DNA of 61,196 nt, the filler included. It is 5 parts of 5 records of this genome, joined end to end, with 100 filler letters (N's around TTAATTAATTAA, not from the genome) between each part and the next. Parts side by side here need not be neighbours in the genome. Positions count along the whole stretch, not along the records: positions 53,268 to 61,196 come from SRR31156797_26696; 4 more parts are not named here. The stretch is one strand, 5' to 3'. The position numbers and the translations under genes were made by a program. Numbering within the stretch: the first letter of the stretch is position 1; every line of letters starts with the position of its first letter. The notes under the pieces are model-generated. The model did not search any database, was not told the origin of the DNA, and worked only from the letters and a program-made list of their open reading frames with translations. This document shows, one piece after another, positions 1 through 61,196 of the stretch.

Positions 1-413
1 GTTACTTCTTCGTTGTTTTCTGCTTGTATGATTGGTGTGGCAGGTGTCGTTTCGGTGGTTATGATATCAAAATTCGATTGTTCATTATCATCAATGACGA
101 CTCTCTTTGTTTCCTCTACGTTTACTTCTGTTACTATGGCTGATATGGAAGGAGCAGCAGGGGAGGATTCGGCTATATCTGGCAGTTGATTATCTGGAAT
201 TGCAGCTGTTTCCTGCTTCTCCACGTCCTTCTCTATACCTTGTGATAGGTGAGCAGGAGGAGTGGACGCGTGTGCAGGTGGCGGCGGTGATGGTTTTCCC
301 GGGGTATTTTTTTTCTTGGGAGGGGCACTTACGCTTTTCCACCAGGCTCCAGTGGTAGCTTTTCTGATAGTTGGTTTGGGTTCTTTGGGGCTATTATTTT
401 CGTCGTCTGTCAT
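1..413 (-). CDS. 5' part of a protein with a long Pro/Glu/Thr-rich low-complexity N-terminus; runs off the window start
   Basis: Hand translation: open minus-strand frame MTDDENNSPKEPKPTIRKATTGAWWKS... from ATG 413 (alternative ATG 446) to base 1. Absent from the ORF track because there is no stop. Confidence 0.55.
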   Translation of the reverse strand, partial: MTDDENNSPKEPKPTIRKATTGAWWKSVSAPPKKKNTPGKPSPPPPAHASTPPAHLSQGIEKDVEKQETAAIPDNQLPDIAESSPAAPSISAIVTEVNVEETKRVVIDDNEQSNFDIITTETTPATPIIQAENNEEV

Positions 414-1573
414 TCTTGATCCTGGGCTTGATTTAACAAGCAACATTTCCCTGGATACGTTGTGTTATTTCGCAGTAAAGTGTTCATTTTTCGAGAAAAA
501 TGAACACTGATAAGTAACTGCTCGTAATGGTCAGGGGCAACGAATATACATTGTCTTGGAAAAAGTATGTTGGTGATTTTGTAACCAACAAAGCTGTCTG
601 TAAATATTTATTTTTCCGCTTAAGCTGTATTCTATTGCTTTTTTCCTAACGAGTAGTTCAGGGAGTTGCTCAACTTTCTTTGACCTTTTTTAAAAAAAGG
701 CCACGTTTATATCGGCTCCTAAAATCTTGTCGCCGTTATTGTCATCCTTACAATTTCTCAAGAACCAACATCACTAACTGTTGCTGGTCCCGGAGATGTG
801 TCTGGTTTTTTGATTACAGTTTCGTTCTGTGCCTGTTTCGGCAATATTTTTGTAATCAATGCGTCACTAACAAAAGGGGGCACGCATTATCTCCCCTATA
901 TCAGAATATATGCTGGGAAGCATAGTTCCTGTTGATTTCTTGTGGTGTTGCCTGGCTAAAAAGTTTGTATATTTGCAGTAAGGCCAGTGCAAGAGCGGCA
1001 CGTTTTCTTTTTTCATTGTATGCCCAAGATCGGGATATATCAGCCAGTATGTGCTTACAGAGAAGTATCTATATTACATATAAAGGCTTTTATTGGGCAG
1101 GAGCCGGATGAAGTGCTTGTGCAATTACAGCAACTCATGCGGGGCAACTGGTACTACGTAGGCTGTAAGCAAAAGGGTCGCGCCTAAGGGATACGCGTTC
1201 AATGCGTATTGCATGGAGTTATACCAAATCTTGCTGCAGGCCTTCTCATTTCTTACAAATATTTTTTTATGCCAACCCATTGGTGAAATAGGTAAACCTC
1301 GAATAATCAGCTATTCCAACCAGCCGTTTCTTAAACTAAATTCGATGGCTGTGCAAGGCAAATCTATGACTTTTAACTTGACACAATTTGGCCGTACGCG
1401 TACATTCGAACAGATTTCCAGGCCCATTTTTTGTCTTGTTTAAGCACTGTATGCGTCTTGCAATATTTCGTTATGCAATGAATCGGAAATCATATTTTTG
1501 TTGCGCCTTGGGGTGTCAACAAGTCTTTGTTGCAGTTCTCAAATTTTAATTTAACACCTAGGAGTAGATCGAG

Positions 1574-3919
1574 GTGAAACAATTTACTTTTCAGTCCCCG
1601 ATCATCAGCCTTTTTTTTATTCTTATCTTTCCCTGTACTCAACTGCCTGCAGTTGGTCATGCAGAATCGGTTGATGCTCAGGAATGGGAGATTACAGCAG
1701 ATAAGCTAACCCGTTATGAAGATCCGCCAAGCGTGATTGCCGAAGGGAATGTGGTGCTTGAAAAAAAGGAGGCTGTTACCCGTAAGGAAAAGCCAAAAGA
1801 CAAAAGTGACTGGAGCGACCTTTTGGGGGAGTCGGCTGACGAGAAAGCCACCGACGATGGCGATTTGGAAGCAGCTGATAAAAAAGTAACTACAACCAAG
1901 GTGCTGACCACCATCAAGGCCGACTGGATGGTCTATGATGCGGATCTTGGCAGGGTCAAGGCTCGCGGTAATCTGATCATAGATGTTGGGCCAGATAAAT
2001 TAAGTGCAGAATCCGGGGTGGTAGACCTGGAAGACGAAACCGGCACCTTTGAAAATGCTACAGTTATCCGCCGGTATAAAGATATGCACCTTGAAGGGCG
2101 GGTTGTTGAAAAGACCGGTGATCTTACCTATCATATAGAAGACGGATGGATCATTACTTGTAAGCTCAAGGACGGCGAAACGCCTCCATGGGCATTTGCG
2201 GCTGCTGATGCGGAGATCACTGATGGCGGGTATGCCTTTCTAAAACATGCGACGTTCAGGGTAAAAGGTGTTCCTGTCTTTTATACGCCCTATATGGTAC
2301 TGCCTGCCAAGCGTAAACGTCAGACAGGCTTTCTATTTCCCTCTATTTCTACTTCTGACCGGGATGGTTTTGGTGTCGAACTCCCGTTTTTTATAAACCT
2401 ATCGCCCAACAGTGATATTACCCTTTATCCCCAGTACCTAGCAGATAGGGGTATGATGCTCGGCGGTGAATTTCGGTATGTCGTAGATAAGAATGATAAA
2501 GGCGCTGTCATGGCCAATTACCTTTCTGACGATTTGAGTGACCCTTCTCAGACAGAATACTATGAGGAGACAGGTTATACCCATACTAATAAGGATCGTT
2601 ACTGGATAAGAGGAAAGGCTGATCAGGATTTTGGTCTGTGGACCACCCGTCTCGATTTGGATATGGTCTCTGATAAAGATTATCTTACGGAATTTGAAAC
2701 TGGAATGACCGGGTTTCAGACCAGTAATAATCGCTTTCTTGATGTTTTTGGACGCGGGTTTCAGAACAAAACAGAACAGTACCGCAAGAATTCCTTGGAA
2801 ATACTAAGGTCTTTTGATAACGGCAGTTCCCTTCAAGGTGAATTTCTGGCGATTGATGATCTTAATGATCCTGATTCCTCACCATCGAGTCTGTGGAAGC
2901 TGCCCTCCCTTCAATACACTGGGCTTGTACCTCTCTATGAAGGCAGTGGAATCGATTTTTCCTGGGATGCGGATTATGTGAATTACTGGCGCGAAGAAGG
3001 CGTTGGAGCTCATCGTTTTGACGTGCATCCGCAGTTGAACATGGCTGTTCCGTTAAGTCGCTACTTGGAGACAACTGTCAGTGCCGGGGTTCGTGATACT
3101 TTTTATGCCGTCCAGGTTGGTGGGGATGAAGAGGATGAAACTATAAACCCAAATAATTTTTCTGATGGAGACACAGAAAATCGCCTGATAATGGATTTTG
3201 GTGCTGAAGTTGGTACTACCATGATTGGAGATTTTAATGCCGACATTGGCAACGTCTATGCTTGGAGTCATACTTTCCGCCCCTTTGTTTCCTATGATTT
3301 TATTTCTGATGATGATCAAGACGATCTGCCCCAACTTGACAGTATTGATACCATAGCTGATCAAAATATTATTTATTATGGGATTGATAACTTCTTTGAT
3401 ATTTACGGTGACCGGGAAGGAAGGAAATATGATCGTGATTACGGATACTTTAAAGTAAAGCAGGGCTACGACCTCCGTAGCGAGGAAAGTGATACGCCGC
3501 TAACGGCTATTGATATTGAAATGGGGTATTATCCTTGGCAGGAAGTCCGGCTCAAATACAAGTCAGAGATTGGCGTTTATGGTGAAGGCGCATATGCCCA
3601 TACCGTGGAAGCTGACCTGAAAAGTAACCGCGGGGATTATCTGTCGGCAGATTATAAGTATGATGATCTTGAAGATACCAATTCCATAAGTCTTGATGCC
3701 TGGGTTGTGCTGCCTTATAACTTTGCTATCGGCTATGGAATAGAGCGCTCCATTGAAGATGATAGTACCCTGAAGGAAGATTTCCGGATTCTCTATCAAC
3801 CGGCATGCTGGTCGGTAGAGTTCTTGTCCCACCGTATACCCGGTGATCAGACCTATATGGTTATGTTCCGCTTGGCCAATATTGGTAATCCTCTTGGTCT
3901 TGATCTACCAGGATTTTAA
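1574..3919 (+). CDS. lptD: LPS-assembly outer-membrane protein LptD
   Basis: 781 aa, signal peptide, OstA-like N-domain (ITADKL, IAEGNV), TCK...PPW and PVFYTPY...KRQTGFLFP motifs, beta-barrel C-terminus. Confidence 0.92.
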   Translation: MKQFTFQSPIISLFFILIFPCTQLPAVGHAESVDAQEWEITADKLTRYEDPPSVIAEGNVVLEKKEAVTRKEKPKDKSDWSDLLGESADEKATDDGDLEAADKKVTTTKVLTTIKADWMVYDADLGRVKARGNLIIDVGPDKLSAESGVVDLEDETGTFENATVIRRYKDMHLEGRVVEKTGDLTYHIEDGWIITCKLKDGETPPWAFAAADAEITDGGYAFLKHATFRVKGVPVFYTPYMVLPAKRKRQTGFLFPSISTSDRDGFGVELPFFINLSPNSDITLYPQYLADRGMMLGGEFRYVVDKNDKGAVMANYLSDDLSDPSQTEYYEETGYTHTNKDRYWIRGKADQDFGLWTTRLDLDMVSDKDYLTEFETGMTGFQTSNNRFLDVFGRGFQNKTEQYRKNSLEILRSFDNGSSLQGEFLAIDDLNDPDSSPSSLWKLPSLQYTGLVPLYEGSGIDFSWDADYVNYWREEGVGAHRFDVHPQLNMAVPLSRYLETTVSAGVRDTFYAVQVGGDEEDETINPNNFSDGDTENRLIMDFGAEVGTTMIGDFNADIGNVYAWSHTFRPFVSYDFISDDDQDDLPQLDSIDTIADQNIIYYGIDNFFDIYGDREGRKYDRDYGYFKVKQGYDLRSEESDTPLTAIDIEMGYYPWQEVRLKYKSEIGVYGEGAYAHTVEADLKSNRGDYLSADYKYDDLEDTNSISLDAWVVLPYNFAIGYGIERSIEDDSTLKEDFRILYQPACWSVEFLSHRIPGDQTYMVMFRLANIGNPLGLDLPGF

Positions 3920-3946
3920 TAAAACCCATCCTTTTGCAGCCTTATT

Positions 3947-4903
3947 ATGGAAATTATTGATGTCTTTAATGGTGATGCAGATGGTATTTGCGCTTTGCAT
4001 CAACTTCGACTTGCCGCACCCCAACCAGAAGCGAGACTGATTACTGGTGTAAAGCGAGATGTGCTTCTCCTGCAGCAGATTCTTGATGTGGAAAATGCTC
4101 AGGTTACGGTTTTGGACATTTCATTTGATAGAAACAGAAATGCTGTAGAGCAGCTTCTTCAGCAAAAGAACCAGATAACGTATTTAGATCATCACTTCAG
4201 TGGTGACCTGCCTCTCTCCCCGCAACTGACAACCCATATTGATCCTGATCCTGAGACATGCACTTCCCTTATAGCGGATACTCTCCTGCAAGGGAGGTTT
4301 ACATTATGGGCCATTGCCGGTGCCTTTGGTGATAACCTTGATGAAGCAGCACAGGAAAAGGCTGTCAACCTGGGACTCAGTGATGGACAGATGGCCCAGT
4401 TGCGTGAAATCGGTCATTTGCTCAATTACAACGGCTATGGTTTTACTGTTGAGGATCTACACATATCACCTGGCGAGCTTTTTCAGGAAGTACATACCTA
4501 TCGCGATCCATTTTATTTTTACCTCCAGTCAGCTACGCTAGCCCTGTTGCAAAAAGGGTATACCCAGGATATGGAGTTTGCAAAAAGTCTTGCTCCACTG
4601 CAGGACTCCCAAAAAGGGCGGGTATATGAACTCCCCAATGCTGCTTGGGCACGACGAATTGTTGGTGTCTTTTCTAATCAACTGGCGCGACAGGAGCCGG
4701 AAAAGGCGCATACAACTCTCCTTGTCAATGATGACGGCAGTTTCCGGGTAAGTGTCCGGGCCCCCCTTGTCAACAAGACAGGTGCAGACACACTTTGCCG
4801 TCTATTTCCCACCGGTGGCGGGAGAGCTGCTGCAGCCGGTATCAATAGTTTGCCTGCGGATCAGGTTGATCATTTCCTTTCAGTGTTTATTCAGCATTTT
4901 TGA
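3947..4903 (+). CDS. DHH-family phosphoesterase
   Basis: NGDADG, LDIS, YLDHH motifs; C-terminal DHHA1-like VSVR...GGGRAAAAG. Confidence 0.8.
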   Translation: MEIIDVFNGDADGICALHQLRLAAPQPEARLITGVKRDVLLLQQILDVENAQVTVLDISFDRNRNAVEQLLQQKNQITYLDHHFSGDLPLSPQLTTHIDPDPETCTSLIADTLLQGRFTLWAIAGAFGDNLDEAAQEKAVNLGLSDGQMAQLREIGHLLNYNGYGFTVEDLHISPGELFQEVHTYRDPFYFYLQSATLALLQKGYTQDMEFAKSLAPLQDSQKGRVYELPNAAWARRIVGVFSNQLARQEPEKAHTTLLVNDDGSFRVSVRAPLVNKTGADTLCRLFPTGGGRAAAAGINSLPADQVDHFLSVFIQHF

Positions 4904-5278
4904 AGCAACAGTTTTTTAAGGACATCGAATTTCTTTTAATTAAGATGAATCCTTTGGTGCGGACAGGACAGTCATTGTCGCTATCCGCGGTATTGAGATA
5001 AGGCAGACACAGCTGCTTTTTTGCTCCAGTTAAGCTGAGGCTTGTCCTAACCAAATGTGGCTTTCCGTATGTAGCTGGACTTGTCTTCGTTTCTGTCGAG
5101 ATACTGTCCCCATCACCTAGAAGTATAAAACTATCACGATCATCAGGTTGGAACACTCCCCCTTTGTCTCTCCATTCAATATGTTATGTGTCAGGTTCAC
5201 CAACCTTTGAGGCCATGGGTGTGTGGAAAAGGATAACTGCCATGACATGGCGCGATTGTACTTACTGTTACTGAGGCA

Positions 5279-6454
5279 ATGATGAAACCTATTGTATCTT
5301 TTGTAATCATTTTTTCGCTTCTTCTCTTACTGCCATTTGGATGTGGGCAAAAGCCACTTTCTATCATTTCGGAACCTGATTATCCCCTTTTTACGGACGA
5401 CCTTGATTACCAAGGCCTCGATGTTGCTCTAGAAAAAAGTCTGGTCTACCTCCGACGCCTGCCGCCTCTAACGGTTTATACAGTGGGTAACAGGAGGTGC
5501 ACGACGGCGGATATCATCCGCGCATTAGAATTTTTCCAGGAAATTATCGCTGAAAACCCGTCTCCGCAGGTATTGAATGATCTGATCGCTCGTCATTTTA
5601 GCGTGTACCAGGCACGGGGGATCGGCGGATATAATCCTGACCGATCCATGCTGGTAACCGGCTATTATCAGCCTTTGTTTTCCGGCAGCCTCAAGCGCAC
5701 AGAGACCTTTTCCTATCCGTTATATAAAGTGCCAACAGACTTAGTCATTAAGCGCATTGACGCAGGCCAAAAAAAGAAAAGTGTTGGTAGGATGGAGCAA
5801 GGACATTTTATGCCTTATTGGACAAGGGGTGAAATAGAACGCGGCCACCTACTTGCCGGACAAGAATTGGTCTGGTTGAAAAATTCTCTTGATGCATTTG
5901 TCCTTCACATTCAAGGGTCAGGCTTGATATCCCTCCCTGATGGTTCCATACGAGGAGTGCATTATGCCATGCGAAACGGCAGGAAGTACAGTAGTATCGG
6001 TAAATATATGGTCGATAATGGTATGCTGACTTTGGAAGAGGCTAGTCTTGATTCGATTCGGGCCTATATAGACAAACATCCTGAGCAGCGCGATTTGATT
6101 CTACACCATAATGAATCTTTTATCTTTTTTAATTGGGGAAATGCACAGGGGGCTGTGGGGAGTATCGGGCAGGTGCTGACTCCAGGTCGATCAATTGCGG
6201 GTGATAAAACCTGTTTTCCACCTGGATCACTCGTCTTTCTTCAATCGAGAAAGCCGGTGATTCGTGACCAGCATGTTGTGCAATGGAATAATTTAAAGCG
6301 TTTTGTCACTATTCAGGACTCTGGTTCTGCTATTCGAGGACCGGGCAGGGTTGATTTATTCTGGGGGAGTGGTTCAGAGGCAGGCCTTGCTGCCGGAAGG
6401 ATGAAAGAGGACGGTACTCTTTACCTCCTTTTATTAAAGCAGGAAGAGGGCTGA
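5279..6454 (+). CDS. mltA: Membrane-bound lytic murein transglycosylase A
   Basis: Lipobox (PFGC), TGYYQP, HIQGSG, QDSGSAIRGPGRVDLFWG (3D domain). Confidence 0.92.
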   Translation: MMKPIVSFVIIFSLLLLLPFGCGQKPLSIISEPDYPLFTDDLDYQGLDVALEKSLVYLRRLPPLTVYTVGNRRCTTADIIRALEFFQEIIAENPSPQVLNDLIARHFSVYQARGIGGYNPDRSMLVTGYYQPLFSGSLKRTETFSYPLYKVPTDLVIKRIDAGQKKKSVGRMEQGHFMPYWTRGEIERGHLLAGQELVWLKNSLDAFVLHIQGSGLISLPDGSIRGVHYAMRNGRKYSSIGKYMVDNGMLTLEEASLDSIRAYIDKHPEQRDLILHHNESFIFFNWGNAQGAVGSIGQVLTPGRSIAGDKTCFPPGSLVFLQSRKPVIRDQHVVQWNNLKRFVTIQDSGSAIRGPGRVDLFWGSGSEAGLAAGRMKEDGTLYLLLLKQEEG

Positions 6455-6463
6455 GAAAAGAAA

Positions 6464-7267
6464 ATGGTACCATCTGGGATTGTTACGCTCATCACTGACT
6501 TTGGCCTTGCCGATCCTTATGTTGGACAGCTTAAGGGCAAATTACTCAAGCGGTGGCAAGGGGCAGAAATTATTGATATCACCCATGCAATTGATCAACA
6601 TGATATCCAGGGGGCGGCAATGACGCTTTTGACCAGTTATCACCATTTTCCTGTTGGTACCGTTCACCTGACAGTGGTTGATCCGGGTGTTGGGAGTAAT
6701 CGGAAAATTCTTGCTGCCAGGAGCAATGATTTTTTCTTTATTGGTCCAGACAACGGCGTCTTTTCACCTTTAATAGAAAGAGGGCTTATTCACGACATCA
6801 GGCAGGTCTCCGGAAGCAGTGCTGCCTGCAGTGCAACTTTCCAAGGGCGAGATATAATGGCTCCGATTGCAGCAGATATTGCAAGGGGAAATCCTTTTAT
6901 TGCCTCGGGAAGGTCGGTTGAACCAGCTGATTGTATGAGCTTACCGCCTTTGAAGGTGCAGCGGACAGATGATCAATTGATCGGAGAAGTTATTCGGATT
7001 GATCATTTTGGTAATATTCGCCTTTCTATTACTTATGATGATCTACAGCAATGGTCTGTTTTTCCTGGTAATATACAGGTCCGGCTTTGTGGGGAACAGA
7101 TAGGGCCGCTGTTAAGAACCTATTCTGACTGCATCCCAGGTCAACTTTGTTTGGTTATTGATAGTGACGGCTTTTTGGAAGTCGCCGCTAATCGTGCAAA
7201 TGCCTGCAAAAAAATGGGGTGCAGACTGCAAGATACAGCAGTCGTACAACCCCGTTCTACCCCATGA
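6464..7267 (+). CDS. SAM hydroxide adenosyltransferase / chlorinase-fluorinase (DUF62) family
   Basis: TLITDFG, VVDPGVGS, GPDNG, TFQGRD, DHFGN motifs. Confidence 0.9.
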   Translation: MVPSGIVTLITDFGLADPYVGQLKGKLLKRWQGAEIIDITHAIDQHDIQGAAMTLLTSYHHFPVGTVHLTVVDPGVGSNRKILAARSNDFFFIGPDNGVFSPLIERGLIHDIRQVSGSSAACSATFQGRDIMAPIAADIARGNPFIASGRSVEPADCMSLPPLKVQRTDDQLIGEVIRIDHFGNIRLSITYDDLQQWSVFPGNIQVRLCGEQIGPLLRTYSDCIPGQLCLVIDSDGFLEVAANRANACKKMGCRLQDTAVVQPRSTP

Positions 7268-7295
7268 TTATTTTTTTCGTCAAGTGACCTTGTTA

Positions 7296-8570
7296 TTACC
7301 TGAGCAGATCAAATCGCTCCCAGAAGTCCGGGAATGATTTTGCAACGCATGATTCGCCAGTGATAATTACCCCGGGAATTCGTAACCCTGCCACGGCAAA
7401 ACACATTGCCATTCGATGATCTTCATAGGTTTCCAGGGTCGCTCCATTGTATTGACTACTGTCAGGTTTACCGTGGATGCGCATTCGTGCCGGTTCTTCT
7501 TCGATATCCACGCCCAGTTTGCGTAATTCCGAAACCACTGCCGAAATGCGATCGCATTCCTTGATGCGAAGGTGAGCGATATTGTTGATAGTTGTTGTCC
7601 CTTGGGCAAAAGCTGCTACGACGGCAAGAGTAGGTGCTACATCCGGCATATCTCCCATGTCTACTTCAATGCCCTCGAGTATTTTTGGGCCACTGACAGT
7701 CATTCCACCGTCTTTTTGTGATACATCACATCCCATTCTGGCCAGGAGCGGTACAAGGTTGGCGTCTCCCTGTAGTGAGGGGACGGGAACATTTGCTACT
7801 GTAACCGTGCCTCCGCTGACAGCTGCTGCCGCCCAAAAATAGGAGGCACTCGAGGCATCACCTTCGATGAGATAATTTTGCCCTTGATATTGCCCTTGTG
7901 GTATCCGGAAATAATTGAGCGTGGGGGCTGCTTCCACTCGTATCCCAAAATCAGCCATCACCGCCAGTGTCATTTCTACATAAGGCTGGGAAAGGACATC
8001 TCCAAGTACCTCAAGCTCAGCAGGGGTTGCAGCGTAGGGTGCCACGAGGAGCAGGGAGGAAAGGTATTGACTTGACTTTCCTTCAGGAAGGACAGTTTTT
8101 CCGCCGCCAAGGCCGGCAGCACGAATGGTAAGTGGGGGGCATCCGTTGTTTAAATCACTTTGAATGTCAACCCGCCAGCCTTGCAGAGCCTGCATCAAAG
8201 GTGAAATTGGCCGCTCGGTCATGCGTTTGCTGCCGGTAATTTGAAAAAGACCTTTGCCAAGAGAAGCGACGGATGTGAGAAACCTAGTGGCTGTGCCGTT
8301 GTTACCAAGAAAGATACCTTGATCAGGTGGCTCAATCTGTCCGCCCCTGCCTTCAACTATCCACTTATCAGGGTTTCTATCATCAACTTGAACACCCATG
8401 GCACGGAGGGCAGCAATGGTATACGAAGTATCTTCGCTGGACAATGGCCCAAGGAGGGAGGAGGTGCCCTCTGCAAGGGATGCCGCGATGAGCGCACGTT
8501 GGGTCAAACTTTTTGAGCCAGGAACGGAAATAACAGCATTGATTTTTTGAAGTGGTGTGATTTCAATCAT
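7296..8570 (-). CDS. aroA: EPSP synthase
   Basis: PGSKS, GNNGTATRF, SSQYLS, RIKECDR, DHRMAM, KSFPDF; start moved to MIEITPL (8570). Confidence 0.96.
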   Translation of the reverse strand: MIEITPLQKINAVISVPGSKSLTQRALIAASLAEGTSSLLGPLSSEDTSYTIAALRAMGVQVDDRNPDKWIVEGRGGQIEPPDQGIFLGNNGTATRFLTSVASLGKGLFQITGSKRMTERPISPLMQALQGWRVDIQSDLNNGCPPLTIRAAGLGGGKTVLPEGKSSQYLSSLLLVAPYAATPAELEVLGDVLSQPYVEMTLAVMADFGIRVEAAPTLNYFRIPQGQYQGQNYLIEGDASSASYFWAAAAVSGGTVTVANVPVPSLQGDANLVPLLARMGCDVSQKDGGMTVSGPKILEGIEVDMGDMPDVAPTLAVVAAFAQGTTTINNIAHLRIKECDRISAVVSELRKLGVDIEEEPARMRIHGKPDSSQYNGATLETYEDHRMAMCFAVAGLRIPGVIITGESCVAKSFPDFWERFDLLR

Positions 8571-8626
8571 AGGAGTGAATGCTTTTTGGGTTATGGGTGA
8601 CACTCTTCGCAAGTCAGGGAGCAAAA

Positions 8627-9463
8627 CTACATGGCATCCATCGTTTCAATAAGAGCTTTGCGCATGATACTGGGAGGTGGTTCTACCCCTGTCCAGATAC
8701 GAAACTGTTCCACACCCTGGTAAAGGAGCATGTCCAGGCCGTCAATAATTTTACAACCGCTTTCTGCGGCTTGTTTGAGCAGTGACGTTTGTAAAGGGGA
8801 ATAGACTATATCCATGACAACCTGGTAGTGGGGTAAAATTCCACCGGGCACAGGACTTCGATCACTGTCCGGGGCCATACCAACGGTGGTCGTGTTGATA
8901 AGAATATCGGCAGTAATTGTCGCGACATTGTCAAGGGGTATGGAATCACAGCCCATTTCAATTGCTAAGGCTGCTGCTTTTTCCTGGGTCCGGTTGGCTA
9001 TAGTCACTTTAGCACCGGCAGTAAGCAGGCCAAAAACAACGGCTTTGGCCGCGCCTCCTGCACCTATTACTAAAGCACTGGCACCCTTAAGACTGATAAC
9101 TTGGGAAAGTGCGCTATTGGAGCCTATCCAATCTGTATTATAACCATTACTAGTGCAGGGGCCTTCTTGATCTGGCTGACTAAAAAAGAGGGTATTAACA
9201 GCACCTATTTGGGCCGCTGTTGGGTCAATGTTATCAAGGCAGTCCATAACCGTTTCCTTAAAAGGTACTGTTATAGATGCTCCGACAAAGCCTAGTGCGC
9301 GGAGCCCGGCAATGGTTTGAGTAATATTCGTTGCCTTTATAGGTACATATGCCCCATTTATCCCTAGCTCGGCAAAAGCAGCATTGTGCATCGCAGGGCT
9401 TAAAGAATGACTGACAGGGTTGCCTATTATCGCAAAGAGCTGGGTCTTACCATTAATGTTCAT
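8627..9463 (-). CDS. aroE: Shikimate dehydrogenase
   Basis: GNPVSHSLSPAMHN, TVPFK, GAVNT, NTD, GAGGAAKA; start MNINGKT (9463). Confidence 0.95.
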   Translation of the reverse strand: MNINGKTQLFAIIGNPVSHSLSPAMHNAAFAELGINGAYVPIKATNITQTIAGLRALGFVGASITVPFKETVMDCLDNIDPTAAQIGAVNTLFFSQPDQEGPCTSNGYNTDWIGSNSALSQVISLKGASALVIGAGGAAKAVVFGLLTAGAKVTIANRTQEKAAALAIEMGCDSIPLDNVATITADILINTTTVGMAPDSDRSPVPGGILPHYQVVMDIVYSPLQTSLLKQAAESGCKIIDGLDMLLYQGVEQFRIWTGVEPPPSIMRKALIETMDAM

Positions 9464-10157
9464 TGCTTTCAAAAAGGTGAATAAGGGTATGGAATTGATC
9501 AGTTGTGAACTGACCAGGGGCTGTCGCTGAGAGATCATCAACGGCCACATAACTCATGCAGCCACCAAGATAAAGTGTCGCCAATCTGCTGATCCGACCT
9601 ACTTCACCCATGCAAAAGGTTGAAAGTTGAAAATTGTTTGCCCTAGCTATTTGTAATAGAGCGAGGACACGAACAACATCTGATGGGTCATTGGCCGTGG
9701 TGACAATTTTACCAATATCAGCGCCGCTGCCAATCATTTGGTGGAGAGTATCTTCAAGGATACCTGACGTTGCTGTTTCTGTGAAGTTATGATTGGAGAT
9801 GATAACAGCTGTTTGGCGGCCTTGTGCTGCTGAAATCACCTCGTTACGGAGATTTTTTTCGGTATTGAGTTCGATGTCAATATAGGCAGCATCTGCTGCA
9901 ATGGCATCTTTTAGTAGAGCGGTTCGATCCTTTTCACTATCAACACATTCACCGCCTTCCCAAACCGGGCGATTAGTAAAGAGTAAGGGTGTATCAGGTA
10001 AGCAGGAGATGCATCTTCCTACATCGGGATGGGTCATTAAATCAAGTCGGATCTCGAACACATCAACCTTCTCTCTGACAGGCTGTACAAGGTTGGGTAA
10101 ATCAGCAGGCTTATTTGCTGCAGTGGCGGCGCATATAATTCCTCTATTACGGTTCAC
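9453..10157 (-). CDS. aroD: Type I 3-dehydroquinate dehydratase
   Basis: EIRLD, FTNRPVWEGG, SNHNF, CMGEVGRISR, APGQ. Confidence 0.93.
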   Translation of the reverse strand: MNRNRGIICAATAANKPADLPNLVQPVREKVDVFEIRLDLMTHPDVGRCISCLPDTPLLFTNRPVWEGGECVDSEKDRTALLKDAIAADAAYIDIELNTEKNLRNEVISAAQGRQTAVIISNHNFTETATSGILEDTLHQMIGSGADIGKIVTTANDPSDVVRVLALLQIARANNFQLSTFCMGEVGRISRLATLYLGGCMSYVAVDDLSATAPGQFTTDQFHTLIHLFESNEH

Positions 10158-11101
10158 GATAAGTCCCCAGTATGAAGAGAACCAATGAGACTGGTAAGAG
10201 ATGTTTCATTCTGCTGTTCAAGAAAGGTGGTAATGCCTGAGATGATAGTATTGGCAGCACTCGGGTCGTAGAAATTAGCAGTCCCAACTTGGACAGCAGT
10301 GGCCCCGGCAATGAGAAACTCAAGAGCATCTTCAGTTGTACCTATCCCACCAATACCGATAACGGGAATAGAAACAGCATTGGCAACCTGCCAGACCATG
10401 CGCAGGGCAATGGGTTTGATTGCAGGCCCAGAAAGCCCACCAATGATATTGGCAAGGCGAGGACGGCGTTTGTTAATATCTATAGCCATACCTATGAGGG
10501 TGTTTATAAGTGAAATACCGTCAGCACCGCCAGCTTCCACGGCTTTTGCCATGGAAACAATATCAGTTACATTAGGAGAAAGTTTGACAATGACCGGAAG
10601 TGAAGAAGCTTTTTTCACTGCCTCCGTTACGGTTTGGGCCATCTCTGGAATTGTGCCGAAAGCGACGCCCCCCTTTTTTACATTGGGACAGGAGATATTG
10701 ACTTCAAGCCCGTCTATCCCTGAATGTTCAGACAACTTTTCGGCAAGATAGGCGTATTCTTCCACAGAATCGCCTAGAATATTGACCAAAACCCGACAAT
10801 TTATAGAACGTAAAAAAGGCAGTTTTTCTGTAAGAAACCGTTCTAGTCCAACATTTTCAAGCCCAATGGCATTTAACATACCGCAAGGAGTTTCAACAAT
10901 GCGTTGGGGGGGATTTCCTGCTCGTGGTTCAATGGAAATACCCTTGACCACGATGCCGCCTATCGCATCGAGATTAACAAATTGGGCAAATTCGAGACCG
11001 TACCCAAATGTGCCGGAAGCTGTCATAACGGGATTTGTTAAGGTAATCCCGCCAATATTAACAGAAAGATCAACAGTGGAAGTGTTATTTATAGGGGCCA
11101 T
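10154..11101 (-). CDS. pyrD: Dihydroorotate dehydrogenase B catalytic subunit
   Basis: ASGTFGYG, NAIGLEN, NISCPN, KLSPN, GGLSGPAIKP. Confidence 0.96.
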   Translation of the reverse strand: MAPINNTSTVDLSVNIGGITLTNPVMTASGTFGYGLEFAQFVNLDAIGGIVVKGISIEPRAGNPPQRIVETPCGMLNAIGLENVGLERFLTEKLPFLRSINCRVLVNILGDSVEEYAYLAEKLSEHSGIDGLEVNISCPNVKKGGVAFGTIPEMAQTVTEAVKKASSLPVIVKLSPNVTDIVSMAKAVEAGGADGISLINTLIGMAIDINKRRPRLANIIGGLSGPAIKPIALRMVWQVANAVSIPVIGIGGIGTTEDALEFLIAGATAVQVGTANFYDPSAANTIISGITTFLEQQNETSLTSLIGSLHTGDLS

Positions 11102-11874
11102 AATACCTCGTTGGCGTCAAATACCGGACCATGTTTACACACATGTTTATATGTTCCATCACTTCCGTGGATGGTACAGCCAAGACAGGCGCCCAGACCA
11201 CAGGCCATGTGGGTTTCCATAGAAGCTTGGCAGGGGAGACGAGCAGCCTGGCACTGCCGTGCAACTTCAGCCATAAGGGGTGTTGGCCCGCATACACACA
11301 CGTTTTGAACCGCAGGCAGTATTTCGGGTAAAAGCTGACTTACAAAACCATGATGACCACAGCTTCCATCGTCAGTTGCGAGTTCTGCCTGATAACCAAG
11401 AGCGAGAAATTGGGCGGCAATTGGTTCGAGTTCTTTGCGGTGTCTTGCTCCAAGTAAAACGCGATGTGCACAGGATTCTTTTGAAACCGTTTTTAAATGG
11501 CGCGCTAAAAAAAGAAGTGGGGCAATACCCATGCCGCCACCGATGAGACAGACATTGTGGTGATCGGGAACCCTAAACCAATTGCCTAACGGGCCCACTA
11601 GGTCTACGGTCATCCCTTCGGTGAAGGTACTGAGTAAGGAGGTCCCTTTCCCTACAGTTTTGTAGAGCAATAATAGATCACCATTCGCAGTGATGTCGTG
11701 AATAGAAAAAGGACGACGAAGGAGGGGATCGAGATTGAAGGAGGTTTTGACCATAACAAATTGGCCGGGTTTTGCCTGGGAAACAATCAAAGGCGCGTGC
11801 AATGTCAGGCAAAAGATATCATCTGTGATCTGTTCAGCAGATTGGATGCGTGAGTTTTCCTGTATGGAATTCAT
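11089..11874 (-). CDS. pyrK: Dihydroorotate dehydrogenase electron-transfer subunit
   Basis: RRPFSI, GPLGN, GGGMGIAP, CGP, MACGLGACLGC...CKHGPVF 2Fe-2S motif; adjacent to pyrD. Confidence 0.94.
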   Translation of the reverse strand: MNSIQENSRIQSAEQITDDIFCLTLHAPLIVSQAKPGQFVMVKTSFNLDPLLRRPFSIHDITANGDLLLLYKTVGKGTSLLSTFTEGMTVDLVGPLGNWFRVPDHHNVCLIGGGMGIAPLLFLARHLKTVSKESCAHRVLLGARHRKELEPIAAQFLALGYQAELATDDGSCGHHGFVSQLLPEILPAVQNVCVCGPTPLMAEVARQCQAARLPCQASMETHMACGLGACLGCTIHGSDGTYKHVCKHGPVFDANEVLWPL

Positions 11875-12031
11875 TATGCAGATTATGGATTATACGGTTT
11901 ATTGAAAATAGGACAATTTACCTTTCATGGGAACCAATAATAAGGCTACAATGATAGCAGGTAATGGTCTTTTAGTATCAAATTTTTATGTGCGCGATTG
12001 AAGTTAATACGACATGTATGGGGGGCGTTTA

Positions 12032-12817
12032 ATGGAGTTTATTGTCATTTTCGTAATGATACTTTTTGGGGCTGTAGTTGGGTCCTTCCTAAATGTAGTC
12101 ATCCTACGGTTACCTGCAGAGGATGCCTCCATCGTTTTTCCAGGGTCACACTGCCCAGTCTGTAAAACAGCAATCAGGTGGTATGACAATATTCCGATTT
12201 TTAGTTATTGTTTGCTTCGAGGAAAATGCAGGAACTGCAGTACATCAATATCGATACAATATCCAGTAGTGGAAATGTGCATGGCGTTATTGACAGCAGC
12301 TCTGTACGTTCGATTCGGGCTTAGTTTTGACGTTTTATATTACTTTGTCTTTGCCGCCAGCCTATTGGTTATCATATTTATCGATATTCATCACCAAATT
12401 ATTCCTGATGTCATCAGTCTTCCAGGTATTGTTATTGGAGCCTTCGGCGCATTTTTCTGTACGTATGTCACCTGGCAGGAGTCAATTATTGGTATTTTGG
12501 CAGGAGGCGGAGTTCTTTATCTTATCGCTTTTGGTTATTATGCAATCACAAAAAGGGATGGTATGGGAGGTGGAGATATAAAGTTGTTGGCAATGATCGG
12601 AGCGTTTCTTGGCTGGCCTAGTCTGCTCTATGTTGTGTTCTTTAGCTCATTGACAGGAAGTATCGTCGGCATTGCAACCATGATTAATAAGAATCAAGAT
12701 ACTCGCCTCAAGATACCCTTTGGGCCATTTCTTTCCCTTGGCGGATTATCCTATCTCTTCTTCAAACCTCAAATTATGTATTGGTGGAACCTATATCTGG
12801 AAATAATGGCACGGTAA
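12032..12817 (+). CDS. pilD: Prepilin peptidase / N-methyltransferase
   Basis: GSFLNVVI, two CxxC pairs, GMGGGDIKL, PFGPFL. Confidence 0.94.
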   Translation: MEFIVIFVMILFGAVVGSFLNVVILRLPAEDASIVFPGSHCPVCKTAIRWYDNIPIFSYCLLRGKCRNCSTSISIQYPVVEMCMALLTAALYVRFGLSFDVLYYFVFAASLLVIIFIDIHHQIIPDVISLPGIVIGAFGAFFCTYVTWQESIIGILAGGGVLYLIAFGYYAITKRDGMGGGDIKLLAMIGAFLGWPSLLYVVFFSSLTGSIVGIATMINKNQDTRLKIPFGPFLSLGGLSYLFFKPQIMYWWNLYLEIMAR

Positions 12818-12886
12818 AAACCCTGCACATTCTTTGACGTTGAGTCAAAGAATGATAGTAGGGGAGGTGATGATTTGATGCTGCAT

Positions 12887-12928
12887 AAAAAAATCCCCTG
12901 GTTCTCTCAGAGAACCAGGGGATTTCTT
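12887..12928. terminator. Bidirectional intrinsic terminator between pilD and dsrP
   Basis: AAATCCCCTGGTTCTC / GAGAACCAGGGGATTT perfect stem with A- and T-rich flanks, between convergent genes. Confidence 0.85.
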
Positions 12929-12957
12929 ATTTAAAGCTAAAGCAAACTATAGAGCTG

Positions 12958-14130
12958 TTAGGCTTCTATTTCATGCTCAACACCAATAGCTATTTTATAG
13001 AGAATGGTGAGAATGAAAAAGCCTGTTGCCCAAATACCAATGGTTATAAATATTTCATTGGCTGTTGGGATGTACTCGACAATTTCTTCAAGTGGAGTAG
13101 GTACGAATCCACCAATTACAAACCCTATACCTTTATCAAGCCAGAAGGCTATGAAGATGGAGGCACATCCTATTCCAAGCCAAAGGTCACTGCCTTTTCT
13201 TGTTTTTGGATAACTGATTAATCCTATACCAATCAAGAACAGGATCACAAACGCCCACATGTATGGAACAAGGTTGTCATAAATATGGCCATGATGCTCG
13301 AGCCCAAAGAAAAGATATTGGAGAGTGTGCTTGTGACCAGGAATATTTGAGTAAAAGCCGACAAAAAATTCAAGACCAACAAAGAACATATTCGCAAGAG
13401 CAGCATAAATGATGATCGTAACCATTTTGTTCAATGCTTCTTTACCAGCATCAAAGTTAGCAACACGCTTGAGAATAAGAGCTATAACAACGATCAATGC
13501 AGGCCCAGCAGCAAATGCTGAAGCCAAAAACCGTGGAGCAATGATTGCTGAAAGCCAGAAATGCCTACCTGGCAGACCGCAGTACAGCATAGCTGTTACT
13601 GTGTGAATCGATATCGCAAAGGGAATAGAGAGATATACAAAAGGGTATATCCACTTAGGCGGTGCAACCTGCTTGCGTTCAGCTGTGAGAATTACCCATC
13701 CACAGAGAGCATTAAGCAGTAAGTATCCCCACAAGACACACATGTCATAAAACATCATGGAATTGGGTGATGGGTGCAGAAGGACGTTAAGCCCACGCAG
13801 CGGTTGCCCAAGGTCAGCCATGATAAACATCATACACATCAGTAGCGAAGAAATTGCGAGGAATTCGCCAAGAATGGTAATTTTACCAAATGCTTTATAG
13901 TTATGAATGTAATAAGGCAAAACAAGCATAACCCCCCCGGCAGCAACTCCGACGAGAAATGTAAACTGGGAGATATATATACCCCAAGAGACATCACGGC
14001 TCATACCTGTAAGGCCAAGTCCGTAAAAATACTGTCGAAGATAGCAGATGACGGCTATACCAATAAAGAACCCAAGAAAGGCAAGCCACATCCAGTAGTA
14101 ATTGTTTCCTTTTAGTGCTTTTTCAAACAT
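12958..14130 (-). CDS. dsrP: DsrP, NrfD-type membrane subunit
   Basis: LTGMSRDVSWGIYISQFTFLVGVAAG, DLGQP; last gene of dsrMKJOP. Confidence 0.95.
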   Translation of the reverse strand: MFEKALKGNNYYWMWLAFLGFFIGIAVICYLRQYFYGLGLTGMSRDVSWGIYISQFTFLVGVAAGGVMLVLPYYIHNYKAFGKITILGEFLAISSLLMCMMFIMADLGQPLRGLNVLLHPSPNSMMFYDMCVLWGYLLLNALCGWVILTAERKQVAPPKWIYPFVYLSIPFAISIHTVTAMLYCGLPGRHFWLSAIIAPRFLASAFAAGPALIVVIALILKRVANFDAGKEALNKMVTIIIYAALANMFFVGLEFFVGFYSNIPGHKHTLQYLFFGLEHHGHIYDNLVPYMWAFVILFLIGIGLISYPKTRKGSDLWLGIGCASIFIAFWLDKGIGFVIGGFVPTPLEEIVEYIPTANEIFITIGIWATGFFILTILYKIAIGVEHEIEA

Positions 14131-14137
14131 GGCAACC

Positions 14138-14983
14138 TCATACTATGTAAAAGACAGATGGATGGGTACCCAGCGTCGGTTTTCGCTGAATGGTGTAATT
14201 TTCTTTAAGTAACTTACGTACTTCTGAATGCGGATCATTCAGATCACCAAACACCATGGCTTTTGATTCACCACAAGCTTCTACACAGGCAGGTATCTTA
14301 CCGACACTAATTCGCTCTGCACAGAAATTACACTTTTCTACGACACCACGCATCCTTCTGGGGAAATCGTTGTTGATCTCCTTGATGAAAGGTTGCGGGT
14401 TGCGCCAGTTGAAACTTCTCATACCGTACGGGCATGCAGCCATACAGAACCGACATCCGATGCAGCGATGATAGTCCATCGCGACCAAACCGTCTTTGTT
14501 CTTAAACGTCGCCTGAGTAGGACAGGCACGAACACAAGGTGGGTTATCGCAGTGGTTGCAGAGTACAGGAACCTGATGCGATTCAGTTGTTTCATCTTTG
14601 TAAAGCTGGCTCTTTTCTGGAAAACAATTTTCATAATTGGTCATCCAGATCCACTTAATTTCATCTTTCTTTTCTGGGAATTCAGGAACATTGTGTGCCT
14701 TAATACAAGCAGACTCAGCCTTTTTCCCAAGGTTCGGGTCATTCTGAAATTTCTTTACATCAATGACCATCCCGTATCGTTTGCCGGATGTAGTAGCTTC
14801 TACTTTAGCATGGGCTGAATCCTGCTCTGCATGCGAGCCAGCAGCTACTTTTGCCGCAGTAGAAGCGCTGGCTACAGCCGGGCTTGCACCTGCAACAATT
14901 TTATCGACAACCGCGGTTCCGCCAAGGCCAGCCAGTGTTGATATCCCGGCAACCTTGAGGAAATCTCTTCTTTTTTTATCCAT
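14138..14983 (-). CDS. dsrO: DsrO, Tat-exported FeS protein
   Basis: RRDFLK Tat motif, CNHCDNPPCVRACP, CIGCRFCMAACP, KCNFC; RBS GGAGG before ATG 14983. Confidence 0.95.
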   Translation of the reverse strand: MDKKRRDFLKVAGISTLAGLGGTAVVDKIVAGASPAVASASTAAKVAAGSHAEQDSAHAKVEATTSGKRYGMVIDVKKFQNDPNLGKKAESACIKAHNVPEFPEKKDEIKWIWMTNYENCFPEKSQLYKDETTESHQVPVLCNHCDNPPCVRACPTQATFKNKDGLVAMDYHRCIGCRFCMAACPYGMRSFNWRNPQPFIKEINNDFPRRMRGVVEKCNFCAERISVGKIPACVEACGESKAMVFGDLNDPHSEVRKLLKENYTIQRKPTLGTHPSVFYIV

Positions 14984-15006
14984 CAGTATATCTCCTCCTT
15001 TGCCGT

Positions 15007-15378
15007 TCACTCAACCGGAGCTATGTGGCAGTCCCAGCAATATGGTGTAACAGAAGCATAGTCATGACAAGTGTCACAGAATTTTTTCTTACTGGTGTGA
15101 CACTCCATGCATGTAAGCATCAAGCTCTTCTGATATTCTTTACCATCAATTGTAATGGTGCCCCTATCTCCGTCTCGCAATACCTCATCTCGCCACTCAT
15201 TCAACATCTGCATATGGCCGGAGCGCATAGCTTCAGCAGAAAGGACGCAGCTTTTTGCATCCTTGGGCAACTCTGGCTTTGGTGCATTGCCAGCATCACC
15301 GTGGTTGTACCAGATGGGGATCGTGATAAACAGGACGAAGATGATCAGCCCCGGAATGATTTTACCACTGTCGTACAT
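15007..15378 (-). CDS. dsrJ: DsrJ triheme cytochrome c
   Basis: Three CxxCH motifs (CMECH, CDTCH, CWDCH). Confidence 0.95.
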   Translation of the reverse strand: MYDSGKIIPGLIIFVLFITIPIWYNHGDAGNAPKPELPKDAKSCVLSAEAMRSGHMQMLNEWRDEVLRDGDRGTITIDGKEYQKSLMLTCMECHTSKKKFCDTCHDYASVTPYCWDCHIAPVE

Positions 15379-15404
15379 TGTTATTCCTCCATTTCAACCG
15401 GGGG

Positions 15405-17033
15405 TTAGACCAAGGTCCTGAGACCTTCATCGAGTTCCTGTCGCTGTTCGCCTTCCACAACCAGAGCATTACCAACGAGCTCGCTTATACCAGCGACCTG
15501 AACTTGCGGCACCCAGTAATCACACAGTGTGGTCAGCGTAGCCCTGTCAATTGCACAAACACAACTTAGGGTGTTGACATCATGTTTTTCGTGAACATAC
15601 TTAACTGCGTTGGCTCGTGGAAGCCCAGAACGCATTCGGAGTTCCATGATCTCATCTGTGTTTAGGGCGGTTCCTGACCCACAACAAAAAGTTTTTTCGC
15701 GGATAGTATTTTCAGGCATCTCAACCCAGTCGACAACATGGTCAAGGATATATCGCGGCTCATCAAGTAGGCCCATTGCCCTTGCAGGGTTACAGGAGTC
15801 GTGGTACGTCGCTTTTAGATGGGCGTTACGACTTTTATCAAAATTGAGTTTACCGTTCTTAATAAGATCAGCGGTAAATTCTGAAATATGAACCATCTTC
15901 GTAGATGCCGCATTCTCAAATACTGTGCCGGTTATTGGAGATTTCGGTACCTCCATAAAATCAGTTGGACCATTCATGGTATCCATGTACTGATGAACGA
16001 CACGCCACATATGACCACATTCCCCGCCCAGAATCCACTTCACGCCAAGACGCTCAGCTTCCGCGTACATTTTGGCGTTGAGCTTTTTCATCATTTGGTT
16101 GGAAGTGAACAGCCCGAAGTTCCCACCTTCTGATGCATATGTGGACCATGTGTAGTCAAGTCCGATAGCTTCAAAAAGGATTAAATATCCCATGCAGGTG
16201 AAAATGCCCGGTTCAGCGAAAACATCTGCTGATGGGGTAATAAACAAGACTTCTGCGCCTTTGCGATTAAAGGTTGGATTAACCTTAATACCTGTGAGAT
16301 TTTCCACATCTTCACAAAGGAAATCAACATTGCCCTTAAATGCCTGGGGAGTTAACCCCATGTGGTTACCTGTTCTATTGGAATTAGCAACAGGTTCCAT
16401 GGCCCAGTTTATACCTATACCGACCAAGTGCAGTAATTCACGTAACATCATTGTGATTTCTGCTGTATCGATACCGTATGGGCAGAACACAGAACATCGA
16501 CGACATTCTGTACACTGGTAAGCATACATGAACCACTCTTTAAGTATGCCTGCTGTCATTTCCCGGCCACCGGCAAGTTTACCAAGAATTTTACCCGCTA
16601 AAGTAAAGTCCTGTCGATAAACCGAACGGAGCAATTCTGCCCTCATTACCGGCATATTTTTCGGATCACCGGTGCCGAGGAAAAAATGACATTTATCTGC
16701 GCAGGCACCACAGCGAACACAACAGTCCATGAAGATTTTAAGACTGCGAAACTTGTCCAGTCGGTCTGCGATTCCCTGAATGATAATGTCTTTCCAGTTT
16801 TCTGGAAGTTTCCAGTCATCGTCTTCAGGATTCCAGTCCCTCGCATTAGGGAAGCTGACACCCTTTTGACTGTCAAGATATTCTAATTTTTCGGGCTTTG
16901 TGGGGTAAGCATAGTTGCCGGGTTTAAAAACCGCAGGCACTTCCATCCAATCTTTGGTTGGAAAGGCGCCAGTCATCAGAGAGGGTCCCTCGGCAACGCT
17001 ACGTGCCAACTTATCTACCTTTACTACTGCCAT
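15405..17033 (-). CDS. dsrK: DsrK, HdrD-like FeS subunit
   Basis: CVRCGACADKC, CTECRRCSVFCP, GECGH, HDSCN, CCG domain. Confidence 0.96.
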   Translation of the reverse strand: MAVVKVDKLARSVAEGPSLMTGAFPTKDWMEVPAVFKPGNYAYPTKPEKLEYLDSQKGVSFPNARDWNPEDDDWKLPENWKDIIIQGIADRLDKFRSLKIFMDCCVRCGACADKCHFFLGTGDPKNMPVMRAELLRSVYRQDFTLAGKILGKLAGGREMTAGILKEWFMYAYQCTECRRCSVFCPYGIDTAEITMMLRELLHLVGIGINWAMEPVANSNRTGNHMGLTPQAFKGNVDFLCEDVENLTGIKVNPTFNRKGAEVLFITPSADVFAEPGIFTCMGYLILFEAIGLDYTWSTYASEGGNFGLFTSNQMMKKLNAKMYAEAERLGVKWILGGECGHMWRVVHQYMDTMNGPTDFMEVPKSPITGTVFENAASTKMVHISEFTADLIKNGKLNFDKSRNAHLKATYHDSCNPARAMGLLDEPRYILDHVVDWVEMPENTIREKTFCCGSGTALNTDEIMELRMRSGLPRANAVKYVHEKHDVNTLSCVCAIDRATLTTLCDYWVPQVQVAGISELVGNALVVEGEQRQELDEGLRTLV

Positions 17034-17066
17034 TGCGTTATCCTTTTACTCTTGTTTTTGTCGAGC

Positions 17067-18107
17067 TTACTCGGCCTCTTCCTTAGTTTCAGCCTCAGGT
17101 TTTGGCGGCAATTCTTTCTCGACAGGGATTCCCTGTTCAACCATATCTTCCCTAAATTCATCCTCATAAGCAGCATAAGAGTGCGGCTTGATTTCAGGAT
17201 TCCAAGGGTTAATATGACGCACCATACGAGAATTGTTAGCCATATTCCTGGTTGGGCTCATGAAAACACCGCCCATATGCATTAATTTGCTAAATGGAAA
17301 GTAGGCGAGCAGTGCACATACCAAAAAGAGGTGTGCATAAAAAATCGCGCTGATTTTTGCTGTTATGGTTGGTTGAAAGGTGACGAGACCAACTGCCAGC
17401 TCTTTAATGGCATTGATGTCAACATCGGTCCGCAGGAAAAATCGCATCAGGATACCGGTGGTCGCAACCCCAAGGATCAGAAAAAGAGGGAAGTAATCGT
17501 TGGCAAGTGAGAGGTAGCGGACATGCGGATTAACCAGTCGTCTCCCAAACAGAAAGAGAATACCCAATACCAATGTAATATCTGTCATATACATGGTAGG
17601 AGCACCAATCTGAAACAAAGAATCCCCAACTTCCAAAAAGGAAACAAAGAAAGGAACTGGTTCCATAAACAAGCGCATATGGCGGATAACTACCACCAAA
17701 AAGCTGTAATGGAAAAGAATACCAAATAGCCATAGCCATTTGCTTGATTCGTAGGTCAGCTTCGGTCCATCATAGACAGTAGCTTTTGTGTTACGCCATA
17801 AGGATCGGAAAAGAAATATTTCCAGAAACATCCTTGCCACAACCTGAGAGGTGTTGTTGGGCGCTTCCAACTTGTCCTGCTTGATCCAAGGCAGAGAATA
17901 TCCCTGGCCACAGGTAGTTGGAATTTTAAAGGGAACAGGTGATTTTGCCCAGTGGAATATCCTGTAACAAAATCCTCCGAGAAACAGCGCCATGGCCAGA
18001 TAGGGGATCACAACACCGAAAAAGTATTGCATTCCTGGTATCTGTACACCTATAAGCGCTATCAGCACCAAGGCAACTACTGCCGCGAACGGGAAGGCGT
18101 ACTTCAT
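17067..18107 (-). CDS. dsrM: DsrM, NarI-like cytochrome b
   Basis: SPVPFKIPTTCGQ, YFPFSKLMHMGGVFMSPTRN. Confidence 0.96.
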   Translation of the reverse strand: MKYAFPFAAVVALVLIALIGVQIPGMQYFFGVVIPYLAMALFLGGFCYRIFHWAKSPVPFKIPTTCGQGYSLPWIKQDKLEAPNNTSQVVARMFLEIFLFRSLWRNTKATVYDGPKLTYESSKWLWLFGILFHYSFLVVVIRHMRLFMEPVPFFVSFLEVGDSLFQIGAPTMYMTDITLVLGILFLFGRRLVNPHVRYLSLANDYFPLFLILGVATTGILMRFFLRTDVDINAIKELAVGLVTFQPTITAKISAIFYAHLFLVCALLAYFPFSKLMHMGGVFMSPTRNMANNSRMVRHINPWNPEIKPHSYAAYEDEFREDMVEQGIPVEKELPPKPEAETKEEAE

Positions 18108-18230
18108 CGATCACTCCTTCGCATTTCAAGTTAAAATAACTTTAATAAGTTATTACGAAAGCCAGACTAAACGGTCACAGGTGACATCGCTGTAACCATC
18201 TGGCAGGTCACACAAATAGGGGGTAGAACG

Positions 18231-18761
18231 TCAATTACTTTCCAAGGTTGTTGGCTTATCTTGCAACATCTTGGAAGGGCAGCCTGAGTCTGTTATGACA
18301 TGGCTCCCACTTTTAATTTCTTGAATTCGGCAGCTATAGATCTGTTCACGACAATCCATGTATACGTTGAATCCCATAAGGGCTATGCGGTCGATATCAC
18401 AGTCCAGAGAGTCAAGTTCACTCAGTAATGGCTTAGTTTCTTTCTTTGCAGAAAATACCTGTTTTATAACCCACTTGAGCTCTAATAATGGAGCGACTGC
18501 CTGGGCAGGGGTAAAAGTTTGTACTGCGCGGATTCTGATTACTTGGTCGATCGCCTTGGCGTATTCAGGATGCTCAGAATTATTAATGAGTAAACCGAAA
18601 ATTGTACTCAATGCATCCTTGATGTTAGCCCCTACAGGATTGGAAAAGGAATCCTTTTCTTTTTTAAAAAACCCAGGGGATTTGTAACTGTTAAGGGTTC
18701 TTTCAATCCAGAGTGAAACTATTTCTTTTTTGTGACCTTCTAGGGCCTCTTTTAATTCCAT
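18231..18761 (-). CDS. dsrT: DsrT (RsbRD N-terminal domain protein)
   Basis: FSNPVG, IRIRAVQTFTPAQA, CREQIY; directly upstream of dsrM; start MELKEAL (18761). Confidence 0.88.
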   Translation of the reverse strand: MELKEALEGHKKEIVSLWIERTLNSYKSPGFFKKEKDSFSNPVGANIKDALSTIFGLLINNSEHPEYAKAIDQVIRIRAVQTFTPAQAVAPLLELKWVIKQVFSAKKETKPLLSELDSLDCDIDRIALMGFNVYMDCREQIYSCRIQEIKSGSHVITDSGCPSKMLQDKPTTLESN

Positions 18762-18979
18762 CGTTTTAGCTAAAAAAGCGTGAGTCCTGATCAAGAAGCT
18801 GCAGGAAATTAGCGTAAAGTCAATGCAAAATTGTGAGGCGGTGATGGTGCAGTCTGAAAACGGGCTTTTATTATAACCCTGATAACCCACTCTAAAGCAT
18901 ACACTTTGCGCAGAAAAATGAATGATGATTCATGCAGGACATGCTCTATCATGATTATCAGGTGATTTCAAGGTAAAAA

Positions 18980-21091
18980 TCATTGAGCCTGGGTTAAGAC
19001 TTGGCTTGTGCTTCCTTTATCTCCCAGTAAAAAAAGAGATACTTGTACAAAAGGATCATCTTTAAGTTCTTTATCAAGCGGAATTTCTTTTTTAGGCTTC
19101 CCGTCGCTGCTTTCTTCGTTGAGTAAGCCTGCTTTTTGTGCTTTCTCACGCGCCATAGCCACCTCCTTTCTTTCCTGTTTCATTCCTTTCAGATCGATGG
19201 CAATTTGGGTTTTCTCCATACGTTTTTTGGTTCTCTCGGCCTCTTCTTTTATCTGCTGAAATTGTTTGTTCGTTTTGATCCACTCTTCCCCCTCAACTTT
19301 GGCCGCAGTCACATCGAACCTTGGCCCTCCCCAATTGTCAAAGCCGACATTTTCTACTTGGTCCCAAGGAAGTGAATTTTCCATATACTGTTCACCACTT
19401 TCAAGGTTATCCAAAAGTGAAGGGACAATCAGATCCGGTTCAACTCCTTTGAACTGGGTGGAGCCGCCGTCGATACGGTAGAATTTTTGGATGGTTAGTT
19501 TGAGGGCGCCTAAATCTTCGTATTTTTTGAGTTGGAGAAGCGGCAGGTTCCTATTCATATCCAACAGGGCCTGTACTGTCCCTTTACCATGGGTATGTTT
19601 GCCGCCGATGACCAGTGCCCTTCCATAATCCTGGAGGGCAGCTGCGAGAATCTCGGAAGCTGACGCACTAAACTGGTTGACCAGTACAATCAAGGGGCCG
19701 GAGTAGGTAATGGTAGGATCTTCATCTTCCAGTACCCTCACCATTCCCTCTGAATCTTTTACTTGGACCACCGGGCCGCCAGGAAGGAAGAGGCCGGATA
19801 TCAGTACTGCGTCTGAAAGCGCACCGCCTCCGTTGTTTCGCAGGTCAAGAATAAGACCCTGGACATCCTGTTCCATCAATTTTTTGAGCTCTATTTCAGT
19901 GTCGGCAGTTGCGTTCCGTCCTTTTTTGCCATTCCCTGCAGCTGCAAAATCACGGTAAAAACTAGGGATACGAAGATACCCAACTTTTTTATTGTCATTA
20001 CTTTGGAGAGTCGTCGATTTGACGTAGGTCTCTTCGATCTGGACCACATCCCGAGTGATCGCAATGACCATTCTGGCCCCGTCGGGTTTTTGTACAGTAA
20101 GTTTTACCTCTGTATCCTTTGGGCCGCGGATATAGCTCACGGCATCCCTGATTCGCATGTCTGTAATTTCAACTGGCTCGCCATCCGTCTCAGAAACAGC
20201 AAGGATTATATCTTCTCCTTTGAGTTGCCCTTGTCGTTCGGCTGCGCTCCCGGGAATAATTCGGACAACCTTTATCATGCCGTCATCTTCACGGAGGAGG
20301 GCACCTATACCTTCCAGGGAGCCACTCATATGAATGTTAAAGTCTTCTTTGGAGGTTGGCGGCATGTATGTTGTGTGCGGGTCAAATGCTCGGGCTACCG
20401 TATCAAAATATCTATTATAATGATCCTGGCGGGTTTGCTTGAGCAGCCTTTCCAGTGACCGATGAGCCCGTTTTTGTACTTTTTCGGTTGCCGCAGCTAT
20501 GCGTTCATTAAATATCGATGTACTGGTATCGACCTGCTTCTCTGGATTTTTTTTCTTGAATTCATCCAGGTCATCAAAGTAGGTGTCGAGGATTTGCATT
20601 TTCAGGATTTTGTGCCAACGCTGTTGCAGTGCGTCTACATCTTTTGCGTAAGCTATTTTCTTGGGATCGCCTTCCAAAAATGCTTTCTGGGAAAATTCAA
20701 ACCCCTGTGCAATGAGGGGATCGATGAATTTTTGCACCTGACGAATCCTATCATTGAGGAGTTCTGCCCCAGCGTCAGCCAAAACTATACGTCCCCTTTT
20801 GAGTTCATCGTCAATATGATCGGCAAAGGCGGTGAGCTGGTCAATGTCGGATTGGAGCAGGAACCGTTTTCTGGGATCAAGCTGCCTGATAAAGAGATCA
20901 AAGGCGGCCCTTGAAAGAGAATCGTCAAAAGGCTCGTGGGAAAAATGTTGGGAAGGAAGTTGATGGCTTAATATGTAGGCTATGAGCTGGTTGCGGCCTG
21001 CATTGAACTCAACCGGGAACACCTTGGCCCAAGAAGATAGAGGACTGAAGGTCGTACATAGTAAGAAAATGATGAACGTGAGTCGTCGCAT
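18980..21091 (-). CDS. prc: Carboxy-terminal processing (tail-specific) protease, S41 family
   Basis: DPHTTY, SLEGIGA + PDZ, DLRNNGGG, SASASEI, GKGTVQ; start MRRLTF. Confidence 0.9.
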   Translation of the reverse strand: MRRLTFIIFLLCTTFSPLSSWAKVFPVEFNAGRNQLIAYILSHQLPSQHFSHEPFDDSLSRAAFDLFIRQLDPRKRFLLQSDIDQLTAFADHIDDELKRGRIVLADAGAELLNDRIRQVQKFIDPLIAQGFEFSQKAFLEGDPKKIAYAKDVDALQQRWHKILKMQILDTYFDDLDEFKKKNPEKQVDTSTSIFNERIAAATEKVQKRAHRSLERLLKQTRQDHYNRYFDTVARAFDPHTTYMPPTSKEDFNIHMSGSLEGIGALLREDDGMIKVVRIIPGSAAERQGQLKGEDIILAVSETDGEPVEITDMRIRDAVSYIRGPKDTEVKLTVQKPDGARMVIAITRDVVQIEETYVKSTTLQSNDNKKVGYLRIPSFYRDFAAAGNGKKGRNATADTEIELKKLMEQDVQGLILDLRNNGGGALSDAVLISGLFLPGGPVVQVKDSEGMVRVLEDEDPTITYSGPLIVLVNQFSASASEILAAALQDYGRALVIGGKHTHGKGTVQALLDMNRNLPLLQLKKYEDLGALKLTIQKFYRIDGGSTQFKGVEPDLIVPSLLDNLESGEQYMENSLPWDQVENVGFDNWGGPRFDVTAAKVEGEEWIKTNKQFQQIKEEAERTKKRMEKTQIAIDLKGMKQERKEVAMAREKAQKAGLLNEESSDGKPKKEIPLDKELKDDPFVQVSLFLLGDKGSTSQVLTQAQ

Positions 21092-21262
21092 AATTGCCCT
21101 CTGGCAAAGAAGAATGATAGTGTTGCTATAGTGATGGTGAGAAATGTCCTGCTTGATGCCCTTAAGGTGCAGCAACCCTGCGATTGGGGGGAAGATTTCT
21201 ACTACCCGTTGATTATTGTAAGCAAAGGAGCGTTGTAATTAGTATTCAGTGGGGTGAAATAT

Positions 21263-21886
21263 TTATAATGGACTGACAACCTTTGATGCATCAACCATTG
21301 TGCTCATAATATCATACATATTCGATATCTGGCCGACTTTTATCGCTGATTTGAGTTTATAAAAATCAAGACAGGTCCCGCAGACCAAAATTTCTACCCC
21401 CGACTGCTGGAGTTCTTTGAGTGCTTCCAGTGCACCCGATTGCTCAACGACCAGCTTTACCCCACTATTATAAAAAAGAATCTTGTCCGGTTGCGGGGTA
21501 ACTTCTTTAATTGTTTGTATAAAAGTCTGGAGTAAAGCCCAGCCGAGGTCGTCGCTGCCACGTCCCATCGTATTTGCAGATATAACGTAAATAAGGGAGC
21601 CTGTCCCTTCTTGAGGTAGTTCGCAACTATACACATCACTCTCGATGGTTGCTGCTGTCGGAGTGGAGTCATCGCGTTGTATTAGAATTCGGTAGGTTCC
21701 GTCCGGCATTTCTGTTGCTGAGACTTCACACCCTTGGTTCCTTCCAAAACGTGTAACGTTGTTTTTGGAAGCCTCATTGTCAACAGTGACACTGATAAGA
21801 GTATGTCCTTGTTCCAGTGCATCCTTGGTTCTGAGAACAGGTTTAGGGCAGGGAAGTCCAATGCAATCAAGGGATATCGGTTCCAT
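21263..21886 (-). CDS. yedF: Sulfurtransferase-like selenium metabolism protein YedF (TusA + DsrE-like)
   Basis: LDCIGLPCPKPV TusA motif; MGRGSDDLG, FYNSGV, CGTCLDFY. Confidence 0.88.
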   Translation of the reverse strand: MEPISLDCIGLPCPKPVLRTKDALEQGHTLISVTVDNEASKNNVTRFGRNQGCEVSATEMPDGTYRILIQRDDSTPTAATIESDVYSCELPQEGTGSLIYVISANTMGRGSDDLGWALLQTFIQTIKEVTPQPDKILFYNSGVKLVVEQSGALEALKELQQSGVEILVCGTCLDFYKLKSAIKVGQISNMYDIMSTMVDASKVVSPL

Positions 21887-21999
21887 GGAGGGCAATTATA
21901 AGTTAGAGGTAGCTAAATAAAGAATAAGTAAAAAAATAAAAAAAGACCTGTTTTTACCTGTTTGTTAATAAAATAACCATATTTGCAGGCTGTGCAACG

Positions 22000-22923
22000 T
22001 TAGAGGATAATCTCCTGGCCTTCTTTGGCAAAGAAAAGATTCATCTTCTCTGAGTTTTCACCTGTACAGTAGAGGTCTGTCATCTGGTCGAGGTCTGTGT
22101 CGCCTCGTTCAGGGTCATGGTGAAAGAGAGCCAGCTTTTTCACCTCTGCTCTTTTTGCAGCAGCAATTGCATCTTCAATAGGGGTGTGACCCCAGCCAAT
22201 TTTTCCGTTTTCGTATTCTTTCCTGGTATACTGCGCATCATGAACAAGAAGGTCTGCACCCCTAAAAAAGTCTTCCAGGACTTTGTTTTGCTCCTGGGCG
22301 GCGAGTTCTCCTTCGTGGGCCATGAGCTCATCATAACTCGGATCTTCGGGATCGGAGATGAATAGATTCCTGAAGGGTTCTGTATCATATGCTGTACAAA
22401 ATACAGAGTCTTTATAGGTGAATCTAAAGCCCAGGGCAGTGATTGGATGATTGATAATGGTTGTGGCAAGGGTAATACCGTCTCCCAAATCGATATTCGG
22501 GTCTTCTTTGAGACGAAGATATTCTATGTTGCCGGCAAGCTCACCCATGTTGACAGGGAAATAGCGGTATTTCATCTGCCCCCCCACCACAGCTTCAAGC
22601 GGTTCATCTTCGTACGTGACAGGGCCGTAAACTTTAATAGAAGAGCCAGGGATATAAAGTGGGACGAAAAAAGGAAATCCCATTATGTGATCCCAGTGGG
22701 TGTGGGAGAGATAAATTTCGGTAGAGATTGGACCTTTAGGAAGATCGTGCTGCATCATATGGGTGGCAAGTTCTCGGATACCTGACCCAGCGTCAATGAT
22801 TATATGGCGGTTGACTTCAGGAAAACGAAGCTCAATGCAGGCAGTGTTGCCGCCGTATTTCATGGTGTTTTCCCCGGGGCAGGGGATGGAGCCGCGGACC
22901 CCCCAAAATTTGACCTTAATCAT
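22000..22923 (-). CDS. MBL-fold metallo-hydrolase
   Basis: FWGVRGSIP, YGGNTAC, SHTHWDH, FHHDP. Confidence 0.9.
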   Translation of the reverse strand: MIKVKFWGVRGSIPCPGENTMKYGGNTACIELRFPEVNRHIIIDAGSGIRELATHMMQHDLPKGPISTEIYLSHTHWDHIMGFPFFVPLYIPGSSIKVYGPVTYEDEPLEAVVGGQMKYRYFPVNMGELAGNIEYLRLKEDPNIDLGDGITLATTIINHPITALGFRFTYKDSVFCTAYDTEPFRNLFISDPEDPSYDELMAHEGELAAQEQNKVLEDFFRGADLLVHDAQYTRKEYENGKIGWGHTPIEDAIAAAKRAEVKKLALFHHDPERGDTDLDQMTDLYCTGENSEKMNLFFAKEGQEIIL

Positions 22924-22951
22924 TGTATGTCCTAATAGGGTTCAAGTGGAT

Positions 22952-23809
22952 CTATACTTGGAGGAAGATTTCCGCCTTACTTATTTCCTGTTCAACACTT
23001 TCTGATAGGCTGGAAATGGTCTGCCAGTCGAGGCCAGTGAGCTCCAGCAAAGTAGAAAGTTGGTCAGGGTCGGGATACCGGTTGCCTGCATTGCCTATGT
23101 CAAACAAGCAGACATAAAAATCTGCAAGGGCGATAGTCGCTGTCAGTGCCTGATTTTCAGGAGCTGCATCCAGTGGCGCGTGGTGATGAGAGATAGCATC
23201 GCTCAGCGCTTCGTTTAATTTCCATTTTTCAGCGATCATTGCCCCGGTTTCCTGATGGTCGATCTCCATTAATTCCTTTTCAACATGTACCAGTGGAACC
23301 TGTTGTTGGCGGGTATAGGTAATAACTTCGCTGTATTCATCGCCAAAGGGGATTTTTCCGAGATCATGGAGCAGGCCGGCAACAAAGTATTCCTCACGTT
23401 CACCTAGGGGGACATCTCGCTCTGCGGCGAGCATTTTTGCCATTACTCCGACCCCAATGGAATGAGCCCAGAATTGTTTTATGGGAAGTGATTTGGATTT
23501 TTTTGCTTGGTCGACACTGCGTATAATGGCAGTTGACAAGGCCAGGTTCTTTACCGTATTCAGGCCGAGCATGATAATGGCTCGGGTGAGTGAGGTAACC
23601 TTATTCATCAGTGAATAATAGGCTGAATTGATCAGCTTCAATACCTGCCCGGTAAGGACCGGATCTAACGAGATGACTTTGTTCAAATCATTTGGGGCAG
23701 TGTCTGGGCGGCTGCATATTTCCAGAACTTTACTCACTGTAGTCGACAGGCTTGGCATTTTGTCGACAAAATTGCGTATTTTTTTAAGTTTATTATCCCG
23801 GTCAGTCAT
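22952..23809 (-). CDS. HDOD domain protein
   Basis: DPVLTGQVLKLINSAYY, FWAHS, GLLHDLGK. Confidence 0.92.
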   Translation of the reverse strand: MTDRDNKLKKIRNFVDKMPSLSTTVSKVLEICSRPDTAPNDLNKVISLDPVLTGQVLKLINSAYYSLMNKVTSLTRAIIMLGLNTVKNLALSTAIIRSVDQAKKSKSLPIKQFWAHSIGVGVMAKMLAAERDVPLGEREEYFVAGLLHDLGKIPFGDEYSEVITYTRQQQVPLVHVEKELMEIDHQETGAMIAEKWKLNEALSDAISHHHAPLDAAPENQALTATIALADFYVCLFDIGNAGNRYPDPDQLSTLLELTGLDWQTISSLSESVEQEISKAEIFLQV

Positions 23810-23960
23810 GGGCTTGTAATGTATGGAAAAGAGGGTAACTGGTACCGTAAATGTTCGGGGAACAGATATTTTCTGGAAACCAGTGATAATTAAAACACAC
23901 TGTTACAATAAGTGACCTGTTAGGCCTGGTCAAGCAGAGTACGCGTTTTAAGGAAAATCG

Positions 23961-24149
23961 TCAACATTCGTGCTTGATCAGAAAATCATGAATAACTTCT
24001 TCCATGATTTCAATTTGGGTGCGATCTGTCTGGTTGACAAGCATCCATACGCATCTATGGAAGGCGCGGTAAAGATGATCCGGCACAAGGAGTTTTATTT
24101 CCTTGAGGACTTGATCGGTGGGGAGGGGATTTTGTTTGCTATTTGTCAT
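23961..24149 (-). CDS. Small hypothetical protein, possibly ribbon-helix-helix-like
   Basis: 62 aa, overlaps the hisA stop in operon orientation. Confidence 0.55.
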   Translation of the reverse strand: MTNSKQNPLPTDQVLKEIKLLVPDHLYRAFHRCVWMLVNQTDRTQIEIMEEVIHDFLIKHEC

Positions 24150-24906
24150 GATTGAACAGATTTACAAGCTCCCTGTAGCCTATTCCGTTACCGCCGAAGA
24201 TATCCAGGGCCGAGCCAACTGTTACGTCAATCTTTCCACTGCCTGCTAAGCGTATCAGGTCGATATCATCCATGGTGGTGATGCCGCCTGCGTAGGTGGT
24301 AGGGATAGGGGTGCTTTGAGCAAGAATTTCTACCAGTTTCTTATCTATTCCCATGCTTTTTCCTTCCACATCCACTGCGTGGATAAGAAATTCGTCACAG
24401 AAGCCAGCAAGTTCTTCAAGGACTTGGGAACTAATTTTCAGGGTTGTATAGTTCTGCCACCGATCGGTTACAACATAATAGCCATCATTAAGCCAGCGGC
24501 AGCTAAGGTCGAGGACTAGCCGCTTCCGGCCGACTTTTTTTATCAGTAGGTCGAGTCGCTCTTTGTCCAGTTTCCCGTTATGGAAAACCCAGGAAGTGAT
24601 AATGATGTGCGAAGCACCATAGTCTAGCCATTCGCAGGCATTGTCGTTGTTTATTCCGCCGCCAATCTGTAGGCCGCCTGGCCAAGTTTGCAATGCTTCC
24701 TGAGCAGCAGACTCGCTGCCTGGACCTAACATGATAACATGGCCACCCGCAAGGCCGTCGTTTCTATACATCGACGCATAGTGTGACGGTGAATGGGGGG
24801 AAGAAAAATTGACAGTGGGCGAGGTGTTACCTCGGTCACTGAGGGTGGAACCGACAATTTGTTTGACCTTGCCTTGGTGCAGGTCGATACAGGGTCGAAA
24901 ACGCAT
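24139..24906 (-). CDS. hisA: ProFAR isomerase, eukaryotic His6-type
   Basis: MRFRPCIDLHQGKVKQIVG, GGHVIMLG, VLDLSCR, HAVDVEG, VGSALDIFGG. Confidence 0.9.
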   Translation of the reverse strand: MRFRPCIDLHQGKVKQIVGSTLSDRGNTSPTVNFSSPHSPSHYASMYRNDGLAGGHVIMLGPGSESAAQEALQTWPGGLQIGGGINNDNACEWLDYGASHIIITSWVFHNGKLDKERLDLLIKKVGRKRLVLDLSCRWLNDGYYVVTDRWQNYTTLKISSQVLEELAGFCDEFLIHAVDVEGKSMGIDKKLVEILAQSTPIPTTYAGGITTMDDIDLIRLAGSGKIDVTVGSALDIFGGNGIGYRELVNLFNHDK

Positions 24907-24919
24907 TGGATAGGAAGAT

Positions 24920-24950
24920 AAAAAAAGGCTGCCGTTTCAGGCAGCCTTTT
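24920..24950 (-). terminator. Intrinsic terminator
   Basis: AAAAAAGGCTGCC-GTTTCA-GGCAGCCTTTT. Confidence 0.75.
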
Positions 24951-24959
24951 AAAGGGTGA

Positions 24960-25655
24960 TTAAAGCTCTTTAACCATCATAGTTGTTGGGTCAAGGCGTA
25001 ACCCTTTCCCCGTTTCAACCACTTCTCCACTGTTGCGGATGATCTCCAGCAGGATGGTTGCATCAGCCTCCGGTTTGAGAAGAATGATTGTGTCGAACAT
25101 GTCGTCTATTTCGTGACACGGAGCAGGTACGCCCGTGGGTGAAAAGCGCTCATCATTGCGATGGCTGATTGCTGAAAACCATGCCTGCAGATTTGTGTTT
25201 TCAGCCAAATCCTTGATATCTTCGAGAACCTGTCGCTCAGTGTTGACAAAATCAAAACCATCGATGACCAGGCAATTTGGCTTGAAAATATCTTGGAGAA
25301 CCAGATCGTTGACCCGTTCTTCGAGCTTGGGTCTGCTGAACGCAGATTCGTTGAAGGTCATGATCATCCTGTTCTTGGAGACGATTTCCATCAATTCGTT
25401 TGCGTTGTCGATTTTTTGCTCTTCGATGATGACTTTTAAAATATCGTCATACCAAAGTCTCGTTTTGTCAATTGTTTCGCCGATAGTTACATGGAGAACT
25501 TTTTCACCACGCAGTATGGCATCTAGTGCAATTTGGACCAGAAGTGCTGTCTTGCCCAGGCCTGCACGGGCCATTACCAGGCCCAATTGGTTTCGTTCCT
25601 CGCCCATGCTGAGCGCGTGCAGCGGGTTCTGGCCTGCCAGTTGTTCGTATCCCAT
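24960..25655 (-). CDS. RecA/KaiC-fold P-loop protein downstream of fusA
   Basis: Walker A ARAGLGKT and Walker B-like LVIDG. Confidence 0.75.
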   Translation of the reverse strand: MGYEQLAGQNPLHALSMGEERNQLGLVMARAGLGKTALLVQIALDAILRGEKVLHVTIGETIDKTRLWYDDILKVIIEEQKIDNANELMEIVSKNRMIMTFNESAFSRPKLEERVNDLVLQDIFKPNCLVIDGFDFVNTERQVLEDIKDLAENTNLQAWFSAISHRNDERFSPTGVPAPCHEIDDMFDTIILLKPEADATILLEIIRNSGEVVETGKGLRLDPTTMMVKEL

Positions 25656-25712
25656 TATTTTACCTCACCAAGGTTATAGTATTGCATGATTAGATCACAG
25701 TACCCATCAAGG

Positions 25713-26535
25713 TTACGAATCTTTTTTCTGTTCTTCAAATGCTTTGATTAAATCATCACTGATGCTCTTTGGCACCTGCTTATAGGTCGAGAATTCCATT
25801 GTGAATTCTGCCTTACCCTGGGTAAGAGAGCGTAGGGTGGTTGAGTAGCCGAACATTTCAGAGAGCGGAAGCTCTGCTTCGACCACAGTGTAGTTCCCTT
25901 CCTCAAACGTACCGATGATCACACCCCGACGCTGGTTAAGGCTACCCATAACTGCGCCCTGGAATTCTGACGGACCTTCGACAGCCACTTTCATGATGGG
26001 TTCCATGATAACAGGGTTAGCCTTGGCGTAACCTTGTTTGAAACCACCGATGGACGCCATCTGGAAGGCAACATCAGAAGAGTCGACCGCATGAAAACTA
26101 CCGTCATTGATAACCGCTTTGATTCCGGTAATTGGGGACCCTGTTAATGTACCCTTAGCGAGTGATTTTTTAAAGCCTTTATCACAGGAGCTGATAAATT
26201 CTCGGGGAATAACACCACCGACAATGTCGTCAACGAATTCGTAGTCGCTTTCTTCAATGGGCTCGAGGTAACCTGCAACTCGACCAAACTGACCGGAGCC
26301 ACCGGTCTGCTTTTTGTGGGTGTAGTCGAATTCCGCCCGTTGGAGAATGGTCTCTCTGTAGGCTACCTGCGGCGCACCTACCTCTACTTCGGCCTGATAC
26401 TCGCGCTTCATGCGCTCGATGTAGACCTCGAGATGAAGCTCACCCATTCCAGAAACAATCGTTTCATTTGTTTCGTGGTCAACATAGGTCTTGAAAGTAG
26501 GGTCCTCTTTTGTGAACCGGTTGAGGGCCTTGGAC
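25713..26535 (-). CDS. fusA: Elongation factor G, 3' part, truncated by contig end
   Basis: [50 protein letters not shown]. Confidence 0.97.
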
Positions 26536-26635
26536 NNNNNNNNNNNNNNNNNNNNNNNNNNNNNNNNNNNNNNNNNNNNTTAATTAATTAANNNNNNNNN
26601 NNNNNNNNNNNNNNNNNNNNNNNNNNNNNNNNNNN
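26536..26635. other. Artificial contig linker
   Basis: N-run + TTAATTAATTAA (stops in six frames) + N-run. Confidence 0.98.
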
Positions 26636-26675
26636 CGGCATGGGTGGCATGGGTGGCATGGGCGGCATGTACTAA
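26636..26675 (+). CDS. groL: C-terminal tail of chaperonin GroEL
   Basis: Translates GMGGMGGMGGMY* followed by a terminator. Confidence 0.85.
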
Positions 26676-26709
26676 GCCAGCCTTTCCATCCGGCTCACAA
26701 AGCCAATTA

Positions 26710-26750
26710 AAAATCCCCGGCAGCCATAAGGTTGCCGGGGATTTTCTTTT
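26710..26750. terminator. Bidirectional terminator between groEL and lipA
   Basis: AAAATCCCCGGCAGCC-ATAA-GGTTGCCGGGGATTTT. Confidence 0.85.
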
Positions 26751-26776
26751 GCTCTCTATTTAGGAGGTAATGAGAA

Positions 26777-27652
26777 CTATTTATTCAGCCCCGCAAAAAG
26801 GGCCGCATTGTAGGAGGAACGTACAAAGGGCGCACTGTACATATGCTGAACGCCTTTCTCTTTGCCATAGCAGGCATACTCTTCAAAAACATCAGGATGG
26901 ACATAGCGAAGCACTTCGGGATGCTTAAGTGAAGGTCGCATGTACTGCCCGATGGTCACAATGTCACAACCGATGTTCGCAAGGTCGTCGATCACCCCTT
27001 GCACTTCCTCATCATTTTCACCCAACCCGACCATGAGCCCGGACTTGGCAACGGCCCCGGCAGACTTGACGCGCTCAATTAGCTCAAGACTCTGCTTGTA
27101 ATCAGCCTGCGGCCGGATATCCTTGTAATGAATAGGAGGAGTTTCCACATTGTGGTTGATGATATCCGGGTGGGCTTCAATGACCAAATTCAACGCATTT
27201 TCATCACCCTGAAAATCGGGAATAAGCACTTCAATCGATGATTCAGGTAACTGCCCGCGAACAGCACGGATGGTGGCTGAAAAATGAGCAGCACCGCCGT
27301 CAGCAAGATCATCACGGGTGACCGAGGTAATGACCACATGCTTAAGCCCCAGACGCTTGGCAGCTTCAGCGACCCGGGACGGTTCCGTAAGTTCAAGGGG
27401 CCGAATATCACCGCTCTCAATGTTGCAAAATGCACAGTTGCGGGTGCAGGTGTCACCCATAATCAGGAAAGTCGCCGTGTATTCTGAAAAACATTCAAAC
27501 ATATTTGGACACTTGGCACTCTGGCAAACGGTGTTCAAACTGAGATCTTTGATCAGTTCCCGGGTAGCGCTATAGGTCTTGTTACAAGGAATCTTGACCC
27601 GGAGCCACGGCGGAATGCGCAGATATGCTTTGGAAGGATCTTTGGAACACAT
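26777..27652 (-). CDS. lipA: Lipoyl synthase
   Basis: CQSAKCPNMFEC and CTRNCAFC clusters, HNVET, RSSY; GGAGG RBS before ATG 27652. Confidence 0.96.
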   Translation of the reverse strand: MCSKDPSKAYLRIPPWLRVKIPCNKTYSATRELIKDLSLNTVCQSAKCPNMFECFSEYTATFLIMGDTCTRNCAFCNIESGDIRPLELTEPSRVAEAAKRLGLKHVVITSVTRDDLADGGAAHFSATIRAVRGQLPESSIEVLIPDFQGDENALNLVIEAHPDIINHNVETPPIHYKDIRPQADYKQSLELIERVKSAGAVAKSGLMVGLGENDEEVQGVIDDLANIGCDIVTIGQYMRPSLKHPEVLRYVHPDVFEEYACYGKEKGVQHMYSAPFVRSSYNAALFAGLNK

Positions 27653-27764
27653 AAGGCTGCCTCCTGATATTTTTAGAGCGGCCCGCACAATTGCAGGCCG
27701 CTCTTAGGTATAAGCTCCGTCAAAGGAGTGGAATATCCCGGATATGAGGTCCGGAACAATTGGC

Positions 27765-28154
27765 TTACTTGATTTTTGCTTCGTAATCTTCGTTGTTCAG
27801 CAACTGGCTCTTGTCAGCGTCACCGTCGAGAGTGATGCGCAGCATCCAACCTTCTTTGTAAGGAGAGGTATTTACATCTTCAGGCGCATCTTCAAGTCCT
27901 TCATTAATCTCCTCAACAGTGCCGGCAATGGGCATGTACAGGCTGCTCACAGCCTTGATGGACTCAACTGTACCGAACTCTTCACCAGCGTCAAAATGAT
28001 CACCTGCGGAAGGAAGGTCAACAAAGGCAACTTCGCCGAGCTGATCCTGAGCAAAGTCAGTGATGCCGACAACTGCGGTGTTGTCATCATTGATAAGAAC
28101 CCAAGTATGCTCGGAATGGTAAAGAACGTCTGCGGGAAAGGTAAGTTCACTCAT
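27765..28154 (-). CDS. gcvH: Glycine-cleavage H-like lipoyl carrier protein
   Basis: HTWV, GITDFAQDQLG, VESIKA (lipoyl-Lys), SPYKEGW. Confidence 0.95.
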   Translation of the reverse strand: MSELTFPADVLYHSEHTWVLINDDNTAVVGITDFAQDQLGEVAFVDLPSAGDHFDAGEEFGTVESIKAVSSLYMPIAGTVEEINEGLEDAPEDVNTSPYKEGWMLRITLDGDADKSQLLNNEDYEAKIK

Positions 28155-28198
28155 GATTATCTCCAAAAAGTTTATTGTTCTGAAAAATTAAACCGGAA

Positions 28199-29623
28199 TC
28201 AGCAGCCGCGAAGCCATGCTTCACAACACTCATAAAGACCTTCAGCAAGCGTCGGGTGGGCGTGGATGGTATGGGCCACATCAGCAGCAGTAAGCCCCTT
28301 TTTAATAGCAAGGGCAGCTTCAGCAATGAGGTCGGTAGCATGAGCTCCGGCAATGTGAGCACCAAGGATCTTGCCACTTTCTTTTTCGCAGATGATCTTG
28401 AACATGCCTGCGAGTTCGCCCATTGCCTGAGCCTTACCCAGCTCGCGGAACTGGAAGACCTGTGAACGGACTTCAATACCCTTGGCATTTGCTTCTTCCT
28501 CGGAAAGCCCCACGGTTCCGATCTCAGGGGAGGTGAATATTCCGGAAGGAATCACAGAATAATCAAGGGAACGCTCTTTATCGAGACAGTTGTCCACAGC
28601 ACAAAGTCCCTCGGCAGAAGCAACATGGGCCAGCATCACCCGGGAAGGTCCGAGAATATCACCGATAGCGTAGATTCCTTCAGCGGAAGTGCGCATGTTC
28701 TGATCTGCTTTGATCCAGCCGCGTTCATCGGTCTCAACCCCGGCTTCAGCCAGCTTCAAACCATCTGTGTTAGGGGTACGCCCAACAGCAACCAGCACCA
28801 CGTCGGCTTCAATGGTAGTGTCGTCGCCTTTTGCGTTTTCAACAAAAGGAGAAGGCCCGAGTACGCACTGAACTTTACCATCCACAACTTCAGCGCTCTT
28901 CACAGTCTTGGCCAGCTGCACCTTAATGCGGTGTTTCTTGGCTTCACGCTGCAGGAGCTTGCTCATGTCCTTATCCACAGAGGGAACAGGCAGAAGGCGG
29001 TCCATGCCTTCAACGATGGTCACTTCAGAACCGAAAGCACGGTAGATGAAGGCCAGTTCACAACCGATTACTCCACCACCGACAATAACCATTTTTGCAG
29101 GGACATAATCCAGATCAAGAGCATCTTCACTATTGATGATATGCTTGTGGTCCACAGGAAGGGAAGGTAGATTGAGAATGCTGGAACCGGTAGCGATGAT
29201 AACTTTGTCGCTCTTGATTTCCTCGATGCCCTCTTCAGTGTGGACGAGAACTATACGTTCAGCTGCCAACTCAGCAGAACCTCGCACAACACGGATATTC
29301 AAAGAGGAACAGGTCTTCTCAAGACCGCCGCAAAGCACCTTGCGGACCCTTTCCTTGCGGGCCACAACAGCTTCCATATCAGCCTTGAAGCTTACACCCG
29401 CTTCCCCGCTCTCAACTGCAATACCGAATGTATTGAGACTTCCTGCAGTCTCAAGGGCTTCTGCAGAAGATTTGAGGGTCTTGGTGGGAATGCAACCGGT
29501 ATTCAGGCAGGTTCCCCCAATATCCGCTTTTTCAACCAGAGTAACTTCAACTCCCCGGCGGGCAGCTTCAAAAGCAGCGATATGACCGCCAGGACCTGAT
29601 CCTATTATGGTAATGGATGACAT
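28199..29623 (-). CDS. lpdA: Dihydrolipoamide dehydrogenase
   Basis: GSGPGG, GGTCLNTGCIPTK, GGGVIGCE, HAHPTLAE. Confidence 0.95.
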   Translation of the reverse strand: MSSITIIGSGPGGHIAAFEAARRGVEVTLVEKADIGGTCLNTGCIPTKTLKSSAEALETAGSLNTFGIAVESGEAGVSFKADMEAVVARKERVRKVLCGGLEKTCSSLNIRVVRGSAELAAERIVLVHTEEGIEEIKSDKVIIATGSSILNLPSLPVDHKHIINSEDALDLDYVPAKMVIVGGGVIGCELAFIYRAFGSEVTIVEGMDRLLPVPSVDKDMSKLLQREAKKHRIKVQLAKTVKSAEVVDGKVQCVLGPSPFVENAKGDDTTIEADVVLVAVGRTPNTDGLKLAEAGVETDERGWIKADQNMRTSAEGIYAIGDILGPSRVMLAHVASAEGLCAVDNCLDKERSLDYSVIPSGIFTSPEIGTVGLSEEEANAKGIEVRSQVFQFRELGKAQAMGELAGMFKIICEKESGKILGAHIAGAHATDLIAEAALAIKKGLTAADVAHTIHAHPTLAEGLYECCEAWLRGC

Positions 29624-29647
29624 GCTTAGCTCCTGTTGTGAAAATTA

Positions 29648-30076
29648 TTACAATTCTTCGAGATGAAGGTTGTAGGTCATGGGGAATGCTTCATGGAGGG
29701 AAGCGGTGACCAGACAGCCCTTACGCATAATTTTTTCAACACGATCAAAAATAAAACCGTAATCCTCATCCATGTGAACGGTCACATCGAGAGTGATACC
29801 GGTAACACGAGCACGCTTCTTTTCATCCACACCGGTTTCGAGGGTAGCGGTTCCGGTAATGCGTTCGTATTCTGCTCCACGGGTCTGCAGAGCTTTCCCC
29901 AGAGCACCGCAGAAGCAGTACAGAGCGGAAGAAGCAAGCAGCTGCTTAGCTGTGCCGCCACGCTGATCTTCCGGAATGCCATTGTGATCGATAACGATTT
30001 CACCGAGAACCTTGGAATTTGTATCTATAACCTGCTTATCGCCTGCGCGATCATATGAAACAGTGAGTTGAGCCAT
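29648..30076 (-). CDS. OsmC/Ohr-like family protein
   Basis: 142 aa; QLLASSALYCFCG helix and second Cys in KGCLVTASL match the two-Cys OsmC layout. Confidence 0.75.
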   Translation of the reverse strand: MAQLTVSYDRAGDKQVIDTNSKVLGEIVIDHNGIPEDQRGGTAKQLLASSALYCFCGALGKALQTRGAEYERITGTATLETGVDEKKRARVTGITLDVTVHMDEDYGFIFDRVEKIMRKGCLVTASLHEAFPMTYNLHLEEL

Positions 30077-30126
30077 TTTATATTCTCCTTTGTGATTTTT
30101 CAGACAAACTTATTTGTCGCCCCAGA

Positions 30127-30143
30127 AGCTCTATTCGTGCCAA
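30127..30143 (-). promoter_or_regulatory. Sigma-54 (-24/-12) promoter of the osmC-lpdA-gcvH-lipA operon
   Basis: Minus strand TTGGCACGAATAGAGCT: TGGCACG with exact GG-N10-GC spacing, about 50 bp before the ATG. Confidence 0.75.
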
Positions 30144-30228
30144 CACAAACAATCCACATGTTTTCAGGTAGTTACAAAAAGAAAATCATCCTTTACTACA
30201 GAAAACGCAGCTACAGCCACTCCATTTA

Positions 30229-30410
30229 CGACAAATATGTCGCATTGATTCATCAAACAATCTGACTATTGCCTTAAATTCAACAACATCTCGAAAACGA
30301 CAATTATGTCGTGCGTCAACGTATAAATTCTGTATTTTTTCCTTTCCCCCTGTAAAACCGCAATCTATACTATCAAAGTATACTTTCTAGACACAGTGAC
30401 ACATTTGTCG
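30229..30410. promoter_or_regulatory. Three palindromic sites, putative enhancer-binding-protein UAS
   Basis: CGACAAATATGTCG (30229-30242), CGACAATTATGTCG (30298-30311), TGACACATTTGTCG (30397-30410). Confidence 0.65.
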
Positions 30411-30440
30411 CTCAAGATAGTTTAATAAGAATTTATAAAT

Positions 30441-30463
30441 AAAAAAGGCCGCATAAGCGGCCT
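30441..30463 (-). terminator. Intrinsic terminator after the TPR gene
   Basis: Minus strand AGGCCGC-TTAT-GCGGCCTTTTTT. Confidence 0.75.
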
Positions 30464-30494
30464 CATAAAAAACTGGGATCAAAATAAGTTTATC

Positions 30495-31487
30495 TTAAAA
30501 ATCGAGCTTGATTGCTTTGGAAGCTGCAGGCTTTTTGGCAGGAGCTTTCTTCTTGCCAGCCTTCTCTTTTTTACCACCTGAAGAACCACCATCGAGATTA
30601 AATGACATACTCTCTTTTTTTCCTTTGCCACCACCGGCAGGCGACTTTGATTTCATATCACTGGCAGTAGCTCCAGGAGTGTAACCGCGTCCAAAAATTT
30701 TGGGACCCAACTTATCTGAAATTTTCTTGGCCTCGCGATTAAGGGGATTCGCTTTGAGCGCAGCGGCAGCAGCATCGTAAGCTTCTGTATACATACGCTT
30801 GGCAAGAAACAGTTTGGCCTGACGGATATAAATACTTTCATTAGCACCGAAACGGCGCACAATATCCTTAATGACGGCAAGAGCCTTATCCTGCTCAGTC
30901 ATCATTTCATAAGCCAAGAGAAGCGAAATATAAGGCCTACTGTCAGAAGGTGTCTTCTCAATTGCCCGTTCAAGATATTCTACGCCATCAGCAGGAAAAC
31001 CGGATTTAACAAGCCTGCTACCAACATCCTGCAGCAATCCCCTTTCCTCTGGAAAAGCCTCGGTAATTTTGCGGAAATACTTTTTGGCTTCCTTGACGTT
31101 CTTTTCCATTAAAAACTTCTGACCGGCCAATATAAATTTATCAATCTGATTTTTCTGTTTGCGGACCTTCTCAACAGCAGCCTTTTCAAGAGCATTTTTG
31201 ATGGTATTATGAATTTTCATCAACAAGGCAGCCTGTTTTTTCTCCTGCCCTTTGACATATTTCAAACCACGGGGCAAAACACGCTTGAGTTCTTCCATAG
31301 CCATAAGCTGCCGGAAGACCTCATCAATGAGAATCCCAATTTCAAATTTCTCACGCCCGAAAACCTGACTTGATGCAAGCTCATCAAGGGACAGGCTTAG
31401 CGCATGTAAACAACGCATGTAATCCTTCCGTTGTCCGTAGGACTTTGCACGGGCAATATTTTCTTTAATGCTCTTTGGCGAACTCAT
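30495..31487 (-). CDS. Tetratricopeptide-repeat protein with Lys-rich tail
   Basis: Helical TPR-like repeats (GVEYLERAIEKTP, AAALKANP). Confidence 0.75.
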   Translation of the reverse strand: MSSPKSIKENIARAKSYGQRKDYMRCLHALSLSLDELASSQVFGREKFEIGILIDEVFRQLMAMEELKRVLPRGLKYVKGQEKKQAALLMKIHNTIKNALEKAAVEKVRKQKNQIDKFILAGQKFLMEKNVKEAKKYFRKITEAFPEERGLLQDVGSRLVKSGFPADGVEYLERAIEKTPSDSRPYISLLLAYEMMTEQDKALAVIKDIVRRFGANESIYIRQAKLFLAKRMYTEAYDAAAAALKANPLNREAKKISDKLGPKIFGRGYTPGATASDMKSKSPAGGGKGKKESMSFNLDGGSSGGKKEKAGKKKAPAKKPAASKAIKLDF

Positions 31488-31760
31488 TCAGTAAAACTCC
31501 CTCTCGAACCATCCTCTGCAAAAAATAGCACAGATCCGACGAACATAAAAAACTAATTTCTTAATTTTAATATATAATTGTTGACTCTATACCATTTATT
31601 GTCAAGCTCAGAGCATTTTTTGAATTTGCCGGTAAATTATATCCTTGGAAGCCTGCATTGACGAGGTTAAGCCCAAGAGGTAGTTATACGCCGTACCATG
31701 TTAACGACCCCGCTATCCTAGCGTTACCCAATTTCAACAATTCAAAAACACGACATTTAA

Positions 31761-32990
31761 ATGAATATCTACCTCTTCATTATCATATTTTCCCTTGCCG
31801 GGGCATGTCTGCTGGGTATTTTTGCCCGCCAGCTTAACCGCAAGGCCCTCTCCACCGAACTTCCCGCAGAATTCAACGGAACTTTTGATGCGGACGAATA
31901 CCGTAAATCCCAAGATTACACCAAAGCAGGAATCGGCTTCGAGAATATCTCAAGTTCATTCAGCACACTTATTACCATCCTGTTCATCATCTTAGGCGGT
32001 TTCAACACCATGGACCTCTGGGCCGACGGTTTCGGCTATGGCGAAATCGTAACCGGGCTGATTTTTTATGCCGGACTAGCTGTTCTCAGCGACCTAGTTT
32101 CCTTGCCTTTTTCCCTCTATAGTACCTTTGTCATTGAAGAAAAGTTCGGATTTAACAAAACCACCCTCAAAACTTTTTTCATGGATAAACTCAAAGGCTA
32201 CCTGCTCGGCGGAATCATCGGCGGGGCCATTCTCAGTGGAATTCTGCTGTTCTTCAATGCTGCGGGATCTCTTGCCTGGCTCTGGTGCTGGCTGTTTACC
32301 GTGCTGATCACTCTCGGTGTGCAATATCTTGCCCCCACATGGATTCTTCCCCTATTTAACAAATTCACCCCCCTTGAAGATGGCGAACTAAAAGGAAAAA
32401 TAGAACAATTTGCTGCCGAAAACGGATTTGAACTTTCCGGCATTTTCATGATTGACGGTTCCAAACGTTCCACCAAGGCTAATGCCTATTTCACCGGGTT
32501 CGGCAAGAAAAAACGTATCGCCCTTTTCGATACCCTGATCAACAATCTTTCCACCGATGAAATCGTAGCCGTGCTGGCCCATGAGATTGGACACAGCAAG
32601 CTTGGTCATATCCGCAAGATGATGACTGTGAGCATCATCAATACCGGGGTAATCTTCCTGCTCATGTCCTTTTTTCTCGGCAACGAAGAACTCTTCGCTG
32701 CGTTCGGCATGCAAAATATTTCAGTACATGCGGGGTTGATCTTCTTTGCCCTGCTTTACACTCCCGTATCAATCGTGCTTTCCATCTTCAGCAATATCCG
32801 CTCCCGTAAACACGAATTTGAAGCGGACGCTTTTGCAGCGAAAACCACTCACACCCCGGAAGTTCTGGTCGGAGCACTGAAAAAGCTATCGGTAAGCAAC
32901 CTCGCCAACCTTACTCCGCATCCCTTTTACGTCTGGCTGGAGTACAGCCATCCTCCTGTGTTAAAGAGGATAGAGGCACTTCGTAATTAA
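31761..32990 (+). CDS. M48 family (Ste24-like) membrane zinc metalloprotease
   Basis: HEIGH, ANAYFTG, EFEAD, YSHPP. Confidence 0.93.
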   Translation: MNIYLFIIIFSLAGACLLGIFARQLNRKALSTELPAEFNGTFDADEYRKSQDYTKAGIGFENISSSFSTLITILFIILGGFNTMDLWADGFGYGEIVTGLIFYAGLAVLSDLVSLPFSLYSTFVIEEKFGFNKTTLKTFFMDKLKGYLLGGIIGGAILSGILLFFNAAGSLAWLWCWLFTVLITLGVQYLAPTWILPLFNKFTPLEDGELKGKIEQFAAENGFELSGIFMIDGSKRSTKANAYFTGFGKKKRIALFDTLINNLSTDEIVAVLAHEIGHSKLGHIRKMMTVSIINTGVIFLLMSFFLGNEELFAAFGMQNISVHAGLIFFALLYTPVSIVLSIFSNIRSRKHEFEADAFAAKTTHTPEVLVGALKKLSVSNLANLTPHPFYVWLEYSHPPVLKRIEALRN

Positions 32991-33025
32991 GTTTGATACG
33001 CTTCGCGCTTTTGATAAATGAATTA

Positions 33026-33055
33026 GCCTCCGGCGGCTTAAACCCTTTTTGTAAA
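33026..33055. repeat. Start of a probable intergenic repeat at the contig break
   Basis: GCCTCCGGCGGC...AAACCCTTTTT resembles Desulfovibrionaceae intergenic repeats (from recall); only a truncated copy is visible. Confidence 0.35.
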
Positions 33056-33155
33056 NNNNNNNNNNNNNNNNNNNNNNNNNNNNNNNNNNNNNNNNNNNNT
33101 TAATTAATTAANNNNNNNNNNNNNNNNNNNNNNNNNNNNNNNNNNNNNNNNNNNN
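33056..33155. other. Artificial contig linker
   Basis: N-run + TTAATTAATTAA + N-run. Confidence 0.98.
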
Positions 33156-33373
33156 ATCCGCTCCGCAGTTCAGTTCTTCAGGGTTGTCAATAATTGCAAC
33201 ACACTCCGAGGTAAATTGCAGGACCGTGGAATGCAACTATTGATAACCCTATTCTATGTACCCAAACTGTCTACCTGGAACAACTGTTTGAGATAGACAG
33301 TGCACCTGTTTGGAAGTATTTTACTTTCTTCTATTCGACACTAATCGATAATATTTGAAGGTATGGAGAAACA

Positions 33374-33689
33374 GTGAAACTCATTGCTCAAACACCAACC
33401 CCACCATACTATGCAGTAATTTTCACTTCCATTCGAACCACCGGTAATAATGGGTACGGGCAAATGGCAGAAAGAATGGTAAATTCAGCAACTCGCCAGC
33501 CGGTTTTTTAGGTGTTAAATCTGCAAGGGGGATGTCGGAATTACAGTATCATACTGGTCTGACCTTGAATCTATTCAAAACTGGAAAGACAACATAGCGC
33601 ACCAGGAGGCAAAGGCGAAAGGGCACTTTCTGTGGTATTCCTCGTTCAAATTGCGCGTTACCAAGGTCGAGCGTGACTACAAAATTTAG
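33374..33689 (+). pseudogene. Antibiotic biosynthesis monooxygenase (ABM) family gene with two frameshifts
   Basis: MKLIAQTPTPPYYAVIFTS...QP / FLGVKSAR / DVGITVSYWSDLESIQNWK...KVERDYKI* read across three frames; shifts near 33502 and 33530. Confidence 0.8.
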
Positions 33690-33736
33690 CCTTTTCTACT
33701 TTTACAGTTCTGACAGCAATAAACTGAATAAAATCC

Positions 33737-34687
33737 ATGGACAACGCCAGACAACAATCGTACTTTCACTCTTCATCTCCCAAATTGGCGTTGACGGCAG
33801 CCTGTGGAGCAGGAGTAATGTGGGGAACAGGTGCGCTGGTTGTCAATATACTTGTCGCCCAACATGGCTTCTCACCTGAGAACATCTCCTTCTGGCGTTT
33901 TATTATTGGTGCTGTTGTTCTTATCGGAGTCTTTGGCCGCAGCATACTGTGGAGCCGGTTACGACCGCTACTGCTCACGGTACTTCTTGCAGGTGCTGCA
34001 ATGGCAGGCTATGTCTTACTTTGGTTTCTTGGAATCGAACAGATGGGCGCTGCCGTTCCAACCCTTATTGCGCTCTGTCTCCCACCCGTCATCGTCACAA
34101 TAATCGGGGTTGCTCGTTGTCAAGAGACAGCAGATATACAACTGTTTCTTGTGCTTGCAGGAGCAATTACAGGCACAGTTCTCATCATCGCGCAGCACGG
34201 TGCGACGCCTGCAAGCGCTGATACAAGCAGCACTTTGCTCGGCGTTGCGTTCTCGATTGGCTCTGCGTTCCTGTACGCTGGTTTCTCTATGATCAGTGGA
34301 CGTATTTCAATAGTCCTTGGAGCAGGACCGGCAACAGCCTGTCTAACCTTAGTTGCAGCTGCTGTAATGAGCTTGACGGTTCTTTACAGACCATTCATCT
34401 GGCCGACAGAATTTCCACCACAAGCTTGGTTTCTGTATCTTGGCATAGTAACTGCTGCCCTCGCATTACTTGCCTTCAGTTGGGGTGCTGCACGACTGAA
34501 GCCCACAGCACTCACTGTGGCCACATTGCTTGAACCACTCACTGCTGTTGTACTTTCGGCTTTTTTGCTTGAACAGCACTTCGGTCCTTTGCAGTGGGCA
34601 GGCGGCGCACTTCTGCTGCTGAGTATTTGGATACTTGGAAGAAGAGCTTCGGTTAAAGTTGAGAATAAGAGATCATCATTTAACTGA
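33737..34687 (+). CDS. EamA/DMT family transporter
   Basis: About 10 hydrophobic segments, WGT, TLLEPLTA. Confidence 0.88.
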   Translation: MDNARQQSYFHSSSPKLALTAACGAGVMWGTGALVVNILVAQHGFSPENISFWRFIIGAVVLIGVFGRSILWSRLRPLLLTVLLAGAAMAGYVLLWFLGIEQMGAAVPTLIALCLPPVIVTIIGVARCQETADIQLFLVLAGAITGTVLIIAQHGATPASADTSSTLLGVAFSIGSAFLYAGFSMISGRISIVLGAGPATACLTLVAAAVMSLTVLYRPFIWPTEFPPQAWFLYLGIVTAALALLAFSWGAARLKPTALTVATLLEPLTAVVLSAFLLEQHFGPLQWAGGALLLLSIWILGRRASVKVENKRSSFN

Positions 34688-35213
34688 AGAGCAACAGGAA
34701 ATATATCCACCACGTCTGGCTAAAGGCAGCTTGTACCTGCCAGCGAGAAGAACAAATCTGTAACTGCCTGACCACTCCTTGCTATGCCTCCCACATTGCC
34801 TAGTAACCATTACTTCTGTATAAAATCATAGAAAACAACAAATGTGTATTATCCTGATAACTGGTTACCTGATGATGTAATGCAACAAGTTACAATGGAA
34901 GAGAGACTACGTGCTTGTATTTGAAACAAAGGAAATAATGCGGAACTGCTTATCCATCCGACTTATATGTCTGCGATAAAACTTTGGATGCGCCTCGAAT
35001 TTGAACGAATTATCTAATTTTTCAAAGCACCCTTAAAGTATCATATTTCTCAAGCGAATCCGCTCCCCCTGATCGGCCCGGGAGAGGTTACCAGTCAACG
35101 GCGACAACAGAAAACACGATAAAAATTACATTATCGTAACAAACAAATAACCAAAAAAACATTTTCGTCAAACATTTTGCGAAATGCCCACCAGCGACAA
35201 TCTCAGCTCATAC

Positions 35214-35320
35214 AGGCATAAGCTCGACTTATGCCTATATCATTTCTTTTCGTTTTTTTTTAAAAAAAAGCACAGCAAATCCACATATAAAACACTGAAA
35301 AACAGTTAGTTAAACTAACT
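35214..35320. promoter_or_regulatory. Two LysR-type (T-N11-A) palindromic boxes upstream of creatinase
   Basis: AGGCATAAG-CTCGA-CTTATGCCT (35214-35236) and AGTTAG-TTAAA-CTAACT (35304-35320). Confidence 0.6.
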
Positions 35321-35448
35321 AATGGCTAACAATTAGACACACCCTCAACACAAAGAACTCCTGACATGTTTCTTAGGCATAGCGGTTGCAAAATAAGCCA
35401 AAACCCACAAAATCCAGCGACAATCACTATAAGCGAGGACCCCCAATA

Positions 35449-36657
35449 ATGGACATGATCGATGTACTAGAGATTAAAAATGGAAATAGGGTCAAAGGAA
35501 CTTTTTCCAGCCAAGAAATGCAGCACAGAATGGATACTCTCCGTACGTACATGGGAGCCGAGGAGTTGGATGCGATACTGTTTACCTCCATGCACAATAT
35601 TAACTACTACAGTGACTTTCTTTACTGCTCCTTTGGTCGCAATTTTGGACTGACAGTTACTCAGGCAAAATCTACAACCATTAGTGCCAATATTGATTTC
35701 GGCCAGCCGTACAGACGCAGCTTTGGAGACAATATTGTCTACACCGACTGGAAACAGAACAATTATTTCCGAGCAGTGAAAAAACTCCTTCCCGGGTGCA
35801 AGCGGATTGGCATCGAATTTGACCACCTGACCATGCAAAACCTGAGAAAACTGGAAGATATTTTCCCAGGAGCTAGCTTGATCGACATCAGTGCAGATAT
35901 CATGCGTATGCGGATGATCAAATCCGACGAAGAAATTGCACTTATCACCATGGGAGCCCAGGTTGCTGACATCGGCGGCGCTGCCTGCGTAGAAGCCATA
36001 ACTGAGGGGGTCCCTGAACATGAAGTTGCTCTGGCATCGACCAATGCCATGGTGCGCGAGATAGCCCACAGAGTTCCCCACGGTGAACTACGAGACACCT
36101 GGACCTGGTTCCAGTCGGGCATCAACACCGATGGCGCACACAATCCGGTCACAAGCCGTAGGGTTCAAAAAGGAGACATACTCAGCCTTAACTGCTTCCC
36201 CATGATCGCCGGATACTACACCGCTCTTGAACGCACCCTTTTTCTTGGCCAACCAACAGACAGAGAGCTGAAGTTATGGGAAATTAACTGCCAAGTGTAC
36301 GAAAAGGGCCTCAGCCTGATAAAGCCCGGAGCGCGCTGCTGCGATATAGCAAAAGAACTCAACGAAATCTATGCCCAAGAAAAACTTCTTGAAAACCGGA
36401 CGTTTGGCTATGGCCACTCTTTTGGAGTATTGAGCCACTACTACGGGCGCGAAGCTGGCCTTGAACTGCGCGAAGACATCGAAACAGTCCTTAAACCGAA
36501 CATGGTTATCTCGATGGAGCCGATGATAACCATCCCCCAAGGAGAAGAAGGTGCTGGAGGGTATCGAGAGCATGACATTCTTGTACTTACAGAGGATGGA
36601 GCTCGAAATATTACAGGGTTCCCAGTGGGGCCTGAGCACAACATAATCGAACTCTAG
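35449..36657 (+). CDS. Creatinase (creatine amidinohydrolase, M24 fold)
   Basis: FTSMHNINYYSDFLYCSFGR, WFQSGINTDGAHNP, GHSFGVLSHYYGREAGLELRED, GAGGYREHD match known creatinases. Confidence 0.92.
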   Translation: MDMIDVLEIKNGNRVKGTFSSQEMQHRMDTLRTYMGAEELDAILFTSMHNINYYSDFLYCSFGRNFGLTVTQAKSTTISANIDFGQPYRRSFGDNIVYTDWKQNNYFRAVKKLLPGCKRIGIEFDHLTMQNLRKLEDIFPGASLIDISADIMRMRMIKSDEEIALITMGAQVADIGGAACVEAITEGVPEHEVALASTNAMVREIAHRVPHGELRDTWTWFQSGINTDGAHNPVTSRRVQKGDILSLNCFPMIAGYYTALERTLFLGQPTDRELKLWEINCQVYEKGLSLIKPGARCCDIAKELNEIYAQEKLLENRTFGYGHSFGVLSHYYGREAGLELREDIETVLKPNMVISMEPMITIPQGEEGAGGYREHDILVLTEDGARNITGFPVGPEHNIIEL

Positions 36658-36668
36658 AGAACAGAAAA

Positions 36669-37553
36669 TTGAACGCTACCTTATTTGCCCTCGCAACTAT
36701 AGGCATGTGGAGCTCACTGGCTCTACTGACAGACCGAGTTTCCCATTTACCCCCCCTGCTGTCAGTAGGGCTCGTGCTCACTATTTGCGGCCTGGTAGGT
36801 GCTCTCAAAATCCGGGACTGGAAGGTTTCAGCTGTAACCTGGATGGTCGGCGTAGGCGGTATCTTTGGTTACCACTTCCTCCTATTTGCGGCTTTTGGAA
36901 AAGCGCCTGCCGTTGAAGCAAACATGATTCAATACCTGTGGCCTTTGTTTATCGTCCTGTTTACTCCGATTCTTTTACCGGGAAACAGTCTCTCAACATA
37001 CCATATCCTTGGGGCAGCACTTGGTCTTACGGGAGCTGTCCTCATCGTTACAGGTGGAAAGATCGGCCTGAAGATGGATTACCTGTCCGGATACTGCTGT
37101 GCATTTGGCGCGGCCGTGATTTGGGCGTGTTATTCCCTACTCACCAAGCGACTTCCATTATTTTCCACAGCAGCAGTAGGCGGATTCTGTTTTGTATCAG
37201 GCCTTCTTTCCCTTGGCCTGCAATATATAACACAAGGATCACTCCCCATGCCAAACGCCGGCGAGTGGGGCAATATCATCCTCCTTGGAATAGGCCCTAT
37301 GGGCCTGGCTTTCTACACATGGGACGCAGCCATGAAACGGGGTGATTCACGAACCATTGGCAGCCTGGCCTACATCACCCCACTCTTATCGACCTTGCTC
37401 CTGGTTGTCGTCAACGGGGCAAACTTTACACTTTTACATGCTACAGCCATCGTCCTTGTCACCGGGGGGGCTGTAATCGGCTCACTTGACACTTTCAGGC
37501 CCGCACTCTCCGCTCTTCTCGGAACCCAAAAAAAAAAGCACGGAGGTTTTTAA
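36669..37553 (+). CDS. EamA/DMT family transporter
   Basis: APAVEANMIQYLWP, WDAAMKRGD; multiple TM helices. Confidence 0.88.
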   Translation: MNATLFALATIGMWSSLALLTDRVSHLPPLLSVGLVLTICGLVGALKIRDWKVSAVTWMVGVGGIFGYHFLLFAAFGKAPAVEANMIQYLWPLFIVLFTPILLPGNSLSTYHILGAALGLTGAVLIVTGGKIGLKMDYLSGYCCAFGAAVIWACYSLLTKRLPLFSTAAVGGFCFVSGLLSLGLQYITQGSLPMPNAGEWGNIILLGIGPMGLAFYTWDAAMKRGDSRTIGSLAYITPLLSTLLLVVVNGANFTLLHATAIVLVTGGAVIGSLDTFRPALSALLGTQKKKHGGF

Positions 37554-37652
37554 TAATAATCAATAAAACAGGTAGTTTAAATTAGCACTAGGGGCTGTTC
37601 AGCATCAACACATTTTCTCAATAAAAACCGAAAAAAAGACAAGAGGTCAATC

Positions 37653-38504
37653 ATGATTCGTACATTTAAATTCGCTGCCTTAATGCTGGCATGTTTTTTC
37701 GTGACCAGCGCACAGAGCCAGGCCAAAGATCTATTGGAAGAGATAAAAGAAAGGGGTGAAATTGTCATTGCGACTGAAGCCCGTTTCGCCCCTTTTGAAA
37801 TGCTTAAAAAAGGGAAAATAGTCGGATACAGCAAAGACCTGCTCGACGAAATCCTCAAAGATCTTCCAGGCGTAAAGCTCAAGCAGCTCGACCTTCCATA
37901 TCAGGGAATTTTGGCCGGTCTTGTTGCCAAACGCTATGATTTTGTATGCACCTCTTTAACTATTACCAAAGAACGTGCTGCAAAGTATGCCTTCACCTTA
38001 CCAATCTCCACAGCATCTTTAACGATTGTTAAAAGAACCGGTGATGATACCATTAAGTCAGCTGAAGATATGGCTGGCAAAATAATTGGTATTCAGGCGG
38101 GCGCCTCGCCTTACTTCACAGCTCTAAAAAACTATGAAAACGAAGTACTCAAGCCAAAAGCTGGCAAGGGTGTCGACAAGTTAATGGAATTCGTGAGCTA
38201 TGACGATGCATATGCCGCACTAGCCGGTCGTCGGGTGGATGCAGTTGTCAACACCGTACCAAACATTGCCCCGCTGGTAAAAGAGCGCTCAGACGTCTTT
38301 GAAATTATCCTGCCGGCTTTTGGCCCACCAGCCTACTTTGCCTGGGCCGGTCGAAAAGACGATGCCAGTAAATCACTGATACAGTTCTTCAGCGACGGTA
38401 TTAAAAAGCTTGATGACAACGGCAAACTCAAAGAACTGCAAGAGAAATGGTTTGGTTTCACCATGGATCTTCCTTTGGACAAGGTTCCAGAACCCGTTAA
38501 CTAA
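37653..38504 (+). CDS. Polar amino-acid ABC transporter substrate-binding protein
   Basis: Signal peptide, TEARFAPFE, ITKERA, LQEKWFG. Confidence 0.92.
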   Translation: MIRTFKFAALMLACFFVTSAQSQAKDLLEEIKERGEIVIATEARFAPFEMLKKGKIVGYSKDLLDEILKDLPGVKLKQLDLPYQGILAGLVAKRYDFVCTSLTITKERAAKYAFTLPISTASLTIVKRTGDDTIKSAEDMAGKIIGIQAGASPYFTALKNYENEVLKPKAGKGVDKLMEFVSYDDAYAALAGRRVDAVVNTVPNIAPLVKERSDVFEIILPAFGPPAYFAWAGRKDDASKSLIQFFSDGIKKLDDNGKLKELQEKWFGFTMDLPLDKVPEPVN

Positions 38505-38511
38505 AAAATCC

Positions 38512-38544
38512 CGAGTCGTCCCGGGCCAATAACGGGACGACTCG
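38512..38544 (+). other. Intercistronic stem-loop after the SBP gene
   Basis: CGAGTCGTCCCG / CGGGACGACTCG 12-bp perfect stem with no U-tract. Confidence 0.6.
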
Positions 38545-38580
38545 CACCTGCACCCTTGACAACACCCACGGACGGTCAGA

Positions 38581-39231
38581 ATGTTCGATTTTACGATTAT
38601 CCTCGATCACATCCCAGAACTTCTTGCTGGGGCATGGCGTACCTTGTGGATATCCTTTGTATCCATAGGCATCGGCTTTGTGCTCGGTCATCTCCTCTGT
38701 TTCGGGAAATTTTCGGGAAACAAACCACTCAAGAGAACTATCGGCATTTATGTCAGTTTCTTCAGGGGTACCCCATTACTGGTCCAGCTTGCCATTATTT
38801 TTTATTTCCTGCCGCTTTTCGGCATATTCATTCCTTCAGTGGCTGCGGCTATCATTGCATTATCAATGAATACCGCTGCATTTCAGTCTGAAATTCTCCG
38901 TGGCGGCTTTCAATCCCTCCCCAAAGGACAAGTGGAAGCAGCTCAAGATCTTGGCTTTAGCTGGTGGCAAATCAAGATACATATCGAAATACCCCAGGTA
39001 TTCAGGGCAACCGTTCCGGCACTGGTCAACGAATCTATAGATATCTTGAAAAACTCAGCCTTGATTTCCACAATTGCAGTAACAGATCTTATGCGAATCT
39101 CGCAAACACTGGCTTCAACCAGTTTTCGTCCCATCGAGTTCTTTCTTGCAGCTGGAGTTATTTATTTTGTCATGACCTACGCCATAAGCAGCTTTGGCAA
39201 TATCATTGAACAAAAAATGAAAAGGATATAA
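38581..39231 (+). CDS. Amino-acid ABC transporter permease
   Basis: FRGTPLLVQ, EILRGG...GQVEAA. Confidence 0.93.
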   Translation: MFDFTIILDHIPELLAGAWRTLWISFVSIGIGFVLGHLLCFGKFSGNKPLKRTIGIYVSFFRGTPLLVQLAIIFYFLPLFGIFIPSVAAAIIALSMNTAAFQSEILRGGFQSLPKGQVEAAQDLGFSWWQIKIHIEIPQVFRATVPALVNESIDILKNSALISTIAVTDLMRISQTLASTSFRPIEFFLAAGVIYFVMTYAISSFGNIIEQKMKRI

Positions 39232-39238
39232 AGCAAAC

Positions 39239-39928
39239 ATGTTTGACCTCTCCATCATAACTCAATATTACCCGCTGTTTCTAAAAGGATTCACCTATAC
39301 CTTGCTCGTCTGTGCCGCCGGCATCCTTTGCGGTCTACTCTGGGGGCAGTTCCTTTACATATTAAGCCAATCACGCTTTCTACTTTTTCAGGTATCATGC
39401 CGCTGGTATATAAATATTTTCCGAGGCACGCCACTTTTAGTACAGCTCTTTCTGCTCTTTTACGGAGGTCCCCACTTTGGCCTTCGCCTTTCCGCAATCA
39501 CAACCGGCATCATAGGGCTTGCGGCATACGGCGGCGCTTATTTCGCTGAAATCTATCGTGCAGGATTTCAAAACATTCCCAAGGGCCAGATTGAGGCTGC
39601 CAACGACCTAGGATTCTCTAAATTGCAGATAATACTGCATATCCAGTTGCCTCAAATGTTGACCCTGATCTTACCGGCACTAACAAACCAGACAATTATC
39701 ATTGTCAAAGAATCAGCCATATTATCCATCATAACTGTTCCAGAACTAACAACGGCTGCGGTCAAGGTGTCAACCAGTACTTTTTCCATTGTAGAACCAT
39801 ACCTGCTCCTGGCAGGAGCTTACTGGATTATCGTACAGTGTATTTCTAAATGCGGCATGGCATGGGAAAAAAGACAGCTGACTTCTCTCTCCCCCACAAC
39901 TCAAACTTCGGCAAATCATAATGTCTAA
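39239..39928 (+). CDS. Amino-acid ABC transporter permease
   Basis: FRGTPLLVQ, AEIYRAG...GQIEAA. Confidence 0.93.
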   Translation: MFDLSIITQYYPLFLKGFTYTLLVCAAGILCGLLWGQFLYILSQSRFLLFQVSCRWYINIFRGTPLLVQLFLLFYGGPHFGLRLSAITTGIIGLAAYGGAYFAEIYRAGFQNIPKGQIEAANDLGFSKLQIILHIQLPQMLTLILPALTNQTIIIVKESAILSIITVPELTTAAVKVSTSTFSIVEPYLLLAGAYWIIVQCISKCGMAWEKRQLTSLSPTTQTSANHNV

Positions 39929-40715
39929 CAAGGATACTTATGCAGTTCAGCTGCACTATCTATGGAAATCGTTTGGCGACAATACAGTGCTTAAAGGGAT
40001 CGACCTCAAGGTAAAACACAAAGAAGTTGTCTGCCTCATAGGAGGGTCCGGTTCCGGCAAGAGCACCATGCTCCGCTGTATAAACAGCCTGGAAACCTTT
40101 GACGAAGGAAAAATATCTGTAGGAAAGGAATCGTTTAGCGCCTTAGAACCGGGGAAAAAGACCTCAAGTAGACTCCAGCAAGCCCGTTTTGCCTCCTTGA
40201 AAAATGTGTGCATGGTTTTCCAGCAATTTAACCTCTGGCCCCATATGACGGTTCTTAAAAACGTTATGGCACCGCTGACTCTGGTTAAAAAAATTCCCAG
40301 CAAAGAGGCAGAAGAAAAAGCCCGCTTCTTTTTGAACAAAGTAGGCTTGTCCGGCAAGGAAGATCACTACCCTGCCAACCTTTCAGGTGGCCAGCAACAA
40401 AGGGTTGCGATTGCTCGTTCGCTGAGCATGGAACCCTCTATAATGCTCTTTGACGAACCCACTTCAGCCCTTGATCCAGAATTGATTGGTGAAGTACTCA
40501 CCGTTATGCGCGACCTTGCCAATGAGGGCATGACCATGATTATCGTCACCCATGAAATGGGTTTTGCTGCCCAGGTAGCAGACAAGGTTGTCTTTCTTGC
40601 CGACGGCATCATCGAAGAAGAAGGTCCTCCCAGCAAGGTTTTTGAAAATCCATCAAGCCCGCGCTTGAAAGGCTTTCTCAGCACGTGGTCGGAACGAAAC
40701 GCTGGCATCAACTGA
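39921..40715 (+). CDS. Amino-acid ABC transporter ATP-binding protein
   Basis: GGSGSGKS, LSGGQQQR, FDEPTSALDPE. Confidence 0.95.
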   Translation: MSNKDTYAVQLHYLWKSFGDNTVLKGIDLKVKHKEVVCLIGGSGSGKSTMLRCINSLETFDEGKISVGKESFSALEPGKKTSSRLQQARFASLKNVCMVFQQFNLWPHMTVLKNVMAPLTLVKKIPSKEAEEKARFFLNKVGLSGKEDHYPANLSGGQQQRVAIARSLSMEPSIMLFDEPTSALDPELIGEVLTVMRDLANEGMTMIIVTHEMGFAAQVADKVVFLADGIIEEEGPPSKVFENPSSPRLKGFLSTWSERNAGIN

Positions 40716-40716
40716 T

Positions 40717-41628
40717 ATGGACAGATTAAAATCACTCGACAGCCTCAGGTTTTTCGTTGCTGCAGCGCGGCATTTAAACTTCACTAAGGCAGGAAACGAA
40801 CTCGGTATCTCACAAAGCGCTGTCAGCCAGCAGATCGCCAAGCTGGAGTCGGTCATCGGATTTCAACTCTTTGAGCGACAGGCACGCGGTTTACAATTCA
40901 CCGAGAAAGGTGCCAGATTTTGGGATGCAGTCCGTGAAGGTTTAGGGAGAATAGAACAGAGCCTGCAGAAACTGGACGACACAAGGCTCACCGGAAAATT
41001 GACCGTTCGCGCCCTGCCCTCTTTCGCCGCACGCTGGCTGCTGCCAAGGATCGACGAACTGCGAGACTGGGCACCTGAATTAAACATTGTCGTTGACGCT
41101 GACCTGGCACGACCTGATTTTCTCAATGACGGCGTAGACATTGCTATCACATACGGTAAGGGAGACCATCCCGAATGGGACCAGAGCTTTCTCTTTCATG
41201 ATGCCATTTTCCCGGTTTGTTCACCTGACTTTCTTCAATCTCATCGGATTGCCTCCCCAAAAGATCTCCGCGGCGAGCACCTTTTACATGACTCCGTACC
41301 CCAAGCTATTTACAGCACAAGCTGGGATGCATGGTTTGCCAGCTTGGGAATGTCCATGCCTCAATCCGGTACAGGACCGGCGTTTAGCACCATGGCCATG
41401 GTGTGCGAAAGTGCCATCAAGGGACAAGGGGTTGCGGTGAGCAGACACAGCCTGGTGGCCGAGGATATAGTACAGGGACGTCTTGTCAGGCTATTTGATC
41501 ATGTACTTCTGGAAGACGGTTTTTACCTTGCCTGTCCGAAATCAAATCTGCAACGGATAGTCATTCAAAAATTTTATGAATGGGCCAAGAAACAGGCAGC
41601 ACTGTTTAGAGAGGGCATGCAATTTTGA
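40717..41628 (+). CDS. LysR-family regulator, GcvA-like
   Basis: LNFTKAGNELGISQSAVSQQI, FAARWLLPR, PVCSP. Confidence 0.92.
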   Translation: MDRLKSLDSLRFFVAAARHLNFTKAGNELGISQSAVSQQIAKLESVIGFQLFERQARGLQFTEKGARFWDAVREGLGRIEQSLQKLDDTRLTGKLTVRALPSFAARWLLPRIDELRDWAPELNIVVDADLARPDFLNDGVDIAITYGKGDHPEWDQSFLFHDAIFPVCSPDFLQSHRIASPKDLRGEHLLHDSVPQAIYSTSWDAWFASLGMSMPQSGTGPAFSTMAMVCESAIKGQGVAVSRHSLVAEDIVQGRLVRLFDHVLLEDGFYLACPKSNLQRIVIQKFYEWAKKQAALFREGMQF

Positions 41629-42088
41629 CACAGCAGTACATTTTTGGGTTTACTTAAACAAACGACACAAAAGTTACACAGCCCTTGAACACGGGAAAAA
41701 ACAATATAATTCAGTGGGCATATCTCGTTTGCAAAACCAATTGTTAGTAGATTGCCCCTGCCCAGCATCTTTTCTTTTGACGAGGCCCTGTTCAAGCAAC
41801 TACTGCAATGGTTAACTCCTCGGACGAAAGGATGGTGACTTCGATGGTTTTGCAACCTCCCAAAAATCAAAGTTAGGAATCGGGCTAGAATTGGAAGGTC
41901 AAAAGTCGGCTAAAATCCTATGCTACGTTGATATCGTTTGTTTAATCGTACCCACCAATGAGGAGATTATTAACAATAATCCTAATCAAAAAGTCATTAT
42001 TATCAGCAGATTTCCTGATGATGATGTAAAGGCAGTCATTTAGCTAGGGGCTAGTAGATTTACCAAAAAATCTTTAAACAGAACAGCT

Positions 42089-42157
42089 TGATTTGGTATA
42101 AAAACTGTGGACATCATAAATCTCTTCACCTGAAGAATGAGTTTTTATACCAAATCA
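42089..42157. repeat. 18-bp perfect inverted repeat
   Basis: TGATTTGGTATAAAAACT (42089-42106) and AGTTTTTATACCAAATCA (42140-42157). Confidence 0.75.
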
Positions 42158-42212
42158 TTTTTTTTCAGACAACCATCAACAAATTATAATTTTGTTGCAG
42201 TAAGGAGAAATA

Positions 42213-43181
42213 ATGTCAAGGAAAAACATCGTATACAAACCTGTAGATTCTCTACAGTCGCCTCGATTCAGTGGAGTTAGAACATTTATGCGATTGCCGC
42301 ATGGACAAGGGCTTGAAGATGCCGATGTTGCAGTATTCGGTGTTCCTTTTGATACTGGCGTATCACTTCGGCCAGGATCACGGTTCGGACCTGCAGCGAT
42401 ACGCGATGAATCCATTATATTAAAGCCCTATTGTCCTCTTACAGATGTGAACATAGTTGAAAACATATCTGTGCTTGATTTTGGGGATATTGATACCATA
42501 CCAGGATATATCGATGAAAGTTTTGAGAAAATTGAAGAAACAATGGTTGAGATCTGCAACTCAGGGGTGATTCCCATTTGTATGGGTGGGGACCATTCCA
42601 TTAGCCTGCCACTGTTAAGAGGTTTAACCAAGGAACTTGGTGAACCGGTAGCTCTTCTACATTTTGATGCACATAGCGACACAATCGCCCGTTATTTTGG
42701 TAAAAAATACAACCACGGCACTCCTTTTTACTGGGCCATAGAGGAGGGATTAATTAAGCCGGAGAATTCAATCCAGGTAGGTATCCGTGGCCCTCTCTAC
42801 AGTAAAGATGCTTTAGATTATCCGAAAGACAAAGGACTACAGATTATAACAGGTCCTGAGCTACATGATATGGGCGTTAATGAGGCCGTACAGACTATTC
42901 GTGAACGTATCAGCGGTCAACCAGTATATGTGACTTTTGACGTTGATTTCCTCGATGCTGCATATGCTCCAGGAACCGGAACACCTGAGATCGGAGGTTT
43001 CACCACCCATCAGGCACTACAACTCATGATAAGATCGTGTTTAGGCATGGACCTCAAAGGGATGGACTTAGTCGAAGTAATGCCTGCTCAAGACAACGCA
43101 GGTATTACAGCTCTCGCTGGAGCATCACTTATTCATGCCTTTCTAGCTTTGGTTGCAAAAAGAGTGGAACAGCAAGGTTAA
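42213..43181 (+). CDS. Ureohydrolase (agmatinase/guanidino-acid hydrolase family)
   Basis: GVPFD, RFGPAAIR, GGDHS, DAHSD, DVDFLD, PGTGTPE. Confidence 0.92.
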   Translation: MSRKNIVYKPVDSLQSPRFSGVRTFMRLPHGQGLEDADVAVFGVPFDTGVSLRPGSRFGPAAIRDESIILKPYCPLTDVNIVENISVLDFGDIDTIPGYIDESFEKIEETMVEICNSGVIPICMGGDHSISLPLLRGLTKELGEPVALLHFDAHSDTIARYFGKKYNHGTPFYWAIEEGLIKPENSIQVGIRGPLYSKDALDYPKDKGLQIITGPELHDMGVNEAVQTIRERISGQPVYVTFDVDFLDAAYAPGTGTPEIGGFTTHQALQLMIRSCLGMDLKGMDLVEVMPAQDNAGITALAGASLIHAFLALVAKRVEQQG

Positions 43182-43209
43182 ACATTTAACCCATTTTAAC
43201 ATAGCGAGC

Positions 43210-43354
43210 CTAGTGTTCCGTCAATTCTGAAGTGTCGTATTCGTATTATTCCCAGGCTAAAGAGAATCTCCGAGCCTTTTCTGCGAAACTGGATTCCCGC
43301 CTACGCGGGAATGATGGCCGATTAAACGTCATTTTTGAGTTGACACAACACTAG
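43210..43354. mobile_element. MITE-like element, 145 bp
   Basis: About 30-bp imperfect terminal inverted repeats bounded by CTAG; internal ATTCCC-N8-GGGAAT palindrome. Confidence 0.65.
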
Positions 43355-43762
43355 TCGCCTAGAATCTAAATTTCATTGTCACTCTTCCCATTTGCGCGGT
43401 TGATAGCTGATAACTTCTTTACAATTGAAATGGGAGGATGTGTTGAGCAGGAGAAAATTCCAGCTTAACGAACAAATGGTTTACGAACATCTTAGATTGT
43501 TACGTATACAAACTGTTGCTCTAAAGATAAGAGAAGGCGGGGAGTCGATGCCAACTGAAGGAGGAAAAATCGGCGATTAACAGGAAAAATGCCAACTTGC
43601 ACTGTCTGACTAAAGTTTAGTTTAGTATTAGCGTTGCAAATCTTCGGCCTTATCCTGCACGATATCGCCGTGCTGCCCTGCCCTCTAAACAACTCCTCGA
43701 AGTAGCAGAGGGCAACTCTCGCAGACGGCAGCCCTGGGTGAGATTACTTATGAGATTTATTT

Positions 43763-44629
43763 TTATTGATCGCGCAGTGCTTTTAGATCACTGATAATTG
43801 TATCCAACTCATGCTGAAGATGCTGGCGCTGCTGAGGAATAAAAGTAGTGGAAAGATCGGCGATAACCTGAGCAAAGTGGCGTCTATTTACAGAGACATC
43901 CAGGCGGTATGCATGACGATATAATCTTTGGGGGGTGAGCAGGAAATTGGTCATATCTTCCTTGAAATGTGCAGAGTGACGCCTGTTCAACAGCGCAATA
44001 AATTCTTTCTGCCAGTCATTTCTATAGGTCAACCAGCCGCTGGTAGTGTTTTTTCTTGTTTCACTCCATAAACGGATAATTGCCGCCTGTTCATCCGTGA
44101 CGCTCCCAAGCCAGTCATCAACTACGTCATACATTTTCTCTCGCCAAAATTCACGCCGCTGAATGTCATTTTGCTTTCCGTATTTATACTCTAATTCCTT
44201 GATATCGTCTCTCAGGGCGTCATTAATTTCGTTAAGCTGTTTTTCGCTTAGCTGTGCTGACAAACCCAACAGAGGTGGCATTGATTCTCTTAGCAATGAT
44301 GTCCAGAGCGCCTCGGCATTATCAAAGAATTGAAGAACCTGCTGCTGGCTCATGGGAGCTGTTTGTGATTCTTTCAAACCAACAACAAAATTTTCATATC
44401 TAGACAATTCACTTGTTCTATGCCAGTTGAGAAATTGGATTGTGGCATGATCAAAAAACTCTTCCTGCTTGTCAGTCAAGGTCAAGTAATCATCCAAATA
44501 GTATGGAATGATCCAGTCCAGATAATTGTACATAATTCGCATCGAGCAGGCCGACATGAAAAGAAGGACAAAAATAACTAAAAAGGTCAAAAATGGTTGC
44601 GAACTTCTGAAAAACTTCATAAGCGACAA
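43763..44629 (-). CDS. Lipoprotein, DUF6279-like
   Basis: Lipobox MSAC followed by YNYLDW...LDDY...WHR; helical. Confidence 0.7.
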   Translation of the reverse strand: MSLMKFFRSSQPFLTFLVIFVLLFMSACSMRIMYNYLDWIIPYYLDDYLTLTDKQEEFFDHATIQFLNWHRTSELSRYENFVVGLKESQTAPMSQQQVLQFFDNAEALWTSLLRESMPPLLGLSAQLSEKQLNEINDALRDDIKELEYKYGKQNDIQRREFWREKMYDVVDDWLGSVTDEQAAIIRLWSETRKNTTSGWLTYRNDWQKEFIALLNRRHSAHFKEDMTNFLLTPQRLYRHAYRLDVSVNRRHFAQVIADLSTTFIPQQRQHLQHELDTIISDLKALRDQ

Positions 44630-44864
44630 AGCCCCTAGTTAAGATAGAAACGGCCGTTAGTAACCCATCCTATAGGGAAATGAAATTAAACTGCACTTGA
44701 CCTCCATCGAACCGGAAATGAAATAGGGGTCAAGCCTTTGCTTGACTCTTCTGGTGTTGTTATGGACTGGTCACGAAAAGCGTTGAAGGTTTGGTGCAAG
44801 CTCGGTGGTCAAAACGGTAGTGTTTTTTACCCATTTCCATGTGCTTTTAACGTAAATCCTGCAA

Positions 44865-44964
44865 NNNNNNNNNNNNNNNNNNNNNNNNNNNNNNNNNNNN
44901 NNNNNNNNTTAATTAATTAANNNNNNNNNNNNNNNNNNNNNNNNNNNNNNNNNNNNNNNNNNNN
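44865..44964. other. Artificial contig linker
   Basis: N-run + TTAATTAATTAA + N-run. Confidence 0.98.
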
Positions 44965-45038
44965 TCATTGCCCGGCTCTGTCCGGGCAATCCAGACCTCG
45001 GGTTGACTGGATGCCCCGGGCTGACGCCGGGGCATGAC
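44965..45038. repeat. Alphaproteobacterial-type REP pair
   Basis: TCATTGCCCGG...CCGGGCAATCCA and TGGATGCCCCGG...CCGGGGCATGAC inverted hairpins at the contig start. Confidence 0.7.
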
Positions 45039-45053
45039 GGATTACACTGGGAC

Positions 45054-45458
45054 CTAGTGTGTCGCCTTCGACAGCAGCGGCTTGTAGTCCATGTCCACCT
45101 TGAGGATGTGCTTGACCAGCCATTCGTTGAGGTGATCGTTGACCGATTTGGCGAGGATGCCGATGCCGCTGCCGCTTGTCGCCATGTGGGATTGGGCCGA
45201 GCGCAGCCAGTTTTCGAACTCGCGATGCTCGGCGATATGGCTGTCGAGCCGGTCGTAACCGGCTTTTTGCATCAAACTTTCTTCCAACGAGAAATGTTCG
45301 TGAACATACCAGTCGAGACGGTCCATGATGTCCCGCAGATCGGCACCGCTATTCTCGATATGATGCAGTTGATTGATAAGCCGGATCAGAATTTTGTGCT
45401 GATCGTCCAGCGAAGGAACGCCGACGCTATAGGATTCGTTCCATTCGATCTCAGTCAT
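45054..45458 (-). CDS. Bacteriohemerythrin
   Basis: W...YSVG...LDDQH, HFSLEE, HIAEH, WLVKHILKVD. Confidence 0.92.
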   Translation of the reverse strand: MTEIEWNESYSVGVPSLDDQHKILIRLINQLHHIENSGADLRDIMDRLDWYVHEHFSLEESLMQKAGYDRLDSHIAEHREFENWLRSAQSHMATSGSGIGILAKSVNDHLNEWLVKHILKVDMDYKPLLSKATH

Positions 45459-45622
45459 GCCGTTTCCTCCGCTTGGTTTTTTCGTTTTGTCGCGGTGTTG
45501 AACCCTTGACGACCGGTTCAAATATTCTCCCCTCGAAATCGTTTCACTGCAAGTCTTGTGATATCATCGGCACCGGCGCCAACGAATATTTGCGGGGTTA
45601 GACGTAGCTTTTTTACGCAACA

Positions 45623-45671
45623 ATTCGTCAAACGAATATTCATCATTCCATCAATTCATTGAACAAATTTT
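45623..45671 (+). promoter_or_regulatory. LysR-dependent promoter of the lig/gal operon
   Basis: ATTC-N7-GAAT box followed by ATTCATTGAACAAATTTT, same layout as 52644-52692. Confidence 0.7.
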
Positions 45672-45778
45672 CTCCGACACCCTAGTTACTAAATCGCAAT
45701 TGACGTACGACGCGGCGCCCCAATGCCCCGATCAGGCCGGATGCGGTCGCCGCGAACTGGTTGTGAAGGAGTTTCCAG

Positions 45779-46711
45779 ATGAAGATTTGCCTTGCCGGCG
45801 AAGGGGCCATGGGGGTCAACCACATGAAGGCCCTGAAGACCGTGGAAGATGTCGAGGTCGTCTCGCTGGCCGGCGGCATCGCCGAGGATTCCGAAGCCTT
45901 CGCCAAGGAATGGGGGATTCCGCATTGGTCGCTGGACCTGGGCGAATGCCTCGAGCAGCCCGATGTCGAAGCCGTCATCCTGACGACGCCGAGCCACATG
46001 CACCCGGATCAGTCCGAATTGGCCTTATCCAAGGGCAAGCACGTTCTGGTCGAGATTCCGATGAGCCTGAACCTGCCGGACGCGGAACGAATTGCGGCGG
46101 CGGCCGAGGCGGCCGGCAAGGTGTGCATGGTCGCCCATACCCGGCGCTTCGCACCGCCACACCAGGAAATCAAACGCCGCATCCGGGCCGGCGAATTCCA
46201 CCTGCATCACATGGTGGTGGAGACCTATTTCTTCCGTCGCACCAACCTGAACATGTTCGGCAAGCCGCGCACCTGGGTCGACAACCTGCTGTGGCACCAC
46301 GCCTGCCATTCGGTCGACCTGGCCTATTGGGTGCTCGACGACCCTGACCTCGAGGTCTGGGGGCAAAAGGGGCCGGATCATCCGGAACTGGGCATCCCCA
46401 TGGACATGTCCATCGGCATGCGCTCGAAGACGGGTGCGATGATGACGATGGCCCTGTCGTTCAACAACAAGGGGCCGTTCGGCGGCTTCTACCGCTACAT
46501 CGGCGAAGAGGACACCTACAAGGTGTTCCGCGAAACCATGACCGACAGCGAAGGCGCCGAGGTCGACCTGCCGGGCGTCGCCTTCGAACTTCAGGACCAG
46601 GAATTCTTCGCCGCCATCCGCGACGGACGGCAGCCCGAATCGAGCGCCGCCAGTTGCGTGCCGGCGATGGCTCTGCTCGACCGGATCGAAAGATCCATGA
46701 ACCAGGGCTGA
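45779..46711 (+). CDS. ligC: 4-carboxy-2-hydroxymuconate-6-semialdehyde dehydrogenase (Gfo/Idh/MocA)
   Basis: GKHVLVEIP, HTRRF, TYFFRR, LLWHHACHSVD, LSFNNKGP; pathway context. Confidence 0.85.
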   Translation: MKICLAGEGAMGVNHMKALKTVEDVEVVSLAGGIAEDSEAFAKEWGIPHWSLDLGECLEQPDVEAVILTTPSHMHPDQSELALSKGKHVLVEIPMSLNLPDAERIAAAAEAAGKVCMVAHTRRFAPPHQEIKRRIRAGEFHLHHMVVETYFFRRTNLNMFGKPRTWVDNLLWHHACHSVDLAYWVLDDPDLEVWGQKGPDHPELGIPMDMSIGMRSKTGAMMTMALSFNNKGPFGGFYRYIGEEDTYKVFRETMTDSEGAEVDLPGVAFELQDQEFFAAIRDGRQPESSAASCVPAMALLDRIERSMNQG

Positions 46712-46769
46712 CCGGTGCGGCCCTTTGGCGCCGTAGCGTCCGCACCAACAGGCGACAAGGAACAGGCCG

Positions 46770-47867
46770 TTGAAACAGACCGCGATCCCCGCCGTTTTGA
46801 TGCGCGGCGGCACCTCCAAGGGGCCCTATTTCCTGGCTTCCGACCTGCCGTCCGATATCGGGCTCAGGGACCGCGTCCTGCTCGCAGCCATGGGTTCGCC
46901 GGACATCCGCCAGATCGACGGCATCGGCGGTGCCGATCCGCTGACCAGCAAGGTTGCCATCGTTTCGCGATCGGCCCGCGATGACGCCGACGTCGATTTC
47001 CTGTTCGCCCAGGTTTCCGTCGACAAAGCCCTGGTCGATACGACGCCCAACTGCGGCAACATGCTGGCCGGGGTCGGCCCCTTTGCCATCGAAAAGGGCC
47101 TGCTCGCCGCCGACGATCCGGTCACCCGAGTGCGCATCCACACGCTTAATACCGGCATGATCGCCGAGGCCGACGTGTGCACCCCCGGCGGCGTGGTCGA
47201 CTACGACGGCGACGCCCGCATCGACGGCGTGCCCGACCCGTCGGCGCCGGTGATGATCGCCTTTCTCGATACCCAGGGATCGGTCTGCGGCAGCTTGCTT
47301 CCGACCGGCAATGGGGTCGACGTTGTGGACGGCGTCGAGGTGACCTGCATCGACAACGGCATGCCGGTGATCGTGTTGGCCGCCGAAGCGGTCGGGCGCA
47401 CAGGCTACGAGAGCCGCGACGAACTCAACGCCGACGACGAGTTGAAGGCGCGGCTGGAACAAATCCGCCTGCCTGCCGGCCGGCTGATGGGGCTGGGCGA
47501 CGTCGCCGACAAGGTCATTCCGAAGGTGTCGTTGGTCGCCGCGCCGCGGGCCGGTGGCACCATCTCGGCGCGCACCTTCATCCCGCATGTCTGCCATTCC
47601 TCGGTCGGGGTTCTCGGCGCCGTCACGCTGGCCACCGCCTGCCTGCTACCGGAGACGCCGGCCCATCGGCTGGCCCGTTTACCGGAAGGCGACGTCGTGC
47701 GCATCTCGGTCGAGCACCCAAGCGGCGAATTCACCACCGAGTTGACCGTCGACCGCGGGGCCCGGCTGCCCGAGGTCCGCCGTGCCGCCCTCCTGCGGAC
47801 GGCACGAAAACTGTTTGCCGGCGACGTCTACGTGCCGTCGGCGGTGTGGGACGGCAATGACGGCTAG
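46770..47867 (+). CDS. galD: 4-oxalomesaconate tautomerase (PrpF family, GalD/LigU)
   Basis: MRGGTSKG, QIDGIGGADPLTSK, NCGNM, EHPSG, LLRTARKL. Confidence 0.88.
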   Translation: MKQTAIPAVLMRGGTSKGPYFLASDLPSDIGLRDRVLLAAMGSPDIRQIDGIGGADPLTSKVAIVSRSARDDADVDFLFAQVSVDKALVDTTPNCGNMLAGVGPFAIEKGLLAADDPVTRVRIHTLNTGMIAEADVCTPGGVVDYDGDARIDGVPDPSAPVMIAFLDTQGSVCGSLLPTGNGVDVVDGVEVTCIDNGMPVIVLAAEAVGRTGYESRDELNADDELKARLEQIRLPAGRLMGLGDVADKVIPKVSLVAAPRAGGTISARTFIPHVCHSSVGVLGAVTLATACLLPETPAHRLARLPEGDVVRISVEHPSGEFTTELTVDRGARLPEVRRAALLRTARKLFAGDVYVPSAVWDGNDG

Positions 47868-48020
47868 GGGTGGCCGGGCATTTGTCTGAAGAATGAACCG
47901 GATAAGAATTATCCATTACTCTTATACTTGGGCGCCGCCTAAGTAGTGTGTCGAAACGATCCGCAAGGCCGCTTTCGCCGCGGCAAACGGGGAGATACAG
48001 CGGAAGGAAGGTGACCAGCC

Positions 48021-48395
48021 ATGGCATGGTCGGAAAAGGACTACGAAAAGATACCCGGGACTTACGTATTCAATGGGCGGCGTTCGCTGGTCGGATACCA
48101 GCTGAACAAGATGTGCATGTCCCTGAACGACGCGAAGAACCGCGAAGAGGTCAAGCGCGACCCGGAAGCCTATTGCCGCAAATTCGGGCTGAGCGACGAG
48201 CAGACCAAGGCGGTAATCGAGCTGGACGCGCTGGAGCTGCTGCGGCTCGGCGGCAACATCTATTACCTGGCCAAACTGGCCGGTGCATTCGGGCTCAACG
48301 TCCAGGACGTCGGCGCCCAGATGTCCGGCATCACGGTCGAGGAATTCAGGGAGAGGCTGCAGGCCGCAGCCAGGGGAGAGTGGAAAGATGGCTAA
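48021..48395 (+). CDS. ligA: Protocatechuate 4,5-dioxygenase-type alpha subunit
   Basis: IPGTYVF...GYQLNKMCMSL, GGNIYYLAKL. Confidence 0.85.
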   Translation: MAWSEKDYEKIPGTYVFNGRRSLVGYQLNKMCMSLNDAKNREEVKRDPEAYCRKFGLSDEQTKAVIELDALELLRLGGNIYYLAKLAGAFGLNVQDVGAQMSGITVEEFRERLQAAARGEWKDG

Positions 48396-49230
48396 AATCA
48401 TTGGCGGAATAACGACGTCGCACATCCCGGCGATCGGTATCGCCATGACCAAGGGATTGCAGCAGGATCCTTACTGGAAACCTCTGTTCGACGGTTATAT
48501 CCCGGTGCGCGCCTGGCTGGAAAAAGAGAAACCGGACGTCGCGGTGATCGTTTACAACGACCACGGCCTCAACTTCTTTCTCGACGTCATGCCGACCTTC
48601 GCGATCGGCGCGGCGCCCGAGTACCCCAATGTCGACGAGGGCTGGGGCCTGAAAGAACTGCCGGCCGTGCCGGGCGATCCCGAACTGTCCTGGCATGTCG
48701 TCGAGACCATGGTGGCCGACGAATTCGATATCACCATCTGCCAGGAAATGACCGTCGATCACGGCCTGGTCATTCCGATGAACCTGATGTGGTCGCCGGA
48801 ACCGTCCTGGCCGGTCAAGGTGCTGCCGGTTGCCGTCAACACGGTCCAGCATCCGGTGCCGACAGCGGCGCGATGCTACGCGCTGGGCAAGTCGTTGGGC
48901 CGGGCGCTGGAATCCTATCCGGAAGACACCAAGGTCGTCATTTTCGGGACCGGCGGCATGTCCCATCAGTTGCAGGGCGAACGGGCCGGTTTCATCAACA
49001 GCGATTTCGACCGGGATTTCATGGACAAGATCGCCGACGCCCCCGACACCCTGGCCAAGCTGACGACGACGGACTTTGTCGAACAGGCCGGTTCGGAAGG
49101 CATCGAACTGATCATGTGGATGGTCATGCGCGGCGCGCTTCGAGACAAGGTGAAGACCCTGCACAGCCACTACCACGCGCCGATCTCGAATACCGGCGCC
49201 GGTATCATGGTGCTCGAAAACGCAGCGTAA
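48388..49230 (+). CDS. ligB: Class III extradiol dioxygenase beta subunit (protocatechuate/gallate)
   Basis: SHIP, YNDH, VDHG, GGMSHQLQGERAG, GSEGIE; start MAKIIGG overlaps the ligA stop. Confidence 0.88.
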   Translation: MAKIIGGITTSHIPAIGIAMTKGLQQDPYWKPLFDGYIPVRAWLEKEKPDVAVIVYNDHGLNFFLDVMPTFAIGAAPEYPNVDEGWGLKELPAVPGDPELSWHVVETMVADEFDITICQEMTVDHGLVIPMNLMWSPEPSWPVKVLPVAVNTVQHPVPTAARCYALGKSLGRALESYPEDTKVVIFGTGGMSHQLQGERAGFINSDFDRDFMDKIADAPDTLAKLTTTDFVEQAGSEGIELIMWMVMRGALRDKVKTLHSHYHAPISNTGAGIMVLENAA

Positions 49231-49358
49231 TTCGGACCCGGCGCGGCGCCTTCGGCAACGGGGCGCGGCGCCGTTCCTTTCATTTTCAACGATCGTCCGG
49301 TGCGGGTCCGCCCCACCGGCCGGGGATCGACGCCCTACGAACGGAAAAAGGGTCAAAC

Positions 49359-50231
49359 ATGATACCCACCTGCAAGGCTCCGGACCCGAACACCCGCAAG
49401 CCCGATTACGTGCCGCCGGCCGGCGCCTGCGACGCCCATTGCCATGTCTTCGGTCCGGGCGATCGCTATCCTTACGCACCCGACCGGTCCTACACGCCGC
49501 CGGATGCGCCGCTTTCGCGGTTCAAGGAATTGCAGGCCACCCTCGGTCTGGAACGCGCCGTCCTGGTCAATGCCAGCTGCCACGGTTCCGACAATACCGT
49601 CATCCTCGACGCCATCGCGCAAAGCGGCGGCAAGTATCGCGGCGTCGCCAATGTCGACGAAAGCTTCACCGAGGCGGACTTCGAAACCCTTCACGCCGGC
49701 GGCGTGCGCGGCGTGCGGTTCAATTTCGTGCGCCATTTGGGCGGCACCCCGGACATGGACGTTTTTGCGCGTATTGTCGGCCAGATCGGACAGTTCGGCT
49801 GGCACGTCGTGCTGCATTTCGACGCCGCCGACGTGGTCGAATTCAAGAACCTGCTGCTCGGTTTGCCGGTGCCTTTCATCATCGATCACATGGGCCGGGT
49901 GCCGGTCGTCGACGGGCTCGATCAGGAACCGTTCCGTCAACTGCTCGAATTGGCCAGGGATGAAAAATGCTGGATCAAGGTCTGCGGGTCCGAGCGCATC
50001 TCGGCCGCTGGCTCCCCTTTCACCGATGCCGTCCCGTTTGCCCGGACCATCGTCGAGGTGGCGCCGGACCGGGTTCTGTGGGGAACCGACTGGCCGCATC
50101 CGAACATCAAGAAACACATGCCGAACGACGGCGATCTGGTCGATCTGATTCCGCTGTTCGCACCCGAGGCGGACCTGCAGCAAAAGATCCTGGTCGACAA
50201 CCCCCACCGCCTATACGGCTTCGATGACTGA
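49359..50231 (+). CDS. ligI: 2-pyrone-4,6-dicarboxylate hydrolase (amidohydrolase)
   Basis: DAHCHVFGP, ASCHGSDN, GVRFNF, DHMGR, WGTDWPHPN. Confidence 0.88.
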   Translation: MIPTCKAPDPNTRKPDYVPPAGACDAHCHVFGPGDRYPYAPDRSYTPPDAPLSRFKELQATLGLERAVLVNASCHGSDNTVILDAIAQSGGKYRGVANVDESFTEADFETLHAGGVRGVRFNFVRHLGGTPDMDVFARIVGQIGQFGWHVVLHFDAADVVEFKNLLLGLPVPFIIDHMGRVPVVDGLDQEPFRQLLELARDEKCWIKVCGSERISAAGSPFTDAVPFARTIVEVAPDRVLWGTDWPHPNIKKHMPNDGDLVDLIPLFAPEADLQQKILVDNPHRLYGFDD

Positions 50232-50274
50232 CTACCGGGCCCGTTGGCCGCAGGATTGAGACAGGAAAAGCACA

Positions 50275-51000
50275 ATGAGCGAAGAAAAACAGAAATCGGT
50301 ATTGGTCGTCAGCGCCCACTCGGCGGACTTCGTGTGGCGGGCCGGCGGCGCCATCGCGCTGTACGCCAAGCGCGGCTACCGCGTGCGCATCGTTTGTCTG
50401 TCCTTCGGCGAACGCGGTGAATCGGCGAAGCTGTGGCGGCAGGACGGCATGACCCTGAACGTCGTCAAGGCGGCCCGCAAGGAAGAAGCCCAAAAGGCCG
50501 CCGATGTTCTCGGGGCCGAGGTCGTTTTCTACGACATCGGCGATTATCCGATGTATCCGAAGGACGAGGATCTGTTCCGGCTGGTCGATGAATTCCGGAC
50601 GCTCCGGCCCGAATTCGTCCTGACCCATTCCCTCAAGGATCCCTACAACTTCGATCATCCGCGCGCCACCCACATGGCGCAGGAGGCGCGGATCACCGCC
50701 CAAGCCCACGGCCACAATCCGGAAGAAGGCGCCATCGGGGCGCCGCCGGTTTTCCTGTTCGAGCCGCACCAGCCCGAACAATGCGAATGGAAACCCCGGG
50801 TCCTGCTCGACATCACCGAGGTCTGGGAAACCAAATACAAGGCCTTCGAAACCATGGCCGCCCAGGAACACCTGTGGGACTACTACACCCGGGTCGCCCT
50901 GCAGCGCGGCGTCCAGGCGAAGCGCAACTCGGGCCGCAACATCAAATACGCCGAAGCCTATCAGCGCATCTTTCCCTTTGTGACGGACCGGTTGATATGA
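50275..51000 (+). CDS. galB: 4-oxalomesaconate hydratase, PIG-L fold
   Basis: [39 protein letters not shown]. Confidence 0.88.
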
Positions 51001-51686
51001 GCGAGCGGATCGGCGTCGTTAAGACAAATATCGAACGCGCCGCCTTGGACGCGGTCGACGAACTCGGCCGCCTCGGTGTCGCCACCGTGCACGAAGCGCA
51101 AGGGCGCACCGGCCTGATGCGGCCCCATATGCGGCCGGTCTATACCGGCGCCCGGGCCGCCGGAACGGCCGTCACCGTATTGGCGCAGCCCGGCGACAAC
51201 TGGATGATCCACGTCGCCGTCGAACAATGCCGGGAAGGGGATCTTCTGGTCGTCGGGCTGACCACGGATAATACCGACGGCATGTTCGGCGAACTGCTGG
51301 CTACCTCCCTGCAATCGCGCGGCGTTCGCGGCCTCGTCATCGACGCCGGCGTGCGCGACGTCGCGGACCTCGCCGACATGGATTTCCCGGTCTGGTCGCG
51401 GGCGATTTCGGCCCGGGGCACGGTCAAGGCAACGCTGGGTTCGGTCAACGTCCCGGTGGTTTGTGCGGGGATATCCGTCGAACCCGGCGATGCGGTTATC
51501 GGCGATGCCGACGGCGTCGTCGTCGTGCCCCGCGCCAATGTCGAAGCCGTCGTTCAGGCGTCCCGCGCCCGCACCGAAAAAGAGGCGGCGACGCGCAAAC
51601 GGCTGGCCGCCGGCGAACTCGGCCTCGACATCTACGACATGCGGGCAAAGTTGGCCGCCGCCGGCCTGCGCTACGTCGACGACTGA
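50997..51686 (+). CDS. ligK: HMG/CHA aldolase (GalC/LigK, RraA family)
   Basis: [40 protein letters not shown]. Confidence 0.9.
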
Positions 51687-52618
51687 TACGATCGACCGCC
51701 GCCGTTCGGCGGTGAAAATTCCTCGCAGATTTTGGCCACCTGGGCGCGCAGCCAGCGCATCGTCGGGTCGCGGTCGGCCCGCAGGTGCCAGGCCATGCTG
51801 GCCTGGAATTTCGCGAACTCGAACGGAATCTCGACCTCTTCCAGGCGAAACGCCTGGCGCAGCGTTTCCGACACCCTTCGCGTGAAGACGCCGATCATGT
51901 CGCTGCTTTCCAAAAGATAGGGCGCCAGCAGGAAGTGCGTCACCGAAAACTCGATCCGGCGCTGTTTCTGCTGCTCGGCCAGAATGTCGTCGAAGATGCC
52001 CCGGCGCCGGCCCGACGAACTGACCAGCAGATGCGGGTACGACAGCATCGCCTCGATGGTGAAGGCGCCGTCCAGGACCGGATGGTCCTTGCGCACCAGG
52101 CAGACGAAGTCTTCTTCGAACAGGCGTTGGATGCGTATGCTTTTCCGGGTCTCGCCGAAATTGCCCAGCGCTATGTCGACCCGGTTGGAATTCAGCGCTT
52201 CCAGGGCCAGATCGCGATCTTCGGTCAGGACCTGAAGGTCGATGTTCGGCGCCGCCGTCGACAGATGCACCATCAATCTCGGCAGGACCGGCAAACTGAT
52301 ATAGTCCGGCGCCGAAAAGCGGTACAAGCCGTGCGCCGTCTGCGGATCCGGTTCGGCGTCGGTGATCAGGCAGTCCTCGATCGACGACAGGATCGCGTTG
52401 ACCGGATCCTTCAGGGCTTCGGCCCGGGGCGTCAGATGGAAACCGCCGGCGCCATGAACCAGAAGCGGATCGTCGAACATATAGCGCAGGCGTTTCAGTG
52501 CATTGCTGATCGCCGGCTGGCTGCGGCCGACCTTTTCGCCGGCCCGCGTCACGCTGCGTTCCTCGATCAGCGCATGCAGCACCTTCAACAGGTTCAGATC
52601 GACGTTCTGCAGCTTCAT
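51671..52618 (-). CDS. LysR-family regulator, NodD/NahR/DntR-like
   Basis: [21 protein letters not shown]...[13 protein letters not shown]...DDPL. Confidence 0.93.
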
Positions 52619-52643
52619 GACGGCGCGTCCATCCGAAAGCGAA

Positions 52644-52692
52644 ATTCAATCGTTAAATACTTATCATAAGACATATTCATTGAACAAATTTT
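52644..52692 (+). promoter_or_regulatory. LysR-dependent promoter between lysR and the IOR-family gene
   Basis: ATTC-N7-AAAT plus the 18-bp ATTCATTGAACAAATTTT identical to 45654-45671. Confidence 0.7.
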
Positions 52693-52799
52693 TCGGCCGC
52701 GCCCACCTATTGTCAAACAGGGTTGGCCACGCCCCATCCGGCAGCACGGACAAGCAACCGAACCGAAGCCGTCTGATTGGGCGAAACGGATTGATACGC

Positions 52800-53167
52800 A
52801 TGACCGCCGAACGATCCTTCAGGAAGGAAGTCGAACTGCTTCGTCTGGGCAATGGCGAAGCCTTCTGGGGCGAGGGAATCCTCGCCGTCACCAAGGCCTT
52901 GCTGCAATCGGGCATCGCCTATGTCGGCGGCTATCAAGGGGCGCCGGTTTCCCATCTGATCGACGTGCTGGTTGATGCCGAACCGTTGATGAAGGAATTG
53001 GGCATTCACGTCGAAACCTGTTCCAACGAGGCTTCGGCGGCGGCCATGCTGGGGGCCTCGGTCAACTATCCCTTGCGCGGCGCCGTCACCTGGAAATCCA
53101 TCGTCGGCACCAACGTCGCCGCCGACGGCCTTTCGAACCTGGCCTCGCCCGGTGTCATCGGCGGAGC
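52800..53167 (+). CDS. Indolepyruvate:ferredoxin oxidoreductase family alpha subunit, 5' part
   Basis: MTAERSF...GEGILAVTKALLQSG...GGYQGAP...NEASAAA...WKSIVGTNVAAD; cut by the linker. Confidence 0.8.
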
Positions 53168-53267
53168 NNNNNNNNNNNNNNNNNNNNNNNNNNNNNNNNN
53201 NNNNNNNNNNNTTAATTAATTAANNNNNNNNNNNNNNNNNNNNNNNNNNNNNNNNNNNNNNNNNNNN
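53168..53267. other. Artificial contig linker
   Basis: N-run + TTAATTAATTAA + N-run. Confidence 0.98.
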
Positions 53268-53268
53268 C

Positions 53269-53365
53269 CCGTAGCATCGGCTTCCAGCCGATGAAGTCTG
53301 TAGCTTGGGTAACTTGCCCATGGTAAGAATGACAAAGACCCGTGGCATGGGCTTCCAGCCCATGC
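53269..53365 (+). repeat. Two GTAG/GTGG-type REP hairpins
   Basis: GTAG-CATCGGC-TTCCA-GCCGATG and GTGG-CATGGGC-TTCCA-GCCCATG. Confidence 0.75.
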
Positions 53366-53408
53366 AGAATGGATCAACGATAATTCACCCAGACAGGAGT
53401 CGCGTCGT

Positions 53409-54131
53409 ATGGCCGAATACAAACCGGAGCCATTCAACCTGACCGTTTTCTACCCGTGCTACAACGAAGAAGCCAACGTCGAAACCACGACGGAGAAGGC
53501 ACTGAAAATGTGCCGCCGCGTCTGCGATGATTTCGAAGTCATCATCGTCAACGACGGAAGCAAAGACCGCACCGGTGAAATCGCCGACTCCCTCGCAGAA
53601 AAATACCCCGAAGTCAAAGCCGTCCACAACAATCCCAACCGCGGGTACGGCGGCGCCCTCCAGCGCGGCTTTAACGAAGCGACGAAAGACTGGATCTTCT
53701 ACACCGACGGCGACGGCCAGTTCGACTTTGAAGAGATCGATCTCCTCATCCCTCTCCTGAAAGACTGGGACATCGTCAGCGCCTACCGTCTCGACCGCAA
53801 AGATCCGATCATTCGCAAACTCAATGCGTTCTGCTGGACGACCCTGGTCAACACGGTATTCCACATGCGCATCCGCGATATTGATGGTGCATTCAAAATC
53901 TTCCCGCGGGAACTGTTCACGAAAATCGAAATGTGGTCCACCGGTGCCCTCATCGACACCGAAATCCTCGCCAAAGCCACCCGCCTCGGCTACCGCATCG
54001 GCCAGGTAGGCGTTCATCACTACCCCAGAACCGCAGGCGAACAGACCGGAGCCAACATCAAAGTCATCCTCCGCGCCTTCCGCGAACTCTTCCAACTCAG
54101 AAAGCGAATTCTCAAACAAAGCAAAGAGTAG
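53409..54131 (+). CDS. Glycosyltransferase family 2 (DPM1-like)
   Basis: PCYNEE, VNDGSKDRT, NRGYGGAL, TDGDGQ. Confidence 0.93.
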   Translation: MAEYKPEPFNLTVFYPCYNEEANVETTTEKALKMCRRVCDDFEVIIVNDGSKDRTGEIADSLAEKYPEVKAVHNNPNRGYGGALQRGFNEATKDWIFYTDGDGQFDFEEIDLLIPLLKDWDIVSAYRLDRKDPIIRKLNAFCWTTLVNTVFHMRIRDIDGAFKIFPRELFTKIEMWSTGALIDTEILAKATRLGYRIGQVGVHHYPRTAGEQTGANIKVILRAFRELFQLRKRILKQSKE

Positions 54132-54148
54132 AATACGAACCCAACCGA

Positions 54149-54316
54149 CCGTGGCACTGGCTTCCAGCCAGTGCAGACCCTCTGAACCTCATACACCCAT
54201 TCAAACCTCAGACAATCAATACCTTCTCAACCCAGCGAAACGAAACAATCCCGTTAATCTTGATAATCCTGTCTACTCCTCTTCCGGATAAGCTCTGGAT
54301 ACAGCCCCCCGCCAGC
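54149..54316 (+). repeat. ~170-bp REP-headed dispersed repeat, copy 1
   Basis: Aligns without gaps over 152 bp to 55755-55906 with about 19 mismatches by hand count. Confidence 0.88.
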
Positions 54317-54368
54317 ACTTAATGCCTATTGCCTACATGACTAATGCCTTATTCCTCCCTGTAAAACC

Positions 54369-54405
54369 AAAAAAAGCCTGGAGAGTTGATCTCCCGGCTT
54401 TTTTT
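54369..54405. terminator. Bidirectional intrinsic terminator
   Basis: AAAAAAAGCCTGGAGAGTTGATCTCCCGGCTTTTTTT. Confidence 0.85.
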
Positions 54406-54780
54406 GAGGCAATTGCTCTCGGGCACCGACTCGCTGCAAGTCGGTCATACACCCTTACCACAGAGGAGTAGATAGTGCGATTCTGTCATTGAAGAGCAAC
54501 TGACCCATCCCTGCCCATTCAGATTTTCAGCCAGCCTTGTCTTGGACTCGAGCAAGAGTCCGACCGGTGCTTTCTGAACCCATCCGAGCATCTTCATGGG
54601 CACCATCCCAGCAACAAGCGGTACCCATCCGCTTACCCATCCCAGGAACGATCTTTCGAACCTGTCAGGTCCATCCCAGCAAAACCTGAGAGGTAGAAGG
54701 CAAAAACACAGTCGCTCATTCAACGCAATGAGCAAAAATAACCATCCCAGTCATCTTTAACACACTGCACACGTCACGCA
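54369..54780 (-). ncRNA. Candidate CsrB/Rsm-like small RNA with seven GGAUGG motifs
   Basis: CCATCC on + at 54505, 54580, 54603, 54625, 54637, 54671, 54742; short hairpins between them; terminator at the 3' end; no credible ORF. The 5' end is an estimate. Confidence 0.5.
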
Positions 54781-55238
54781 CCAGTACATATACACTCCGT
54801 GTGCCAGTTGAGAAAAATTCAACAGTCCCAGCGGGATTTTATGTAAACTCATAGTTTAAAATGAATTATAATGGAAAAAACAAATTATCTATTTTAACAC
54901 TTAACAAAAGGAACCCAAACAGGTGGCTCAAAACGGCCACCTGCCTCCTGAACCCGTACAGTCTGGCTCAATCCGGCCACCAGTAGATCTGTTTTATACC
55001 CCCATATCTGACCCGAAAACAAAGGTGAAAAAGAGGTCAAAAGGGCAAATCCCTGCTTCGAAAGGATTCCAAAGTGCAGCACGTCACCCTTCATACTCCG
55101 CGGTTTCGTGTCAGGGATGAGTATGCTACATCCCCTGAGACGTGTTCCCTGGATTCCCCTTTCAGCGACAGCCCCTTCCGCCTCTCCTGCCATGCTAGTC
55201 GAACAAATCGAAATGAATTACACTCCAACCAGGTGAAA

Positions 55239-55688
55239 ATGAATCAGCCCACCACGGAGAAACGCATGCTGTTTTCCCTTGATCGAACTCGCAAACGAGC
55301 CCTCCTCATCAGCTTCCTGTTGATCTCTCTCGGAATAACCGGCTGCAGCCGGATCGTCTGGCGACCGGACCTCGGCGGAGCATACGATCTAGCCGCAAGA
55401 GAAAACCGAATCGTGATTGTCGCCTACTGGTCGGCTCTCAACTCCGATTGCATCGATATGGAATCCAAGGTATTCACCTCTTCCGATGTGTATAGCACCA
55501 TGGCCGGAACAGTCCCTGTCAGGCTCGATTCAATGACCAATAAAAAATGGGCACAACAGGTAGGTGTCAGCAGGGTTCCCTCTTTTGTTGCCATTGCGCC
55601 GGACGGCAGAATCCTCCGAACCCACGAAGGCTTCCTTGATGAACCCGCATTCCGAGCATTCGTAGTCGCCTCAAAAATGGCCAAGTAA
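55239..55688 (+). CDS. Thioredoxin-fold lipoprotein lacking the full CxxC
   Basis: Lipobox ITGC, IVIVAYWSALNSDC, GVSRVPSFV (cis-Pro), EGFLD. Confidence 0.75.
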   Translation: MNQPTTEKRMLFSLDRTRKRALLISFLLISLGITGCSRIVWRPDLGGAYDLAARENRIVIVAYWSALNSDCIDMESKVFTSSDVYSTMAGTVPVRLDSMTNKKWAQQVGVSRVPSFVAIAPDGRILRTHEGFLDEPAFRAFVVASKMAK

Positions 55689-55754
55689 TCACGAGACTCT
55701 CGAACGAAAACCCGATAACTGTTTTTCTCTTCCTGTTAACAGGAAACACCACAT

Positions 55755-55925
55755 CCGTAGCACTGGCTTTCAGCCAGTGTAAACCAACTGAACCTCGCAT
55801 ATCCATTCAAACCCCAGACAATCAGTCCCTTTTCAAACCAGCGAAGCGAAACAATCCCGTTAATCTTGTGAATCCTGTCTACTCCTCTTCCGGATAAGAT
55901 CTGGATGCAGACTCCCCGCGCCAGC
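55755..55925 (+). repeat. ~170-bp REP-headed dispersed repeat, copy 2
   Basis: Homologous to 54149-54316. Confidence 0.88.
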
Positions 55926-55955
55926 CTTCTGTCTCCTCCTGGTCGCGAAGCGACC

Positions 55956-55990
55956 AAAAAAAACCAGGTCGCTCAAAGTGAGCGACCCGG
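55956..55990 (-). terminator. Terminator of the PEP-CTERM gene
   Basis: Minus strand CCGGGTCGCTCAC-TT-TGAGCGACCTGG followed by T8. Confidence 0.8.
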
Positions 55991-56023
55991 CTTAACACAC
56001 TATTGATTGTTTCGTCTCTTGCC

Positions 56024-56716
56024 TTACTTGCGACGACGAGCGAAACCGAGAGCACCAGCACCGAGGCCACCGATCAGCAGCATCGTTGAGGGTTCGGGAA
56101 CTTCGTGGATCTTGCCACCGAAGTACGAGAAGTCTCCTGGCAGAAGGTTGTAGTCAGGGCTGATTGAACTGACCAGGGTCAGACCGTAGCCTTCAGCTAC
56201 ACCGTAACCGTCGAGCACAACACCGAACTCGCCAATCTGGCTGTAGGTTGCACTCTTGACGTGCAGGTCCACTTCAAAGATCGGGGTAACCGTATCGCGA
56301 GCAACCGTGACACCGTAGTCACCGCTGGCAACGCGTTCGAACAGGCCATCGACTGCAATCACGTCGTGACTGGAGTTCGGGAAATCCTGTCCTTCAAAAT
56401 TCGAGGTTGCCCAGCCTTCACCAAGGCTGCGCATGTTTTCTACCTGCATGACCGTGTTGTCATAAGCAAAGCTGAACGTCAGTTGTTCTGCGTAGTAGTT
56501 CAGTTTGTCGATGCTGACATAAACACCGAACTGAACAGTCAGAACATCAGAGCGTTCACCTTCAAGCGTGGGAACAGCGAGTTCACCAGTATCAGGATTG
56601 ATTACACCCACTGCGTAATCAACACCCGTCAGGTCAATCGGTGTCCAGGAATCTGCGGCCATTGCCGGAGCAAAACTGAAAGCAACCAGCAAAGCACATC
56701 CAAGTAGCTTCCTCAT
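56024..56716 (-). CDS. PEP-CTERM sorting-domain protein
   Basis: Signal peptide; C-terminal VPEPSTMLLIGGLGAGALGFARRRK. Confidence 0.93.
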   Translation of the reverse strand: MRKLLGCALLVAFSFAPAMAADSWTPIDLTGVDYAVGVINPDTGELAVPTLEGERSDVLTVQFGVYVSIDKLNYYAEQLTFSFAYDNTVMQVENMRSLGEGWATSNFEGQDFPNSSHDVIAVDGLFERVASGDYGVTVARDTVTPIFEVDLHVKSATYSQIGEFGVVLDGYGVAEGYGLTLVSSISPDYNLLPGDFSYFGGKIHEVPEPSTMLLIGGLGAGALGFARRRK

Positions 56717-57513
56717 TCATATCCTCCTCATGTTAGGCGAAGTAAAGCGAATGCCTTCCTCCACAATCTGAAGAAACTGGAAATAGACATTCCCCCATCC
56801 CGTTGGATTGGCTACTGTTTCCTACGTTACATCCAGGGGGCCGGTACTTGTCTCTCACCACTGATTGCTTCCGAGTCTCAGCGTTGCTGCTACCTTTCGC
56901 TATTGTGATGTCGGCACCTCACCGACAACACCGACCGAAAGCAACAGAAATAAGAGTAACCGGTATTTCCACTAAACACTTGTTCATTCTACAAAAAGAG
57001 AGATGCTGATAGATAAGTTCTATCGATCCCAGCACACTCCCAATCCCTTCCATCCCGCCGACGTTGCCATCGACTTGGCATCTGATGCCTTACTACACAC
57101 TATACAGGCTTCACCCACCCAATCCAAGTCACTTTTACAACACGTGTTCATGATTTCCCCCTCAGAGTCCAATATCAGATCCGGAAATACACGAACTTAC
57201 ACAATCTTCATCTCCATCCATTACTCCGGAAAAACAGGTCCGATAAGAGTATCGAGATTCAATATTGAGAATGGTTTGTGTGATTGGCCCATACAGGGAA
57301 CCTGCCGATTTCTTCTTGAACAGAAAAGCATATTTAGTACAATTGTAAAAACAAATATTTCTTCAGAACGGGCAGGAATCTGAGGATGAGGACAGGGTAA
57401 GGGCCGAATATCTATCGTCAGTTGGGATCGAAGCTACATCACCGAAAATATCTCGGCTGGGTGGGATGCTACCAGCGATCCTGAGTCGATTACGTCATTT
57501 GGAAAGGGTCACC

Positions 57514-60500
57514 ATGACGACATCAGTTCATCATCTCATTCGTTCTATAGCAATAATTGTCACTTTTGTTGCTGTCACCTCGAGCAGCGCAGCGGTCTGG
57601 TATGTCTCAGACGATGCCACCCCCGGCGGTGATGGCACTTCCTGGCCATCTGCCTTCGACACCATCCAGGCCGGCATCGACGCCGCGTCCGATGGTGACA
57701 CCGTCGAGCTCGCCGATGGTACCTACACGGGAAAAGGCAACCGTGACATTTCCTTCTACGGAAAAGCGATCACCGTCCGCAGCCAGAACGGCCCCCATGC
57801 CTGCTTGATCAATTGCCAGGGAACGAAGGCCGATATGCATCGCGGTTTTCTCTTTGATTCCGGTGAAACATCGACATCCATCCTCGAAGGGATAACGATC
57901 TTTAATGGATACCATCAGACAGGCGGAGCCATCTATGCAAACAATACCTCTCCGACTATTTTGAATTGTATCTTCACGGACAATCAGGCCAGCGGACCGG
58001 GAGGTGCGATCAGTTGCGAATCGTCTTCATCTCCATATCTGAAGAATTGCGTCCTGATGAAAAACAAGGCCGAGACCGGAGGAGCCATCCATTGTTTCAA
58101 TAACTCCTCGCCGACTCTTTCGCACTGCACGATTACGTCAAACAGATGCTTCTGGAAAGGCTCCGCGATCAACAGCTGCTACAATTCTCCTCTTGAACTG
58201 ACCAACTGCATCATCTGGTCCAACCAGGAAGGCGATGTCGCAGCAATCAGTCATGATAACAACTCCGAACCTGGCATTCTGTACTCAGACATTCAGGGAG
58301 GCTGGCAGGGAGAAGGAAATATTAACGCGGATCCCCGATTCGCCATCGATGGAGCAGACCTTCACCTGGCGGCAGACTCCCCCTGCATCAACAGCGGTTC
58401 CCCTTCACAGATCACGCTCGACATCGAAAACAGTTTTCGGGCAGGCGCGATGCCTGATATGGGAGCGTACGAGTACGACCCGACTGAATCATCGATCATC
58501 GCCTTATCATCGACATATGCCAGAATCATTGACCCGTTCGGCTCCGATGAACCTTCCATCTGGCAGGTTCACCTGAAAAATCGCGCTTCAGGCACCCTGA
58601 CCTGGCACGCAACAGCTGACGCTGACTGGCTCGTGCTCGATCCGGCTTCAGGACAATCAATGGGTCAGCCTGAACCCATTACCTTCTCTGCGGATTCAAC
58701 CCAGCTGATTGCCGGCAACCACACGGCAACCATCACGATTTACGATTCAACATCATCAGCCTTGTTGAGCACCATTCATGTAGACTATTTCAAAGGGACT
58801 GAACATATAGTCAATGCCGAAGGCACAGCCGACTACCCCTCAATACAAGCCGCTATCGATGCGTCCCTTCCGGGTGACCAGGTCACCTGTCTGCCAGGTG
58901 TCTACTCCGGTACAGGCAACCGGGACATCGACTTCCAGGGAAAATCCATAACCCTCAAAGGATTAGAGGGTCCAAGTCGAACGATCATCAACTGTACTTC
59001 GTTTGATGAAATCGATCACTCCGGAATCGTGTTCATCAATAACGAAACATCCGCCTCCATCTTTGATGGCTTCACAATCACCGGAGTAACAGGCGAAGCG
59101 TCTGCCGTTCACTGCGAACAATCCAATCCAACAATCACGAACTGTATCATCCGCGAAAACAACATCAAAAATCATGGAGGAGCAAGACCAGGCCAGGCAC
59201 CGAGAAAAGGTGTAGTATACATCTCTCAGGCGTCGCCATCCGTCACAGATACGATCATCACGAAAAATCAGGCAATTTATGGAGGAGGAATCACTTCCGT
59301 TTCTTCTGCTACACCTTCTATCACGAATTGTGTGATTGTAGAGAATACTGCTGATGAGGGTGGTGGAGGAATGTCTGTTTTTAATTCTGAACCATCAGTA
59401 ACAAACTGCATTATCAGGAATCAGAGTACTTCCGAAATATACAATTCCTCCTCTGACCTAGTATTTACGTGGTGCAATATTCTGGGAGGCGAGGGTGCTT
59501 CCTGGTTTGGATCAGGTTGTATTGACACGGATCCCTTGTTTGCATACCCCGCATGTTTCTATTTGACGCCTGCTTCTCCTTGTATTGATGCAGGAACAAA
59601 TACACCGGCAGGAGGGTTGCCCGGTTATGATCTGGACGGCAATCCTCGTCCCGTTGATGGAAATGGTGACTCTATCCTGACCGCTGACATGGGTGTTTAC
59701 GAGTATGATCCGGACTATCCTGTAATTGCTGTTGAATTCCCTGAAGTTACTTTTTATTCGATCCTGGGAGATGCCAGTCCTGCAGGAAAAACAATATCCC
59801 TCAAAAACGCAGGCAGTGGAACCCTGGACTGGTCCATCACAACCGACGCCTCCTGGTTGTCTGCCTCTCCGGCAGCGGGGAGTTCCTCAGGTGAAGATAG
59901 AACGGCCACAATCAACGTCGACAGCACCGGACTTGCGGCTGGTCATCACACGGCTTCACTGAGAATATCAGATGCCCTGGCGATCAATTCACCACAGTGG
60001 CTGACGGTACATCTACTCATTGGTAGAACAATCCGCGTCCCGGAGGACTACCCCACAATCCAGCAAGCTATCGACGCGGCAACAGTCCCCGGAGAAACAG
60101 TAGAAATCGCTGACGGAACCTGGACAGGCCCGGAAAACAAAAACCTCGATTTCAAAGGAAAAGCTATCACGGTCCGAAGCGCCTCAGGAAATCCGCACCT
60201 TTGCATTATTGATTGCGAACAGGATGGCCGGGGTTTCTATTTCCACAATGGTGAAGGACCACAATCTATTGTAGATGGACTGTCTATTGTGCATGGCTTC
60301 GTTGATTTCGAAAACCAGGAAATTGTTTCTGGTGGAGGAATCTGTTGTATGGAGACAAGTCCGACTATTCAAAACTGCATCTTTCGCGATTCCAGGGTAA
60401 CATGTAACGAATATCCGGGCTGGTATGCAAGTGGTGGTGGAATTTTTTGTTACTCTTCAAGTTCTCGAATCCAGAACTGTGTTTTCGAAGGGAACAATGT

Positions 60501-61196
60501 TGGTGGCAATTATAATCGTGGAGGTGCAGGTTTTGCCTGTGATGCTTCCGATACAATACTGGAGGGCTGTGTTTTTCGAAACAACTTCACATCGAACAGA
60601 GGGGGAGCTATTTATAATTACGACTCGTACCTTACTGTCACTGACTGCTTTTTTAAAAATAATGAGTCGGGAAGTGGAGGGGCTATTTTTAATTACTTTA
60701 CGGATCTGGTGATTCAGAATGGCTGGTTCGAAAAGAACGAAAGTCAATACAGCGGCGGTGCCATAGCCAATGATAGTTGGGTAACTGCTGCGATCAAAAA
60801 TTGCGCTTTTTTAGAGAATAACTCATGGTACAGAGGTGGCGCAGTAGATAACGATAACAACTGCAGCCCGATCTTCACGAACTGTGTGTTCCGCAACAAC
60901 ACGGCAGATGAAGGCGGTGCAATGTATGACACCGATATCAGCTTCCCGGTGATTACGAACTGCATCATGTGGGGAGGATCATTACCGCAGATTGTTCACC
61001 CGTCTTCGATGCCGACCGTAACGTATTCGAATATCCAGGGAGGATCTGGCGAAAACTGGTTCCAGACAGGGTGTATTGATACCGATCCACTATTTGCGAC
61101 TGACGACAGCCTGTATCTTCTTCCCCAATCTCCATGTATCGATACGGGTACAAACACCCCGTATAACAGCGAACTCCCGGCGACAGATCTGGACGG
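57514..61196 (+). CDS. Large secreted right-handed beta-helix repeat protein with BACON-like domains; runs off the window end
   Basis: Hand translation from ATG 57514: signal peptide, then three modules beginning (T/S)IQxxIDA...GxGN(R/K)xxxFxGKxIT, with GGAI/NC repeats and DPxF...SPCI; the first two end DMGxYE. No in-frame stop seen. Confidence 0.9.
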   Translation, partial: MTTSVHHLIRSIAIIVTFVAVTSSSAAVWYVSDDATPGGDGTSWPSAFDTIQAGIDAASDGDTVELADGTYTGKGNRDISFYGKAITVRSQNGPHACLINCQGTKADMHRGFLFDSGETSTSILEGITIFNGYHQTGGAIYANNTSPTILNCIFTDNQASGPGGAISCESSSSPYLKNCVLMKNKAETGGAIHCFNNSSPTLSHCTITSNRCFWKGSAINSCYNSPLELTNCIIWSNQEGDVAAISHDNNSEPGILYSDIQGGWQGEGNINADPRFAIDGADLHLAADSPCINSGSPSQITLDIENSFRAGAMPDMGAYEYDPTESSIIALSSTYARIIDPFGSDEPSIWQVHLKNRASGTLTWHATADADWLVLDPASGQSMGQPEPITFSADSTQLIAGNHTATITIYDSTSSALLSTIHVDYFKGTEHIVNAEGTADYPSIQAAIDASLPGDQVTCLPGVYSGTGNRDIDFQGKSITLKGLEGPSRTIINCTSFDEIDHSGIVFINNETSASIFDGFTITGVTGEASAVHCEQSNPTITNCIIRENNIKNHGGARPGQAPRKGVVYISQASPSVTDTIITKNQAIYGGGITSVSSATPSITNCVIVENTADEGGGGMSVFNSEPSVTNCIIRNQSTSEIYNSSSDLVFTWCNILGGEGASWFGSGCIDTDPLFAYPACFYLTPASPCIDAGTNTPAGGLPGYDLDGNPRPVDGNGDSILTADMGVYEYDPDYPVIAVEFPEVTFYSILGDASPAGKTISLKNAGSGTLDWSITTDASWLSASPAAGSSSGEDRTATINVDSTGLAAGHHTASLRISDALAINSPQWLTVHLLIGRTIRVPEDYPTIQQAIDAATVPGETVEIADGTWTGPENKNLDFKGKAITVRSASGNPHLCIIDCEQDGRGFYFHNGEGPQSIVDGLSIVHGFVDFENQEIVSGGGICCMETSPTIQNCIFRDSRVTCNEYPGWYASGGGIFCYSSSSRIQNCVFEGNNVGGNYNRGGAGFACDASDTILEGCVFRNNFTSNRGGAIYNYDSYLTVTDCFFKNNESGSGGAIFNYFTDLVIQNGWFEKNESQYSGGAIANDSWVTAAIKNCAFLENNSWYRGGAVDNDNNCSPIFTNCVFRNNTADEGGAMYDTDISFPVITNCIMWGGSLPQIVHPSSMPTVTYSNIQGGSGENWFQTGCIDTDPLFATDDSLYLLPQSPCIDTGTNTPYNSELPATDLD

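Follow-up and report, generated by a model that had tools for sequence, protein, structure and literature searches.

What does a lipoyl carrier do when it is encoded beside an OsmC-like thiol protein and apart from the rest of the glycine cleavage system? The question is raised by four co-oriented genes for an OsmC-like protein, Lpd, GcvH and LipA in a sulfate- or sulfite-reducing bacterium. They lie in the SRR31156797_26627 part (positions 26,636-33,055) of a 61,196-nt stretch of DNA, filler included, that joins five records and is called the window here. A sequence-only reading had proposed a complete, stand-alone unit in which NADH, Lpd and lipoyl-GcvH reduce the OsmC-like protein. The genes have a terminator on each side and a sigma-54-type promoter ahead of them:

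30495 to 31487, upstream TPR gene
30445 to 30464, minus strand, terminator-like hairpin closing the TPR gene (8-bp stem, 6 of its pairs GC, with a T-run after it)
29648 to 30076, minus strand, OsmC-like thiol protein, 142 aa (Pfam OsmC, 31.5 bits, cut-off 27.5)
28199 to 29623, minus strand, Lpd (dihydrolipoyl dehydrogenase), 474 aa (TIGR01350, 474.6 bits, cut-off 408.8)
27765 to 28154, minus strand, GcvH paralogue, a lipoyl carrier (TIGR00527, 146 bits, cut-off 115.85)
26777 to 27652, minus strand, LipA (lipoyl synthase; TIGR00510, 346.6 bits, cut-off 310.25)
26710 to 26745, no strand assigned, two-way terminator hairpin downstream of lipA (16-bp stem between an A-run and a T-run)

Both terminator-like hairpins were thus found where a four-gene set between two terminators had been described. 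The upstream hairpin shields the operon against read-through, and on the minus strand a T-run comes after the downstream hairpin. Lpd, GcvH and LipA retain all their cofactor and catalytic motifs. Lpd has the redox disulfide C39-x4-C44 and the His-Glu dyad motif HAHPTLAE at 454. The ESIK motif of GcvH places the lipoyl lysine at position 71 of the 133-aa ORF, for which ATG at 28154 is a likelier start than TTG at 28166. LipA contains CX4CX5C at 55, CX3CX2C at 81 and RSSY at 290; ATG at 27652, with AGGAGG upstream, is a likelier start than GTG at 27688. No P- or T-protein gene was found within the 61-kb window, in agreement with the reported lack of a decarboxylase and an aminomethyltransferase.

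Conservation of the gene set was surveyed in 64 genome loci, each assigned to Desulfovibrionaceae or left unclassified, 46 of which were evaluable (at least 2400 nt downstream). Linkage of the OsmC-like gene to lpdA and gcvH is conserved: both genes follow directly 3' in 36/46 loci, GcvH only in 3/46 and neither in 7/46. Metagenome relatives L099, L105, L106, L107 and L109 have the order OsmC-Lpd-GcvH or GcvH-OsmC-Lpd. The inclusion of lipA in the unit holds for the window, where it is the second LipA copy known from the lineage, but not as a general linkage. It is confined to Maridesulfovibrio and Halodesulfovibrio aestuarii loci (7/42 evaluable, plus L007). The closest related genome, G001, also has a housekeeping lipB-lipA pair.

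The OsmC-like protein has an OsmC/Ohr fold, and its best PDB sequence match is E. coli OsmC (E 1.3e-6). It had been described as a two-Cys protein, but three cysteines are present, C54, C56 and C121, the extra C56 forming a CFC motif. C54 and C121 align with the peroxidatic Cys59 and resolving Cys125 of E. coli OsmC. Ten residues ahead of the first Cys, in the motif R39-G-G-T-A-K44, Lys44 occupies the place of the catalytic Glu of Ohr/OsmC peroxidases. Both R39 and Lys44 are invariant in 21/21 close relatives; R39 is offset by 5 residues from the catalytic Arg of E. coli OsmC and does not align with it. The protein fails the NCBI OsmC model (34 bits against a cut-off of 85.8) and does not match an Ohr model. 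A profile search recovered 209 representatives at E<=1e-3 among 1.84 billion, with the motif R-G-G-x-A-[KR]-x-L-L ... G-C-L-[VI], and canonical GTNPEEL-type OsmC proteins appeared only in its weak tail. The protein belongs to a small subfamily apart from canonical OsmC.

Regulatory elements lie between the OsmC-like gene and the upstream hairpin:

30127 to 30142, minus strand, sigma-54-type -24/-12 promoter TGGCACGAATAGAGCT (GG-N10-GC), 66 nt before the OsmC-like start
30229 to 30242, no strand assigned, perfect palindrome CGACAAATATGTCG, presumed activator site that begins 87 nt ahead of the -24 element
30298 to 30311, no strand assigned, perfect palindrome CGACAATTATGTCG, presumed activator site
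30397 to 30410, no strand assigned, distal 14-bp palindrome copy, CGACA-N4-TGTCG with 1 mismatch, presumed site of a PAS/sigma-54 activator

The -24/-12 pattern alone is not significant, as at least one match per window occurs in 44/100 shuffles. Its position is conserved in relatives, with a match at 9 or more of 11 positions located 55-110 nt before the start in 28/62 related loci, which supports the proposed sigma-54 control. The palindrome stands upstream of the OsmC-like gene in 37/62 related loci and in 0/62 control stretches, and 26/62 loci have both elements. Within the window the palindrome is weakly above chance (4 matches, 1.36 expected; 5/100 shuffles reach 4). In most genera (35/64 loci) the gene for a PAS_3/Sigma54_activat/HTH_8 protein adjoins the operon or diverges from it.

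The same elements precede other operons. In G001, palindrome pairs and sigma-54 elements stand before a BCCT-enzyme operon and an EamA-YitT operon, which are 655 kb from the OsmC operon. The 69 nt from CGACAATTATGTCG to the next copy equals the spacing of the G001 pairs (L085: 2911/2980, 12319/12387). The regulon partners comprise a BCCT transporter, EamA exporters, a 190-aa protein and an enzyme of the alkaline-phosphatase superfamily whose metal site is intact; the shared sigma-54/PAS-activator control also extends to a chemoreceptor in H. aestuarii. In most genera the partner operons are adjacent to the OsmC-like operon or are the same operon. At L022 and L051 the genes for the enzyme, the 190-aa protein and the OsmC-like protein have one sigma-54 promoter ahead of them, and at L022 Lpd and GcvH follow directly. 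The description of the unit as complete and stand-alone is therefore not supported, as its palindrome and promoter type are common to the BCCT, enzyme, 190-aa protein and EamA operons. None of these other members was found in the 61-kb window, where only the promoter and palindromes point to membership of the operon in the regulon.

BCCT substrates are typically quaternary-ammonium or sulfonium compounds. The 190-aa protein ends in PW[DE]KHDCA, invariant in 17/17 sequences, and its fold is weakly sulfatase-like or alkaline-phosphatase-like, described as degenerate sulfatase-like. Of the 201 genomes in one Desulfovibrionaceae sample, 37 carry the OsmC-like gene and 35 the alkaline-phosphatase-superfamily enzyme (both 32, OsmC-like only 5, enzyme only 3, neither 161), counts that overstate independence because related genomes share gene content by descent. 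The regulon is often beside choline TMA-lyase genes. CutC and CutD, above NCBI cut-offs, adjoin the cluster at L037; CutC lies within 8 kb in 4/64 loci and occurs in 18/35 genomes with the enzyme versus 13/166 without it. These data suggest that in relatives the gene set is part of an uncharacterised system connected with the import and degradation of choline-like compounds.

We tentatively favor an inducible reductase that serves this choline-linked pathway over a free-standing peroxidase. NADH would reduce Lpd, Lpd would reduce the lipoyl arm of the dedicated GcvH paralogue, and this arm would reduce the C54/C121 pair of the OsmC-fold protein. LipA from the operon would lipoylate the GcvH paralogue once the operon is switched on. 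The operon would be one member of a sigma-54 regulon driven by a PAS-domain enhancer-binding protein, which probably recognizes CGACA-N4-TGTCG and in this lineage would be encoded elsewhere in the genome. Because of the regulon partners and choline-lyase neighbors, the oxidant would be a thiol-bound pathway intermediate, with the C-terminal Cys of the 190-aa protein as its simplest carrier, and not free peroxide. The absence of the other regulon members from the window, the 7/46 loci lacking an adjoining Lpd/GcvH and the 5/37 OsmC-like genomes lacking the alkaline-phosphatase-superfamily enzyme speak against this reading.

A self-sufficient lipoyl-dependent peroxidase, in which the same electron flow from NADH to the OsmC-like protein defends an anaerobe against H2O2, organic hydroperoxides or peroxynitrite, is rather unlikely but is the strongest alternative. 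It accounts for the fold, the aligned catalytic cysteines, the invariant R39 and the tight Lpd/GcvH linkage. According to the accessible parts of the literature, lipoyl systems recycle Ohr and OsmC, H and L proteins are the partners of OsmC in Trichomonas, and GcvH_1 of Hyphomicrobium denitrificans "probably" donates to OsmC. The canonical Cys positions, the lipoyl precedent and the linkage indeed fit a plain peroxidase and the favored reading equally well. The replacement of the catalytic Glu by an invariant Lys, the displaced Arg and the poor model scores argue against a peroxidase. The Lys substitution does not identify a new substrate, because YhfA-type proteins, as the available sources describe them, also lack the Arg and Glu. 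Control shared with a transporter, an enzyme, exporters and a chemoreceptor looks like substrate-induced metabolism rather than a peroxide regulon. Furthermore, several lineages pair the OsmC-like gene with the alkaline-phosphatase-superfamily enzyme in one operon, with Lpd/GcvH not nearby. Of the reductase originally proposed, the dedicated gene set stands and the peroxidase assignment is weakened.

Lpd is a reversible enzyme. Electrons might then flow from a pathway intermediate such as protein-bound sulfur through the OsmC-like protein, the GcvH lipoyl group and Lpd to NAD+, resembling the proposal for lipoate-binding proteins of the sulfur-oxidizing sHdr system. The accessible literature describes lipoate-binding GcvH-like proteins with sulfur-oxidizing complexes, and in G001 and metagenome loci L101/L103 the partner operon also carries DsrE/DsrF/DsrH-like genes and a single-Cys OsmC paralogue. 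This reversal is improbable, as no Hdr-like or other oxidizing complex occurs in any neighborhood examined, the DsrE/F/H-like genes are absent from 64/64 genome loci and the sequences contain nothing that sets direction.

The OsmC-Lpd-GcvH gene set is separate from glycine cleavage and not a collection of spare parts. In all five related genomes searched, 2-4 GcvH genes are present together with a gcvT and a gcvH-gcvPA-gcvPB cluster; therefore in every relative searched the operon does not hold the only gcvH/lpdA of the genome. In G001 the canonical cluster, which includes an Lpd-like gene, is separated from the operon by ~35-40 kb, and its GcvH is only 47% identical to the window GcvH. A 52-row tree groups four P-protein-linked GcvH in a supported clade (98/92), with the OsmC-linked GcvH outside. 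A search of G001-G003 found no E2 core (PF00198), which leaves the two GcvH as the only lipoyl proteins detected in these genomes. The Lpd-like gene beside the canonical cluster falls just below cut-off in G001-G003, and an additional role of the operon Lpd in glycine cleavage is thus conceivable. That GcvH and Lpd, each above NCBI equivalog cut-offs, are simply the H and L of glycine cleavage or the reductive glycine pathway serving P and T encoded elsewhere, with OsmC and LipA as passengers, is very improbable given the separate gcvH with gcvPA/gcvPB in 5/5 genomes, the different clade, and conserved neighbors that are OsmC-like, activator and transporter/enzyme genes and never P or T.

The operon represents a second, separately regulated lipoyl electron-carrier set joined to an unusual OsmC-like thiol protein in a sulfate-reducing bacterium. 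Ohr/OsmC lipoyl-dependent thiol peroxidases (E. coli OsmC 1QWI/1NYE; Xylella Ohr with Lpd and lipoylated SucB) share its fold, its Cys positions and the expectation of being recycled by a lipoyl group that Lpd and NADH maintain in the reduced state. They differ in the catalytic Glu, the place of the Arg in the alignment, the absence of the extra Cys (CxC) and recognition by the NCBI OsmC model; here the reductant would be a dedicated GcvH paralogue instead of an E2 subunit, under sigma-54/PAS-activator control within a transporter/hydrolase regulon. YhfA, which available sources give no known function, likewise keeps both Cys and lacks the peroxidase catalytic residues; the profile search sets the OsmC-like subfamily apart as a small group that has a distinct motif. 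A hydrogenosomal OsmC of Trichomonas vaginalis is reportedly partnered by the H and L proteins that remain of an incomplete glycine decarboxylase complex (said to be from Nyvltova et al. 2016). That anaerobe, as far as the accessible description goes, also couples H and L without P and T to an OsmC-family protein, but the system is eukaryotic, organellar and a reported peroxide detoxifier; here lipA joins the three genes in a bacterial operon, and the OsmC-like protein appears to be of a different subfamily.

The locus appears uncharacterised as far as literature searches reach, but a bacterial GcvH-like/OsmC pair is already in print. In the accessible part of the preprint, H. denitrificans has GcvH_1 (Hden_1299) beside OsmC (Hden_1301) and a separate classical GcvH, and GcvH_1 is suggested in passing to donate electrons to OsmC (bioRxiv 10.64898/2026.10.01.755906). 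That organism is an aerobic alphaproteobacterium, and the same part describes neither an Lpd-LipA operon nor sigma-54 control, and no partners of the transporter/hydrolase kind. The preprint also covers sHdr-LbpA, whose lipoate-binding GcvH-like proteins have their own lipoate assembly genes (bioRxiv 10.64898/2026.10.01.755906). That system, so far as the preprint describes it, and the operon here both encode a GcvH-like lipoyl carrier outside glycine cleavage with dedicated lipoate-assembly genes, and in some relatives here the carrier is beside DsrE-family proteins. The carrier here is a canonical-scoring GcvH with a canonical LipA, not LbpA with sLpl/LipS1/LipS2, and there is no Hdr-like complex in this sulfate or sulfite reducer. 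Lastly, the only expression datum found comes from the accessible part of a published dataset, which lists a possible orthologue in D. desulfuricans 27774, "OsmC family protein" Ddes_0153, as down 1.63 log2 with NO.

Four co-oriented open reading frames lie within window positions 26710-30464 on the minus strand, in the part taken from SRR31156797_26627. They encode an OsmC-like protein, Lpd, GcvH and LipA, and are listed here with their flanking signals.

Features of the operon and its upstream region (window coordinates)
30464-30445: hairpin with a T-run; terminates the upstream TPR gene
30397: copy of the palindrome CGACA-N4-TGTCG, one mismatch
30298: copy of the palindrome, perfect
30229: copy of the palindrome, perfect
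30142-30127, minus strand: sigma-54-type element TGGCACGAATAGAGCT (GG-N10-GC), 66 nt 5' of the first start codon
29648-30076, minus strand: OsmC-like gene; Pfam OsmC (a broad domain model), 31.5 bits, cut-off 27.5
28199-29623, minus strand: Lpd; TIGR01350, 474.6 bits against 408.8
27765-28154, minus strand: GcvH; TIGR00527, 146 bits against 115.85
26777-27652, minus strand: LipA; TIGR00510, 346.6 bits against 310.25
26710-26745: two-way 16-bp hairpin 3' of lipA

Lpd has the redox-active CxxxxC as C39LNTGC44 and a C-terminal His-Glu dyad (HAHPTLAE at 454). GcvH carries the lipoyl-lysine motif ESIK, and this lysine is invariant in 20/20 OsmC-linked GcvH proteins. LipA contains the Fe-S cluster motifs CX4CX5C at 55 and CX3CX2C at 81, and RSSY at 290. 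The likelier start codons of GcvH and LipA are ATG at 28154 and 27652, each preceded by a purine-rich ribosome-binding sequence. Family scores, motifs, hairpins and the GG-N10-GC element bear out the sequence-only reading of a four-gene operon bounded by terminators and read from a sigma-54-type promoter. That reading had described the OsmC-like protein as a two-cysteine protein; it has three (C54, C56 and C121). Its closest database match, 98% identical, is an "OsmC family protein" of an unclassified Maridesulfovibrio. The window also holds dsrMKJOP (12958-18107, minus strand), and DsrP, DsrO, DsrK and DsrM exceed the NCBI equivalog cut-offs, so the host is confirmed as sulfate- or sulfite-reducing. 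A YedF-type sulfurtransferase-like selenium-metabolism protein is encoded at 21263-21895 on the minus strand (TIGR03527, 211 bits against 110). The runs of N at 26536-26635, 33056-33155, 44865-44964 and 53168-53267 are four pairs of 44-base runs; the first pair interrupts an elongation factor G gene, whose readable part is the C-terminal 244 aa (25713-26447).

The OsmC-like protein shares the fold and both cysteine positions of the Ohr/OsmC peroxidases and differs from them by a lysine in place of the catalytic glutamate. Against TIGR03562, the NCBI OsmC peroxiredoxin subfamily, it scored 34 bits, below the cut-off of 85.8. Its AlphaFold2 model (pLDDT 93.3) has the OsmC/Ohr fold. Foldseek found 58 matches in the PDB (E<=1e-3); those ranked highest among the matches listed were OsmC/Ohr-family structures, and the best TM-scores were 0.76 (2ONF) and 0.74 (2EGT). 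With a profile of 21 relatives the best solved relative was E. coli OsmC (E 1.3e-6), and C54 and C121 align with its two catalytic cysteines, Cys59 and Cys125. Both are invariant in 21/21 close relatives and kept in 98 and 84, respectively, of 100 more distant representatives. Lys44, ten residues before C54, is also invariant (21/21) and aligns with the first glutamate of NPEEL in 1QWI and 1UKK, the glutamate present in E. coli and Thermus OsmC. Among the 100 more distant full-length representatives this position is mostly Arg (23), Ser (19), Lys (13) or Ala (12), with Glu in 8. R39 is invariant in the close relatives and lies five residues off the E. coli OsmC arginine in the profile alignment. 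The profile found 209 matches at E<=1e-3 among 1.84 billion representatives, and canonical GTNPEEL...CF...CPV proteins appeared only at the weak end among the 100 full-length ones. According to published work, the Ohr active site has a conserved Arg and Glu (Arg19 and Glu51 in Xylella Ohr), lipoyl systems regenerate OsmC and Ohr, and the YhfA branch, which is not known to have any activity, keeps the cysteines and has neither Arg nor Glu. These residues and scores set the OsmC-like protein apart from the canonical peroxidases.

The linkage proposed from the window was surveyed with one genome per species, which yielded 64 loci encoding an OsmC-like relative, all labelled Desulfovibrionaceae or unclassified. 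Linkage of the OsmC-like gene to Lpd and GcvH held up: both lie directly downstream and co-oriented in 36/46 loci with at least 2400 nt of downstream sequence. GcvH alone follows in 3/46 and neither gene in 7/46. Linkage to lipA stood only in Maridesulfovibrio and Halodesulfovibrio aestuarii, where LipA follows OsmC-Lpd-GcvH in locus L007 and in 7 of the 42 loci whose downstream sequence reaches 4000 nt; it failed in other lineages. An OsmC-like match (E<=1e-15) occurs in 37/201 sampled Desulfovibrionaceae genomes, and the module is thus accessory. The theme recurs in other gene orders at 26 metagenome loci of more distant relatives, among them GcvH-OsmC-Lpd with a sulfatase (PF00884) and a PLP enzyme as neighbours. 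At one of these (L107, 758-9102; also L106 and L109) the order GcvH-OsmC-Lpd is followed by a 93-aa open reading frame and a PLP-dependent (PALP) enzyme, with the PF00884 sulfatase upstream; at L096 (6001-7703) the order is OsmC, a 104-aa open reading frame and PALP. These neighbourhoods form another sulfur-flavoured context.

Counted in the window by itself, the palindrome has 4 matches against 1.36 expected, a number reached by 5/100 shuffles, and the promoter pattern occurs at least once in 44/100 shuffles. These window counts alone are weak; the case for both elements comes from comparison with relatives. Upstream sequence was compared at 62 loci; L036 and L064 had too little of it and were excluded. 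A match to the -24/-12 consensus at 9 or more of 11 positions, 55-110 nt before the start, was found at 28/62 loci, the 14-bp palindrome within 400 nt upstream of the OsmC-like gene at 37/62, and both at 26/62. The palindrome was present in 0/62 control stretches inside coding DNA. In most genera a gene for an enhancer-binding protein with PAS_3, Sigma54_activat and HTH_8 domains is divergent from or adjoins the OsmC-like gene (35/64 loci). From the promoter position, the upstream palindrome as a presumed activator site and this putative cognate activator gene, the operon is predicted to be sigma-54-dependent.

No relative of the activator or of the other regulon partners was found in the window. 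Five related genomes were searched: Maridesulfovibrio sp. (G001), Maridesulfovibrio sp. FT414 (G002), H. aestuarii (G003), Desulfovibrio desulfuricans (G004) and Bilophila wadsworthia (G005). G001 is the closest, with 86% nucleotide identity to the window over 6.4 kb; its activator orthologue lies 655 kb from the operon and is 86% identical to that of FT414. Paired copies of the palindrome, together with sigma-54 elements, precede two further operons of G001. The first begins with a BCCT transporter, an alkaline-phosphatase-superfamily enzyme, DsrH-, DsrE- and DsrF-like proteins and a single-cysteine OsmC paralogue, and continues with a 193-aa protein, an EamA transporter, a small winged-helix protein and the activator. 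EamA and YitT are encoded in the second. At loci L022 and L051 one sigma-54 promoter precedes a string of the alkaline-phosphatase-superfamily gene, a gene for a protein of about 190 aa and the OsmC-like gene; Lpd and GcvH come directly after the OsmC-like gene in L022 and are absent there in L051. Among the 64 loci the alkaline-phosphatase-superfamily enzyme occurs at 36, the 190-aa protein at 36, BCCT at 24 and EamA at 21. The OsmC-like protein and the enzyme are both present in 32 of 201 genomes, with the former alone in 5, the latter alone in 3 and neither in 161, a co-occurrence inflated by the shared descent of the genomes. Shared promoters and recurring neighbours indicate that the operon is part of a regulon.

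The single-cysteine OsmC paralogue of G001 is 32% identical to the OsmC-like protein and retains the first cysteine only. Together with the DsrH-, DsrE- and DsrF-like genes it lies at 6813-8301 (minus strand) of locus L085 (G001:C1:3002000-3015000) and at about 9430-10925 in metagenome loci L101 and L103. The DsrE/F/H-like genes were considered as a core of the system and rejected, since they are absent from 64/64 genome loci and occur only in G001 and in L101 and L103.

The alkaline-phosphatase-superfamily enzyme, of 630 aa, has the full set of invariant Asp, Thr and His residues typical of nucleotide-pyrophosphatase-type enzymes. By sequence, the best match among proteins of solved structure is phosphonoacetate hydrolase, and it is a weak one (E 1.8e-5). 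The gene for the 190-aa protein always follows that of the enzyme. Its copy in G001 is:

L085 6119-6700, minus strand: 190-aa protein, 16 homologues in other loci

For this protein no family match was found, and a PDB sequence search gave nothing below E 0.37. The ESM Atlas returned only generic names for it and for the enzyme. Its predicted core is weakly sulfatase-like or alkaline-phosphatase-like (TM about 0.5). The C-terminus reads PW[DE]KHDCA, with a penultimate cysteine, in 17/17 sequences; to us such a flexible tail recalls the redox or sulfur-carrying tails of DsrC and PAPS reductase.

A link to choline appeared both in gene neighbourhoods and across genomes. At locus L037 the cluster borders on genes for the choline TMA-lyase CutC (1622 bits, cut-off 1050), the CutC activase and shell proteins. 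Of the 64 loci, 4 have CutC within 8 kb; in G003 and G004 the distance is about 12-15 kb. Among the 201 sampled genomes CutC exceeds the cut-off in 18/35 genomes with the alkaline-phosphatase-superfamily enzyme versus 13/166 without it. Where a genome has both, they share a contig within 25 kb in 8/18 cases.

We tentatively favour, at a little less than an even chance, an inducible Lpd/lipoyl-GcvH/OsmC-like relay that would serve a thiol-bound intermediate of a choline-type pathway. The PAS activator would turn the regulon on, the signal probably being a compound of the choline type that the cell has taken up. A private lipoyl carrier, GcvH, would be made and then lipoylated by the co-expressed LipA. 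Lpd and NADH would hold lipoyl-GcvH reduced, and the lipoyl arm would reduce the C54/C121 pair. The OsmC-like protein would then resolve a thiol-bound intermediate arising from the alkaline-phosphatase-superfamily enzyme and the Cys-tailed protein. The serious rival is the plain lipoyl-dependent peroxidase of the sequence-only reading. The OsmC/Ohr fold, the aligned cysteine pair and the recycling of OsmC and Ohr by lipoyl systems are consistent with it; the lysine at the glutamate position and the score below the peroxiredoxin cut-off argue against it, and we consider it unlikely.

A bolder reading, which we regard as quite doubtful, would make the regulon a hitherto undescribed route for choline-ester uptake in sulfite-respiring Desulfovibrionaceae, in which reduction of an S-sulfocysteine on the KHDCA tail would set sulfite free. 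Choline-O-sulfate would fit best, the identity of the ester being a guess. The BCCT transporter would bring the ester in, and the alkaline-phosphatase-superfamily enzyme would move its acid group to the KHDCA cysteine to give S-sulfocysteine. S-sulfocysteine formation is a feature of PAPS/APS reductases. Lipoyl-GcvH, Lpd and NADH would recharge the OsmC-like dithiol, which would free sulfite for DsrAB, and choline would pass to the neighbouring choline TMA-lyase or be exported. Points in its favour are the BCCT transporter, the sulfatase-like folds and the true PF00884 sulfatase in the L107 version, the Cys tail of the 190-aa protein, the OsmC-like protein with its lysine for glutamate and several invariant basic residues, and the CutC linkage. 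The regulon also occurs in the sulfite respirer B. wadsworthia, in whose genome no AprA over the cut-off was found. If true, ATP-dependent sulfate activation would be bypassed, and lipoyl H-protein and the OsmC fold would gain a new metabolic role. The "choline sulfate medium" of PMC4045070 contains choline plus sulfate and not the ester.

Operation of the relay in the oxidative direction, with electrons leaving the OsmC-like protein towards Lpd, appears improbable. Least probable is that the operon supplies ordinary glycine-cleavage H and L proteins, because a different GcvH sits with gcvPA and gcvPB in 5/5 relatives and the OsmC-linked GcvH forms a separate clade. The absence of decarboxylase and aminomethyltransferase genes held on searching, as no P or T protein gene was found in the window. 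A separate canonical locus, looked for in the relatives, was present in 5/5 as a gcvH-gcvPA-gcvPB cluster plus gcvT. The G001 cluster, accompanied by an Lpd-like gene of its own, maps to 2.311-2.316 Mb, and the OsmC-linked set to 2.350-2.353 Mb. The window GcvH is 47% identical to the canonical G001 GcvH. In a 52-row maximum-likelihood tree the four P-protein-linked GcvH proteins group in a clade of their own (support 98/92), separate from those linked to OsmC. GcvH matches number 2, 2, 2, 4 and 4 in G001-G005. No E2 core domain was found in G001-G003, and the two GcvH proteins are therefore the only lipoyl proteins found in those genomes. G001 has a housekeeping lipB-lipA pair besides the operon LipA, and the H. 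aestuarii operon additionally contains LipB. On this comparative evidence the operon is very probably not a set of spare glycine-cleavage parts.

The Lpd-like gene beside canonical gcvH-gcvPAB (G001:C1:2315009-2316346, with equivalents in G002 and G003) scores 369-397 bits, under the TIGR01350 cut-off of 408.8, unlike the OsmC-linked Lpd, which passes it. G004 and G005 have four GcvH genes each, and several of these have an Lpd or Lpd-like partner gene; pairing of Lpd with GcvH beyond glycine cleavage is thus common in Desulfovibrionaceae. One such pair of G004 lies within an E2/LipB-LipA/LplA cluster. In D. desulfuricans strain SFAD67 one in-frame TAG is reported within the open frame of the OsmC-linked Lpd match (G004:C1:1148731-1150143).

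Lipoyl proteins are usually viewed as components of the 2-oxoacid dehydrogenases and of glycine cleavage. In the relay reading these anaerobes would maintain a second, inducible GcvH/Lpd/LipA set that feeds only an OsmC-fold thiol protein, with no E2 found in G001-G003. Reduction of an Ohr/OsmC-family protein by Lpd and a lipoyl protein is known in principle; an H+L+OsmC chain is published for Trichomonas and a GcvH-like/OsmC gene pair is noted for Hyphomicrobium in a 2026 preprint. No description of the operon, the OsmC-like subfamily, the activator motif or the regulon was found in the main texts searched, and text searches of the D. vulgaris sigma-54 regulome paper and of a Bilophila transposon study gave no mention of the operon. 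The surrounding regulon may be something newer if the pathway reading is true. It is conserved and unstudied, occurs in Desulfovibrionaceae from marine and gut habitats, among them Bilophila, Mailhella and D. desulfuricans-like species, and is tied to choline TMA-lyase physically and phyletically. The relay would also assign a function to an OsmC subfamily without the peroxidase glutamate. CGACA-N4-TGTCG plus sigma-54 offers a direct experimental handle on the regulon, and knowledge of its substrate could bring to light a new contribution to the formation of trimethylamine and sulfide in the gut or the sea. In H. aestuarii (locus L008) the cluster includes, immediately 5' of the OsmC-like gene, a gene for a dCache-domain methyl-accepting chemotaxis protein (5217-7403, plus strand), which hints at chemotaxis towards the substrate of the regulon.

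Follow-up and report, generated by a model that had tools for sequence, protein, structure and literature searches.

The window, by which we mean the whole stretch of DNA analysed (61,196 nt), is a concatenation of five contigs, and each linker between them comprises 44 N, a stop-codon spacer of 12 bases and another 44 N. The usable context for the GGATGG array described here is its last segment only, 53268-61196, which has a G+C content of 50%. In this segment the array lies on the minus strand between two plus-strand genes, one coding for a family-2 glycosyltransferase and the other, more weakly recognized, for a thioredoxin-like lipoprotein, and further along there follow a PEP-CTERM protein gene and the beginning of a giant, adhesin-like protein with BACON and PMP repeats (Table 1). 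The relatives of the glycosyltransferase are nearly all from metagenome-assembled genomes of the Planctomycetota, class Phycisphaerae, with best identities of 79-81%, and by this sequence affiliation the host of the contig is an uncultured Phycisphaerae bacterium. The initial annotation, which had predicted a non-proteobacterial lineage encoding PEP-CTERM proteins, was right in this respect. The genomes that come nearest by the thioredoxin-like protein (G340, G083 and G153) are just 46-55% identical in that protein. The array region is also flanked by a 162-nt repeat whose two copies are 86% alike and both come after the stop of a plus-strand gene; loose contig ends at both copies point to further copies elsewhere, and the repeat has no match in five related genomes.

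Table 1. Features in the last segment of the window, in window coordinates (plus-strand numbering)
Feature	Coordinates	Strand	Remarks
Family-2 glycosyltransferase gene	53409-54131	+	neighbour of the array
162-nt repeat, copy 1	54149..54310	+
162-nt repeat, copy 2	55755-55916
Candidate non-coding RNA unit, ~0.4 kb	54369..54790	-	3' end set by the U-run
Intrinsic terminator	54369..54398	-	G+C-rich hairpin 54376-54398, seven U 54369-54375; after the array
96-aa ORF	54445..54735	-	TTG start; judged spurious
GGATGG hexamers (seven)	54505-54510, 54580-85, 54603-08, 54625-30, 54637-42, 54671-76, 54742-47	-
Internal hairpin with U-rich run	54701..54735	-	from terminator scan; stem 54735-54712, 9 pairs
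Sigma-54-like site CTGGCACACGGAGTGTA	54791..54807	-	TGGCAC at -24, GT not GC at -12
TATAAT hexamer, alternative -10	54865..54870	-	within A+T-rich stretch ~54830-54915, directly 5' of the array
Second terminator-like hairpin	54946-54917	-	from terminator scan; upstream of the array
Thioredoxin-like lipoprotein gene (weak)	55239-55688	+	most likely start at 55239; neighbour of the array
PEP-CTERM protein gene	56024-56716	-	same segment as the array
Lone GGGAUGG	56795..56800	-	~80 nt 5' of the PEP-CTERM gene, which starts at 56716
Giant protein, BACON + PMP repeats (adhesin-like)	from 57466	+	same segment as the array

The seven minus-strand GGATGG hexamers that first drew attention to this region do lie within 243 nt, from 54505 to 54747, and the plus strand of the array region has none. 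Across the whole window the hexamer occurs 52 times on both strands together, against 38.8 expected, and the excess is a local one: seven copies fall in 243 nt while the next-best 250-nt window holds two, none of 300 block shuffles gave more than three, and the cluster has a Poisson estimate of about 1e-11. Four of the hexamers extend to CTGGGATGG, the sole four copies of that sequence in the 61-kb window, and two have UUGCUGGGAUGG in common; both extensions had been noted in the initial annotation. The extended consensus of all seven copies is about 13 nt long, guUgCUGGGAUGGgU, and the conserved span reaches from five bases before GGAUGG to two after it, with information content outside at background. 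The edges of the motif are sharp and the spacers between copies are unrelated to one another, and this restriction of conservation to about 13 nt between unrelated spacers suggests selection on the motif rather than recent duplication. Start-to-start spacings are 71, 34, 12, 22, 23, and 75 nt. Tandem Repeats Finder detected no tandem periodicity in the array, and helical phasing of the motifs was not significant (Rayleigh test, P about 0.7). The minus strand of 54369-54810 counts 7 GGAUGG and 11 GGA, and the array is single-copy within the window.

Judged from its sequence, the stretch 54369-54790 does not look coding, in agreement with the earlier view that these roughly 400 nt hold no credible ORF. 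A 96-aa ORF on the minus strand has four motifs in one common frame, where they read G-W-V, but the motifs as a whole are spread over three reading frames, no Shine-Dalgarno sequence is visible before the TTG start, and the ORF contains no Pfam family and has no homologue among the proteins of 52-168 aa in a large collection. When the region was shuffled 2000 times, an ORF of this length turned up in 132 cases (6.6%). In a near-identical variant of the region from sequencing run X2, considered below, one base is missing at 54554, and the reading frame is altered after codon 60. We therefore judge this ORF to be spurious.

What can be delimited instead is a candidate non-coding RNA unit whose 3' end would be set by the U-run of an intrinsic terminator. 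The initial annotation had the array end in such a terminator, and both the G+C-rich hairpin and the run of seven U are present, but the terminator scan calls the site on both strands, and a bidirectional terminator could equally end the transcripts of the upstream glycosyltransferase gene. Two other minus-strand hairpins came out of the scan. One of them, terminator-like, is internal, sits directly after the first motif and persists in every fold; it might halt transcription early or be a purely structural element. The other is located upstream of the array. At the other end of the unit, the 5' end would fall near 54785 with the TGGCAC site as promoter and near 54858 with the TATAAT hexamer in that role.

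The promoter-like elements differ in kind. The sigma-54 consensus has a GG at -24 that is separated by ten bases from a GC at -12. A sigma-54-like site with an imperfect -12 element had been proposed for the unit and is indeed present, one base away from where it had been placed, but it reads GG-N10-GT, with the C of the -12 element replaced by T, which leaves it short of that consensus, and its frequency is that of chance (3 TGGCAC-N6-TGY sites in the window vs 1.33 expected). A sigma-54 DNA-binding domain is present in all five related genomes searched, and as a promoter of the unit we regard the site as a weak lead. The alternative is the TATAAT hexamer in the A+T-rich stretch 5' of the array, upstream of which no good -35 element was found; a sigma-70 promoter scan returned 0 sites. 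No UvrY/GacA-type box was found within 1 kb of the unit.

The minus-strand unit is predicted to fold with -165.5 kcal/mol, a z-score of -4.72 that becomes -3.79 when the terminator is left out. The plus strand folds better than its shuffles too (z -3.83), and since both strands beat shuffles, structure does not single out one of them. The small TCAGGT/ACCTGA hairpin that had been noticed around one motif can be traced to arms at 54688-54683 and 54670-54665, and one motif can occupy the 13-nt loop of a 6-bp hairpin. The global fold leaves GGA clearly unpaired in two of the seven motifs (54747 and 54642) and half open in a third (54630), local folds (span 35-50) leave it open at the same two positions and partly open in three more, and most motifs are partly paired in global and local folds. 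Forcing all seven GGA open puts two of them in hairpin loops and costs 13.5 kcal/mol, compared with 17.2 +/- 4.6 in shuffles with the motifs fixed; 33 of 150 shuffles expose GGA as cheaply as the real unit, and the predicted display of these sites is thus no better than in the controls. Every fold also contains a hairpin of the form CUAC-loop-GUGG whose loop is UCCUCU. Pyrimidine-rich CCUC stretches are found around 54685-54700 and around 54458-54475, and for one of them the prediction is a position in a hexaloop.

Traces of the unit occur in X2, a run from another study whose library is labelled metatranscriptomic but flagged 'RNA? (probably DNA)', and whose contigs cannot reveal ends, strand or level. 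Over the 3.6 kb tested, this run gave three records only: a whole 335-nt contig inside the unit (54408-54742), a 151-nt contig (56650-56800) that spans the leader of the PEP-CTERM gene together with the gene's 5' end, and 36 nt of the flanking repeat. The two other runs listed were X1, the probable source, and X3, from the same sample, which contributed no record. By our own estimate, a random 335-nt piece would lie wholly within the 442-nt unit about 3% of the time. Such a pattern is what would be expected if the unit were among the few well-expressed parts of the stretch, and it hints in that direction; for expression of the unit as such, the 335-nt contig is a weak hint. Three differences are listed between the X2 variant and the unit, namely a stem pair that goes from A-U to G-U, a substitution or other change within a U-run, and the loss of one base from a hairpin loop, and by our reading of the folds all three would be neutral for the predicted structure.

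If the unit is an RNA gene, it belongs to no family that we could name. A comparison of the whole window with Rfam, a check that had been proposed for the CsrB-like reading, gave 0 matches at gathering score, and when matches with E up to 10 were allowed on 54200-55000, seven weak ones appeared, none of them to a Csr or Rsm family; the best was Thr_leader, at 27.5 bits vs a cut-off of 55, on the terminator. Among 80 syntenic glycosyltransferase loci, 79 are without a GGATGG cluster and one (L032) has four motifs within 300 nt, and blastn found DNA similarity to the RNA region at none of the 80. DNA searches with the RNA in five plus five related genomes gave nothing meaningful (best E 0.07), and none of 279 genomes of the order matches the RNA region by DNA. 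A 4.1-kb query matches 243 of these 279 genomes, with all of the matches listed falling within the glycosyltransferase gene and reaching 76% identity at most. A metagenome scan with the thioredoxin-like protein likewise brought up no relative. With no close relative of the host in the genome collection, as the identities of the thioredoxin-like protein indicate, the absence of RNA homologues says little.

A metagenome scan by motif pattern found at least 113 loci; none of those resembled the RNA, and most were periodic, coding or palindromic repeats of unrelated organisms. Within the Phycisphaerae, 86 of 301 genomes matched the pattern, and 16 of the 30 loci fetched had at least four motifs, 15 of these 16 inside a long open frame and one (L088) not. 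A scan of the family for pairs of TGGGATGG matched 24 of 101 genomes, mostly with single pairs, the exceptions being G002 with 10 matches and G519 with five at a spacing of 21 nt. In the genomes closest by the thioredoxin-like gene, G340, G083, and G153, no cluster like the array was found; RGGATG triplets matched there 17 times, and all four matches looked at were coding. G002, a member of the same family, carries short-period GGGATGG arrays (36 pattern matches vs 0 in a control). We considered these as an analogue of the array and rejected them as a different thing. The G002 genome has a high G+C content, and some of its arrays may be coding.

CsrA is reported as widespread in Planctomycetota (PMC13443453), and it is present in all ten related Phycisphaerae genomes that we compared, which belong to one family (G001-G005, G069, G083, G153, G202, and G340); half of these genomes carry it in two or three copies. 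FliW is found in nine of them and is missing just in G001. There are two CsrA types, one in a row of fliW, csrA and flagellin genes, confirmed by Pfam in G083, and one that stands alone without FliW beside it. No csrA was found in the 61-kb window, and that the host organism itself has CsrA we infer from these relatives. In G083, G340, and G153 two hairpins are predicted between csrA and flagellin; the first carries ACAAGGAUG in a loop of 13 nt, and the second displays the Shine-Dalgarno GGA in a hexaloop. A SELEX consensus for CsrA is given in PMC7652899 as RUACARGGAUGU, with ACA invariant; compared with this consensus, the array has GGAUG in all seven motifs and RGGAUG in five of seven, it lacks the ACA, and it has G in place of the final U. 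Taken together, the GGAUG-loop sites of the flagellin leaders and the SELEX core indicate that the CsrA of this family most likely reads GGAUG, which is the invariant core of the array motif, in loops.

The same review (PMC7652899) describes a two-site, CsrA-repressed flagellin leader in Bacillus subtilis. It ties the Csr-family sRNAs to Gammaproteobacteria and presents FliW as the antagonist in other organisms, and it states that fliW is anti-correlated with BarA-UvrY, the two-component systems behind the Csr sRNAs. Among the titles and abstracts on CsrA in Planctomycetes and on CsrA with FliW and sponge RNAs that we surveyed, none described a CsrA-binding small RNA in Planctomycetota. At the locus itself there is one further site of the same kind, the lone GGGAUGG in the leader of the PEP-CTERM gene, which occurs together with a GGA-rich Shine-Dalgarno sequence, GAGGAGGA; speculatively, this leader could be of the target type for the regulator that the RNA would bind.

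Taking the readings of the region as an RNA together, we think it probable that a discrete orphan non-coding RNA is encoded here. Our preferred model is a lineage-restricted, independent gene for a non-coding RNA, about 0.4 kb long, that is read on the minus strand in the interval from the glycosyltransferase to the thioredoxin-like lipoprotein gene, and in which the seven CUGGGAUGG-type sites would act as decoy binding sites for the dimeric regulator CsrA. CsrB and RsmZ work by holding CsrA dimers and so relieving repression. If the RNA described here were to hold several CsrA dimers in this way, CsrA repression of mRNAs would be relieved, and bridging by a CsrA dimer would suit the motif spacings of 12-34 nt. 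The transcription of the unit, its promoter and its binding of CsrA are all things that we infer.

How much of the CsrB-like sponge proposed in the initial annotation remains depends on which of its features are considered. The unit is non-coding, rich in motifs on one strand, followed by a terminator and built on a GGAUG core, and with seven GGAUGG in a single non-coding unit it has the several GGA sites expected of a CsrA-sequestering sRNA; a match in Rfam, a homologue, and a preferential exposure of the sites are what the comparison did not supply. We offer the decoy role tentatively, as a reading that falls somewhat short of an even chance. The bolder proposition, that this is the first RNA antagonist of CsrA outside Proteobacteria, a decoy for an orphan CsrA with an origin independent of CsrB/RsmZ, strikes us as unlikely. 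On that reading, planctomycetes of this family would have kept the FliW-CsrA-flagellin circuit as an ancestral trait, the decoy would serve the second CsrA that stands alone in half of the genomes compared, and the RNA may be tied to cell-surface genes such as its glycosyltransferase, PEP-CTERM, and giant adhesin-like neighbours.

If the region does encode a small RNA, that RNA need not act through CsrA. Some other RNA-binding protein could recognize the 13-nt motif, or the RNA could work by base pairing via its CCUC stretches, and the evidence for a discrete transcript, which comes from the terminator and the X2 contig, applies equally to these possibilities. The length of the conserved motif, about 13 nt where CsrA needs a GGA core, speaks for them, as do its lack of the SELEX ACA, the failure of the GGA triplets to be preferentially exposed, and the UCCUCU-loop hairpin that recurs in every fold. 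We found no candidate protein or target for such an RNA, however, and GGAUG matches the CsrA-type site of the flagellin leaders in the relatives. For the base-pairing version in particular, seven G-rich repeats are, to our knowledge, not the usual design for a seed. We consider an RNA of this sort an alternative to the CsrA decoy, but an unlikely one.

A different possibility is that the array has no function as RNA. It would then be either what is left, in decay, of an old mobile fragment or short tandem repeat, or a series of direct repeats in the DNA to which a protein binds. This would fit with a single locus whose conservation is detectable nowhere, with the dispersed repeats that flank the region, with the good folding of both strands, and with the GGGATGG arrays of G002, which imply that such repeats arise in the family. 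Against it stand the loss of any tandem periodicity, the sharp boundaries of the motif between spacers that are not related to each other, and the lack of helical phasing. The site would also be a poor place for a DNA operator, being about 490 bp from the nearest downstream plus-strand start and with no minus-strand gene after it. The strict orientation of the motifs on one strand, followed by a terminator, and the X2 contig weigh on the same side, and we rate the absence of an RNA function as rather improbable.

The array might instead be a cis-acting untranslated part of a neighbouring message, as a long antisense transcript or a 3' extension. In its favour, the terminator serves the plus strand too, and a second terminator-like hairpin lies upstream on the minus strand, but this hairpin would itself stop transcripts from further up. 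Also against it, there is no minus-strand gene up- or downstream within the contig segment, and the array is immediately preceded on its 5' side by an A+T-rich stretch that contains promoter-like elements. This explanation has little chance of being correct, and a small protein with GWV repeats, encoded by the 96-aa ORF or by a shorter ATG-started part of it, has hardly any, the 96 open codons and the four in-frame motifs being set against the frame, homology, shuffling, and variant evidence given above.

Should the decoy model hold, RNA sponges for CsrA would have evolved more than once, in this case in a planctomycete that bears FliW, and the locus would open a way into the post-transcriptional control of a phylum in which hardly any small RNAs are characterised. 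Should the RNA be no CsrA decoy, the array would still make a clean candidate for a novel RNA motif recognized by a protein. The weight of either statement is limited, since there is one locus in one uncultured genome.

Among known systems, the candidate RNA most resembles CsrB and CsrC of Escherichia coli and RsmX, RsmY, and RsmZ of Pseudomonas, which are likewise non-coding, a few hundred nt long and furnished with many GGA motifs, and like them it is followed by a Rho-independent terminator; its GGAUG core is that of the SELEX consensus. It differs from them in being found in Planctomycetota and not in Gammaproteobacteria, and in having neither an Rfam match nor a UvrY/GacA-type box. Its motif is longer than theirs and without ACA, and most of its GGA triplets are predicted outside hairpin loops, unlike the sites of CsrB and RsmZ. 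A further difference is that relatives of its host carry FliW.

The other point of comparison is with the flagellin leaders of organisms that use FliW. The fliW-csrA-flagellin arrangement in the relatives, with its two GGA-loop hairpins, is like hag of Bacillus subtilis and flaA of Campylobacter jejuni, the latter as described in PMC4894983. The unit itself departs from this design in that it leads no gene, has seven sites and not two, and has no flagellar genes near it. What the candidate RNA and the flagellin leaders of the relatives have in common is the GGAUG core.

The interval between the orphan csrA, the stand-alone type that lacks an adjacent FliW gene, and a tRNA gene carries a conserved promoter-like pair, TTGACTTC ... 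CTAAGCTACC, in four related Phycisphaerae genomes of one family. On the 3' side of this pair lie about 200 conserved nt, beginning with GGGGCAGUCGUCUAGG, which are not GGA-rich, gave no match in an Rfam search, and are a candidate for an unannotated RNA gene.

A search for three closely spaced GGATGG motifs returned 36 matches in G002, a high-G+C member of the same family, versus 0 in the control. These are for the most part GGGATGG arrays with a period of 10-14 nt, several of which are located at contig ends or, on the sense strand, 60-120 nt 5' of Shine-Dalgarno sequences. Possible readings are protein-coding repeats rich in Gly and Trp, DNA prone to form G-quadruplexes, and regulatory RNA.

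Features in the window and in related genomes.
Feature	Position or locus	Source or strand	Remark
Terminator-like hairpin	54917-54946	window, minus	11 bp, then U-rich run
Joins between contigs	26536-26635, 33056-33155, 44865-44964, 53168-53267	window	
162-nt repeat	54149-54310 and 55755-55916	window	fragments at 53268-53391
Gene-free gap, 750 nt	56717-57465	window	upstream of PEP-CTERM gene
GGATGG-rich loci	L139-L156	G002	
Candidate RNA gene	L312, L313, L314, L115	G153, G083, G340, G005	between orphan csrA and tRNA gene
csrA-flagellin spacer	L315, L316, L317	G083, G340, G153	two-hairpin CsrA-type leader

Within the window, the gap upstream of the PEP-CTERM gene contains 3 minus-strand GGATGG motifs (56795, 57050, and 57214) and a strong Shine-Dalgarno sequence, GAGGAGGA; positions 56650-56800 are spanned by a contig of X2, a run labelled metatranscriptomic and flagged as probably DNA. 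Immediately 5' of the A+T-rich stretch that may hold the promoter of the window's candidate GGAUGG-bearing RNA lies the terminator-like hairpin.

The two copies of the 162-nt repeat, 86% identical to each other, follow the stop codons of two plus-strand genes and include a CACTGGCT/AGCCAGTG hairpin. The run contigs have loose ends at the repeat, which point to many copies in the genome. None of the 5 related genomes searched contained a match. The window consists of contigs strung together, each join being TTAATTAATTAA flanked by 44 N on either side. The G+C content of segment 44965-53167 is 62%, versus 46-50% in the rest of the window, and this segment may be a binning contaminant from another organism.

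In three of the relatives, the csrA stop directly abuts TTGGCACA, the first bases of the csrA-flagellin spacer. The word TGGCACACG is shared by this spacer and a site upstream of the window's RNA, which may be due to chance. In these Phycisphaerae genomes the flagellin gene is preceded by a textbook two-hairpin leader of the CsrA type.
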